Assembly (NCBI RefSeq): GCF_004010195.1
Contig: NC_057746.1
Span: forward strand, 26,556,070 to 26,620,069
Length of the DNA stretch: 64,000 nt
Source: Chiloscyllium plagiosum
Lineage: Eukaryota
Direction: 5' to 3'
Shown here one piece after another: positions 1-64,000 of the stretch. Position 1 is the first letter of the stretch. Each line of letters starts with the position of its first letter. The position numbers and the translations under genes were made by a program. The notes under the pieces were generated by a model. The model saw nothing but the letters and a program-made list of their open reading frames with translations, was not told where the DNA came from and did no database searches.

Positions 1-443
1 TAGGTCAAGAACAAAGCAGTTTCAATGGGACAAGAAATTGAAGTAGGAAGCAGGGTGGAGTTCAAGGTCAGATTTAATGGCAAAACAGAGATTTTGTTGA
101 TGAGGTATGGGCATCATTGATTGGCCCGGTATTCATTGCCCATTCCAAGTTGTCATCGAAAAGGTGGCGTTGAGCTGTTTTCTTAAACCACTGCTCCTCT
201 GAAATATACCCACACTGCTACTAGGGAGGGAGTTCCAAGATTTTTACCCAGCGACACTGAAGGAATGGCAGTATACTTCCAGAGCAGGATGGCGAGCAGA
301 TGGTGGTTTTCCTATGTATCTGCTGCCTTTATCCATCTAGCTGGAAGTGATCTTGGGTTTGGAAGGTGCTGCCAAAGAAGCACTGGTGAATCTTTGCAGT
401 GCATCATGCAGATGGCAACAGAAGTTTATTACCATGCCTCAGA

Positions 444-890
444 CTCATTCATTCCCACTCCGCCAAGGACATGCAGGTCCTTGGCCTCCTCCATTGCCAG
501 ACCCTGACCACACGACGCCTGGAGGAAGAGCGCCTCATCTTCCGCCTAGGAACCCTCCAACCACACGGGATGAGTGTAGATTTCTCCAGCTTCCTCATTT
601 CCCCTCCCCTCATCTTTTCTCAGTCGGCAACCCCCGGATTCAGCACCACCCTCTTGACCTGCAATCTTCTTCCCGACCTCTCCGCTCCCACCCCCTCTCT
701 GGCCTATCTACCTCACCCTCATCTTCTTCCACCTATCGTATTCCCAGCACCCCTCCCCCAAATCCCCTCCCACCTACCTTTTATCCCAGCCCGCCTGGCA
801 CACCAGCCTCATTCCTGAAGAAGGGCTCTTCTCCTGATCCTCGGATGCTGCCTGGCCTGCTGTGCTTTTCCAGCATCACATTTTTCAACT
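444..890 (+). mobile_element. Penelope-like element 3' fragment (GIY-YIG C-terminus + pLTR)
   Basis: SHSAKDMQVLGLLHCQT.TTRRLEEERLIFRLGTLQP.GM. Confidence 0.85.
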
Positions 891-1469
891 TAAAAGGATG
901 TACAGAATAGGTAAGATGATTATCCTAGAACCGGGAACACAATTAAAAAAATAAAGGGGAACGCCATTTAAATTGGAGAGGTGGAGGATTTTTTTAATTC
1001 AGAGGTTGTGAATTCTTTGGAATTCTCTCCCAAAAAAAGGGCCATGGAAACCCAGTCCTTGAGCATGTTTAAGGTAGGGATTGACAGATTTCTGGTTACC
1101 ATGGACTACAGGGTAATGGGGATGGGGCGAGTAAAAGGCATTGAAGTGTCTGATGAATTACAATCGCTTTGAAAGGTGGGGCAGGCCTGATAGGCTGAAA
1201 GGCCTGCTCCTGCTCCGGGGATCCTATTCGCAACAAGGCCTGAGACAATCATTCAGGCATTTATTGCAGCTGCCCACACCCCTCACCCTGAAGCTCTCAG
1301 ATCTAATCTGGCCCCCGGTCCAGCCCTGAATTTAAAGTTATCATCCTTGGTTTCAAACCTCTGGGCCTGACACACTCCCTACCTTAGTAACCTTCAGACG
1401 TCCCACAACCCCGTACACTCCTCTAGTGTTTGCCTCTGACTTTCATCACTCTACCACTGACAGCTATTT

Positions 1470-2110
1470 CATAGAACATAGAACGTTACAGCGCAGTAAC
1501 GATGGCGCTGTAACGTTCTATGTTTGGCCCTCGATGTTGCACAAACCTGTGAAATTAATCTGATGCCCATCTAACCTACCCTGTTCCATTATTATCCATA
1601 TGTATTTCCAATGCCCATTTAAATGCCCTTAAAGTTGTCAAGTCTACTACTATTGCAGGCAGGCCGTTCCACGCCACTACTACTCTCTGAGTGAAGAAAC
1701 TACCCCAAATATCTGTCCTAAATCTATCACCCCTCAATTTAAAGCTATGTCCCTTCATGTTAGCCTTCAGCATCCAAGGAAAAAAAGCTCTCACTGTACA
1801 CCCTATCTAACCCTCTGATTATCTTCTACATCTTGATTAAGTCACCTCTCAACCTTCTTCTCTCCAATGAAAACAGCCTCAGTTCACTCAGCCTTTCCTT
1901 GTAAGACCTTCTTCCCACACCAGGCAACATCCTAGTGAATCTCCTCTGAACCCTTTCCAAGACTTCCACATCTTTCATATAATGCGGTGACCAGAACTGC
2001 ATGCAATACTCCTGGTGTGGCATTACCAGTGTCTTGTACAGCTGAAGCATGATGTTGTAGCTCTGAAACTCAATCCCCCTACCAATAAACGCCATCACAC
2101 CATATGCCTT
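1470..2110 (-). mobile_element. CR1-clade LINE 3' fragment
   Basis: LYKTLV.P..EYCMQFWSP..RRLRGDLI; FFTQRVV.AWNGLP. Confidence 0.9.
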
Positions 2111-2319
2111 TCCCGCAGCTGCCCAGGTCCCAAGCTCTGGAATTCCTTTATCTAAACTGCTCCACGTTGGTCTGTCTTCCTTTAATAGGCTCCACATCCA
2201 TCAAGCTTTAAGAGTTTGTTTCAATCAGTAGTTTTGCACCTGCTTTGTATTTGTGCTAAAGTCAGTGGAAAGCAAAGTGGAACTTTGGTTAGTGCATGAG
2301 GGAAAAATGGGTAATAAAA

Positions 2320-2720
2320 AGTCCAGGTTTGAGAAGGCTTCCGTTCAGTAGCTGTTGGAGATGCTGGTTTGTGCCATGTTGCCTGTTGTTGTGTCATTTG
2401 CGGTTCTGGAGCCCAACTCCTAGCCTGGTGCAGTCTCAGCCACATCTGCTGCAGAGGAGGACAGCGCACTCAGAAGATGCAGGCTTTCCTGGCCTCTGTT
2501 TCCTCCAGGCCCTGAAATTGGCCATGCTGACCTTTCTGTTGATGCTCATTTCCCATTGCCTCTATGACGGTCAGCTCCCAGAATTCATGGACATCAGCAA
2601 TTATCTCTGAGCTGTCCACACTGATGTCTGCCATCTTTGTATCTCATTTGTAGATGTCCCTGTGGTGGACACTCAGGAGGTCACAACCCAGTGGCCAGTT
2701 TCCTGTTCAAAAGCTTTGTG
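2320..2720 (-). mobile_element. RTE-clade LINE 3' relic
   Basis: minus-strand D.KMADISVDS.E..W and CSRCG.DC..R.GL Zn-finger relics. Confidence 0.5.
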
Positions 2721-2930
2721 GGTTTCCTATGAATGTGTGTGTGCCAGTGCACATTGGCAATGGGATGTAAACACCAGCTTAGACCAATAGCCTTTTCCCA
2801 TGTTTTAAATTTGCTGTGAAATCAGGCAGACTGAAAATCAAGCTTCCAACCTGAGTCTGGGCCGGCTAAATCAGTTTTTTTCATTTCAGTTTCAGTAATC
2901 CTGAGTAAATGGTCTTTCATTGCTTTTCAG

Positions 2931-2972
2931 AGAAATACATGGAGTTTGACCTCAATGACCAGGGAGACATTG
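2931..2972 (+). CDS. AIF1: AIF1 (allograft inflammatory factor 1 / Iba1) internal coding exon (KYMEFDLNDQGDI)
   Basis: ttttcag acceptor, G|gtaagt donor, 42 nt. Translation matches the AIF1 EF-hand loop KYMEFDLNxxGDID. Upstream exons lie outside the window. Confidence 0.95.
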
Positions 2973-5009
2973 GTAAGTCTGACATTTCTCAGTTAACCCT
3001 GGGACACAGTGAAAGCATTTTGAACTCATTGCCTGTAGCTGACGTTCTGCTACTCGTCCATATTCCCAGAGAACAAACCTCAAGCTTAGAGAACTTTTCA
3101 TTTCAGAAAAAAAAAATTCACTTCTCGCTTTTCCCTGAGTCTCTCCAACTCCACTCGCAACCAGCCTGAAAGTTGACTTGGAAAATATTGGGATGTTGCC
3201 ACTGCCATCTCCCATTCCAAATCTGGACCTTTTCTTTCCAATTTGGAGTCTCCATTTGGCTCATCCTCTACTTTGGGAATGATGGAATGTGACAATACAC
3301 GAGGTGGCCATTCAGCCCCTCATGTCTGGAAGGACCATTGTGAAAGAGCCACTATCTATTTCCATTCCCTTCACCCTCACTTTCTCTGTCATCCTGCCAA
3401 TTATTCCTTTTTACCTATTTACCTGATTCCCTTTTGAAAGTTACATTTGGACCTGCTTCCACATCCCCCCATTAAGGCAATGCATTCCAGATTACAACAA
3501 CCCACAATGTCAGAGCAAAGTTCTCGTCGTTGCCCACCCTGAATTACTGGTTTAATTATCTTGTGTCCGTTGATGTTCTGTCAGTGGAAGGTTTCTTACT
3601 TTTCACTCGATCAAAATGCATCTCATCTCCAGTTCCAAAAGAGAAAGAGACCAATTGGCCCATCAAGAACATGCAATCTCAAAGGCCAAGTTGCTTGGTA
3701 CTCTTCTTACCCTTCTCCCTGTAACCCTGCACATTCTTCCTTCTGGGGTAGTAGTCTGTTTGCATCTCAAAAGCCTCGATGAAAACTTGCTCCGTCGCAC
3801 TCTCATCGAAGAACCTAAACACGTGCAGCAAGAAAACATTTATCCTCGTCTTGCCATCGCATTTGTTGCCTACAATTTTAAACTTCTGGCCTTTGGTTCT
3901 CGATCCCTCCACTAGTGGGAACTAGTTTTCTCCCTGCTGATTCTGTCCACACCCTTCATGATTTGTGAATCTCTATTCAATCTCATCTTAAGCAGCTCCT
4001 CGGGGACAGGGCTGACCCCCCACCAAGGTTGATTCTGTTTTGTTTCCTGATGAAGCTCTCGAATCTTTCCCTGAAAATTTGGAAGTCTGACACATTTTGC
4101 CAGGGCAAGGTCAGATGGGGAAAGGGTGGTTATGGTTCTGTTGCTGAAGGCCAACAGAGAGCTGGGTTTTTTTTGTGGTTGTGGTGGGATGGGTTCCATC
4201 GGTCTGGCAGCTTTTATGACCAATGGGTTACCCCGAGGCCAGAGTTTGGTCAAATTCCAAAGTCTTGAGCTTTGTCTCATGTGTCTGGCCTCATGGCTTT
4301 GGCCACACTGTGGCAGAGGCTGGCGAGCTTTAGTTATGAAGTGAGATTGGACAGACTGGCATTGTTTTCCTTGGAGCAGAGGAGGCTGAGGGGGATATGG
4401 TTGCGATGTATTAAAATTATTAGGGGTATAGATAGGGTAAACCATTAGATATAGGTGAGGGTGTAGGCCATTTGACCCCTGAGCCTGCTCCGCCATTCAA
4501 TAGGATCACGGCTGATCCGAAAGACAGGGGATAACTTTACCCCCTGATGGAGGGCATAGATCAATGGAAAGGGGCAGGTGGTTTACAGGGGATGTGAGGA
4601 TCCCAGAGGGTGGTGGGAATCTGGAACTCACTGCCTATAAGGGTAGTAGGGGCAGAAACCCTCATAACATGTAAGAAGTATTTAGATATGCACTTGCGAT
4701 TTCAAGGCTATGGACCAAATGTTGCAAATTTGGTTATGTGGTTGTTGTTGATGGATCAAAGGGTCTTTTTACATGCTTCACACCTCAATGGTATGATGGT
4801 CTAGGTGCCACAGACTGTGGGCAACCTGGCAGCTGAAGCAGAATCCCAATGTCTGGTCCATGTAGGCATCACCGGGAATAGTGACCACATGCAGTGATGA
4901 GGGCACTACCGAGGGGTGGCGGATATTGTGGGCAGATGAGAGATAAACTGTGTTGTTTCTACACCAAATCAAATCTTCGCTCTTCCCCCCTACCCACCCT
5001 CTTACTCAG

Positions 5010-5172
5010 ATATCATGGGACTGAAGAGAATGCTGGAGAAACTTGGCGCAGCCAAGACCCACCTGGAGCTGAAGAAAATGATCAAAGAGGTGGTGGGAGA
5101 CATGGGCGAGACCATCTCTTATTCAGCCTTCGTGAAGATGATGCTGGGAAAGCGGTCAGCCATCGCGAAAAT
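5010..5172 (+). CDS. AIF1: AIF1 internal coding exon ([54 protein letters not shown])
   Basis: ctcag acceptor, AT|gtaagt donor, 163 nt, in phase with neighbouring exons. DIDIM, MLEK and LELKK favour AIF1 over AIF1L. Confidence 0.96.
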
Positions 5173-5401
5173 GTAAGTCCTCCTTCAGACAGCAAGAGAG
5201 AGAGGGAAAAGGGGGAAAGGATGGGGTTTTATTTACATCAGAGCATGGCTCATGGGGGTGCTTGGGAGTGTGTGTGTGTGTTTTGTGTGTGCACATGTTT
5301 ATGTGTGTGTGTGTGAGAAAGAAAGAGACATGGTGTATGAATATGAAGCTGAGAATGTGTGTCAGTAAAAACTTGTCTTGTGCAGCAAAGGAAGACAAGC
5401 A

Positions 5402-5722
5402 GGCGGCACGGTGGCACAGTGGTTAGCACTGCTGCCTCACAGCGCCTGAGACCCGGGTTCAATTCCCGCCTCAGGCGACTGACTGTGTGGAGTTTGCACG
5501 TTCTCCCCGTGTCTGCGTGGGTTTCCTCCGGGTGCTCCGGTTTCCTCCCACAGTCCAAAAGATGTGCAGGGTCAGGTGAATTGGCCATGCTAAATTGCCC
5601 GTAGTGTTAGGTAAGGGGTAAATGTAGGGGTATGGGTGGGTTTCGCTTCGGCGGGTCGGTGTGGACTTGTTGGGCCGAAGGGCCTGTTTCCACACTGTAA
5701 TGTAATGTAATCTAATCTAATC
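5402..5722 (+). mobile_element. HE1-type V-SINE (tRNA-derived)
   Basis: A/B boxes, V-domain gtggagtttgcac..gggtttcctccgggtgctccggtttcctcccac, (TAATC)n tail. Confidence 0.92.
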
Positions 5723-5789
5723 AGAATCACATGACTTCCTTTATTACAACAACAATGACAACCCTCATCCATTTTCCAGGGGGAAATGG

Positions 5790-6116
5790 GGGAGGCGATG
5801 GCCTAGTGGTATTATCGCTGGACTGTTGAGCCAGGTCATGTTCTGGGGACCCAGGTCCAAATCCCACCATGGCAGATGGTGAACTTTGAATTCAACAAAA
5901 ATCTGGAATTAAGAGTTTAACGATGACGAGGAATCCACTGTTGGAAAAACCCATCTGGCTCACAAACGCTATCCTTACCTGTTCTGGTCTACATGTGACT
6001 CCAGACCCACAGCAATGTGGCTGACTCTTAACTGCCCTCTGTCTAATTAGGGATGGGCAATAAATGCTGGTCTAGCCAGCGACGCCCTCATCACATGAAC
6101 GAACAAAGAAAAAAAA
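5790..6116 (+). mobile_element. Second tRNA-derived SINE family (decayed copies ~47205-47390, 55620-55920, 57100-57450)
   Basis: tggcctagtgg A box; tail gatgggcaataaatgctgg shared with LINE 3' ends at ~22280 and, on the minus strand, ~110 and ~6250. Confidence 0.7.
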
Positions 6117-6929
6117 GTTCATTGAAAATCTTGGAGGTAGTTTAAATTGAACCTGTCTATTGAGAGTGCAGGTGAAGGAAACTGGGGATAGTGAGCGAAT
6201 GTCGTTGACAGGATTTTAAGTTTTATTCGTTCAAGACTTGTGAAAGTAGCTGTCAAGACCAGAATTTGTTACCCATGCCTAATTTCCCCGGGGAAGGTGT
6301 TTGTTGACCCACCACCTTGAATTCTCACAGTCTTTGGAGTATAGGGGCACCCATAACGCTTTTAGGAAAAGTCTTCCAGGATTTTGACCCAAAGACAGTG
6401 AAGCTGCGGTGATATATTTTGAAGCCAGGATGGTGTTTAACTTGGAGGGAAACTTCCGTGTAGTTGGGTTCTCATATATTTGCTGACCTTGTCCTTCTAG
6501 ATGGTCGAGATCACTAGTTTAAGAGGTGCTATGTAAGGAACCATGGTGAGTTACCTCAGTGCATGCTGTAGATGTACACAACCTTGGCCAGTGCACATCG
6601 ATAGTGAAGGGGAATGAATGTTGAAGGTGGTGGATGAGGTACTGATCTCACTGGGGGCTGATTTATCCTGGATGGTGTCCATCTTCTTGAGTGTTGTTGG
6701 AGCTCCACTATCCGAGCATGTGACAAGTGTCCAGCACATTCCTGACATGTGCCTTGTGTCAGTGAACAGAATTCAGGCAGAGAGGAGGTGAGACACTGGC
6801 TCCAGAATCCTCAGCCTCTCACCTGTTCCTGGATACACAGTATTTAAATAGCTGGTCAAGTTCAGTTCTTGATCAATGGTAACTTGCTGGATATTGATAG
6901 TGGGGAATTCAGCGATGGTAATACCATTG

Positions 6930-7088
6930 CCGGAGGAATCATCACAGAAGCACTTCACAGGAGGCTCCCAAGCACTAAGGATGTCACCTAGACAGGGGAC
7001 GAAACATCTGCAACACAAATTCCCAGCTCGGCGAACAGAACCACAACAACGAGCACCCGAGCTACAAATCTTCTCACAAACTTTGAAT
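6930..7088 (+). mobile_element. Penelope pLTR, third family, with decayed hammerhead
   Basis: gca-CT(A)AGGA-tgtc..gac-GAAAC-(A)TC-tgc. Confidence 0.55.
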
Positions 7089-8027
7089 ACCATTGAATGC
7101 CAACTTCACCACTCAGTTTACATCTCACCCTGACTATCTGCTAAAGTCAACAAAGAAAGTATAAAATACGTTTTAAATCACAAAGCCAATTTATTGTGCC
7201 CGTGACTAATCCAATTTTAAATGACATTTTCAGAAATAGCTTGTGAGCGGACACAGCATATTGCCTGGTGATCTTAAAACTCATTTGAAGATCACTTACA
7301 TCTGTGTCAGGTGAAACTTCAAGCCTATGGGTCAGCTACTCCAGGGTGCAGGCTATTTTCTCCCTGTGAGGATTTGGGCACCTTGCCAACTGGTGATATA
7401 GTTGAAATGTATGAAGGTGGATCCATCATTCATTCAAGGGTGAGGCACGAGTACAGGAAGCTTATAACAACTCTTATCGCAAAGGCTTCATTCTCACTTT
7501 CTAGCTTTCAGGTAGCCTTGGAATAAACTCTCAGAGTGCTTTGTTGCTCTCTACAGGACCAAAGTTTGCAATTCAAATACATTGTATCAAACAGTGCTGT
7601 ACCTGCCCTGACAGAACAGTGCGGAACAGCTTTACTCTGTATCTAACCCTGTGCTACACATGTCCTGTGTGAGTTTGATGGAGCAGTGCAGAGGGAGTTC
7701 TAACACTGTTCTATATCTATCCTGAAGGTATTTGATGAAACAGTGTACAGGAGCTGTACCTGCCCTGACAGAACAGTGCGGAACAGCTTTACTCTATATC
7801 CAACACTGTGCTGAACGTGCCCCGTGTGTGTTTGATAGGATAGTGCAAAGTGTGGTTTAATCTATATCTAGCTCTGTGCTATACCTACCTTGTATATGCT
7901 TGATTGGGAAGTAAAGAGAGAGCTTTACTTTGCATTTAATCTGCAATGCATCTGTCCTGGGAGTGTTTGATGGGGACAGTGTAGAGTGAGCCTTACTGTC
8001 TACCTGACTTCTTCTGTATCTGACTTC

Positions 8028-8483
8028 TTCTCCCCCTCCCACTCCACCAAGGATATGCAGGTCTTTGGACTCCTCCATCGCCAGACCACAACAACATGAC
8101 GGTTGGAGGAAGAGCGCCTCATCTTCCGCCTAGGAACCCTCCAACCACAAGGGATGAACTCGGATTTCACCAGTTTCCTCATTTCCCCTCCCCCACTTTG
8201 TCTCAGTCAAATCATCGAACTCAGCACCGCCTTCCTAACCTTAAATCTTCTTCCTGACCTCTCCGCCCCCACCCCAGTCTGACCTATCACCCTCACCTTG
8301 ACCTCTTTCCACCTATCGCATTTCCAACGCCCCTCCCCCAAGTCCCTCCTCCCTACCTTTTATCTTAGCCTGGTGGACACACTTTCCTCATTCCTGAAGA
8401 AGGGCTTATGCCTGAAACGTCGATTCTCCTGTTCCCTGGATGCTGCCTGACGTGCTACGGTGTTCCAGCAACACATTTTCAGT
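8028..8483 (+). mobile_element. Penelope-like element fragment in the last AIF1 intron
   Basis: near-identical to 53788-54363 (reverse strand). Confidence 0.88.
8390..8425 (+). ncRNA. Minimal hammerhead ribozyme motif, sense to AIF1
   Basis: CUGAAGA-A-GGGC-UUAU-GCCU-GAAA-C-GUC. Confidence 0.5.
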
Positions 8484-8661
8484 TCTTCTGTACCTGCCCT
8501 TGGAGTGTTTAACATGGGGTGTACAGAAGATAAAGTATTTTCTTCATCACCTTTCGTGATGTATGGGCAAAGTCAAGGAATGGTGTGTGTGTTTGTGTGT
8601 GTGTGTTACCTAAGCCCTAAGCTGAAATGACAACTAGCTCATGCCTTCTCTTTTTGCACAG

Positions 8662-8746
8662 AATCTTGTTGTATGAAGAGAAAGCAAAAGAACCTGAGAA
8701 ACCCACTGGACATCCAACAAAGAAAACCTTCAGCGACCTCCCATAA
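8662..8746 (+). CDS. AIF1: AIF1 last coding exon (ILLYEEKAKEPEKPTGHPTKKTFSDLP*)
   Basis: tttttgcacag acceptor, phase 2, ends in TAA. Matches the AIF1 C-terminus YEEKA..EKPTG.P.KK..S.LP. Confidence 0.95.
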
Positions 8747-10359
8747 TCCTCTTCTTTGCCAATGTTAATGCGAGATGATCATCTGACACCTCCCACCCTA
8801 TATGCCCTCTATTGTCAAGATTGTTTCATTCCACCTTTGTACCACCAGTGCCCACTTCCGCTCATCTGCTGCTGAAGTCCTCATTCGTGTTTTCTGTACC
8901 TACAGGGTTGACTACTCCATGGCCGACGTGCCATAGTCAAAACTCTGTAAGGTCGAACCCATCTAAAACTCTGCTGTACTGTTCCTATCTTGTACAATGT
9001 CATGTTCACCCATCACCATACTGTGTTCACTGAGTCCCACTGGCTTTTGGCATGGTAGTGACTGGATTCTTTAGCTTCTCATTCTTGTTTTAAATCCATC
9101 TGAGGTTTTGCCTCTGTCTATATCTCTATCATGTGTTCCAGCCATTGAGCCCTGCACCTGGCTAATTCTGACCTCTTGTATACGCCCAATTTTCTGTGCC
9201 CAACATTGGTGGCTGTGTCTTCAGCCGCCTGGGCCTTACGCTGTAGATGTACGAAGGAAACTGTCCACCTGAAACAGGTAACAGTGTGTACCCTAGAGCC
9301 TCAGCCTAATCAGAGTGCAATCAGCCATTTTGATGACCATGAAACAAAAGTTTCCTGATAATTAACAATGGAGTTGGAACTGAGGTAAGGAAAATGTTTT
9401 CACACCATAGTGTTCAAATGTGAGATATACACTCCCAGACAGTGTAGTAGAAACAGAATCGATAGTAATTCTATAAAGGAAATTGGGTAAAGAGCTTGGC
9501 AAGGAAAACATTGGCAGCACTATGGGTGAATTACAGTGTAAGTTTTTAAAGGGTCTTTCGATAATTCAGGTCAATTCAATTTGCTTGAGTTCACTTAATT
9601 TAAAAATCTAGAGTTAACCTTTTCAAACTGCAGTGCTCAAGTTCAACAGAGATATACCATCAGTAAAGTTTAGGATATTGAGTTAATGCATAATATCAAA
9701 TTTTATTCAGTAAAATTGAGTAAAAGGTGTGCTCATATAACAACAGAAGATACTTAGGTAATCAGCAAATGACACAAAGTTATATCCATTAGAAATGCAA
9801 GATGGAGATCAATACTAGACCCAAATTCCACCTCACAGACAGAAAACCTCTCCCGCCCTTGAGGTAAAATGTCTTCAAGTTGGCAGAAAGTTCCTGATTA
9901 ACTATTCCCAAAAACTGCCCTCACTTCGGTTGATCCAAATCACAGTCCGAGCCATGAACAATCTAACTGTCCTCAGGTTATACGGAGAGCTCAGAAACAA
10001 GGCGCTTGGAATCCTCCTTTTATACATATTTAAGGATTAACCTCCCTTCAATAAAGGAATTGAATTTGTGAATAAAGTGGTGAAGATCCATTTGATTGGA
10101 TCTTGTCCTCTCAATCATCTTAAACATGAGGAACTTTGATTCGTACGTGTCCCAAAATTCTGATCCCAAGAATCAAAACGTATTAGTATTAAATGGCATG
10201 TTGGAAAAAGTCTCTGAAATGTCCAATTAAGGCAACAAAATCTTAAAACTAACATTCTAAACCCTGGTCTGCTTATAGCAGGTTGCAGGGTAACTGGATC
10301 TGGCTCATTCAACAAGATGGCATGGACAATGTGGGTCAATTGACTTCCTTCTACACTCT

Positions 10360-10580
10360 ACAGTCTGTCCCTGATTTCCTTGTCATTATTTATCCCTCCA
10401 TCAACATCAGAAGCAGATGATCTGGTCATTAACTCAGTGCTGCTTGTGAGAGCTTGCTGCGAATGCATTGACTGCATCACAACTGTGACTACACTGGCAA
10501 GCTGAATTTCATCGCTGTGAAGGTCTTATGGACATCCTGAGATTGTGACAGGCACCAGAGAATGCACTTTCTTCCTTTTC
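10360..10580 (+). mobile_element. Deu-domain (AmnSINE1/SacSINE1-like) SINE relic
   Basis: cagatgatctggtcatt..gcttgctg..gtgactacact..gacatcctgag..gtga.aggc. Confidence 0.55.
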
Positions 10581-10882
10581 GACGAGGGAGCAGAGTTTAT
10601 ATTTGTATGAGAGAGATTTCAGAATGGCAGATTATCACCGAAAGCTTGGGGAATTCTACATTCCAGTGATTTCCTATCTATGAATACCAGTTATTGGAAA
10701 AATGAGCATTTCCACAGTAAAAGACTATTGGAAACCTTGCATTTCATTTTGTTGCTGTCCTTGCTTAAACTCCTCCTGGCTCCTCCAAGGGACTAAAGTT
10801 ATTGGATGAAAGCTGATAATCCAGGTTCCCATTGAAAGATTGGAACTGCTCTGTTGATACAGGGTCATTTTAAGAGTTTTGA

Positions 10883-11195
10883 AGATTAGATTCCCTACAG
10901 TATTGAAACAGGTCTTTCGGCCCAACAAGTCCACACTGACCCTCCGAAAAGTAACCCACCCAGTCCCATTCCCCACATTTACCCCGACTAATGCACCCAA
11001 AACTATGGGCAATTTAGTATGGCCAATTCACCTAACCTGCACGTCTTTGGATTGTGGGAGGAAACCAGCGTAAACCCACACAGACATGGGGAAAACATGC
11101 AAACTCCACACAAACAGTCACTCGATGCTGGAATCGAACCAGGTCCCTGGCACTGTGAGGCAGCAGGGCTAACCACTGAGACACTGTGCCACCCC
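10883..11195 (-). mobile_element. HE1-type V-SINE, older (further copies at 20125-20460 +, 41850-42160 -, partial 11325-11560 and 40710-40875)
   Basis: diverged V-domain and tail. Confidence 0.85.
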
Positions 11196-11269
11196 ACATG
11201 TGGTTCAAACAACAAATGGTCTGCTAGCCCTGACTACAGCACAGAAAGAAAGAGGTCTTGCTTCAGTTG

Positions 11270-14200
11270 TATTGAGCATGGGTAAAAGCACAACAGGAGT
11301 GTTATATGCAGTTCATAGAATTATACAGTAGAATCCCTATGGTGTGGAAGCGGGTCATTCAGCCCAACCAGTCCACGCTGATCTTCTGAAGAACAGCCCA
11401 CCCAGATCCATCCCTCTACCCTATCCCTGAAACTTGCATTTCCCATGGCTAATTCACCTAGCCTGCACATGCTTGGACACTATGGGCAATTTAACACAGC
11501 CAATCCACCTAAACTGTGCAACTTTGGACTGCCGGAGCACCAGGAGGAAACCCACACAGTTCTGGTCACTTTGGTGAAAGGGGGATGTCTTTGCCATGGA
11601 GAGAATGAAGCAGAGATTTATCAGATTGATTCCTGAGATCAGGGGAAATGCCTTATGAGGGAGATTCTCTGGAGTTTAGGAGAATGAGAGGTGACCTGAT
11701 GGAAATTTGTAAGATTCTGAAAGGGATAGACAGAATAGTTACTGAAAAGCTATTTCTCCTGTCATCTAAAATGAGGGGACACAGTATTGGTGTAGACAAG
11801 GAATGAGATGGGGTGGCCCCTCTTCACTGATGAATCTCCACCTGAGTGGAGGTCAGTCATTGAACAGCTTCAAGACGAGAAATGGGTTTCTAATTATTAA
11901 TCATATCAAGGGATATGAGAGTAGTATGGGATGTCGATGATCAACCACGATCTAGAATGGCAAAACAGGCTTGAGGGGTTCAGTGGCATACTCCTATGAG
12001 AGCTCTGATAGTGCAGGGTTGTTTAAGAGCTTGGACATTTCAGGCCCAGTCTGGTCTCCAGATGACTTGTCTTTTATTAAAATGTTGCCTAATGGGTTGA
12101 GGATGTACACTTCCAACAAACTTGCAGGTCAATAGCTTTTCAAATGACAGCTGTTGCAAAATTGGAGTTGGCAATGTCCTCTTGATCCCAGGTCTACAGC
12201 AGGACAGCAGCCAACCATGGCACAGTGTGCAAGCGAGACTGTGACATAGCCTGTAGGAAATCTATGGATTCTATAATGTATTGGAAACATGCCAGAGAGT
12301 GGCAAATATGTCCCTCCAATTCAGGAAAGGATGTTTGAACAAGCCTTCCAACTGCGGGACAGTAAGTATAATATCAGCAGTGGGCAAGATTTCAGAAACA
12401 ATAATTAGGAAAGTAGATCGAGAGGCATTTGGAGAGGTTAGAGTTTGGGAAGATCCATAAAGTACAGAAGGTCAGAGTGCGCATATCTACAGATCCCTGA
12501 GGATAGGCAGGAAGGTTGATTAGATGGCTAGGAAGGCATCTGAGATACTTGCCTGCATTAGCTGAGGCATGAAATACAACAGCAGGGAGATTGTACCGGA
12601 AATGTATAAAATGACAGTTAGACAACAACGGGAGTGTGTCAGCATTTATGGGCACCACATTACAGGAAGGATCTGATTGCACGAGAGCAGGGGTAGAGAA
12701 CAGGTTACCATCTGAGCTGGAGGGTCTGATTCAGGAGGAAAGATTGGGGTTATTTTCCTTTGAGCAGTGCAAGTTGAGAGGAGGCCTGAGAGGAGTTTAT
12801 GAGAGGCATAGATAGAGTGGAGAACAAGGAACTTGCTCATTTAATAGATGGATCAATAACCAAGGAGATAGATGAAAGAAAGAGATAGGAAGCTAAGAGG
12901 AGGGCTGAGGAGAAATCTAGGCGGAAGTGGGTACTGCAGATGCTGGGGATTACAGTCAAGATTAGAGTGGTGCTGGAAAAGCACAGCAGGTCAGGCAGCA
13001 TCCGAGGAGCAGGAAAATTGATGTTTCGGGCAAAAGCCCTTCATCAGGAATCTGATGAAGGGCTTTTGCCCAAAACATCGATTTTCCTGCTCTTCGGATG
13101 CTGCCTGACCTGCTGTGCTTTTCCAGCACCACTCTAATCTTGAGGAGAAGTCTTTTCACCCAGGGTGGTGGGAGTCTAGAACTCACTGCCTGGAAGGGTT
13201 GTTGAGTCAGAAGCTCTCATAACCTTCCAGCAGTATTTAGATACTCACTTGTGTTACCATGGCATCCAGAACTATGGACCAAGAACTGTAAAATAGGGTT
13301 ATTATAGCCAGATCTTTATTAACTAGCATGGACATGATAAGCTTAATGGCCTCAGTCTGAGTTGTATATGGACCTTTGAGGTCTGAGTTAATGAAATGCA
13401 GCCAGCATGGATTTCTAAAAGGCAGGTCAAGCTTGATTAGCTGAGTTCTTGATGAACTGCAGCAATGCTGCCTCAAGTTCAATTTGAAAAAAATGAATTG
13501 CAGCACAAAAGGTAATAAGCAATCTCTGGCTGACTAAGCCTCAAGAATATATTTTAGTAACACAGTGAGATAAATTGCCATGATAAAGAAAGATGTTAGT
13601 TGAAGAATGCATAATCTGTGGCTAACTAAGGACATTAAAAAATTGAAGAAAAAAGTGTCCAGTTCTGAGAAGATTAGAAGTAGGATAAAGGTTTGGAGAG
13701 GTATCTGAAAACAACAGAAAACAAGTAAAAAGAAAGAGTGAATTAGAATATGAGAGAAAATTTGTTGGAAAATTGAAACAAATATGCTGCAAGTTAACAA
13801 GGATTGGTTCCTGAATATTTTGTGGCATGAATTGGAAGGTAGATAGAGAAACTGTTATTTAAGGATTTAATTGTAACAATAGTTAGAGATTATCTTGGTT
13901 CAGTATTTCTGGATGTAGAATTAGTTTGCACAAAGATGAGGAATAGTCAGGGAAGGAAGTTATTAGGGGCAGGGCCCCCTAACAATAACCATAATGTAGG
14001 TTGAAATTCCCAAGAAGAAATATTGAGGACTCATGATAAAGGGGTGACAATAATCATGGGTAGTTTCAATTTATATATAAACTGAAAATATAGCCTGGAT
14101 GAGGAGTTCATTGAGTGCTTTCAAGATAGTTTGGCACATTCTGGAACCAATTAGAGAGCATGTTATATTAACCTTGGTATGGTGAAGAGATAGAATTAAT

Positions 14201-14340
14201 TAATGGCCTAGGAGAGGCAACTCTATGTTGTGACCACAATGTATCTGAATTTTACATCTCATTTAAATAGGAGAGGAACTGGTCTAAAACTAATATTTTA
14301 AACTTGACTATGTGAGCATGAAAACTATGCTAGTCACAGT
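11270..14340 (+). mobile_element. Cluster of degenerate CR1-clade fragments with nested SINE/Penelope insertions
   Basis: RMRGDLMEICKILKGIDR-like, FTQGGGSLELTA 3' motifs and endonuclease relics. Confidence 0.6.
12956..13143. repeat. Near-perfect palindrome of two inverted Penelope pLTRs
   Basis: ~90-bp arms, tcaagattagagtgg... / ...ccactctaatcttga. Confidence 0.9.
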
Positions 14341-14869
14341 TGCACATTTCTCTCCCATAGAGCACATAAGTGAGCAGCTTATATTAGTTTTGGTATTGTG
14401 TAATGTGACTGACTTAATTAATGGTTTGATTCATTTCTTTTTAAGGTCAAAATGCAAGTAAGCATTGCAATGTCAGCCTAAACCTGTTTCCTTTTGCCTT
14501 GCTTTCCCAGTATCAGATTTCATGCTTGAAATGAGTTTTTCATTCGAGCCACTGCAAACCTGTACTCTTTGCTTTAATGAATGCAGTTTTAGCCTTCAGG
14601 TTGCGCTATTGCTCTCCAATGAACTTCAATGATTTGCTGGTTATTTTCCCTCTATTGGTGTAATACCTCCATTCACCAGCAGAAAGTGTAAGTGCAGCAT
14701 TTTAATCACAAAATCAATCAACAGGTTGGGTTCACTTCCTTTTATGGCTAATGAGCACTTCAGGTTACAATCAGTTGTCTCATGCAATTTGGCCAAGAAT
14801 GGATTCTGAATCAAACGGCAAAATCATTTTGAAAAATCAACTAGCAACATCCAGACTGGTTATTGTAGC

Positions 14870-17800
14870 AATTCGTTTAGTTGCTTCAGATGTGGTTGGA
14901 CAATCCACGAGGCTGACAGGAAACTGGGCACCATGTCCAGACTATTGGTTAAAACAGTAAAGTCTGTGTGATCAGAAAGTTGGCAGGTGGATACTAAAGC
15001 TAAACATGATATTTATGAAGCCAAAGAAAATCAAGGAACTCAACATGGAACACAAAGGTGGGAGAATTGTGAAATTCCTCTTTGTGACCCTGACATTCTG
15101 ATAAGAACTAGTCAAGAGCATCAAAAGGTTTTGCATCCTCAAAGACATTCTGAAAGTGAACGAGGAAAAGTCAGAAATGTACCAAGTCCAGAAAGCATGC
15201 AAAATCTTTTACAAAAACAGAAATTGCTAGAAAATCTCAGCAGGTCTGGCAGAATCTGTGGAGAGAAATCAGAGTTAATACTTCGGGTCCAGTGACCCTT
15301 CTTCACAACTGATGACAGCTGGGAAATTTTGTTTTACGTGGAAGTTAGGGTGACTGGAGGGGGGTAGTGAGTAAACAACACAGGTGGATGTAGATCCCAA
15401 AAAGAGAGAAGAACACTTGGACAGATGAAGGAGTGGATAAATATCAGGCTAGGAGGGTGAAATGCTGTTAATAGAGGCTGTTACAGGCTAAATATGGGCT
15501 GTGTGTAATAGCAGACTATGTGATAACAAGTCCTGGTATGTGGGATTGGGGTAAGGGCGTGGGAGAGTTCAAACCCAAAAATTGTTGAATTTGATATTGA
15601 ATCCAGAAGTAGAGTTCCCAGGTGGAAAATGGAGTGCTGTTCTTTCAGCTTGCACTGAGTTTTGCTGGAACACTGATACAGAGATGTTGGCCAGGGGACA
15701 AGATGGTGTATTGAAATGGAAGGCCACTGGAAGCTCAGGATTCGTTTTGCAGACAGACTGTAGTTCTGCAAAGTGGTCACCCAGTCTACACTCGTATTAC
15801 CAATGTAAAGGACACCACATTGTGAGCAGCAAATGCAGTAAACTAGATTGAGTGAAATTTATTCCTATTCCTGGTGTAATCTCTGGGCATTGATGTCAAA
15901 GAGGATCTTGAGCAGGTGGGGAGTCAGCAAGCCTCATTCTTTGCCTCAGAGACCTCTAGGTTTATTTTCCACAACAACAGCTGCTCAGTAGGGCAGGATG
16001 AGACTTGGGTACTCAGGGTTCTTCATCCAAAAGTTGCACAGAGCTCTATGTTTGATAACATGAAGGAAAAAAAATGGCTTGATAACTGAAGTTTGACATC
16101 TTGAGCATCAGTCAAACTTTTTATGCCAGTTTGTGTGAAGTGAATGTTATAGATGGTAAGACATTCTCTATCACCAAGGTCTTAAATGAGTGTTGATTTC
16201 AGATGTATTGTGATCATCAGTTCCCTAGTATTATCAGTTGACAATTTGGAAGGTATTTTCTGACAGTTTTTTGAGTTTTTAAGAAGCAGCAGTTTAAATA
16301 TGATTTATTAGTTAATTACATAAAGAAAGTATGCAAACATGAAAATTGGGGATGATTCACTGATATGAGAGGACAAATAGGCTATTGGTGTGGAATGCTT
16401 TGTTCTCATTGAAGTGGTGGGGACACCATGAGGTGTTAGGGGACTCTTCTTCCAATTCTGATCTGCCTTCCATCTGCCTGATAAGGTCTGCTCTCTGGTG
16501 CGCAACTGGTGAGAACCACTGCTGACAAGGTCTGCTTGATTATCAGGCTGTTGCTTTCAAAAATAAGGAATATTTGTTCTTTGAAAGAATGGTAAACTAG
16601 TCCTCAGGCCCCAAAGAAGGACTATCCTCTGTCCCTGAGCACTTATTGTTACATCATATATCTAGTGCAGTTTATGTTCTCTGTCAAGATTAGAGTGGTG
16701 TTGGAAAAGCACAGCAGGTCAGGCAGCATCCGAGGAGCAGGAAGTCGACGTTTCGAGCAAAAGCCCTTCATCATGTTCTCTGTGTCAATCAGTTGTCTGA
16801 ATCCTTTTGATCAAAAACAGCTACGTATGACATGAATGGTAATTATCTCTTGCCTACCTCCATCTGAGGACTAGTTTATCATATTTTCTAAGGATAAATA
16901 TTACTTATTTTTGAAAGCAACACCATACAATTGGACATATTGGGCACAAGATAAATTGTTGACACTAGCTCAATGGGCATCACAATCCTCGGAACTCTTG
17001 TACTTCTTTCCTTTGTTGTCATATGCTATAATTTTAGAAATTATTGCTATTGTAGATATTAAATGAAATCTCATGCTGTACAGTAAATACCAGAAAACTT
17101 CAGTTTTTAAGGAACCCCAATATCCAGCAAGAATCTTGACAATTCACTAAAACTGGGCAAGCTGACAAGCGTCACCAACTCCTTCAATGCAAATGGAACT
17201 GCTGGACGTCAGGGTTTATTGGTTGAGGTTGTGTGAACCTGGGCTGGCCCAGAGCTGCAGGAGGTGTATGAGAGTACATTTCTGGAGGGTGGCGTATCAG
17301 GATCCATGAGGAAAGGCTTCATCCCCCTCCCCTATTTGGAAGGGGTAGAAGGAGGAAATTAGAAGGTGGAAACTCATTCCACTGCTTAACAGGGACTTCT
17401 AATTTCTTTACAAAGCTAATTTTGTCAAAGTCTATTCTGAAATTGGTGATCCAACCTGAACAAACCTGCACTGTACCTAGTGTAAATATGTCTGAAATCC
17501 TTATGTTTCTTGTGGGTACAATTGCATATGTGTGGTATAGGATGGGTGGATACTTGCCTCATCAGTTTTGACCAGGAAATTATTTTCGACAGCAAATCAC
17601 ACAAGAGTGAGTTCTTTGGCAAATGAGTTGACTGAGAAGACTTCTAAAATAATTTGGCAGAATGCCTTATCACCAGAACTTTCAAACACCAAGATGAAAC
17701 TCGGCTGGTGGTGAGAATGATCCTCCCTCGCAAGTCCTTTTTTGCATACTTTCCACCAAAAGCATGCCCTTGAGGTGGTTATGGTGGGGAGAAGACCACT

Positions 17801-17930
17801 GCCCATCTAATTCTGGAATGTGTATTTGCAACATAGCTTATCAAAAGAATTGCAGTGGCTTTTGTGGAGATTCACCCCAAGCAATTCCGTGACATGATAT
17901 TCCCAGTGATGCTCACTGGGATCAACATCA
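14870..17930 (+). mobile_element. Degenerate Tx1/L1-clade LINE ORF2, interrupted by later insertions
   Basis: relics of WxLN..IKRF.ILK, DVKEDL..SQQAS.FASE, EVYES..SMRKG (RT), IWQNALSPELSN..CP.GG.GGE.T.AHLILEC (C-terminal Zn finger). Confidence 0.7.
15210..15855 (-). mobile_element. Degenerate Penelope-like fragment
   Basis: QCKLKEQH.IFHLGTL. Confidence 0.75.
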
Positions 17931-18059
17931 TATATTGCTCAATGAAAAATGCTCTTTGGTTTTCCTGCAACTTATTAGCCTCCACGTGAAAGCAATTGTC
18001 CATCACCAAGTGTTGCAAATTGGCACCTCCCAGGATCTAGGACTATATGCAACAGACAA

Positions 18060-18705
18060 CAATCTCCTAGACAACTCAGGTAGATGCGACAATCAAGGAG
18101 GCACAACAATGCCTCTTCTTCCTCGGGATGCAAAAGAAATTCAGCATGTCCATAAGGACCCTCACCAACTTTTTAACCATAGAAAGCATTCTAATTGGTT
18201 GCACCATAGAAAGCATTCTGACTGGTTGCATCACAGCTTGGTATGGCAACTGTTCTGCCCAGGACCGTAAGAAACTACAGAAAGTTGTGAACACAGCTCA
18301 GTCCATCAGGCAAGCCAACTTCCCATCCATGGGCTCCATGTACACCTCTCGCTGTCACAGAAAAGCAGCCAACATCAGCGGAAACTCCTCCAACCCCAGT
18401 TGTAACCTCTTCCAACCTCTTTCACAAAGCAGAAGGCACAAAAACTTAAACACGTACTAACAGGTTCAAGAACAGCTTCTTCCCCATTTTTATTAGACTG
18501 CTGACTGGACCTCTCAAATTTCAAATCTAATGTTCACCTGGATGTTGTGCACCTCCTGAGCAGCCACCTCTGTTTACCTCGCTTTGTTCAATTACCATAT
18601 GATCTGTATGTCCTTGTATGTTATCATCTGCCTGTACTGCATGCAAAATAAAGCTTTTCACTGTACTTAGGTACATGTGACAACAATAAATCAAATCAAA
18701 TCAAA
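18060..18705 (+). mobile_element. Rex1/Babar-clade LINE 3' end
   Basis: TIESILTGCITAWYGNCSAQDRKKLQKVV; AATAAA(TCAAA)n tail; internal 27-nt tandem duplication. Confidence 0.85.
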
Positions 18706-21412
18706 ACTAAATTCTGAGGGAACTGCAGCAGACTCTTTTACATTGATTTTAATTGGACATGAAACCACCATTAGCATTGATTTTATGTTTAAAATAATGC
18801 AGCCTCATTCTCTGTTGATGAATGCAGATCCTGTAACAATGTCAAAGTATCTTTCAGCTGTTCTCTTGCAAAGGTCAATGTCATTGTAGCTTCTGGTTTT
18901 GCTTAAGGACGACTCAGCCATTCCTGAAGCACAATTAGGACTCAGTAACAAATGTTGACTTAATAAGTGATGTTCACATGGCATGAGACATTGTTTTAAA
19001 AAATCAAACTTGACTTTCAATTTGAGCTTTGCATAAGACATTTCAACTTCTGCCTATAGGTGCTTGATGTTATGTGCATGTGGTGTGATATTTTATACAT
19101 ATGTTTTAATGATTTTCTTCAGCTATTTGATTCTTTGGATATGAGAGTTTGATGTACTGTGTAAGCAGATTGTTGATTTGCAAAAGGAATTTGATGTGTT
19201 GCATGTTGAGTTTTGATGTCTTTTGCATAGTGTCTGCGTTGTATTTGATGTTGGAGTTGAGGCTTTTTATCTGCATTTCATATATAGCATATAGGTTTAG
19301 ATATTTTCTCTCTCAATTTTTAATATCTTATAAATAAATAGTTTAAGTATTTGCTGTGCTGTTATTTGAGTTCAATGTTCTGAATTTGGGAGATTAGTTC
19401 ATTTTTAACTGGCAACTTTACATTTTGTATTTGTGGTTGCCTATTGCCTAGTTTATATGCAAAGTGTGTTTTGCATCTGTATCTGTTTTGATTATGACTG
19501 CCTTTTCAATTATGGTCCCCAGGATGTCCTGATGGCAGGACATTTAATGACTGTAAAGCCAATAAATATCAAGGAAAGATCATTGTCCAGCACATGAGTT
19601 GCATGAATATTACTGACACATACCAATTGCAGCTTACACATTGCTCAGGTCATGATGGTTCAATGCTTCAATGGGATCTTTAATGCCACACTTGGTGAAA
19701 GGCTGCCTTGCCTCATGTCAGGTGCAAAATGAAATCTCACCTCTGATGCCAAGGCTAAGATCGCATTGGAACCAAGGCAGAGCATCATACTCCATACAGC
19801 TATCATCAAAACCCATAGAAGAAACAGTAAAACTGACAGTTCGATAAACACGACATCAGAAACCCCACTGCTGGAACATAAAAACTCGTATACAAAGACA
19901 CAAACTACATACACAAATTAGCAAAATCTGTATAATACACCATATACAAAATATCATACCCCTTGTACAAATAATCATGCCCCACTGAAGTTTATATCAT
20001 ATATATGTACACACACAGAAGTCGTAATGTTTAAACTACAAAATCAAATACTCAAAACTATGCAGAGAACTTCAAATCCCTTTACAAGATATATAGGGGA
20101 CAGCACTGTGCTTCCTCTATACAAGGTGACACAGTGGGTCAGTGGTTAGCACTGCTCCCTCACAGCACCAGGGACCTGGGTTTAGTTCCACCCTTGGGCA
20201 ACAGTCTGTGTGGAATTTGTACATTTTTCCCATGTCTGTGTGGATTTCCTCTGTGTGCTCTGGTTTCCTCCCACAGTCCATAGATGTGCAGATTAGGTGG
20301 ATTGACCATGATAAATTGCCCATAGTGTCCAGACTTGCGCAGGCTCGGTGGATGAGCCATGGGAATTGCAGGGGTAAGGGAGTGGGTCTGGATTGGATGT
20401 TCTTTGAAAGGTTGGTGTGGACTTGATGGGCTGAATGGCCTGCTTCCATACTGAAATTCATAGACAAATCACTGAACTACACAAAACCTCAAGATCTGTA
20501 CACAATACAAATCTTTTCCCTTTTCAGCTACATTCATTTCTTTTGTGCAGGGTTATTTGATTCCATTTAAGTTTGAGACTTTATGTACACATATTTCGAT
20601 ACTACAATTTTGCTTTCATACTTTGATTGATTTTGTGTTTGGATTTGTTTTTAACTTTGTTTACACGTCACACTTTATTTTGTGAATGAGGATTATGGCT
20701 TTATACTGGAATGGGTTTCTTCATTATACCAGAGTCTGTGATGGCTTTGGGAAAGTGTGTATTGAGGGCATGATGTAATCTGTAAGCTGATTTTATTTTT
20801 TGTGTCAATGAGATTTTTTTTGCGTTCTTTTTGTTCTTATAATGTTTGTATAATGCAGTTAGTTGTGCATTGTAATAGATTAATTACATGAATTTCTTTT
20901 TTTTAAAAGGCATTGATAATTGTTGTGAATTAGGGCTGGTTTCCTGCTTTATGGGATGACTTTCTTCATTGTATGTAATTTTGCTACTTTTGAATTTAGA
21001 TGAATTCAATAAAATACATGCAAAAATACCCATTTGTTAAAAACAGGTTTCAATGCCTATGCATACAGATAAATCCCCACTTACACTAGAAGAAGCTAAT
21101 TGTCTCATGCTGTGAAATTCACTTTTGTCTGGATCAAGATTTATGTATGAGATTTAGGGTTTGGCTTGTACATATAATGTACATGGTACCAATCAGGAGT
21201 CTGATGGAATGCTTTTCAATTGCCTTGCTGAGTGCAGGTCTAACAGCACCCAAGCAGCTTGTCACCATCCTGGACAAAGCAGCCTACTTTACTGGCACCA
21301 CATCCACTATTTGCAACATTCAGTCCATTCCCCATCAGCTCCCATTGGAAGCAATGCATGCTATCTTCAGACTGCACCAAGGTAATTCCACAGTGTTTTC
21401 AATGATGTCTAA

Positions 21413-22049
21413 TGTGACAGTGTTATGGCTTTAAGAGGTTATTTTGCCCTTTACTTTAAAGAGAGATTTTAAAACAGAAGTACCAGGCTACCTACATGGA
21501 CAGCCAGTGAAGTAAGAGGCCTCAGAGTTTTTTTTAAAAGTTGGAACAATAGAAGCAGCCTGGATGGGTGTAGCCAGCTCTCACAGACCAGGCTTTCTTT
21601 TGTTTTCATTTATAGGTTTAGCTTTACGGGGTCTCAGCAGGGCAGAAGGTGCTGAAGGTTTGAAGAAGTAGAAACTATCTTTTCCCTCTCTTGATTACAG
21701 CCGGAAGCTTTTTTTAAAAAATCTGCTGCTGGGATACCTGTGAGACAAATCTATTTTCTGAATTTGCCTTTTTACTAAGGGGTGTGTTTATGGGATGTCA
21801 CTATTTTGGAACAGTTAACCAGTAACAGTTACAATATTAGTATTCTATTCCAAATAGAGTTACATTACTTTAAATTCTTCTTTCTTTTGTTGTATTTTAA
21901 CTATTGTGCTTGAACAAATGGGGTTGTGCTCAATATTGAGTAGTTTGACTAGTGAAATTACATCTGGAACAGAACACATTGCAAGAAACAGTTAGGCTCT
22001 AGGATACCTTCTTAAAATATTTTGAGGGGATCTGGCTTGGTCCATTGCA
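21413..22049 (+). mobile_element. Solo LTR (Gypsy-like)
   Basis: TG..CA, imperfect TSD CTAA/CTAC, splits an older LINE fragment. Confidence 0.65.
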
Positions 22050-22701
22050 CTACACCCAGATAGACAATGACAATGCAAATTGGGGAGAATCCACTTCCAA
22101 ACATTTCCCTTCTAAATCACACACCATCCCAACTTGAAACTGTATTGCCATTCTTTTATTGTCACTAGGCCAAAATGGTGGAACTCACTCCCTGCCAACA
22201 CTCTGGGTGTGCTTACACCAGGATTGCAGACATTCGAAAAAGCAGCTCACTACCATGAGTTAAAGGTCAATCTGAGATGGATAATAAATGTTGGCATTGC
22301 TAGTGATATCCTCATGCAAAAAGAGTAACTTTTCTGTGTGCATACCTGTACTAGTTTGATTTCTCTCTCTCTCACTCTCTCTCTGTCTCTCTCTCTCTAT
22401 CTATCTATCTATATATATATTATATATATATAAATAATACAAACATCAGTACTGTACAGATTAAAAATATATGTGAAATCATCCTATGGTCGAAAAGTTA
22501 AACCTGTTTTCATAAATGAGAATCAACTCCCCTCACACATACTCTACATATTTTATGAAAAAGAATTGAAATTTGCATACATACAGAACCCAGTTCCTTA
22601 TTCTGAAGAAAAAAAATTAGCAGGAAACATGTATTTCAATTTTCATATAATCTTACATCTATTGTAAGGTCTGATTTGCAGGGATGTAATCATTTCTCTT
22701 G

Positions 22702-22930
22702 ATAGAGTCATAGAGATGTACAGCATGGAAACAAACCCTTTGGTCCAACCCGTCCATGCTGACCAGATATCCCAACCCAATCTAGTCCCACCTGCCAACA
22801 CCCGGCCCATATCCCTCCAAACCCTTCCTATTCATATACTCATCCAAATGCCTCTTAAATATTGCAATTGCACCAGCCTCCACCACTTCCTCTGGCAGTT
22901 CATTCCATACCCGAACCACCCTCTGTGTGA
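22702..22930 (-). mobile_element. CR1 3' end
   Basis: FTQRVVRVWNELPEEVVEAG. Confidence 0.85.
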
Positions 22931-23639
22931 AGATAAAGATTAATCTCCCACATGTCAAAAACCAGACCCAAGTTGTGTTTAAAATCCAAGTCAGATCTGA
23001 TATATCCAGCAGCATTGATATATCCTGCACACTCACATAAAATTTACACAACAGAATAAATCTGAAAAATTATCAAATGAAATTTAACCCAGAATCTCCT
23101 AAGGAGCTTTGGTAAGTTCTTTCCTATATTTGTTAAGTATCCTTTCAGAGGAGAGAGATTGAGGGAGGGAGTTCAAGAGAGATTATGGCTGAGACAGATG
23201 AAGGCATGATTGGTCAATAGTTCAACGCGTCCCATCAAAGATTACCAATTGATACGCAGGGCTGAAGGGCAACGCAAAAGTAGCGAGTAGTCCGTCTGTG
23301 GACCTTTAAAACAAAGATAAGGATTTTAAACCAGACCGGATGTCAATATAGGTCAACAGTAACAACCCACGAATCGCAACAAACCAAAACCAATAAGGTA
23401 GCAATTATCTTTAAAATTCCGTGATTCGAAGTACCTTTGAACTTAATCATCGAGTCAAATTCTATCTCCACCTGTGAGTGGAACGAGATTATTTATTAGT
23501 TACAAAATATTGCAACACTTTAAAGAACATAATGAAACCCGTCAAGCCAAGAGATTTCATCAAGGCAAAAATAATTCACAGACCTAAAGAAAATCTTTCC
23601 ATATGGCCGTAAGTTAAGGTCAGTTTCATATATAGAAAA

Positions 23640-24049
23640 TAACAGCAACAGGATGTGGCCTTGTTTTGCTGAGCTGAGCTGGTGCTAAAAGTCCTGCTGA
23701 ACATCGCCTTTTGTTGAAGGTATCACATCCTTTTAAATAGCGATATAGTGGAGGTTTCACTTCCGAAGGGAAAATATACCCGTTCCGTACTTCAAACTAT
23801 AAGCACACCACTTTCTATAAAATTTGCAGGTTCTGAAACGGGACAAACCTTGTTAAAATGCCCCCCAATATAAATACCCGCTCTTATTGGTACAGTTCCA
23901 CAGACCACTGAGTTAATTGGCTGAGTGCTTCCCTATGCGCAGGGAGTTCGGGGAGCAGCGGGCCGGCCGGTTGAGAACATTGCAATTTTCCTGCCAGCTA
24001 ACAGTCAAAGGAGCCACGTTTCTCTAACCTCTATACTGTAGATACGGAG
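23640..24049 (+). promoter_or_regulatory. Putative immune-type promoter upstream of an orphan leader exon
   Basis: ETS-IRF composite (GGAAGTGAAA on the minus strand, 23755-23764), CCAAT/ATTGG boxes ~23866-23920, CpG enrichment, followed by ATG at 24050. Confidence 0.4.
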
Positions 24050-24432
24050 ATGGAAGGAAACGGAAGCATTCTGGCACTTGCTTTGGTTTTCTTTGAAGTA
24101 TGCGAGTTATACTTATTTTAGTTTGTTTGTTTATTAGGTTTGAGTATCTTTTGGCACACCGTCGTTTATTGCCCAATTAAAATCGCCCTTGAGAATGCGG
24201 GGGACTGGGGGGGGGGGGGGTGGAAAGAATTACTCTTTTGAACCTAACTGGACCTGATAGGTGGATAGAGCTCGGATGTTTCTTCCTGAGGCAGATTTGG
24301 TGAGGGTGGGGAGCTGGTGAGGGAGGTGGGGACCAGGACTCAGGGATGCCGTTTAAAATCAAGACGTTTCCCTCGTTAGAGATGAGGAGAATCAATTTTA
24401 TTTCGGGGGGGGGGGGGGGGGGGATTGTTAAT

Positions 24433-24626
24433 NNNNNNNNNNNNNNNNNNNNNNNNNNNNNNNNNNNNNNNNNNNNNNNNNNNNNNNNNNNNNNNNNNNN
24501 NNNNNNNNNNNNNNNNNNNNNNNNNNNNNNNNNNNNNNNNNNNNNNNNNNNNNNNNNNNNNNNNNNNNNNNNNNNNNNNNNNNNNNNNNNNNNNNNNNNN
24601 NNNNNNNNNNNNNNNNNNNNNNNNNN
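24433..24626. other. Assembly gap (N) flanked by poly-G tracts
   Basis: run of N. Confidence 1.
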
Positions 24627-25000
24627 GCGTTGGAGGGTCCGGGGTTTAGATGCTTCAATAAGAACAAGGAAGGAACTAAAAGTGGGGGGGGGGGGGGTTG
24701 GGGTGGGGGTGGGGGGGGGGGATGGGGATGTGGGAAGGTGGTGGGCAAAAGGAAACTGCAGTTGACATTACAACCAAGTGAACTATGAAGGGTGAGCAGG
24801 TTTGAAGGGGCCGATGAGCCGACTTCTGTTCCCAATTCTAATAAGGCTATGCAATCCAGAGGTCTGTGTTGAGTTTGTGTCGCCTCAGTGCTAATTTCGG
24901 AATTAGGAATTGCGAATGTGTTACCAACAGAAGGTTGTGACCAATGTACTGTTTTAAAAGGAAATCGGACACACAGGAAGCAGCTTCGCCTCAGTCGGTT

Positions 25001-25320
25001 GGGCGGCACAGTGGCACAGTGGTTAGCACTGCTGCCTCACAGCGCCAGAGACCCGGGTTCAATTCCCGCCTCAGGCGACTGACTGTGTGGAGTTAGCACG
25101 TTCTCCCTGTGTCTGCGTGGGTTTCCTCCGGGTGCTCCGGTTTCCTCCCACAGTCACAAAGATGTGCAGGTCAGGTGAATTGGCCACACTAAATTGCCCG
25201 TAGTGTTAGGTAAGGGGTAAATGTAGGGGTATGGGTGGGTTTCGCTTCGGCGGGTCGGTGTGGACTTGTTGGGCCGACGGGCCTGTTTCCACACTGTAAG
25301 TAATCTAATCTAATCTAATC
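25001..25320 (+). mobile_element. HE1-type V-SINE
   Basis: near-identical to 5402-5722. Confidence 0.92.
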
Positions 25321-26144
25321 AGTAACCGAAAACGAAGTGGTTAGGTAAAAGGTCAATAGCAAGCGGGCATAATTTTAAGATAAAGCGCAGGAGGTTGAGA
25401 GGGCAATACAGAATTCTTTTTTTTCGAGTGGCTAGAATCCGGAATAAATCGCCTGGGAGGGTAGGCGAGAAATCACAACCTTTAAAAAATATTTAGATGA
25501 ATACTTGAAATCTCATAGCATTCGGTGCCTGGGCCACGTGCTGGGAATTGGGATTCGGTCCCATAGGCCAGAACAGGCTCAATGGGCCGAAGGGCCTTTT
25601 CGGTGCTGCATGATGTTATAATCCCGCCTCTTTACGAATAATCCAATTGTACTCTTTCAACCATCTTCTGTTCTTTCTCCGTAGCCTTGCATATTTATTT
25701 GAATTAAAATATTTGGTGCAAGTTAATGCCATTTTCTTGTCTGTTTTATAGGGATTGTTAGCTTCCAGTATGAAAAATTGATCCGCTGTCCTTTCCCTGG
25801 TGACAACCCTGTAGGTCATTTTAAGAAAATGTATTTTCTTGGAAGCACCCCTTTTCTTCTTTAGCGAAAGTAGGTACATTGTAAAATTTATAGTTTTCAA
25901 ACTTCCCTGAGCACATCTAAAAAAAACACAAAATACCGGAAAAGTTCTTACATCAGGCTGCAGGTAGTGTATTAACTGAAGCGCTTCACGGCATCTTGTG
26001 GCACTGTTTTCTCTCTCTCTGTCTCTTTTACCCTCTTTCCTCCTTATCATCGCCTTTCCTCTCCCGCCCCTTTCGCCTTGCCCCTCCTTCCCGAACCCTT
26101 CACCTCCCACCACCATCCTTCTTTCCACTCTATGTTGCTTGAAC

Positions 26145-26450
26145 ATCACACAACACCAGATTATAGTCCAGCAGGCTTATTTGGAAGCACTAGCTTTCGG
26201 AGCGCTGCTCCTTCATCGGGTGATTGTGGAGAATAAGATTCAGGTCTTTTTCAATGTATAATTTCAGTTGCATCACACTGTAAACTTTTGCTATAAATGA
26301 TGTGCCTTACAATCTTATTCTCCACAATCACCTGATGAAGAAGCAGCGCTCCGAAAGCTAGTGCTTCCAAATAAACCTGTTGGACTATAACCTGGTGTTG
26401 CGTGATTTTTAACTTAGTACACCCCATTCCAACACCGGCGTCTCCAAATC
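26145..26450. mobile_element. Palindromic Penelope pLTR element, family B (also 27458-27870, 30822-31024, 31768-31960, 53210-53335)
   Basis: inverted arms caacaccaggttatagtccaacagg / cctgttggactataacctggtgttg with ctgatga..gaaagcta cores. Confidence 0.8.
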
Positions 26451-28679
26451 ACATATTGCTTGACAGTGTCTTAACATTCTTCAATCGCTCCGTTTAAAAT
26501 GGCACTGGAGTTGAGCTCGAGAGTCTGCTGGCTTGACCAAAATTTTCCGAATGTTTGCTCGCTTTTGGCAGACTGCTAGTATCTATAATGGGGTGACTGT
26601 CAAACTGATAAACAGGATGTTTACCCCCCCCCCCCCCCCTCCCCACTCCACCCAGAAACTAATTAGCACCGCCTGTTGCTCTGCAGTTGACCACACGAGG
26701 TGGTATTTTCAGCGCTAATAATAGATGGAGGAAGAATTTGCATTTCTCTCACCCGCGACTATGAGTGGGCCTCACAGCCACCCTCCAGACCAATGGACTA
26801 CTCTTGAGGCGAGCCGAGAGTGCATCTTGAAATATTGCTGTTGCAAACAATTGCCGAGTACCTGATCAGCTCCGTGACCTTTCTTGGGAAAGCTGGTTAG
26901 CAACACCACGAAAATATCACGCAACCTGAGTCTCAACAACGTCAGCAGTCTGTGTCCATTTCCAGTCATAGTTCATCCGAGACACAATGGACTGTAGATT
27001 CCGTGTTGGTTGGATGGTAACTGAGGTGCGCTGAGTTATAGATCTATGGAGTAGCACAGACTCTTCGGTCCAACTCGACCATGCCGAACAGATATCCTAA
27101 ATTAATCTAAACCCATTTGTCAGCACATCCCTCTAAACCCATCCTATTCATATACCCATCCAGAGCATTTTAAACGTTGTAATTGTATGAGCATCCACCA
27201 CTTCCTCTGGCAACATTTTCCGTACACGCACCACCCACTGCGTGAAAAAGTTGCTCCTTAGGCCCCTTTTAAATCATTCCCTTCTCATTTTAATCCCACG
27301 CCCTTAAGTTTTCCCTACCCTGGGAAAATATCTTAGCTATTCACTAATATGAATGCCCTTCATGATTTTAATAATCTCTAGAAGGTTATCCTTTAGCCTC
27401 CGATACTCCAGAGCCGCGGGTTATTAAACCTCTCCCTCTAGCTCCTCAAGATTGCCACGAGGTGTTGGACTGGGGTGGACAAAGTGAAAATTCACACAAC
27501 ACCGGGTTATAGTCCAACGGGTTTATTTGGAAGCACTAACATTCGGAGCGCTGCTCCTTCATCAGGTGGTTGTGGAGCAGGACCATAAGACACAGAATTT
27601 ATAGCAAAAGGTTACAGTGTCATGCAACTGAAATTAAACATTGAAGTGAACCGAAACGTGAAACCCATTCTAAAAGATGAAAGACTTAACAACAATCTCG
27701 GTTTGTTCAATTTATCATTTCAGTTGCATGACCATGTAATCTTTTGCAATGAATTCTGTGTCTTATATTTCTGCTCCACGACTACCTGATAAAGGGACAG
27801 CGCTCCGAAAGCTAGCGATTCTAAATAAACCTGTTGGCCTATAACTTGGTGTTGTGTGATTTTTAACTTTGTCCTCAAGATAGGACCGAGACAGAAAACA
27901 AGGGAAGTGCAGACCCGGAACCTGGCATCGGCCATCAGGAGCACTGCTGAAACCCATGATTAAAGAAGTGATAACTGGCAATTTAGGAAATGGTTTGATG
28001 GGAGGGGAATTATGTTTGACGAATTTATTCCGTATTTTTAACCATGTAACAATCATGGTATATAAAGTAGATTCAGGAGATGTAGTGCTTTTTGGTTATC
28101 ACGAGGAGAGCCCAGGAACCAGTGCTCCAATAGCAGTAAACCACAATCAATATTAGCAATGCAGAGGAAGGCTTTGCTAAGTGATGGCATACGCTGCGAG
28201 GCGGGAAAGTGAGTTGGGTCAACACAAATCCTCACAAGAGACGCAGGTATAGTGGACGAGAAGGTAACAGAGGCGGCGATGTAGAGATAAGACTTTTTAC
28301 CTCTCACTGGGGAAGGGAGTGGTGATGACGGAACATTCTTAGGCGGGAGGGAGAGGAGGCTGGTTCTTCAAAATGCATTCTAAGCTGACTCAGGCAACTT
28401 TTTTGGGGGCAGGCACGGGCGTCTGGAGTTGTGGAGGCGTAGGCAGGAAGGTCAAATTGAGATCACAACAAGAGCAAGCGTGATCTGATTGAATGATGGA
28501 GCAGACTCAAGGGGCCGAACGGCCTCCTCCTGCTCCTCGGGCTTGCGTTCCCATGCGCTGAAGCATAACACCAGAATATAAGGCAACATAGACCCGGCAG
28601 ATTGTACAAAGCAGTCGCTTTGAGCACCATGTGCTCAAAAGGTTACCCTGGTCAACTTTGACATGGTCAGACCATCTAA

Positions 28680-28960
28680 AAGCTTCTTCACGGGAACTGA
28701 AATTCTCCCGGGAAGAAGGCGAGTTAGCAAAATAATAAAAAAAAGCAGAAGACCCGCTAGCAGTAACGTTTTCAATCTTGCAACCATGACCCTGTGTGAA
28801 CCGGGTAATTTAATTTCCGTCCTCACTTCCTGCCCTCCTAAACTTGGCACGAGCCCAAGCTGCCTAATACGGTGATTTTGCGAGCTCAGACCGGTCAAGC
28901 AAACCTTGAGTCGAGAGGTCAGCCTACACCGTCAACAGAGCAGCTCGCCGCTGTGGGGAA
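28680..28960 (+). promoter_or_regulatory. Putative promoter of the NCR3-like gene
   Basis: CpG-containing non-repeat DNA directly 5' of the leader. ETS/PU.1 motif ACTTCCTG at 28825-28832 and TTC-N4-GAA (STAT6-type) at 28687-28696. Confidence 0.45.
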
Positions 28961-29021
28961 ATGACCAGGAATGTGCGATCTGTCCCTGCCTTGGTCCTAA
29001 TGTCTTTCTTCTTGACCACAG
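28961..29021 (+). CDS. NCR3/NKp30-like Ig receptor, exon 1 signal peptide (MTRNVRSVPALVLMSFFLTT)
   Basis: ATG, hydrophobic core, phase-1 donor G|gtaaga compatible with the V exon. Confidence 0.85.
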
Positions 29022-29488
29022 GTAAGATTTCAATGTTTCCCCATGCATTCCTGAGGAGAATTGGGGAGTTAGTGGGAGGAGGGGAATGGTGTTGGTGGGA
29101 AATGACGGGGCTGGGGGTGTTGTTGGATGATTTACGGAGTTCCAAACGCACCAATCCGTGTTCAGGGTCTCCGATCATCTCGGGAACTCTTGAAACCGAG
29201 ATTCCAATGGCACCAAAGCAAAAGTTGCTGATACAACTCAGTAGGTCTGGCAGCATCTGTGAAGAAACATCACAGTCGACGTTTCCTCAGGACTGCTTAT
29301 TTTTTAAAAGGGAAGAACATTGGGACAGACAAAGGAGTTGCTAACGATCTGGTTAGGAAGGTGAATACTGTTACTGGAGACGGTTAGTGGCCAACAATAG
29401 GTAGCGTCTAACGGCATGTGTATAGTGCAATGGGTTCACGTAGTGTGAAATGAATCCAAGGTAACGGTTGAAGTCATTGTACTGCATA

Positions 29489-29722
29489 TACACACACACA
29501 CACACACACACATAGATGGACATACACACAGACGGACACACAGGCGGACACACAGGCGGACACACACAGACAGACGCACACAGGCGGACACACACAGACA
29601 GACGCACACACGCGCACACACACTCACGCAGACCTTCTCTCATACGCTCACACTTAACACACTCTCACAGAGCTACACCCGTTTACACTCACACACACAC
29701 ACACAGCCACATGCACACATAC
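29489..29722. repeat. (CA)n-rich compound microsatellite
   Basis: direct reading; similar GT/CT tracts at 5267-5314, 22361-22432 and 30600-30670. Confidence 0.9.
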
Positions 29723-29744
29723 ACTTATAAGTTTGAGGGGTGCT

Positions 29745-30130
29745 ATGTGATCACAAGCCCGGTGTGTGGGGTAGGAGGCTAAGGCATGGAGGGAGTTCAG
29801 ATCTTAAAGTTATTGAACTCGATATTGAGTCCGGATGGCTGCAGGATTTCCAAATGGAAAATGAGGTGCTGCGCTTCCAGCTTGCGCTGCAGGAAGCCTG
29901 AGGCAGAGACGTTGGCCAGGGAACAGAGCGATGTGTTAAAGTGGCAGGCGACTGGAAGTTTAGGGCATTGTTTTTTGTGGGAAGAACTTAGGTTTTGCGC
30001 TGCGGTCATCCAGTCTTCGCTTCGTTGCCCCAGGGAAGAGGAGACAAGATTGTGAGCAACGAATGCAGTCAACTGGATTGAATGAAGTGCAGGTAAAGCA
30101 CTACTTCACCTGGAAGGTATGTTTGGGCCT

Positions 30131-30132
<2 letters not shown>
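29745..30132 (-). mobile_element. Degenerate Penelope-like fragment in receptor intron 1
   Basis: LPVACHFN..QRKLEAQHLIFHL.ILQPSGLNIEFNNF. Confidence 0.8.
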
Positions 30133-30179
<47 letters not shown>

Positions 30180-30250
30180 GAGGAGTGGGTGACCCAAGCA
30201 CAAAAACGAAACGACCGATGGCTGAAGCAAAGTTTTATTCCTAATAGCAG

Positions 30251-30568
30251 TTTACTCAAGTAAAGAAGAGGTACGGCAGTCGCCTCTTTCAGCCGAGTTT
30301 GTGGAAGGTCAGACCGCGACACTGAATTGCACCTTTGATCATCCTGGAGCCAAATCTTACAAATGGTTGAAAGATGATCTGAAAATACACCAAGCCATCA
30401 CAAAGTACCACGTGAGAGTAACTCAAAACAGTCAACTTTCCAACAATGAGCTGTTTATTTCTGTGCGGATCAGCGACCTCTCAGTATGCGATTCTGGGAC
30501 GTATTATTGCATCGTAGAGCAACTCGGCAGACAGTTTAAGGGAGCAGGAGCAAGTCTTATCGTGAGGC
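30251..30568 (+). CDS. NCR3/NKp30-like receptor, exon 2 germline-joined VJ-type Ig domain
   Basis: tagcag acceptor (phase 1), C|gtaaga donor. VRQSP..EGQTATLNC..W..ISDL..DSGTYYC..FKGAGASLIV gives V-set Cys/Trp/DxGxYxC plus a J-like GxG. Adjacent to AIF1, as NCR3 is in MHC class III. Confidence 0.92.
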
Positions 30569-31292
30569 GTAAGAGTTTTGTGCAACTTTGAGCGCTCGAG
30601 TGTGTTACTGTCTATTTGTGTGCGTCTATGTCTGGATGCATCTGTGTGTGTGTCTGTGTGTGTGTCACACACATATTCGTCCCCAAACAGACGCGCATAC
30701 ACTTCAGTGTCCTCGTATGGCAGCATCCCCAGGAGAACTGAATCTGTCTAACTCTGGGATCGTGTGTATTTGAGCGTGTATGCATGATATCGTACGTCTC
30801 TGTGTCAACGTCTATGTATATGTGATTTGGAGGAGACGGTGTTGGACTGGGGTGGATCACACAACACCAGGTTATAGTCCATCAGGTTTATTTGGAAGCG
30901 TTAGCTTTCGGAGCGCTGCTCCTTCATCAGGCGGTTGTCAACTACCTGATAAAGGAGCATCGATACAAAAGCTAGTGCTATCAAATAAACCCGTTGGACT
31001 ATAACCCGGTGTTGTGTGATTTTCAAATATGCATCTGTGCGTCTGGTGTGCCTCTGTGAGTTCGTGTATGTGACTTTGTGATTATGAGCACGCAGCCGGT
31101 GAGAAAAGGGCTGTGAGAGTGTTTGTCGTTGAGTGTGCGTCCGCGACTGTTACAGGAAATCGGCGTCAAGGCGCTAAGAAAGTCCAATGCTGAGATCCCC
31201 ATTGCTGAACGTGAAACGGCACGTTCTCGGAAAGAATTAACAGCCATTTGCTGAGGACGCTTGTCTAACTTTTGTTCCCATTACCATTGCAG

Positions 31293-31415
31293 GTGCTTCA
31301 CAAGAAAAACAATGCCCCCCCAATATCATACACATCGGGGCGGCTGCAGCAGTGCTGTCGGTGCTTTGCATTGCACTAATTGCAGTGTCGGTGAAACTCA
31401 GGCAACGAAATAAAG
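31293..31415 (+). CDS. NCR3-like receptor, exon 3 stalk + transmembrane (RASQEKQCPPNIIHIGAAAAVLSVLCIALIAVSVKLRQRNK)
   Basis: ttgcag acceptor, G|gtattt donor, phase 1-1. ~22-aa hydrophobic helix followed by basic stop-transfer residues. Confidence 0.9.
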
Positions 31416-32909
31416 GTATTTCATTTACTCCATTTATTATTGTTTGGACTACGCAGGAGCCCCGGTCCTACATAAACTTTAAATACGCGCCTGCACGGTC
31501 CTCGCTGTTTCGAGAGGAAATTTTCTGCACGCCCCACCTAGACCACCGCAAAAGCAGGTGATCACATCTAACAGGAGCGGTTCACGTAGATAGACCGTTA
31601 TCCCGTCTCCAAAGTCAACTAGGTATGGGCAATAAACGTTGCTTTGCCAGTAACACACACACACATGCCGAGGGGAGTTAAAAAAAATTCTTTATAATCA
31701 GAAGCATAGATAATTTCTGGTCAATCTGTTCAGAACATTTTTTTTACTGCTACAAATTGATTTAAGTTTAAAATCACATAACACCAGGTTATAGTCCAAC
31801 AGGTTTATTTGGAAGCACTGCCTCTCGCTAGGTCACAACCACCTGTTGAAGGAGCAGCGGTCCGAAAGCTAGTGCTTCCAAATAAACCTGCTAGACTATA
31901 ACCTGATGTTGTGTAACTTTTAACTTTGTTCACCCCAATCCAGCACCGTCATCTGCCAATCAAAAATTGATTTAACTGCTTTTTTATGCGCTCTTCAAGT
32001 TACTTTCGAGACAGGAAGATGCCATCATATTTTTGCTGAAACCATTTAATCGATTATTGCTGTGAACTCTTGTGCTTTGAGCCGGCGTGCCACATTTTCA
32101 CCTTTTGGTTTTGAAACTGGTAATGCTGAAACCAGACTGTCCCATGACCACGTAGAAATCCAGTCCGTAATTTCCAAGATCGATATACTGGTGGATTCAA
32201 TAACTCTTGTTGCAAAAGTTGCTCTTCTGCTGTTCATATATCCCAGCCTTTAGACCCTTCACTACAATTTCTTCAACTTTGAGCTCCTCGGATTGTGCAA
32301 TGAGCAATCTTCTAATGCTAAATGATCGCTCGGGCATAGCGAGTTTTGGAAAGCGCACGTGGGTCTTGAACCTGGCAGGGACATTATCACGGTGCAACGA
32401 GGACTCTTAAAAGTGGGCCATATAGCATATTTAGTCATCAGTGTAGGTGTAGAATATATACTAGCATACCACGCTACTCAAACGCACCAATGGAGCAAGT
32501 GGGACTCGAACGCCTGTCTTCTAGCTCAGAATTAGGGATACCACCATTGTGCCACCAGAGGCCTATGCGTACAGCGTATAAAGTACAGTCAACGCCAATC
32601 GTGTGTGAGAGATATGGTCTGATAGTGACAATTTTACGCAGTAGCTGCAAAAGTGAAATAAATTTGAATCACCGTCATGACGTTTAATGCTTATTGTTGT
32701 GAATTGGGAGGAACCATGGAATTGGGGCGAGCTATGTATGAGTAGGAGTGCAGTGACAATCTTGCCGCTATCACGCGTTCATGTCTATTGGGAGTTACAT
32801 TTCCAACTGGGAGTTATAGGTATACACGCCGAGCATTGAAACTGCCATTCAAATACTCATCCTATGTTCACATTGAACCTGTTTGTGATTCTCTTTTTTT
32901 TCTTTGCAG

Positions 32910-32928
32910 CCTGCATTGCTCTTCAGAG
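32910..32928 (+). CDS. NCR3-like receptor, 19-nt cytoplasmic micro-exon (ACIALQR)
   Basis: long pyrimidine tract + cag, AG|gtgagt donor, phases 1-2 fit both neighbours. Confidence 0.75.
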
Positions 32929-33096
32929 GTGAGTTCATATACTAGTTTAGTTTACACTAGTCCTCTGTTTTCTCTCTGATCTGTAAGTGAACCATCCCTC
33001 TCGGTCTCTATGGCCCTGATTCTGACTTGCAATGAGATGTAAAAATATTCCATTGACGAATACATTTTGTTAATCATGTTTTTTCATCTCCCACAG

Positions 33097-33131
33097 GCAG
33101 TTTGTTGCATACATCACCGAAAAGTCAACAG
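33097..33131 (+). CDS. NCR3-like receptor, cytoplasmic exon (QFVAYITEKST)
   Basis: catctcccacag acceptor, G|gtaact donor, phases 2-1. Confidence 0.75.
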
Positions 33132-33900
33132 GTAACTGATTTCTAACTTGCAGAAGGGAAACTTGTCCGATCACAAATTGACTTGAATGAAACCTCTCTT
33201 TGGCCCACTCTCGCTCACTATTTCAAAGCATTTTACCTTCTTAGATACGTAAGCGACCTGTCCTTGACTTTGTCAAGGCTAAATTCACTCAGACATGAAC
33301 CTTTCTCATGAACACGCTCTCAGCATTATAGGATTGGAATTTTTCTTTGTTTAGCTGTTACATCTGTTACAATAACTTCCAAGTTTTACTTAGGCACCAA
33401 CAATCTTATTGATCCACTTCCGTCATTTTTGTAAACATTGCACTCTTCCTCTTGTGAGATGTATCAAGTTTCTCCTTAGTTGTCCTTTTAACCCTGTCGA
33501 TATCAATATATTTACCTTCCTTCCCCTCTTCCCAACACCCCCACTGCATCAACCCTAACACACATCCGATATTTGCTCACATTGTTTACAAAGGAATTCC
33601 ATTCAGAATCTGAATGCTGACTGATCTTCTCTAGATATATGTTTTAAAATTCAGGCCAGATGCACTATTTCAGTCAATTGACTCAATAAGGAAAGGATAG
33701 GGACCTCACCGGTAGGAAGGTCATCGAATCACTGAGTTATACAGGCAGGAACAAACCCATGACCGAGCATGCGATGAAGAGATTTTTGTTGGAACTGTAG
33801 CTAATTGTATGATCTGGAATGTATAGTACGAAAGTGCTGTCAGAGCAGACTCAATTGTAATATCTCAGAAAGGGACTGAATATATAAGCTCAAACTAGGA

Positions 33901-34593
33901 TTTTTTTTTTTGGTAGGGAGTTTGTTAAGTGTGACCAAAGCAAGGAGGTAAATGAATTTGGGAACAGATGATATGACATGTCAGGCGTGAGGGGCAGTAT
34001 GGTCATTTTGTGTTCCCACATTGAGAAAAAAAAATTAGCAATGCTGAAAATGCACAGCAGCATCTGAAAGCGGCAGAATAATTATTCTTCTAAAATGAAG
34101 CCACAGAGGGGTTATGCTCGAAAACAAATTATCGGTGTGTTAGATGCAGTGGAGAAATACTGTTATCTTTGCATTTCCCCATTTTTAGTCATTGTAAATT
34201 TACATTTCATTAACTAAAATCTATGCAGAGAATATTAGATGCCCCACAAGTACACTATGTCCTAATTCTGCACCACCCCCCCCCCCAAACAGAAGTCAAT
34301 TTGCAGAACATTCAGGATCAATCTTAAGCAATCCCACATTTGAGTTCACATGTATGATAATGTATGCATATCGATATAGATTCTGTTTGCTATTTCTGTT
34401 TGCGACAACATTAGTTAGTATGTTATGATTAAGAAAATAATCCTTACAATGTGCTTCTTGACAGTAAATAGCATCACATTTTCAAAAGTAATCAACATTG
34501 TTCTAAATACATACTTTGCAAATATGAAATATGTAGCAATTAATAAATTTTATTTGAAGGCTGAAGAATTTAGCCATGCAAGTTATCAGATTA
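33901..34593 (+). repeat. Direct duplication, copy 1 (~0.69 kb)
   Basis: colinear with 37847-38524, roughly 90% identical by eye. Confidence 0.92.
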
Positions 34594-34634
34594 CTCACAT
34601 TATTGACAATGGAATTGTATCCAGAATCTGCTGA

Positions 34635-37600
34635 AATGGAGGACGGGAAAAATTTCTGCTCCATTTTTGAGGTATTTTAGGTGCTGGAGGTGATTTCTTC
34701 GAATTCCAGGAGCAGCAATTTCTGATTTATATGGTGTTGCATTGTTTTGGAACTTTGGGGGAAAAAAGTCAAAACAACAGCAGTTTTAAAAAGGAGAAGA
34801 GCAGACAAAGGAAGCACATGATAAGGACAGTGCAGGAGAGAGAGAGAGAGAGATCCTGCACAGTTACTGCCTTTGCTGTTTTGAATTCATGTATCGCTGG
34901 ACATCGGAGTGCATCTGGGAAAATTAACAAACAGTGAAATTCACAACTAATATTGGAGGAACCGGTTTGGGTGAAGTTCACAGCACAGAATCATATAAGT
35001 TAATTGTTGTTTTAAGTGTGTCCAATAGAAAGGCTGCAGTAGTGAGTACAGTGGGTTCTTTCTTGATTATATGTTTTTGGAGATAAGTCTCTTGATTAAA
35101 CTTAAAATATAAGCCATAACTATTAATTTAACCTGGTGCAGTGTTTTGCAGAGGAATAAGACGGTGTTATTTTCTGGGTCTGTAGATTGTGCAGGAGCAA
35201 AAATGGCCTTTGCAGTGATATGTACTTCTTGCCAAATGTGGGAGTTTAAAGAGAGTTTAAGGGTTACTGTGGATTATATCTGCCATAAATGCTGTTGGAA
35301 GCGAATCTTATCAGATTGAATGGATCGGTTGGAGAGACAGTTAGAAGGGATGATGAATTTGCAACAGCAACAGTATGTGATGGATTGCAGTTAAAGGAAG
35401 GGGAAAAGTCTCAGATACAGTCACATAGATGGGTTAACTCCAGGAAAGGTAAGAGAGGTAGGCAGCTAGTGCATGACTCTTTTGTGGACATACCCATTTC
35501 AAACAGGTATGCTATTTTGGAAAATGTAGGGGGTGATGGATTCTCAGGGGAATGTAGCACGAACAGCCAAGTTTCTGGTACTGAGACTGGATCTAATGCA
35601 ATGAGGGGTATGTCGGCTTCCAAGAGATCAATTGTGTTATGGGATTCTGTAGTCCGAGGTACAGACAGACGATTCTGTGGCCAGCAGAGAAATAGCAGAA
35701 TGGTGTGTTTTTTTCCCTGGTGCCAGGATCAAGGATGTCTCAGAGAGGGTGAAGAATGTTCTCACAGGGGAGAGGGGCTAGCAGGAGGTCATTGTTCACA
35801 TTGGAACCAACGACATAGTAAGGGAAAAGGTTGAGACTCTGAAGGGAAATTACAGAGAGTTAGGCAGATATTTAAAAAGGAGGTCCTCAAGTGTAGTAAT
35901 ATCTGGATTACACCTAGTGCTACGAGCTAGTAAGGGCAGGAATAGGAGGACAGGGCAGATGAATGCATGGCTGAGGAGCTGGTGTATAGGAGAAGGATTC
36001 ACATTTTTGGATCATTGGAATCTCTTTTGGGGTAGAAGTGACCTGTACAAGAAGGATGGATTGCATCTAAATTGGAAGGGGACTAATATACTGGCTGGGA
36101 GATTTGCTAGAGTTCCTCGGGAGGATTTAAACTAGTAAGGTGGGGGAAATGAGTTGGGACCCAGGGAGATAGTGAGGAAAGAGATCAATCTGAGACTGGT
36201 ACGGTTGAGAACAGAAGTGAGTCAAACAGTCAGGGCAAGCTGGGACAAGGTAGGACTAATAAATTAAACTGCATTTATTTCAATGCAAGGGGCCTAACAG
36301 GGAAGGCAGATGATCTCAGGGCATGGTTAGGAACATGGGATTGGGATATCATAGCAATTACAGAAACATGGCTCAGGAATGGGGAGGACTGGCAGCTTAA
36401 TGTTCTGTGATACAAATGCTACAGGAAAGATAGAAAGGGAGGCAAGAGAGGAGGGAGAGTGACATTTTTGATAAGGGATAGCATTACAGCTATGCTGAGG
36501 GAGGATATTCCCGGAAATACATCCAGGGAAGTTATTTGGGTGGAACTGAGAAATAAGGAAGGGATGATCACCTTATTGGTATTGTATTATAGACCTCCTA
36601 ATAGTCAGAGAGAAATTGAGAAACAAACTTGTAAGGAGATCTCAGCTATCTGTAAGAATAATAGGGTTTGTCATAGTAGGGGATTTTATCTTTTCAAACA
36701 TCGACTGGGACTGCCATAGCGTTAAAGGTTTAGATGGATAGGAATTTCTTAAGTGTGCACAAGGCAGTTTTCTGAATCAGTATGTGGATGCACCTACCAG
36801 AGAAGGTGCAAACCTTGACCTACTCCCTTGACCTACTCTTGGGAAATAAGGCAGGGCAGGTGACTGAGGTGTCAATGGGAGAGCACTTTGAGACCATAAT
36901 TCTATTCGTTTTAAAATAGTGATGGAAAAGGATAGACCAGATCTAAAAGTTGAAGTTCTAAATTGGAGAAAGGCCAATTTTGACGGTATTAGGCAAGAAC
37001 TTTCGAAAGCTGATTGGAGGCTGTTGTTCGTAGGTAAAGGGATGGCTGGAAAATGGGAAGCCTTCAAAAATGAGATAACAAGAATCCGGAGAAAGTATAT
37101 TCCTGTCAGGGTGAAAGGGAAGGCTGGTAGGTATAGGGAATGCTGGATGACTAAAGAAATTGAGGGTTTGGTTAAGAAAAAGAAGCAAGCATATGTCAGG
37201 TATAGACAGGATATATCGAGAGAATCCTAAGAAGAGTATAAAGGAAGTAGGGGTATACTTAAGAGGGAAATCAGGAGGGTAAAAAGGGGTCATGAGATAG
37301 CTTTGGCAAGTAGAATTAAGGAGAATTCAAAAGGTTTTTACAAATATATTAAGGACAAAAGNNNNNNNNNNNNNNNNNNNNNNNNNNNNNNNNNNNNNNN
37401 NNNNNNNNNNNNNNNNNACAAACCAGGGAAGTATAGACCGGTGAGCCTGACCTCGGTGGTGGGCAAGTTGTTGGAGGGAATCCTGAGGGACAGGATGTAC
37501 ATGTATTTGGAAAGGCAAGGACTGATTAGGGATAGTTAACATGGCTTTGTGCATGGGGAATCATGTCTCACAAACTTGATTGAGTTTTTTGAAGAAGTAA

Positions 37601-37850
37601 CAAAGAGGGTTGATGAGGGCAGAAGAGTAGATGTGATCTATATGGACTTCAGTAAGGTGTTCGGCAAGGTTCCCCATGGGAGACTGATTAGCAAGGTTAG
37701 ATCTCATGGAACACAGGGGGAACTAGCCATTTGGATACAGAACTGACTCAAAGGTAGAAGACAGAGGGTGGTGGTGGAGGGTTGTTTTTCAGACTGGAGG
37801 CCTGTGACCAGTGGAGTGCCACAAGGATTTGTGCTGGGTCCTCTACTTTT
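34635..37850 (+). mobile_element. CR1-clade LINE, 5'-intact (5'UTR, ORF1 Zn-finger/SGNH esterase, ORF2 endonuclease + part of RT), 3'-truncated and inactivated
   Basis: ORF1 MAFAVICTSCQMW..ICHKC and DSVVRGTDRRFC; ORF2 CIYFNARG, YYRPPN, YRPVSLTSVVGK, DVIYMDFSK. Stops, frameshifts and an N gap at 37362-37417. Confidence 0.92.
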
Positions 37851-38524
37851 TTTTTCTTTTGGTAGGGAGGATGTTAAGTGCTATCAAACCAAGGAAGTAA
37901 ATGAATTTGGGAACAGATGACATGATATATCAGACTTGAGGGGAAGTATGGCTATTTTGTGTTCCCACATTGCTAAAAAAAATTAACAATGCTGAAAATG
38001 CACAGCAACATCTGAAAGCGGCAGAATAATTATTCTTTTAAAATGGAGCCACAGAGGGGTGGTGCTAGAAAAAAGTATCATTGTGTTAGTTGCAGTGGAG
38101 AAATACTGTTATCTTTGCATTTCCCCAGTTTTAGTCATTGTAAATTTACATTTGATTAACCGAAAACTATGCAGAGAAAATTAGATGCCTCACAGGTACA
38201 CTATGTTCTAATGTTATCCACACCCCAAAATAAAAGTCAATTTGCAGAACATTCAAGATCAATCTTAAGCAATCCCACATTTGAGTTCACATGTATGATA
38301 ATGTATACAAATCGATATAGATTCTGTTTGCTATTTCTGTTTGCGACAATGTCAGTTCGTAGGTTATGATTACATTGTGCTACTTGACAGTAAATAGCAT
38401 CACATTTTCAAAAGACCAGTAATGAACATTGTTCTAAGTACATACTTTGCAAATATGAAAGATGCAGTAATTAATGAATTTTATTTGAAGGCTGAAGAAT
38501 TTAGCCATACAAGTTACCAGATTA
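37847..38524 (+). repeat. Direct duplication, copy 2 (~0.68 kb)
   Basis: colinear with 33901-34593; joins the CR1 at a T-tract. Confidence 0.92.
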
Positions 38525-38616
38525 GGTTGGGTAAAGATATGGATGGGCTGTTACACTTGTGACTTTCTGCATTTCATATGTATTTTTGCAAACCCATTGT
38601 TATTTCTTTCCAATAG

Positions 38617-38651
38617 AGTCTGCCCCATCAAATAAGAAAGGGAAGCACGCT
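38617..38651 (+). CDS. NCR3-like receptor, cytoplasmic exon (ESAPSNKKGKHA)
   Basis: tttctttccaatag acceptor, GCT|gtaagt donor, phases 1-0. Confidence 0.7.
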
Positions 38652-38689
38652 GTAAGTAGGATCCTATTGGAACATTCTATCATTAAAAT

Positions 38690-41000
38690 GTTATGAGTGC
38701 ATTACAACAGAAGTTGGCCATTCAGCCTGAATCTGTCCTGCTATTCCATATAATCATGGCCAATCAAACACTTCAATGCCTTTTACCCACCCCACCCCCT
38801 GAACCCTGCAAAACAACCGGTAATGAGAAACCTATGAACCTCTACCATAACCATCCACAATGACTGAGCTTTCATAGCTCCCCTGTCATAGTGAATACCA
38901 AAGGTTCACAGCTCTCTGAGTCAGAAACAAATCTCATCATTTTGGACCTCATTTACACTCTTCTTTTTTATTCACGATATCCTCTTATTCTAGATTCTCT
39001 AACCATAGGAAATATCTTTCCTGCATCTATATTGACTATCTGTTTGAGTGTCATCTATCTATCAGACTTGGCTATCAATCCAGATTTCATGAAATCACTT
39101 CTCATTATTTAAACTCTAGAGAATACAGGCCAGTTTGCTCAATCTGTCCTCACGCAACAGTCCCACAACCCCAGGAACAAGCCTTGTGAAACTTTGTTGC
39201 ACTCCCTCTACAGCAATAATACCTTTCTGACTTGAAGAGACTAAAACTGCAGACAATACTCCAGGTGAAGTCTAACCAAGCTCCCATAGAATTGAAGCAA
39301 GATTTCACTACTCCTGTACTCAAACCTTTTTGCCATGAGGGAGACATTCTTAATAGATTGCTGCGCCAATGTGCTTGCCTTCAGTGATTTATCCCAAGTA
39401 CACCTATGATCTCTTTGTGCACTTATACTTTCTAAGCTCTTTTTCTTTTAAGAACATTGGTTCCTCCTATCAAAGTGCTAACTTTGCCATGTTTTCGCCT
39501 CTTCACCAAGCCTGCAAATGCTTTACATCTACTTCACAACACACAGTTACACTTAGTGTTGTATATTTGCAAATTTGGAAATATTCCATTTGGTCTCAAC
39601 TCAATATAATTGATAAATATTGTGAACATCTAGGGCCCAATTGTTGCGATACACTTCTGCCAATGTGTGAATTACCTATGTATTCCTAATCTCTGATATC
39701 TATCTGATAACACATTATTAAGGCTGTGCAGGACAAATCAAAAATCTTCTGAAATTCAAATGACTATCAAAAGGCTTCTGAAAATCTAAGCAGATCTTCT
39801 TCATTGGCTGCCTTTTATCATTTTTAAAAATAATATTTCAAACATCTCGAACAATTTCATCAAATGTGATTTTCCTACTTGCATTTCATGCTATACCGGG
39901 TCAGATCATTATTATCTATATATGACATTCTTTCTAATTGATTCAAGCTCTTTCTCTAATATTGATATGAGGTTAACAGGCCTTAGTTCCTTGCTTTCTC
40001 TCTGACTCCTTCTAAAGCGGGCACACTTGATACTTCAGGAATCTTCCAAACTGCAGGAAGTTTTGCCAAATCTATATAATTTTGGAAGATAATCATCAAT
40101 GCACTGGATATCTTTAAAACTACGACCACTGACACTCTGGGATGCACAATATCAGGTTTTGGAGATTCATCAGCTTCCAGGCCCATTAATTTCTCCAGTA
40201 CAATCTTCTTACTAATGCTAATTTCTTTTAGCCCTTCATTCTCCATAGCCATTTGGACCTCTAGTTCGAGGAGATTTCTTTAATGTTCTTCAGTGAAAGC
40301 AGACACAAGTAATCATCACAAAGCTTCTTTGTCATTTCCCTATTTACTATCTTAAGTTCTCCTGACTGTCTGTAAGGATCCAGTATCTATAGAAACTATT
40401 TCACTTTTTTTTTTGTAGTTGTTAGATTGCATTCATATTTTATTTTCCCTTTCCATGTCAGTTTCTTGGACCTCTAAAAAGCTTCCAATCCTCAGATTTA
40501 TTATTATTTCTGACAACGTTACAGGCTTTTGTTTTTAATCTTATACAATCCAGAAGTTCCTTTGTTAATCATGTTTGATGGATCCTTTTTGCATTTTTCC
40601 ATCTTGAACTAATAATTGTTGTAACTCGTGCTAATTCTTTAAACACTATCCTTTGCTATGTATAGTTATACCTTTGCATATAATTACTCAATTTGCTTCA
40701 GACCTTTTTTTTAGATTAGATTAGATTCCCTACAGGGTGGAAACAGGGCCTTCGGCCCAACAAGTCCACACTGACTCTCCAAAGAGTAACCCACCTAGTC
40801 CCATTTCTCTCTGACTAATGCATCTATCACTATGGGCAATTTAGCATGACCAATTCACATGGCCTGCACATCTTTTGTGCTCCATGTCTTAATAACTTTC
40901 TTTAAACAAATTTAGCACCCTTGTTTTATATTGAAATATCTTACTTTCAAATGTCATGTAAAATGCTATCATATTGTCGTCACTCATCCCTAAAGTATTT
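38690..41000 (-). mobile_element. Old degenerate CR1-clade LINE
   Basis: LKEISISKKIVLEKLMGL..SPKPD..HPRV and decayed RT/3' motifs. Confidence 0.7.
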
Positions 41001-41154
41001 TTAGGACAAGATTATTAATTGTTCACTTGCGACCATATGAGACAGTGTCTAAAATCCTGTTTCCTTTGATTAACATCTTTCAAGCCTCGTGAAACAATTT
41101 CTCTAAATTTACTTTATCAAAATATTTCATGAGTTTGGATAGTTTGATTATAGA

Positions 41155-41730
41155 ATCATAGCGTCATAGAGATGTACAGCATGGAAACAGAGCCTCTAGT
41201 TCTGGACTCCCCAGCTCCAGGGAAAATACTTTGTCTATTTATCCTATCCATGCCCCTCATAATTTTGTAAACCTCTATAAGGTCACCCCTCAGCCTCCGA
41301 CACTCCAGGGAAAACAGCCTCAGCCTGTTCAGCCTCTCCTTATAGCTCACATCCTCCAACCCTGACAACATCCTTGTAAATCTTGTCTGAACCCTTTCAA
41401 GTTTCACAACATCTTTCGGATAGGAAGGAGACCAGAATTGCACCAGAGACCAATATTCCAACAGTGGCCTAACCAATGTCCTGTACAGCACAACATGACT
41501 TCCCAGCTCCTGTTCTCAATACTCTGACCAATAAAAGAAAGCATACCAAACGCCTTCTTCACTATTCTACCTCCTTATGACTCCACTTTCAAGGAGCTAT
41601 GAACCTGGACTCCAAGGTCTCTTTGTTCAGCAACACTCCCTAGGATCTTACCATTCAGTGTATTAGTCCTGCTAAGATTTACTTTCCCAAAATGCAACGC
41701 CTCGCATTTATCTGAGTTAAACTCCATCTG
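41155..41730 (-). mobile_element. CR1-clade LINE 3' fragment
   Basis: LYRTLVRPLLEY..RLRGDLIEVYKIM. Confidence 0.88.
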
Positions 41731-42473
41731 CTTGTTCTTTCAAATGTTCTACTTTAAGGAAATAAAATGGCTATCCTACCTATTTGAAATCCTGATGCCA
41801 TTTCCTCATATATCCTTTCCAAAGACTGAACAGCTTTCTTTCCAGCTAGAATCACTACCATGCAAAAGGACGCCATTCGGCCAATACCAGCCTTCCAAAG
41901 AACATCCCACCCAGATCTACCACCCTATCCGATCCCCATAACCCTGTATTCTCCATGACTAATGCACCTAATCTACCCATCCCTGGACACTCTAGACAAT
42001 TGAGCATATCTTTGGACAGTGGGAGGAAACCGGAGCATCCATAGGAAACCCATGGGAAGAATGTGTAATCTCCACACAGACAGTCACCTGAGGCCAAAAT
42101 CGAGCCTGAATCCCTGGTGCCATGAGTCAGCAATGCTAAACACTGAGCCACCGTGCCAAGTAAAACAACATCCCAGTGAGCAACCTAAAGGAAATGGCAC
42201 CACAGGATTTCAAGTCTTCAAATTTTTATTTCAACAAGCTAAACGAAACATTGACTTTTTTTTTGTAGTTAACTGATCCTTTAAATTACAGAGCTGAATT
42301 TCCCCTTTTACTTTTTAATACAACCAAAAATCCCACACATGGCTGTATTTTATCTTGTGTCTTAAATAGACATTCAATACTTCTGAAATCAGTCCAACAG
42401 CATTTTTTGCTCCTAAAAATGTGTTTACATTCGTTTTCATTGCCATCCTGGAAAATTTACTCCTAGAACTTGT

Positions 42474-42775
42474 GGGCTGCACGGTGGCACAGTGGTTAGC
42501 ACTGCTGCCTCACAGCGCCAGAGATCCGGGTTCAACCTCCCTGTGTGGAGGTTGCACATTCTCCCCGTGTCTGCGTGGGTTTCCTCCAGGTGCTCCGGTT
42601 TCCTCCCACACTCCAAAAATGTGCGGGTTAGGTGAATTGGCCACGCTAAATTGCCGGTAGTGTTAGGTGCAGGGGTAAATGTAGGGGAATGGGTCTGGGT
42701 GGGTGCGCTTCGGCGGGTCGGTGTGGACTTGTTGGGCTGAAGGGCCTGTTTCCACACTGTAAGTAATCTAATCTA
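42474..42775 (+). mobile_element. HE1-type V-SINE
   Basis: same head, V-domain and tail. Confidence 0.9.
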
Positions 42776-43257
42776 AAAAAAACCTGTCTTTCAATATGGG
42801 GGGTTCCCTGAAAATGCTCCCTCCAGCTCAAGCTGGGTGTATCCTCCAGCCTCGTTTAGACCTTCACAAATTTGATATTTTAAAAATATCTGATCTGAGG
42901 CATTCATTCATATTTTTGTCTCCTAGACATTGGAGATGCAGTCTCTATCCTTCTACGCCATATCTTTCCAGATAGGCCCCTCTGTGAAGTTTAATATCAT
43001 GTTAAGAGAAAAATCTGTTGAGTGAAACTACAGTGGCTACTCCTGGCTACTCCTCCCTCTTGTCGAAGTAAATTGGGGAGAATGGTGAAAAAGGCAGGAA
43101 AGTGGTTTGAAAATTGTGAGTTCAGCCACAATCTCATTCCTGGGATGTGGGCTTCACTGTTATGGCTAGCGTTTTCTCGCTCATCTGTAGTTGTCCTTCA
43201 GCTGAGTGGCTTGGGAACAACCGATCTCACCATTCTCTGTGACCATTGTTTTCAAAG

Positions 43258-43389
43258 CACCGAGAGGGAAAAACTTCGAGCTCCTGTCAAGAGGAGAAGA
43301 GAAAGAAGAAAAGAAAACCCAAAGAGCACCATAGGAAGGAGAATGCGGACTACGTCCATGTTGGGCCAAGCCATGGCAGACAGACCTAA
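43258..43389 (+). CDS. NCR3-like receptor, putative last coding exon (HREGKTSSSCQEEKRKKKRKPKEHHRKENADYVHVGPSHGRQT*)
   Basis: ttgttttcaaag acceptor, phase 0, open to TAA, terminal Tyr motif. The total spliced CDS is 723 nt (240 aa + stop). Confidence 0.62.
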   Translation, partial: HREGKTSSSCQEEKRKKKRKPKEHHRKENADYVHVGPSHGRQT

Positions 43390-45343
43390 CCTCAGCAACA
43401 GAGGAAATGTACAACGACTGCTCAAACATACATTACTTAGGATCCTCAGCCACGCCACAATCTTTCCCGAAGGCTAGAGACGATTTCCTTTTTTTCTGTG
43501 TTGTTTTAATATTTCGCTTGATTCCTGTCACGTCAAAAATGAATAGGTAATCATGCCAAGGTTACAGCCCTCCAAACCCTATTAGTCGCCATTTTAGAAT
43601 TCATGATTTGCACTGAGGGGTGAAGATGTTGGACAGTGAAGTGGTTATAAATGGAAATGAATACGTTATTTTGTTTGTGACATTATGAATAATTGGCCGG
43701 GTGCTTGGCCTCCCTGCTCCCCAGCCCCCTAAGCCCCTCCTCCACACATCACCCCGAGTGCATATTTGTCTGCTCTCCAGTCACTATCACCCCGCATTGC
43801 CTTCAGCGGAAATCAGTATCAAGCGTCCTTCAGAACCCAATTCCATCCACGGGCGTATTCGGGTAAAGTTACCTGGGATCTTGGCTGGTTGAGTCTCTAC
43901 TGATCCTTCAGTCCGCTGCTGTTTTCAGCGGGTTACCCACGCCCGCTTTCTGCACTGAGGATGGAGAGGCAAGGGGTAAGAGTCAGTCCTATCCGACCTC
44001 TTTTAAGCCAGTTCAAATTGAGCCAGCTAACAGATCCAACCCCACTCCTCAACTCTCGTGGAAGATCACTTGACCAAGTATCAACTGGAGTCTTCCTTTC
44101 ATAAGTCAGGCCGGGAGTCAGCTGGGATGACGAGGCGGGGGGTGTGGGGGGTGGGGACTGTCCTGGTCACCTCACCTCATGTCATATCCAACTATCTCAG
44201 GGGTTCTGCCAAATCAGTTGGGAGTTAACGAGTGGGAGTTTGTGTAATAAAGTATGTATTGATTGTTGAATTTTGCAGAAGCTTTTTTGTTGTAACACCT
44301 ACAAATGCAAAGTTGAGCAAAACACTTTGTGGTGTGAAACGAAAGCAATTAGCAATTTTATGTCCCAACAGTTTATGCTTTGGTGCGAATCGTCTCACGG
44401 TATTCTGGACTAGGTGTTTGGCTTATTTATTGACACAATCTTTAAGAAACCTGACATTTCGTGATTAATTTATTAAGCTCCCAGAGCCCAGCATTGCTGA
44501 ACGCAGTCCTTGTCTTTCAATGCATGGCGATGCAAGGCACAGGAACATATTGTGCATATTAAACCGCAAAGTTCTTCCTCGTGTATTACCTCTACAGAAT
44601 TAGGGGATTTCGTCTTGCTGGGATCCCACACGTTCTTCTGCCCCTAGCACCTCCAATAAGATACCTACGCCCCTCACTGGGCTTGAACTGAATTGTTTTT
44701 TGAGCTATTCCCGAGACAAATTGAAAGTGAATTGTGTGTTTAGATTCGCATTTGGGGCGGATCAGATGAGGGTGACATATTTCCTTTGCAACTGGATGGG
44801 TTTGTATACTTTAAGCACTCAATCGCAGATTTTTAAATGGAATTTAAATTGCACTAGATACTACAATGGGATTTCATCCCTTGTAGCATTATACCGGTAT
44901 CTGATTTACAAGGCCACTGACATTACTACTGTACCTGCTTCTGTTCATTTTCTTTTCATATCCTTCTCTACTTTCCCCTTAAAAAAACACCAGGTTATTT
45001 GGCTGAAATCTGCACTGAACGCAAAATTAGCCTTTAGGTGTAAGAAACGGCAAGATTACCGTCGAATACTGTTTCAAAACCATTTGCTAGCGGCAATGAT
45101 TAATTAGTGCAAATTGAAGAGTAAAGTACACAAGCATAATTTTTAAGTGAATTCTCTGTTATCATGCCGAGCAGTTGCAGAAATAGTCACCCGCATCGAA
45201 ACTCACGCGTATTGAATGGTGTGTGGGTGCAGAGAAATGAATGTGTATGTTTTGGCGGGGAAGGGGGTGGCGGTGCGGATGGTGCCGCACAAATTACCGC
45301 GCCCTTTGGTCTGCACTGGCTCCCCTGGTTTGCTTCTTTGCAG

Positions 45344-45730
45344 ACCCTTCCCGCTGTTGTTGCAGCCACCGCCGGGTGTTTGCATCATCTTTGACAGTTC
45401 TGATGTCAGCGCTGATCGACGGAAACTCTGACTGGCGCGCCACTTGCCGATACTTCTGGACAGGCTGTTGCTATTGTCCAGCGTTTTCGCGAGGCGCATG
45501 GTCAGAGGCGTACCGTCAGAGGTGCTATGCTCACCTCAGCCTCGGTACAACGTTGTGAAACTTCCGGCTCGTTCCCGGGCTGGAGCTGGGGGTGGTTGGT
45601 TGTTTGAGGATGTGGGGTGGGATGGTTCCTGGGAGTGCAGGTGTCATTTTCTTTTGCTCGATCTGGATCGAATGCCATTTATGTACTAAACATTTCTCCA
45701 AGGGGAATCGATCAGGAATCACAGGAAAAG
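45344..45730 (+). pseudogene. Decayed CD28/CTLA-4-like V pseudo-exon
   Basis: ttctttgcag phase-1 acceptor. MSALIDG..ATCRYFW, then (frameshift) FARRMVRGVPSEVLCS..HFLLLDLDRM. CpG-rich, no canonical donor. Confidence 0.35.
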
Positions 45731-46006
45731 CAGGACGATCATTGCATGCAGTTCAGTATTATTAGACACAAGTGGACAATTCGCCATTATTAGACACAAG
45801 TAAATCCACGGGACATTCCTATACAAGGGGAAATAAACTGTGAGCCTCATACTGAGAATTATCCTGCATTCGCTCCATTTCTCACTTTGGAGTTGATCTT
45901 AAACCTGCTGGGAGAAAGTCGCAGATGCAGCAGGGGGCGCAGTTCTCGGCGGTGCTAACACAATTTGAGGAGTTTTCTCGCACATTTTAGGGCAGGACTG
46001 AGTTTT

Positions 46007-46313
46007 TAGATTAGATTAGATTACTTACAGTGTGGAAACAGACCCTTCGGCCCAACAAGTCCACACCGACCCGCTGAAGCGCAACCACCCATACCCCTAC
46101 ATTTACCCCTTACTGAACACTACAGGAAATTTAGCATGGCCAATTCACCTTACCTGCACATCTTTGGACTGTGGAGAGAAACCGGAGCACCCGGAGGAAA
46201 CCCACGCAGACACGGGGAGAATGTGCAAACTCCACACAGTCAGTCGCCTGAGGCGGGAATTGAACCCGGGTCTCTGGCGCTGTGAGGCAGCAGTGCTAAC
46301 CACCGTGCCACCC
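46007..46313 (-). mobile_element. HE1-type V-SINE
   Basis: reverse copy. Confidence 0.9.
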
Positions 46314-46339
46314 ACTATTAAGAGACATTAAGAATTATT

Positions 46340-47100
46340 AAGAGACATAGAGATATACAGAACGGAAACAGACCTTCCGGTTCAGCTTGTCCATGCAGAC
46401 CAGATATTCCAACCTAAACTAGTCCCATTTGCCAGCACTTGGCCCATATCCCCTTAAACCCTTTACAATCCAGATGCCTTTTTAACGCTGTGATTGAACT
46501 AGCCTTCACCACTTCCTCTGGCAGCTCAGTTCATGCACACATCACTCTGTGTGTGAAAACTTTGCCCCTTCAGTCCCTTTTATATCTTTCCCCTCTCACT
46601 CTAAACCTATACCCTCTAGTTCTGGACTCTCCCATCCCAGGGCAAAGACCTTGTCTATTTATCCTATCCATGCTCCTTATGATTTTATAAACCTGTATAA
46701 GGTCGCCCCTCAGCCGCTCCAGGGAAAACAGCCCCAGCTTGTTCAGCCTCTCCCTATAGCACAAATCCTCCAACCCTGGCAACATCCTTGTTAATATTTT
46801 CCAAATCCTTTCAAGTTTCATAGTATCCTTCCGATAGGAAGAAGACAGAATTGCATGAAATATTCCCAAAAATAGCCTAACCAACTTCCTGTACAGCCAT
46901 AACATGACCTCTCAGTTCTTTACTCAATACTCTGACCAATAAAGGAAAGCATACTAAATGCCTTCCTCACTATCCTATCCACCTACAATTCTACTTGCAA
47001 GGAACTATGAACCTGCATTCCAAGGTCACATTTTTCAGGAACACTCCCTACGACCTTTCCATTAAGTGTATAAATCCTGCTAAGATTTGCCTTTACAAAA
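46340..47100 (-). mobile_element. CR1-clade LINE 3' fragment
   Basis: TRMLPGLEDLCYRERLNKLGLFSLE. Confidence 0.88.
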
Positions 47101-48417
47101 TCCTGGGGATTCACGATGGCTAAAAACATGTGGAAGTGCTCCATTGTTAGTGCTACTAAAAGGAAAAACAGGAACAGGAGCTTTTTGAAAAGAAAAATGC
47201 TTAATTGGATGTGGGCACTGCCAACTAGGACCACATTTGTTGCCCATCTCTAATTACCCTTGAACCGAATGATTATCTCAGACAGCAGTGAAGAATCAAC
47301 CATGTTGCATTGGGTCCAGTGTCACATGTGCACCCGATCAGGTGAGGACAGCAGATTTCCCTCCTGAAAGGATGAACCCCTGGGACTTCTTGCAGTACTG
47401 TGGTAATGTCCCTCCCTCAGAGCTAGAAGGTCTGTGTTCAAGTCCTATCTGCTCCAAATGTGTGTCATAACATCTCTGAAGATGTTGATTTAAAATATCT
47501 AAAAGGCCAAGATGCTGCGACACCCATTCAGTCAGATAAGGGCTGTTTAGTTTCTTAACTGGTCCCCCTTTTGGTATCTATTGAAATACTTAATTCATAA
47601 AATTCTAATTGTCCTAGATCTATCATTTCAATGAACAGATGAAAATAGAGATGGGACTAGAATCGACTTAACATTTATATGAAAACAAGCATTAATCAAT
47701 CACCTCTGTAAGGAAGTGTGTTGTCTTCAAACAGAGAATGAAGCTCATGAGTTGTCCTGACCTCCTATCAGGAATTCTTCCCTTGAGCAAATTAGATTTA
47801 GTTATTATGAAATGCAAGAGTCATCTATATGGTGGATCCGCACCTGCAGGAAAAAGTGGAAAATTCACTTTGCTTTGGACTTGGAAGTGACCTAGCGAGT
47901 GGAGTGAAGTATGCTCATATGCTGATACAAGTACAGAAGGAAATTTGCCATAAAATCTGTAGGATGGACCAGTTCCTGAAAGTATCTAGCCACATCCCTT
48001 GATACTGATACATAAGATGCATGAATGACTGCTGATGGAAACACACAGGGTAATTTTCACTGAATGCATCTCTCATAAATTTGACAAGATCAATCCCCCA
48101 CTCCAAACCAATGTTTACCCTCACTTTGAATAAACTGGTGAAAGCAGCTAGTCTCCTTGAATTTTGTGACAGGTCATTGAATTGTCTTTGCAAGTGAGCC
48201 TGGAAGCACTTTCATTGGTGACAAACATTTGTGAGGATCGTGGCAGGTAAAGCCTTCAGAAGCCAGATATAGAAATCAGGAGCAGGAATTTGCCATTCAG
48301 CACGTTGCGTCTGCTCTATATTTCAATATGATATTAGCTGCTCTTCTATCTTAATGTCACCTTCCCGCTTTCACCAGCTATCCTTTGGTGCCTTTAGAAT
48401 CTAAAATAAGTATTTAC

Positions 48418-49143
48418 AGTCATAGAGATGTACAGCATGGAAACAGACCCTTCGGTCCAACCCGTCCATGCTGACCAGATATCCCAAAAGACTTTGCCTA
48501 TTTATCCTATCCATGCCCCTCATAATTTTGTAAACCTCTATAAGGTCACCTCTCAGCCTCCAACGCTCCAGGGAAAACAGCCCCAGCCTGTTCAGCCACT
48601 CCCTGTCGCTCAGATTCTCGACCCTGGCAACATCATTGTAAATCTTTTCTGAACCCTTTCAAGTTTCACAACATCTTTCCGATAGGAAGGATGCCAGAAT
48701 TGCACACAATATTCCAACAGTGACCTAACCAATGTCATGCACAGCCGCAACATGACTTCCCAACTCCTGTACTCAATACCCTGACCAATAAAGGAAAGCA
48801 TACCAAACGCCTTCTTCATTATCCTATCTACCTGCAACTCCACTTTCAAGGAGCTATGAACTTGCATTCCAAGGTCACTTTGTTCAGTATCACTCTCTAG
48901 GACCTTACCATTAAGTGTATAAGTCCTGCTAAGATTTACTTTCCCAAAATGCAGTACCTCGCATTTATCTGAATTAAACTGCATCTGCCACTTCTCAGCT
49001 CATTGGCCCATCTGATCCCGATCCTGTTGTAATCTGAGGTAACCCTCTTCGCTGTCCACTACACCTCCAATTTTGGTGTCATCTGCAAACCTACTAACTA
49101 TACCTCTTATGCTTGCATCCAAATCATTTATGTTAATGACAAA
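48418..49143 (-). mobile_element. CR1-clade LINE 3' fragment with internal deletion
   Basis: DKCEVLHFG, LVR.LLEYCVQFW. Confidence 0.9.
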
Positions 49144-49242
49144 ATAACCGAATATTTTCAGTGACTTGGCCTGCATAGCCTTCTGTGGTCAAGAGTTCCA
49201 AAGATTCACTCTCTTTCAAGAGAAGATTTTTCTTTTCTCGTC

Positions 49243-50062
49243 TGTTATGAAGTTGAAGGAGTATGCTGTACCTTTAAGAGAGAGTGCATGCTGTTCTGAA
49301 CTGTGAGCTTACACGTACCTGTGTTTATGACTAGGTGGCAGTCGCAGAGTGAACTGGAAAATTGAAAATATATAACATATGGTTGTGAAATAGATACCTG
49401 AGTTTTAGTTGCCGTTTTGACATCAATTTAAATGTAACCAACCAGTTTAAATTATGCCCCAGGATACCAAAACCCAATTGAGTTTGAATTTATTGTTTTG
49501 TCAACATTGAACCAATGATACAATTTGATGTTGGGGGTATAAAAATGCGGGCATTTTGAAAATTAGAGGGAGAGCAACTGACATCGAGACAGATCCAAAA
49601 TAAATTAAGAAACACTCTCTATAAAGATACCTTTTTATATGTGTTATGAAGGTATGGAAGCGTTCTTTATCTTTTTATATGAAACATGCTCACATTCAAA
49701 AGAAAGAAGTCGACCCAGAGAACTTAGAAACCAGAAGAGTGAAGTCACAAAAGATGACAGCTGAAGTGTGGTTTTGAAATTAAGTTGATGTAATTTTAAT
49801 AAGTGTCTTATTGGAGCAGCATATTGTTATAGAGTTGGAAGCGAGTAATAAGCAGTGAAGAGAAAGAGGGGCTTAGATTTGTGAATAGTTGTTGTTTAAT
49901 ATTCTTTAACTTTTGGAGTTAAAAATAAATTGATGTAATCTTCTTTAAATAGTGGAATTTGTGAATTCTCTATTACTCATAATTTAGCTGATTACAAGGC
50001 GAGGTGAGTTTTTCTAGGTGTATGGTTTATCTAGCAGAGGGGTTCACTGCTGTGTCATTACA
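49243..50062 (+). mobile_element. Solo LTR inserted in an old CR1
   Basis: TG..CA, TATA-like tataaaa and aataaa; the host CR1 resumes on both sides. Confidence 0.6.
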
Positions 50063-51070
50063 CACCACAATCCTAAATGGTCTACCCCATATCTCGAGAC
50101 TCTACCCGTTTCTAAAATCCCCGACCATGGGAAAAAAAATCCTTCTTGCATCTACTCTGTCTAGCCATGTTAGAGTTTTGCATAATCCAATAAGATCCTC
50201 TCTCATCCTTCCAAATTTGAGTGAATAACTGCCCAATCGAGCCAATCTCTCTTCATAGGACAATCGTACTGTCCCCACTAACAACCAAGTGAAGTTATGC
50301 TGCATTCCCTCTTTGGCAAGTATACCTTCTATGACGTGGGGAGACCAAAACAGCATGAAATACTGCAAGTGCGATCTGACCAAAGCCCTGTATAACTGTA
50401 ATAAAATACCTTTATTTCTGAACTCAAACCTCTTGCAATGAATACCAATATACCATTTAGCTTCACAGTTACTTGCTGCATCTGTATGCATTCATTGACT
50501 CGTGTATAAAGACATACAGATCCCCTTTGATAATTACCAATAAATCACTCCTAAATTATGCATTTCCTTTCTGTTTTTCATGCCTAAGTGTGTAACATCA
50601 ATTAGCCACACTGTACGTCAACTGCCTCGTGCTTCGCCATTCACTCAACTTGTCTATATCTCCTTGAAATTATCTTGCATTCTTTTCATAACTCATGATC
50701 ACAATTCTGCCACTTTTGTGTCATCAGCAAACTTGGAAATATTGCATTTAGGTCCCTCTTCCAGACCATTTATATATATCATGAAAAATTGGGGCTCAAC
50801 ATTAATTTACCTGGTATCCCACTAGGCATTGCCTGCACAATTTTTCCCATTCTGTTTCCTGTCTGCCAATCAATTTGTAATCCATGCTAATGTATTTCCT
50901 CTATTTCATTGGTTTAACTTTGACCACTAAGCTCTTCACCAGGAGCCTTTTGAAATCCAAATAGACCGCAATCCAAGGTTTCCTTTATGTAATCTACTCG
51001 ATACATCTCCCCAAAAACTTCTGTAGAATTGTTAACCATGAGTTGCCTTTCAAAAATTCATGCTTTTCAA
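50063..51070 (-). mobile_element. Degenerate CR1-clade RT fragment
   Basis: LQLYRALVRSHLQY..WSP; SKFADDT on the minus strand. Confidence 0.8.
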
Positions 51071-51077
51071 ACATACT

Positions 51078-51389
51078 AGATTTAGATTTTAGATTATATT
51101 ACAGTGTGGAAACAGGCCCTTCGGCCCAACAAGTCCACACCGATCCGCAACCCACCCATACCCCTACATTTACCCCTTACCTAACACTACGTGCAATTTA
51201 GCATGGCCAATTCACCTTACCTGCACATCTTTGGACTGTGGGAGGAAACCGCAGTACGCGGAGGAAACCCACGCAGACACGGGGAGAACGTGCAAACTCC
51301 ACACAGTCAGTCGCCTGAGGTGGGAATTGAGTCCCAGTCTCTGGCGCTGTGAAGTAGCAGTGCTAACTGCTGTGCCACCGTGCCGCCCC
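51078..51389 (-). mobile_element. HE1-type V-SINE
   Basis: reverse copy. Confidence 0.9.
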
Positions 51390-53299
51390 AAGTTGTGGAG
51401 TACTAGTTGTGGAGATATTTTTGTCGTAGTAATATTGAACGTTACTTTCAAACTCACAACCTTTGCTAGTTAGACGAATAAGGAAGCAGAGATATGGCAA
51501 CATCATCACCTGAAAGTCTTCTCTAAGTCATACGGTAAGTTGAGTTGGAACTAATTGCCTTTTCTTCATCCACAAAAGCCTGGCAGCTCCTCAAACGACC
51601 TTCGCTCGACGGCATCCAACTGTTCAAAGAAGAGATCAACGAAAACTTCTCAACAGCAATTATGGATGGTTAATAAATGTTCATATTCCATGAAGTTCAT
51701 ACCCCATCGAATGAAGTCGTCTGCTGTAATAAAAGTTTGAAATTTGCCTACAGTTTTGCATTTTAATTGGAACTTGAAGTATTAAGAACATCAATGGCAG
51801 ATCAACGAATTAATGCATGCTGAATAATTTACCCACCGTTTAATTAACATCTGTGTTCACCAAAAAATATCCCGTTTCCCTTTAATTTTTGTCCGATCCA
51901 TTTTTTAACTCTATATTTAGTGCAGTGAGCTGAATAGCTGTAGTTTCTGCTTTACAACGGGCTCCATCTCGTGGTCAGCTGAAGAACTGACGTGAGCAGT
52001 TTTCCAGTCGTCCTCAGCGTCTGCCAGAAGATGATAACAGAGGCTCCATCAAATCAAAGACAACAAAATCTGGTTGTTTTCGTCACCAGATTAAACTCCA
52101 TACAAGTTAGAGATTTATTTTTGTTTCCTGTCCAAATTATATGCTGGTTTACAGGCAGGTCCACTCTGGACACTCCTCAATCTGTGAAAGTCAGTACAAC
52201 ATGTTTGAGAAATGTATGGTGCAACAACCAACGCTGTGCCACAGGTAATGGGAGAAGCCCCTAGTTTTGTTTGAAGTACAATTATTAGAGCAGAAAATTG
52301 ACATTGAACACCATTTCTAAATTGCACTTTTCCAGCCCGGGGAATACGGTGAAAATTACAATCCCAACTGGCGTTTGGACTGCAGGAGTACATTTTTCCG
52401 AATTCAATCTAAAAACACTTGCACCGTTCTGTTTCTTACACCACCAGTATCACAGTCTATATTTGGGTAATTGAAAACGCCCATTAAACTACTGTTGGCA
52501 TTTTTCTGTCATTTCCCTTCAGATTTTTACTCTATCCTTTCATGTGTTAGATTTTTCCTTGCCCTTCCTTGATTCATGCCTGTGTCATCGCCATAACATC
52601 ATAAATCAACATTGGTATCTGTGCCTGTAACACTCCAATTTTAATTACATTACACTATGACCCCTAAAATTTTTTGAACACAATTTATGCTGTCCTTTGT
52701 GAGGACAGAACCAAAATATGTATTTAATTGGTCTGGTATATCTTTAATCTCAAATATAACTTTCCATATTTCTGACTGAAAGTCACTTACATTTGTCTTC
52801 ACCAATCATTTTTATTTCACAAACGTCTATAAGCTTTTACTATTAGTTTTTATGTTGCCCTACTTTCCCTCCTTTTCCAATCTATTTGGCCCCTTGTAAA
52901 TTGTTGATCGCAGACAGGGGTTGGAGAATGAGGTGTTTAGCTACTTGCTGTAGAATTCCTAGATTTTGATGTGCTTTTACAACCATAATATTTATATTGC
53001 TGGTCTTGATCATTTCCTGACAGCAGTAATACCAGGCATTTGCTAGTGGAGGATTCATCTGTTGAATTAAGATTATATCTTGTTAGAGGCAGTCATTACC
53101 TAATGTGTGATTCTAAGTATTATTAAAATTACTAACCATTTATTAGCCTAGGCCTAGATATTGACCAATTGTTGTTGTATATGGACATAGGCTGCTTCCA
53201 TATCTGAGATCATGATTTGGAGATGCCGGTGTTGGACTGGGGTGTACAACATTAAAAATCACAACACCATGTTATAGTCCAACAGGTTTAATTGGAAGA

Positions 53300-53334
53300 C
53301 ACTAGCTTTCGGAACGTCGGTCCTTCATCAGGTG
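53300..53334 (-). ncRNA. Minimal type-I hammerhead ribozyme motif (Penelope pLTR)
   Basis: CAC-CUGAUGA-A-GGA..UCC-GAAA-GC-UA-GUG: complete core, helix I CAC/GUG, palindromic AGCU helix III. Confidence 0.65.
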
Positions 53335-53787
53335 ATGGAAGGTGCTAAACATTGTGCAATTATCAGTGAACATCCCTCTCTTGACCTCATGATATAAGGA
53401 AGGCTGTTGATATATCAGCTGAAGATGGTTGGGCAATGTTTTTACCCTGACAGATTCATGTGGAGATGTCCTAGGATTAAGATGAATGACCTGGAGTGAC
53501 TGCAACCATTTTACATGTGATTCTAATCAGTGGAGAGCTTAATGTTGATTCCCATTCACTCTCAGTTTTCCTATGGTTTCTTGTGTGCTCTTTGGTTGAT
53601 CACAAATACCAGCCTTTCATCCTATTAAAATACTTTGCTATATATTTCTTAAGCACAAAGTGGATGACTTCATATTGTCCCCCATCAATTCTCCACCCTT
53701 AATCAATCAACATCCCCTCTGCAATGCTCTCTTCTAATTTAGTTTCCTTAGCTTCCTAATTTGCAGTCATGAGCAGACTTAGATATA

Positions 53788-54363
53788 CTGGAGCTGAAAA
53801 TGTGTTGCTGGAAAAGCGCAGCAGGTCAGGCAGCATCCAGGGAACAGGAGAATCGACGTTTCGGGCATAAGCCCTTCTTCAGGAATGAGGAAAGTGTGTC
53901 CAGCAGGCTAAGATAAAAGGTAGGGAGGAGGGACTTGGGGGAGGGGCGTCGGAAATCCGATAGGTGGAAAGAGGTCAAGGTGAAGGTGATAGGTCAGACT
54001 GGGGTGGGGGCGGAGAGGTCAGGAAGAAGATTGCAGGTTAGGAAGGCGGTGCTGAGTTCGATGGATTTGACTGAGACAAGGTGGGGGGAGGGGAAATGAG
54101 GAAATTGGTGAAATCCGAGTTCATCCCTTGTGGTTGGAGGGTTCCTAGGTGGAAGATGAGGCGCTCTTCCTCCAACCGTCGTGTTGTTGGGGTCTGGCGA
54201 TGGAGGAGTCCAAAGACCTGCATATCCTTGGTGGAGTGGGAGGGGGAGTTGAAGTGTTGAGCAACAGGGTGGTTGGGTTGGTTGGTCCGGGTGTCCCAGA
54301 GATGTTCTCTGAAACGTTCCGCAAGTAGGCGGCCTGTCTCCCCAATATAGAGGAGATACACTG
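53788..54363 (-). mobile_element. Penelope-like element fragment (GIY-YIG endonuclease)
   Basis: LLYIGETGRLLAERFREH..PVAQHFNSPSH..EEERLIFHLGTLQPQGMN. Confidence 0.92.
53851..53886 (-). ncRNA. Minimal hammerhead ribozyme motif (Penelope pLTR)
   Basis: UUC-CUGAAGA-A-GGGC-UUAU-GCCC-GAAA-C-GUC-GAU, palindromic ACGU helix III. Confidence 0.6.
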
Positions 54364-54816
54364 GACCCTAGTCATACAAATGTATAATGGAAAGCTGCAC
54401 GCAACGGTCACTGGGGTGCAACAGTAGTCGCATCCGACCAACTTGAATTGATGGCCATTTTCCCTACTTTTTACCTAGTACCAAAAAAAGAAACTCCCTA
54501 ATTCAACACATGCATTTCCTCCAACTTCATACAGCCCCACTTTCTTAGCAGGCTCTTATTTGGAACCTTCTCAAAAGACTATGGTGTTCATATAAGTAAA
54601 TAACATAATAATTTCTTTAGCGACCACATTAATTAATTTTTGAAAAAAATTACCTAGTTGCATCAGGCATCTCTTAAATATACAAATCCAGGTTGGTCTT
54701 CCCAATCAGCTCAACTGCTTGCTCAAACGTTGAGCCCTACCCAAACTTGTCACATGTTCTAGTAATGTCCCCACATTCTAAGTTAGATTAATAGTCTCAT
54801 TATATCTCATTCCTAT

Positions 54817-55441
54817 TGTCACAAAGCTGGTTCCTTTTTTTCTAAAAACTGGTTCCTTTTCTCAAGGATACTGTGTCTTTGGTTTTTTTAGCGGGGTCAT
54901 AAATGGGCCCGGCTCTGATTAGACTGGTTTGGTACAGAGATTAAAGGGTATTGAGAAATGTAAACAGATGAGACTACAGGTCAAAGTAGTCATGAGTCAG
55001 AAGTGACCTGTGTAATGAAAGGGGAGTGGTCAGCTCTCTAGCTGAGCAGTTCAGTCCAGAACTAGTTGGGAGTTCAACAGTGAGCTGTATGAAAACAGGC
55101 TCTCTCTCTCTTTCTACCCTTCTAACTTCAAACTGGATGCATCTGCTCCTTTTTTTAAACAGTGTTTTAAGAGGGTTTGCTTGTTGGGACTGTTGTGTAT
55201 ATTCAGAACAGCATAATTAAGGCTAGTTTGGATAGACTGAGTTCTGTAGGTGTTTTTTATTCTGTTCTTTATGTTTCATTGTGTAATTATGTGAATAAAT
55301 TTTTGTCCATTTTAAAACTTAGCACTCAGCCTTACTAACTTCGGGTAATTTTCACTGTAGACTTACTGAAACAAATTGCAAAATTATGGTCTGGGTTGCC
55401 TGCTGAAGAATCTTTTGAGTGGTCTGGCCTGGTCCATAACG
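54817..55441 (+). mobile_element. Solo LTR (Gypsy-like)
   Basis: TG..CG ends, exact 4-bp TSD CTAT/CTAT, internal AATAAA; 3' end similar to 21413-22049. Confidence 0.75.
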
Positions 55442-58349
55442 CTATACTTTTGGATTTCTTAAATATGTGGCACGTGGACAATTCCTGATTAGGTATGGTT
55501 TGCAATCTAACCTGTGGTGAAAAGAAAAAAAATGCTATAGCGATGTATCTATTTTCAGTCTGATGTGCTCTTTCAGCAACACGTCAAGGCAATTTTCTTG
55601 GGGTGCTGATTTCACTGGAAAGGCTGATATCCCCTACCTATCCCTTGTTTGGTCTTGAACAGAATAACTTGCTAAGCAAATGCGAAAGGCATTTCACAGT
55701 CAACCGTATTGCTGTCGATCTTGTGTCACCTGTTGGATTAACGATGCCCACTTTCCTTCCTTAAGAGATGTCAATGAACCAGACGGGTTTTCACAAATAG
55801 TAATAGTTGTCATGGTCACCATTATTGAGACCACCTTTTAATTCCAGGCTTATTAATTAAATTGAAATTCCAGAAACTACCTTTGTAAAAGTTAGGTTCA
55901 TGTTCCCCGTGTGTTAGCCTGCACTTTGAGTTTCACATCTTGTCAGTTTCGCTCCCGTAACCTTTGGGGAAATTACCAGAACATGTGACAAGTTGGGGTG
56001 GGGCTGAACATTTGAGCCCCTTGACTTGTTTGAATCCTTCCTGTTATCCTGGCATTTTATTTGCATCTTCTGGCTGTGAAGACTTATGTAAAGAACGGTA
56101 TTGTAAATTAGCCATGTTTTGATTCCGTAATAAAATAGAATTGCGTTTTATTAAGCACCAGCAATTGTTTAACTATACCCTTTATCGTAATACAGTTTTA
56201 GAAGGTGTTGTGGTCATCTTTCATACCATTGAAAAAAATGCTTACGTTACCATCTTGCGGCGTTAGCAATTTTAGCTGTAGCTTTAGCTGGTCTTTATAT
56301 TATTTCCAGTTAGTTAGATCGGTATATACACGCCTTCAAAGTGTTTTGCTTCTTTTTACACTATGTTTCACTTCACTGATTGAGCAAGATTGTGTAATTG
56401 CACAACAATGTCCACTCAGACTTATATCATTAACGTGGCAAGGTGCTTTTCAACAGCATTATCCAAGGAGAGAGAGAGAGAGAGGAGGCTATTTTGTAAA
56501 ACATCTTGGCCAAAGGAACAGGTCTCAAGATTTCCTTAAAGGAGGGAAACAAGGTAAGCAGATGGAGATGTTCAAGGGTTGAAATGATTTGTTTCCAAAA
56601 ATCACATCCATCTTGAGGTCTGATTGGGTCAAGAGCTGCACCAGGTCATTAAACATGGATTGATGGATGAATTTGACTTGGTGTGTGTGTGTTTGTGTCT
56701 GTGCGCGTGTGTTAAGAAACTGCCTGCTGAAGTTTTGATGGCATTATGTTTTAAACAATGAGCCAAAATCTAGACACAGATGAAACTTTGGGCAGCAGGT
56801 TAATTTTTACAGAATTCCAAGTGTCAGATTGTTTTGTCTTGTATTGTTCTCAATTTAAATGTTCACCATGGGAATTGACTTAGTTTTTCAGATTTATGTT
56901 GCAGTTGAGAAGAGCAATAGCAGTAAACATTGAGAATGATAAACGTTTACAGTACAGAAGGAGGCCATTCAACCGATTGTGTCTGTACCAGCTCCCAAAA
57001 GAGCTACCCAGCTAGTCCCATTAATTTGTACTGATTGGGCAGCTCAAGAAGAGGGCATAACCTTAAAAGCTGAACCAGGCCATTCAAAATAGCAGTGACT
57101 AGTAGAAATGTGGCACTGTCTCCCACATATGTAGTAGTATCTGAAGTGCTGATGTCACTGGTGTGGTAATGCTTTGTGAACGTGAGCTGAAATCTCAACA
57201 AAGCAGATGGTATAAGATCTGAAAATAAAAAGCGAGACATCAGTGAATAAAAAAGCAATATCTATTGTTGCAACTCTGCACCTGGTTCGTTAATGTCCTT
57301 TAATGAACATTAAAGCATTTTTACCTGGTCTGGCCTACACTTCAGTCCAGACTGACAACAATGGATTTGGTTCTGAAATATCCTTTGAAACAGCTCCACT
57401 CAGCATCATCCCAAGCAGGTTTAATAACAATGGTCCATGTTGTGGATTCTGCATATTAACTTGTGCCAAAACTGGGAGATCTGGCTCATTAATTAGTCAA
57501 ACAACAGTCTGCCACATTCATACTCACAGCATCATGTGTTATGGACAATACTCTATCACCTCTTTCAATAGCAATAGAGAAGTTTGTCAACAGTGCTTTC
57601 AAGCAGCTCTTACACAGTAATAAGCTTCTTACTGATGATCAGTTTGGGTTCTGCCAGTTTGAGATGTCGCTGCTGCTTTGATCCAGAAAAAGAGCTGATC
57701 TCCAGAGGTGATGTGAGTGACTGTTCTTTATATCAAGACAACATTTGACTGAGTGTGGTATCAAGGAGCCCAAATAAGATTGAAGTCAATTAGAATTAGG
57801 GAAATAAACTGTTCATTGGTTGAAGTCATACCTAGCATGAAGAAAGATGGATGTGATTTTTGGAAACAAATCATTTCAACCCTTGAACGTCACTGTAGTT
57901 GTTTTTCAGGTTAATGTTCTATGCCCACTCAAATTCAGCTGCTTGATCAATCACCTTAATTCAATAGTGAGGATGAAAGTGTAGATGTTCACTAATTGTT
58001 GCTCGATTTCTACACGTTTGGTGATTCCTGAAATAAGGGAGCCACCTGTGCCAATTTTTAGAATCAGCACAGAACATTCCAGACGTTGTCCTAATAAATG
58101 GCAAATAATATTTAGGTTGACAATGAATGCTGGAAATGAATCAAAGAAAACAAGACAATAGGCTCTTAGTTAGTTAATTAAATACAATCTGAAATTGATT
58201 GGATTCCAATGGACAATGCATTAAGAATACAGAGCCACATCTGGTGCACCAAATTAAGTAATAGATAGCCCACAAACTCCTTACACAGATTCCATAGTAG
58301 TAGTTTTCACATTTGCCTCACACACGAAAGTTCACTACTTCTGTCCTCG

Positions 58350-60044
58350 GTGGGAAGATTATTGCCTTGGTTTCTGTCCTTCTGCTTCCTCGGAGAATGA
58401 GCCAAAATTGTACAATCTCCTTAAATCGTAGAGCAGGCTAGAGGATTTGAGATATTGACCCAGTTTCCATTGTCCCTTTAACACAGAAACAAATTTTCTC
58501 CTAATCGCATTAAACTCTAAGCGAACTTATAGAACCATCCAATCACACTAATTGTGAGAACCTATCAAGCACAAACTTCAATAGTTTGGGTTGGTTTTCA
58601 GACTGGAGGCCTGTGACCAGTGCCACAAGAATCGGTGCTGGGTCCTCTACGTTTTGTCATTTACATAAATTATTTGGATGCGAGCATAAGAGGTACAGTT
58701 AGTAAGTTTGCAGATGACACCAACATTGGAGATATAGTGGACAGCGAAGAGGGTTACCTCAGATTACAACAGGATCTGGACCAGATGGGCCAATGAGCTG
58801 AGAAGTGGCAGATGGAGGTTAATTCAGATAAATGCAAGGTGCTGCATTTTGGGAAAGTAAACCTTAGCAGGACTTATACACTTAATGGTAAGGTCCTAGG
58901 GAGTGTTGCTGAACAAAGCTTCCTTGGAATGCAGGTTCATAGCTCCTTGAAAGTGGAGTCGCGGGTAGATAGGATGGTGAAGAAGGCGTTTGGTATGCTT
59001 TCCTTTATTCGTCAGGGTATTGAGTACAGAGTTGGGAGGTCATGTTGCGGCTGTATAGGACATTGGTTAGGCCACTGTTGGAATATTATGTGCAATTCTG
59101 GTCTCCTTCATATCGGAAAGATGTTGTGAAACTTGAATGGGTTCAGAAAAGATTTACAAGGATGTTGCCAGGTTTGGAGGATTTGAGCTACAGGGAGAGG
59201 CTGAACAGGCAGGGGCTGTTTTCCCTGGAGCGTCGGTGGCTGAGAGGTGACCTTATAGAGGTTTACAAAATTATGAGGGGCATGGATAGAGTAATAGGCA
59301 AAGTCTTTTCCCTGGTGTTGGGGTGTCCAGAACTAGAGGGCATATGTTTAGTATGAAAGGGGAAAGATGTAAAAGAGACCTAAGGGGCAACGTTTTCATG
59401 CAATGGGTGGTACGTATATAGAATGAGCTGGCAGAGGAAGTGGTGGAGGCTGGTACAATTGCAACATTTAAAAGGCATTTGGATGGGTACCTGAATACGA
59501 AGGGTTTGGGGGTGTGTGGGCCGAGCGCTGGCAGGTGGGACTAGATTGGGTTGGGATATCTGGTCAGCATGGATGGGTTGGATCGAAGAATCTGTTTCCA
59601 TGCTATACATCTCCAAGACTCTATGATTCTAATACAGCGGGAAACTAAGGTAAATCTACAACAAAAAAGCTACTTGAATATTCGCACGAAATTGTAAACT
59701 CTAAAAAATGTTATATTTTTGATGAAGTTTTCTGTAAGTGTAATTGATGGCGAGAAAATTCAATTTGGAAGCAACAGCAGCCACATTTTCCTTTGGCCTA
59801 TGTACAATGTGATCAGAGTTGCTCAACAGGAAGCAGTTTGCCAGACGAACTGTTACCCACATGTTCAGTTTGACAAGACAAGAAAGATGTACACTTTTGG
59901 TCAGGATAATGAAGATCCGATTATGAAGGTTTACAAATAAATACATGACCTCAACAGATTGAGTCATTGACATGTTTGTGTATTCTACAGTTGCAGATTT
60001 ATACACATTCACAGCTAAAACATTCAACAACTATCAGTTACATG
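58350..60044 (+). pseudogene. Decayed Ig-V receptor gene: leader-like 58350-58395 and V pseudo-exon ~59710-60044
   Basis: GTG-GRLLPWFLSFCFLG signal-like segment. One frame reads FSVSVIDGEKIQFGSN..PMYNVIRVAQQEAVCQTNC..KVYK*IHDLNRLSH*HVCVFY, ending at G|gt. In-frame stops and a lost B-strand Cys. Confidence 0.42.
58590..59630 (+). mobile_element. CR1-clade LINE 3' fragment (RT + tail)
   Basis: SKFADDT, YRTLVRPLLEY.VQFWSP, RGDLIEVYKIM; ctctatgattct tail. Confidence 0.92.
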
Positions 60045-60179
60045 GTTGTCAGTGCCTTACACTCCCTTTACTTTTGCATAGAACAATGGTGGTCTTATTT
60101 GGAAGTGGTACGATGAGCCTGTTCAGGTTATTCACAGAGCTTCAATGGATGGTTGCATACTCGGTATAATTTGGCTCAC

Positions 60180-60480
60180 ATTCCATGGTCCTCCTCTCTT
60201 TCTCTCTTTTAATGTTTACTTTGGCATAATGGATGGAAGTTTTATGATCGCTGCCATGATTAGAATGTACCTAATAACGATTGCAACAAGGTTAAAGTTA
60301 GGTTAACCCCCAATACATGGCAATGAAGTAATACATAGAATATTGACCTTTTGAGGTTAAGCTTGAAGGTGTGTTTGGAGATGGTGCTATTTCCACCACC
60401 TGTTGTCCTGTTTCTGGTGATAGAGGGGGCAGTTTCAGGTAGTGCTGAGAAAGATGTCTTGGAGTGTATACTCCAAGCAT
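60180..60480 (-). pseudogene. Stalk exon (60480-60348) and damaged TM exon (60270-60180) of an activating-type Ig receptor
   Basis: Minus strand: cctcacag acceptor, S/T/P-rich DAWSIHSKTSFSALPETAPSITRNRTTGGGNST..LK, AG|gtcaat, 77-nt intron, then RYILIMAAIIKLP (TM Lys), a truncated TM with stop, and a gtgagc donor. Confidence 0.5.
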
Positions 60481-61442
60481 CTGTGAGGCAGAATAAAACA
60501 AACACTTTTAAAGGAACTTGAGTGATATACATTTGGCATTAATGGAACCAGAGTCCAGATTCCATATTGGCGAAATATTGTGACAAGGAATGATAGCAAT
60601 TAGTAGGGTATGATTATAGCATTGAGTAAGGTGCATAGGGAAATTGCAATAGAATTATAGATATGGTTCCAACACAGAGGGAACCCACATGGGCCATTGT
60701 CGCCATGTAAGATCTGTGCCAGAGCAACTGAAAATTGGAATAGAAACACTGATCTAGTACACACCCTTGGATTTCAGACAATTGTTCACCATGCTATCAT
60801 TTACACAAATGCTTCAAAGACAAAATAGGACAAATGATGGCATATCATTGTAACCACTCTACAATTTCCACATTTCTCGAATTTCATTACCCAGTTCAAG
60901 GCCTGTAGATTATACTGACTGCTGTAATGGTGTCTATCCTTTCTTATCATTAACCAAATAGATTCTGTCATGACATCTTTAGGACATTCTTACTCTTCAG
61001 CACTATAATATTCTTGTCAATGAGTATGGTCACTCTTCGTCCTTTCCTTTCCAACGTCTCCCAAATGCTCTACATAGTTTGCAGCTAGATCACCTTTATC
61101 TTCAATTACATTCCCAAACGGTTATCTGCACCTACATCACACCGACACTATTTACTATATACAATGGATTTATAAAAATAGAGTGACTAATATAGTTGTA
61201 TTCATACTCCATATTGATCTGACTCTGCTTGGTGCTTTACTATTTCTTAGATTAGTATTATGCATCTTTTCCAATATTTTGTGCATTTTATTTTTCCTCT
61301 CGAATGTTATCAACAATTTTCATTTCTTCTTGACGAGGCAATTTATGAGCACCAACCAATATCAATGGCAAATTGCCCCAGAAAAATGAGGCAAGAAAAA
61401 AAAATCCATTAGTGATGTTGTTCTGATTAAATTAGATTACAG

Positions 61443-62665
61443 TATTTGAAGCAAGTAAAATCCGTGTTACAACGTTGAACAATGCAAGAAGATATTTGAA
61501 GAGGAATGCTATGATCGATGTATAAACATTACAAGCAGCAGAAATAACAGAATAGAGTTTCATGCATGCTTTCATTGAACTGGCTTGAGTTTTGTGGCAT
61601 GGACATCAAAATTATTTGAGGGTGTTACAGGGTTCAGTTTCAGAGGTCAGGGCAGTAAATGCCTTGGGGAGGAGTGAAGGTTTGAAGACTGAATATTTGT
61701 GAGAGGTCAAACATACACTTCAAGAATTCTCAAAGACATCTTTTTCAGCACCACCTGAAACTGCCCCCCATCGCCAGAAATGGAACAACAGGTGGTGGAA
61801 ATAGTACCATCTCCAAATGCACCTTCAAGCTTAACTTCAAAAGGTTAATATTCTATGTGTGGAAGAGAAACAAAAACAGCGCAAGAACACTAAAGGCTAT
61901 ACCACAGCTTAGAAACGTCACAGAAAAATAAGCCAATTATATATCCATATTCTTAAAGTGGTAGGGATGTTACTCAAAACTCGTATTGAAACTACTCAGA
62001 CTACGATGCCACTGAGTCTGAACTTTTAAGGAACATATCATAAAAGGAAACCGAGCCACGGGAGAAACTGCACAGAAGATTTACAGGATAATTGCAAAAT
62101 GGGATGGGGGAGGTGAGTATAAATATCAGGAGGGAGTTGACAGGCTGGGTTAGTTTCTTTCTTTTGAAAAATCGAACGTAGTGGGGGTTGGCCTAACATG
62201 ATTTTTAAACTTATGAAACGTTTTAATAGAAAAGATACGGGGACTATGTTCCCTCTTGTGAGGAAACACTGAACTAGAGCCTACAAATATAAAATATTGA
62301 AAAAAATAATCTAACATGGAACTCAGAAATAAGTTCTTTACCAAAGTATGCCAAGAATTTAGAACCATGGGGCATGGTTGAAGCCAATACCATAGATGTC
62401 AGACTCATGTGAGAGATGGGAATAGAGAGTTATGATGATATGGAAGAATTGCAGGAGACTCAAGTGGAGAGTAAACAATTGCATAGATTGTTTGGGTTGA
62501 TAACCTGCTTAAATGATGTTTATTCAATGTGTATTCCACCAAAAAGATACGTCATCATTACTTCAACATCGCAAGACACAACCTCCCTATCTAAGAGCAC
62601 TTTAGCAGTACCTTTACATAGATTGTTCAAGAGAGCAGCTTGGTGTCACTTTCTCGTAGACAGTT
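61443..62665 (+). pseudogene. Decayed Ig domain + stalk (61443-61843) and TM-like relic (62547-~62665)
   Basis: Frameshifted PCYN..RRYL..ECYDRCINI..SFVAWTSKLFEGVTG..RAVNALG, then a stalk paralogous to 60348-60461. After a phase-2 donor the next acceptor reads RYVII, like RYILI of the minus copy. Confidence 0.35.
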
Positions 62666-63404
62666 AGTAGTGTGCAATACGTTTTAGTCCTGTCAGTCAT
62701 GCTCACGTTCTGCCAGTCAACGAATTACAAATATGGCCTGAATATTAAGATGGGATTGAAAGGTAGATGGTTGGCTTCTGTGTAAATGTAATCATGATTC
62801 ATGCTAGTAAAATGAATGTCAGAATGGGATGAACCTGGTTTAGCGTGTACATCGGTCAAGAAATCAGGAAGTAGTGCTTATCATTGAGATGCATTTTTTG
62901 GGGGTGTGGGGAAAAGAGCAGAAACTAATGAGGGGCCAAGCTTCAGGGAATGATAGAGACAACACTGTGATAATACGGTGTTATAGGCAAAGGAATGTTG
63001 TCGGCAATTAGGCAGCTGAAGAGATGTCCCTTATCTTTCAGAGAAATAGATTCACCTGTTTTTCTTACAGAAGCGAGAGTCAGTGGTGGGAAAGATTGTT
63101 CAAATTGGTATGGAAAAAGAGATTATAGTGATTATTTATTTCTACAATGCTCCTATTGTGTAGCTCATTTCTAAAAAAGGAAAGCAGACTCTTTGAGAGT
63201 TTAATGGGGTATCTCGAAGTAATTAGGCAACCCATTTATGTTCTGCATATTGGATCATATTTAATCTAAAGAAGTGACTATGGGCACCATGTGAAGTTAA
63301 TACTATCCAATTATAAACATTTCCACAAAACCAATTCATTGCAGAACCGAAACTTCCTGGTTCCAGAAAAATAATATCCCTTAGCTCTTGGTGTTCTCTC
63401 CAGA

Positions 63405-63942
63405 GGTACAGAGGCAGGAGGCGTGGAATGAAGTGGGGCGACCAGCAGGCTGAAGACCTTGGTGGAGTGGGGATAGCCAGTGGGCTGGAGTTCATGTCGA
63501 GTGGGGATGGCCAACAGGCTGGAGGCCCAGGGCAGAGCAGGAGCAGGACCAGGCAGCGACTGGAGGTGAGCAGAGTGGGAACGGCCAGGGGGCTGCAGGC
63601 CTGAGTAGAGAGGTTGGTTGTTGGACTGGGGACTGGTGTGGGTTAATGACTTGAGAGAGCCCGGGCAGACCCTTTATGGAAGCCCTCTGCACTCACCTAC
63701 TGAAAGATTGTAATGCTTATCTTTTTAATTTTATTCTAATTTTTCTAACCTACTATGAACAACTGTAAGCAATGCAACTTTTTGCTGTCTTTTTGCCTTT
63801 ATTTCTATTTTTTGTATCTGAGATCTATACCTAGGTACTTTATACCTAAGATGGTGCCATGTGAAGTTACACTGTAAATATTTCACTGTACCCCTGTACT
63901 TCCATACTTAAGTACATCTGACAATAAAGGATATTCTATTCA
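63405..63942 (+). mobile_element. Non-autonomous element with a Rex1-like 3' tail
   Basis: 3' end (tttcactgtac..taagtacatctgacaataaa) resembles the Rex1 tail at 18655-18690. Confidence 0.45.
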
Positions 63943-64000
63943 AGGTAAATTTTCCCCTATCTGCTTGACCATCACTACAAAATTAAAAAGTCATGATAGC

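Follow-up and report, generated by a model that had tools for sequence, protein, structure and literature searches.

The window analysed here, 64,000 nt of the Chiloscyllium plagiosum genome, contains AIF1 and, on the same strand, the gene LOC122541175, which consists of seven exons between 28961 and 43389 with AG/GT at all borders (Table 1). The intron phases are 1,1,1,2,1,0, the exons sum up to 726 nt and thus 241 amino acids, and there is no in-frame stop across the seven exons. The gene product is a type-I protein with a leader, one V domain, a Cys-bearing stalk, an uncharged transmembrane (TM) segment, and a cytoplasmic tail of 80 residues.

Table 1. Coordinates of the features at the LOC122541175 locus, counted from the first nucleotide of the window
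Feature	Position	Strand	Description
AIF1	2909-8743	+	at least 3 exons, in open frames 2909-3166, 4940-5173, 8621-8743
Exon 1	28961-29021	+	61 nt; ATG and leader (20 codons + 1 base); donor GT at 29022
Exon 2	30248-30568	+	321 nt; leader end, entire V-set domain, J-like FKGAGASLIV strand
Exon 3	31293-31415	+	123 nt; Cys stalk (QEKQCPPN), uncharged TM IIHIGAAAAVLSVLCIALIAVSV, stop-transfer KLRQRNK
Exon 4	32910-32928	+	19-nt micro-exon (ACIALQ)
Exon 5	33097-33131	+	35-nt micro-exon (RQFVAYITEKST); tblastn match 33095-33130
Intron 5	33132-38616	+	decayed LINE-like insert (~34.7-37.85 kb) with N gap 37362-37417
Exon 6	38617-38651	+	35-nt micro-exon (ESAPSNKKGKHA); tblastn match 38616-38651
Exon 7, coding part	43258-43389	+	132 nt; tblastn match 43258-43386; stop TAA 43387-43389

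The model was compared exon by exon, with the exons unjoined, to XP_043533733.1, which is titled "uncharacterized protein LOC122541175 isoform X1" of Chiloscyllium plagiosum in RefSeq. The residues are equal in exon 1 (20/20), exon 2 (106/106), exon 3 (40/40), exon 5 (11/11), exon 6 (11/11), and exon 7 (43/43), and the residues of exon 4 are the same in all orthologues compared (5/5). All 236/236 whole-codon residues are therefore identical and colinear, and the five split codons, translated by hand, are the same as well (A, R, A, R, E). The orthologue of C. punctatum is identical in 218/236 whole-codon residues, and with this protein tblastn recovered 6/7 exons at the coordinates of the model, while exon 4 with its five codons is below the length that tblastn can recover. 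The acceptor of exon 2 was placed at 30246-47 by comparison with the orthologues. LOC122541175 is an intact gene, annotated in RefSeq without name or function. The initial annotation had described an intact VJ receptor, and this is borne out by the exon model, with its single, germline-joined V domain, and the RefSeq identity; also its seven phase-compatible exons hold, having canonical borders and the RefSeq match, but the length of 240 residues that it gave has to be corrected by one.

The N gap of intron 5 lies 4,230 nt past the donor of exon 5 and 1,200 nt ahead of exon 6. This gap is surrounded by colinear decayed reverse-transcriptase fragments, with weak colinear RVT_1 fragments of 14.4 and 12.8 bits, under the Pfam cut-off, directly after it. 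A direct duplication (33901-34593 versus 37850-38524), made up of four repeat blocks of 86-93% identity, lies on either side of the LINE-like insert. The coding sequence is independent of the N gap, because in the orthologous and RefSeq proteins every residue at the passage between exons 5 and 6 is accounted for.

The neighbouring gene is AIF1 and not its paralogue: the middle exon matches both AIF1 (1.8e-18) and Iba2 (1.4e-18) in the PDB, but the last exon matches only AIF1 (2G2B 8.3e-7, 1WY9 4.1e-5) and not Iba2/AIF1L. It ends 20 kb upstream of LOC122541175, and repeats and another N gap were all that was seen in the interval. The earlier statement that the gene adjoins AIF1 is right as to the neighbour, which lies on the same strand, but the two are not immediately adjacent. 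AIF1 belongs to class III, and the 64-kb window gave no further MHC gene. The nurse-shark NCR3 study reportedly claims a linkage of NCR3 to MHC genes. The mammalian class III gene order is given as LTB-NCR3-AIF1-BAT2 in PMC1654159.

The V domain encoded by exon 2 has a Pfam V-set match of 1.3e-9 and a pLDDT of 92.4 in the AF2 model, and its J-like G strand shares the exon with it, which is the arrangement of a germline-joined VJ; PDB alignments to TCR VJ continue through the J segment. Colinear orthologues were found in at least 20 elasmobranch species, and the family profile recognizes the orthologues with E-values of 1e-44 to 1e-120. In a V-domain tree of 61 rows, composed without any mammalian NKp30 sequence, the elasmobranch family (17 rows) forms a clade with a support of 99/98, the topology of which mirrors the species tree with rays versus sharks. 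Therein, C. plagiosum pairs with C. punctatum (100/99) and, within Orectolobiformes, falls together with nurse, whale, and zebra shark (95/93). LOC122541175 and the nurse-shark gene that has been deposited under the name NCR3 (QTT61902.1) are one-to-one orthologues.

The description of the receptor as NKp30-like is supported by this orthology and by the AIF1 synteny, but V-domain comparisons do not single out NKp30. A phmmer search of the PDB with the V exon finds TCR-alpha and SIRP first, and NKp30 is not among the best 60 of 740 matches; with the family profile, Ig light chains, VNAR, and TCR-alpha lead, and NKp30 is again not among the best 60, here of 6065. In Foldseek, NKp30 (3NOI) appears only on rank 40, with 24% identity, an E-value of 2.4e-7, and a TM score of 0.69. 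These results would fit a separate elasmobranch VJ-type IgSF lineage near AIF1, SIRP-, CD8- or CD28-like, for which the nurse-shark name is one of convenience. The same can be said of the node that unites the family with frog NCR3-like, SIRP, and shark multi-V domains at only 83/61, of the seven exons in place of the mammalian four, of the absent TM Arg and the long tail, and of the names of the orthologues in RefSeq, which are uncharacterized, SIRP-like or CD8-beta-like. Such a separate lineage is nevertheless rather unlikely. Short V domains seldom resolve at such depth, the single VJ domain in a type-I protein and the agreement of the AIF1 synteny with the mammalian gene order speak for NKp30, and among non-elasmobranch single-V proteins the family HMM scores frog NCR3-like best (52.8 bits), whereas proteins named SIRP reach at most 43.7 bits. 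Also the authors of the nurse-shark study reportedly classed their gene as NCR3.

The TM core IIHIGAAAAVLSVLCIALIAVSV has zero K/R/D/E, in agreement with the initial annotation that saw no Lys or Arg in it, and an uncharged hydrophobic segment of 21 or more residues occurs in 16/16 orthologues, as found with a search pattern that by design excludes K/R/D/E. The tail is composed of the end of exon 3 and four exons of 19, 35, 35, and 132 nt, which corresponds to the earlier description of about 80 residues from four small exons. Its exon 7 part encodes a Ser-rich stretch, the polybasic KRKKKRKPK, and NADYVHVG. The best-conserved elements of the tail are the juxtamembrane KACIALQRQFVAYITEKS block, encoded by exons 4 and 5, and then the KKKRK cluster. 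Among the 16 orthologues, the mean pairwise identity is 0.79 for the exon 4+5 block, 0.48 for the V domain, and 0.33 for the C-terminal 17 residues; KAC..LQRQFV is found in 15/16 of them, KKKRK in 14/16, and YxxPhi in 12/16. No Pfam family matched the KACIALQRQFVAYITEKS block. The micro-exon 4/5 block and the polybasic cluster, the most conserved features of the tail, had been overlooked in the initial annotation.

Attention had instead been drawn to ADYVHV, and a possibly inhibitory or co-signalling receptor had been inferred. In a classical inhibitory receptor, the phosphorylated motif would serve as an ITIM, recruiting SHP-1/SHP-2 and dampening activation. The protein had been said to end in this motif, which is not the case, as GPSHGRQT follows. 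An inhibitory receptor would be compatible with the lack of a TM charge and with a long tail carrying a Tyr, which in C. plagiosum, C. punctatum, and both catsharks has V at positions +1 and +3. However, ADYVHV is not a canonical ITIM, because its position -2 is Ala, and across the orthologues this position is Ala, Asp, Asn, Gly, Glu or Pro, but never S/I/V/L. The canonical pattern [S/I/V/L]xYxx[I/V/L] is found in 0/16 orthologues and in none of the C. plagiosum tail exons. Position +3 varies across sharks (V, F, I, C, D or A): nurse shark has C, Mustelus D, and Cetorhinus X2 A. No part of the tail is less conserved than the one with this motif, whose Tyr is missing in Mobula, Hypanus, and Hemitrygon. 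Of the five ray orthologue models that include the complete tail, four end with QQGNIQ and have Asn instead of the C-terminal Tyr. The juxtamembrane Tyr is probably no phosphorylation site either, because it is Phe in Heptranchias. An ITIM-based inhibitory function is therefore improbable.

Since the basic TM residue through which mammalian NKp30 is coupled to CD3zeta/FcRgamma is absent, the shark receptor most likely acts via its own tail, and as the 80-residue tail is conserved across elasmobranchs, the self-signalling proposed initially is a reasonable assumption. It is quite likely that LOC122541175 is an intact, expressed NKp30-family gene, the orthologue of nurse-shark NCR3, and that it encodes a receptor with an uncharged TM segment that signals through its own tail. 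We infer every signalling step of this mechanism from sequence features. The stalk Cys could form a disulphide-linked dimer, and the Cys-containing KACIALQRQFVAYITEKS block next to the membrane may be palmitoylated and may dock a conserved partner in the cytosol. The KKKRK cluster would keep the tail on acidic lipids of the inner leaflet. The Tyr of the YxxPhi motif (YVHV), when phosphorylated, could dock SH2 proteins, or alternatively YVHV could bind AP-2 for endocytosis, like YVKM of CTLA-4.

If the receptor was in contrast activating and coupled to an adaptor, a His in the outer TM part or a non-classical contact would have to pair with an ITAM chain. Such a His (IIHIG) is present in C. plagiosum and in the orectolobiform, catshark, and Heterodontus orthologues, the TM Arg of human NKp30 is also near the outer face, and in Heptranchias (1/16 orthologues) an Arg directly abuts the TM core. 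The His, however, gives way to Y, L or F in Carcharodon, Mustelus, Heptranchias, and all rays, K/R is found in the TM core of 0/16 orthologues, and the ITAM pattern in the sequence of 0/16. As also the conserved tail would lack an explanation, adaptor coupling is very unlikely.

As to the expression of the gene, three runs X1, X2, and X3 are probable RNA according to a program's guess, which is backed by a spliced contig and by empty unique intron bins. The words sampled from a stretch that is 35% exonic were found in these runs at fractions of 0.29, 0.21, and 0.14, respectively. The initial annotation had proposed to look for RNA junctions, and in a contig of run X1 (record 1) positions 30321-30568 are indeed followed by 31293, which is the exact joint of exons 2 and 3 with 0 mismatches. 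In run X3, the exon 2 part of a 151-nt contig is preceded by 61 letters, and the bin 28892-29055 has a depth of 1.04, which fits a 61-nt exon 1 at a depth of 2.8. The depth in this run agrees with exon 1, the end of exon 3, exon 4, and exon 5, and is 0 in unique intron bins, including those that flank the exon 4 bin (0.57); exon 5 has a depth of 1.1 in run X3 and of 0.65 in run X2. The joints of exons 1-2 and 3-4-5 were deduced from depth, and the read analysis spans exons 1-5. In the about 2% of the single-cell RNA run X10 that were read, only repeats matched. Exons 1-5 of LOC122541175 are transcribed and spliced. A chance assembly of ORFs or a pseudogene, conceivable because three exons are merely 19-35 nt long and could be found by chance, can be rejected for practical purposes in view of the spliced contig, the open frame, the exact colinear match to the RefSeq protein and to the elasmobranch orthologues, and the micro-exon peptides, which no other part of the protein exceeds in conservation.

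RefSeq predicts further isoforms. The tandem AG..CAG acceptor of exon 2 accounts for isoform X2, which is one Ala shorter, and isoform X3 of this species skips exon 6 and reads exon 7 in another frame, so that its tail is short and acidic and has neither KKKRK nor Tyr. Skipping of exon 6 is predicted not only for C. plagiosum X3 but also for Pristis X2 and Heterodontus X2, and skipping of exon 4 for the Cetorhinus isoforms X1/X3/X4. As none of the micro-exon lengths (19, 35, and 35 nt) is divisible by three, skipping of exon 4 or 6 moves the frame of exon 7, in which both alternative reading frames are open. The tail may thus be a splice-programmable module that, with the nearly invariant KACIALQRQFVAYITEKS block, represents an adaptor-independent mode ancestral for NKp30, which in mammals has been replaced by the TM-Arg/ITAM-adaptor mode. 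This extension is doubtful, but if it is true, one receptor could have a basic Tyr-bearing, a short acidic, or a long alternative tail, an ancient equivalent of the human NKp30a/b/c tails, which differ in function. That alternative splicing alters the cytoplasmic tail of mammalian NKp30 is described in section 12 of PMC5371597.

Irrespective of splicing, the orthologue is one-to-one across sharks and rays, has no adaptor-coupling Arg, and has kept the long tail, which suggests a derived state for the activating ITAM-adaptor mode that mammalian NKp30 uses. To our knowledge, NKp30 is the sole NK receptor that can be traced from sharks to humans, and the Cys, the LQRQFV block, KKKRK, YxxPhi, and the splice variants are testable tail elements that bear on the ancestral receptor. 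The practical gain is small, as the gene has already been annotated and the nurse-shark orthologue is published; the main value lies in a name for an "uncharacterized" RefSeq locus and in the corrected ITIM reading.

Of the known systems, SIRP, CD79b, CD8, and NITR are among the best sequence and fold matches of the V domain. SIRP differs from the shark protein by extra C1 domains, plus canonical ITIMs or a charged TM segment, and forms its own clade at 99/98 in the V-domain tree, apart from the elasmobranch family. With CD28/CTLA-4, the protein shares one V domain with a G-strand GxG bulge, a stalk Cys, a probable independence from an adaptor, and a single Tyr of the YxxPhi/YxxM type, which is found as YVHV in C. 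plagiosum and as YMKM/YLKM in Hypanus and Mobula birostris. CD28 and CTLA-4, however, are encoded by 4-exon genes in another chromosomal context and have a MYPPPY-type loop that is absent from the shark protein, whose gene has four tail exons, and there are no CD28-family chains among the PDB matches listed for the V domain in the sequence, profile, and Foldseek searches. The placement between NKp30 and CD28/CTLA-4/TIGIT by the initial annotation finds some support for CD28/CTLA-4 in the stalk Cys and the Tyr motif, but not in the V sequence or the seven exons, and is an analogy only.

Mammalian NKp30 likewise is a type-I membrane protein with a single VJ-type V domain, encoded near AIF1. According to PMC5371597, its TM Arg pairs with TCR-zeta/FcRgamma, and PMC1654159 gives four NCR3 exons in human and wallaby and 201 amino acids for the human protein. 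In contrast to this TM Arg and to four exons with a short tail in the last one, the shark gene has no TM charge, seven exons, a conserved 80-residue tail, and a stalk Cys. Among the closest known systems is nurse-shark QTT61902.1 (UniProt A0A8A9WR54, 238 aa), which we take to be one of several NCR3 genes in Kinlein et al. 2021 (Immunogenetics 73:333). It is colinear with the model over all seven exons and has the same layout of leader, V domain, stalk Cys, and uncharged TM segment; it is 3 residues shorter and has Cys after YVH, where C. plagiosum has Val. The ungapped exon-wise comparison gives 63/106 identical residues (59%) for the V domain, 29/40 for stalk and TM segment, 5/5 for exon 4, and 10/11 for exon 5. 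The KACIALQRQFVAYITEKS block is identical, the polybasic cluster and NADYVH are common to both, and the tails of the two proteins are far closer to each other than their V domains.

The receptor gene comprises seven exons on the forward strand, all with canonical AG/GT borders and polypyrimidine tracts, and its coding sequence of 726 nt gives a protein of 241 aa, with intron phases 1,1,1,2,1,0. An acceptor of exon 2 at 30293, which would result in 226 aa, was ruled out, as the V exons of the orthologues start 15 residues earlier. Exactly this extra stretch is contained in an ORF around the exon, and the true exon 2 is thus 30248-30568. Searches with the window sequence and protein comparisons were run one exon at a time, and without gaps in the case of XP_043533733.1 (P0229, isoform X1 of LOC122541175, 241 aa), to which exons 1-7 are identical in 20/20, 106/106, 40/40, 5/5, 11/11, 11/11 and 43/43 residues, matching its positions 1-20, 22-127, 129-168, 170-174, 176-186, 188-198 and 199-241. 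The five split codons, which were translated by hand, encode A, R, A, R and E, the same as in XP_043533733.1. The seven-exon receptor that had been proposed in the initial annotation is therefore borne out and is the existing RefSeq model, and the 240 aa given there came close to the exact length of 241 aa that results with this exon 2. The Chiloscyllium punctatum orthologue is identical in 218 of 236 residues (exon-wise), and in a tblastn search with this protein six of the seven exons were recovered at the predicted coordinates. Neither a second V exon nor a paralogous copy of any exon was found in the window by YxC scan, tblastn and blastn-short, and ARAGORN detected no tRNA in 28000-44500. 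In particular, tblastn with family proteins gave no match in 60180-64000 (including 60180-62665) at E<0.5, and blastn-short detected no copy of the 19-nt exon in this region.

Features of the receptor gene and its surroundings (window coordinates)
Feature	Position	Strand	Remark
AIF1 exons (at least three recognisable)	2909-3166, 4940-5173, 8621-8743	+	within 2909-8743, same strand as receptor
Assembly gap between AIF1 and receptor	24433-24626		194 N
Exon 1	28961-29021	+	ATG at 28961
G run, intron 1	30133-30178		about 46 G, about 70 nt upstream of exon 2 acceptor
Region masked as repeat in read mapping	30120-30188
ORF containing the V-exon start	30226-30588
Tandem acceptor of exon 2	30246-30250	+	AG, then CAG
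Exon 2	30248-30568	+	V exon
SINE-like copy, intron 2	30855-30940		orientation opposite to copy in intron 3
Exon 3	31293-31415	+
SINE-like copy, intron 3	31764-31920		orientation opposite to copy in intron 2
Exon 4	32910-32928	+
Exon 5	33097-33131	+
Intron 5	33132-38616	+
Direct duplication, first copy	33901-34593		about 650 nt, four blocks
N gap, intron 5	37362-37417		4,230 nt past exon 5 donor, 1,200 nt before exon 6
Direct duplication, second copy	37850-38524
Exon 6	38617-38651	+
ORF including the third frame of exon 7	43022-43477	+
Exon 7	43258-43389	+	TAA at 43387-43389

Two further details concern the start of exon 2. RefSeq isoform X2 (240 aa) is isoform X1 minus one Ala, as the tandem acceptor would give, and the long G run in intron 1 could be real or an artefact of assembly or homopolymer reading.

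Transcription was approached with a query for sequencing runs (30293-31415, 35% exonic), which was found in three runs (X1, X2 and X3, not to be confused with the RefSeq isoforms) that are probably RNA, this status being the tool's guess (share of sampled words 0.29, 0.21 and 0.14), and in four probable DNA runs (share 0.60-0.84). Reads of these three runs and of a single-cell RNA run (X10) were mapped to 28400-33300, which covers exons 1-5. In run X1, a contig of 364 nt aligns with its letters 1-248 to 30321-30568 and with its letters 249-364 to 31293-31408, with no other letters, and thus contains the exact joint of exons 2 and 3. In run X3, letters 62-151 of a 151-nt contig lie on 30246-30335 and the first 61 letters map elsewhere; the only upstream depth in this run is 1.04 in the bin 28892-29055, equal to 61 nt at the contig depth of 2.8. 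As judged from the depth table, this contig fits exon 1 spliced to 30248, with the letters AG being common to both sides. The depths of the same run at the end of exon 3 (1.76), at exon 4 (0.57) and at exon 5 (1.1), with zero in the unique intron bins between them, would likewise fit one contig with a depth of about 5 over 58+19+35 nt. Run X2 has depth at exon 5 (0.65) and none at exon 4. In run X10, of which about 2% was read, only the SINE-like repeats of the mapped region were covered; these copies reach contig depths of about 10^4 and give rise to numerous false joints in each of the four runs. The use of exons 6 and 7 is predicted from RefSeq and from the proteins of the orthologues.

Intron 5 contains an assembly gap, directly followed by two ORFs that match successive and colinear parts of Pfam RVT_1 (profile 5-33 with 14.4 bits and 47-101 with 12.8 bits), both weakly, as they fall under the curated cut-off of Pfam. 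The LINE-like insert that holds the gap is bracketed by a direct duplication, the blocks of which are 86-93% identical, and the duplication thus looks old and not like an assembly error. In the orthologous proteins, the exon 5 peptide is followed by the exon 6 peptide with one split codon between and nothing else, and the gap hides no coding sequence. The other assembly gap lies in the 20-kb interval between AIF1 and the receptor and has G- and Pro-rich low-complexity ORFs on its flanks; no gene-like sequence was seen around it.

The V exon matches Pfam V-set (1.3e-9) and its fold is predicted with a pLDDT of 92.4. A J-like strand, FKGAGASLIV, is part of the V exon itself, and PDB alignments of this exon to TCR-alpha chains extend through the J segments of these chains. 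A scan of 1.84 billion representatives returned multi-Ig giants by summed score and four single-V proteins of sharks and rays (209-241 aa). With one of these natural proteins as the query, and then with the family alignment, shark orthologues were obtained from Ginglymostoma, Rhincodon, Stegostoma, Chiloscyllium, Hemiscyllium, Carcharodon, Cetorhinus, Scyliorhinus (2), Mustelus, Heptranchias and Heterodontus, and further ones of the same family in Pristis, Mobula (2), Hypanus, Hemitrygon and Leucoraja. The only named one is that of the nurse shark, "natural cytotoxicity triggering receptor 3" (QTT61902.1, A0A8A9WR54), which is probably one of the nurse-shark NCR3 genes listed as MT914154-914161 in the methods of PMC12227049, and which probably comes from Kinlein et al. 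2021. A V-domain tree was calculated from 61 rows (17 family, 14 frog, 12 SIRP, 7 shark multi-V, 11 other), excluding all retrieved proteins of more than 560 aa, those not selected and species duplicates. The family forms one clade in this tree (99/98), with rays separate from sharks; the window sequence groups with C. punctatum (100/99), and the nurse, whale and zebra sharks join this pair (95/93), as would a single-copy orthologue. The deep node has a support of 83/61.

Independent V-domain comparisons with mammalian NKp30 are not decisive. NKp30 (3NOI) is at Foldseek rank 40 (E 2.4e-7, TM score 0.69, 24% identity), where CD79b, shark VNARs and TCR V-alpha are placed ahead of it. It is absent from the best 60 of 740 PDB matches of the V exon (phmmer) and from the best 60 of 6065 PDB matches of the family profile, and likewise from the top 60 when a frog NCR3-like protein is the PDB query. 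With the family HMM, this frog protein is the best non-elasmobranch single-V protein (52.8 bits), and proteins named SIRP reach at most 43.7; neither the family-alignment profile search nor a search with a frog two-V protein returned a mammalian NKp30.

It is the synteny that does agree with mammalian NKp30. The mammalian NCR3 and AIF1 genes are listed next to each other in the inflammatory region of class III (PMC1654159), and AIF1, named as the neighbour in the initial annotation, is indeed found upstream of the receptor. Patterns of EF-hand loops had no match, and its exons were detected by a looser motif scan. The middle exon does not discriminate between AIF1 and Iba2 (1.8e-18 / 1.4e-18), and the matches of the last exon are to AIF1 alone (2G2B 8.3e-7, 1WY9 4.1e-5) and not to AIF1L/Iba2. 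The recognisable exons include the peptides ...AIAKM and ILLYEEKAKEPEKPTGHPTKKTFSDLP, the latter with a stop directly after it.

As had been claimed, the TM core has no Lys or Arg. K, R, D and E are absent from it in the window and in 16/16 orthologues, which is built into the pattern used to find the core, but every orthologue examined (16/16) has a hydrophobic stretch of 21 or more residues without a charge, and an Arg abuts the core only in Heptranchias. Mammalian NKp30 is described as needing its TM Arg for pairing with TCR-zeta/FcRgamma (PMC5371597). The mean pairwise identity is 0.33 in the leader, 0.48 in the V domain, 0.39 in the stalk, 0.60 in the TM, 0.79 in the block encoded by exons 4 and 5, 0.42 in exon 6, 0.66 in the polybasic stretch and 0.33 in the last 17 residues, the deviating models of Leucoraja and Heterodontus X2 being left out past residue 188. 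KAC..LQRQFV occurs in 15 and KKKRK in 14 of the 16 orthologues, and a YxxPhi motif in 12 of the 16 tails; no tail contains an ITAM. ITSM-like motifs (TEYMKI, TEYLKI or TEYMRV), located where exons 5 and 6 meet, were found in three and YxxM in two, all of them rays. The tail matched no Pfam family, and a search of the ESM Atlas brought no feature match that could be used, with all structural neighbours below a TM score of 0.5.

The uncharged TM, the conservation of the tail and the motif counts together suggest that the receptor is adaptor-independent and acts via its own tail. A membrane-proximal block of this tail may serve for docking or palmitoylation, the basic cluster that comes next would bind lipid, and one tyrosine of the YxxPhi type could be used for SH2 docking or AP-2 endocytosis. 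An inhibitory (ITIM) version, an inhibitory role having been given as possible in the initial annotation, is less likely: although the ADYVHV site is conserved as Y-V/I-H in sharks, its +3 residue can be V, F, I, C, D or A, four ray models end with QQGNIQ, and an ITIM is found in 0/16 orthologues. Nor is ADYVHV the end of the protein, as eight residues follow it in the window. In the ray orthologues (P0153, P0166-P0169), a tyrosine motif is located at the exon 5/6 border (STEYMKI, STEYLKM, STEYMKM, STEYMRV), and most of these have no C-terminal tyrosine, with the reverse in sharks; each lineage retains one tyrosine of the YxxPhi/M type, at differing sites of the tail.

The bamboo shark gene is already annotated, though unnamed. 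The nurse-shark orthologue, deposited as NCR3, is probably a member of a published family, and the TM and tail features may already be described in Kinlein et al. 2021, Flajnik et al. 2012 or their supplements.

The tail may further vary by splicing, the listed isoforms being database predictions. In isoform X3 of C. plagiosum (211 aa), the exon 6 peptide is missing and exon 7 is translated in a different frame with an early end, 25 codons in; the tails of Pristis X2 and Heterodontus X2 resemble this frame. Cetorhinus X1, X3 and X4 have no exon 4 peptide, and their exons 5-7 are translated in the third frame, which is open in the window as well and continues for about 73 codons past the exon 7 acceptor, 29 codons past the normal stop. 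As exon 7 is purine-rich, both alternative open frames may be due to chance. Human NCR3 likewise makes several tails by splicing, like the predicted shark isoforms; according to section 12 of PMC5371597, there are three, which result from variation at exon 4 and differ in function. In Table 1 of PMC1654159, mammalian NCR3 has 4 exons, whereas the bamboo shark gene has seven.
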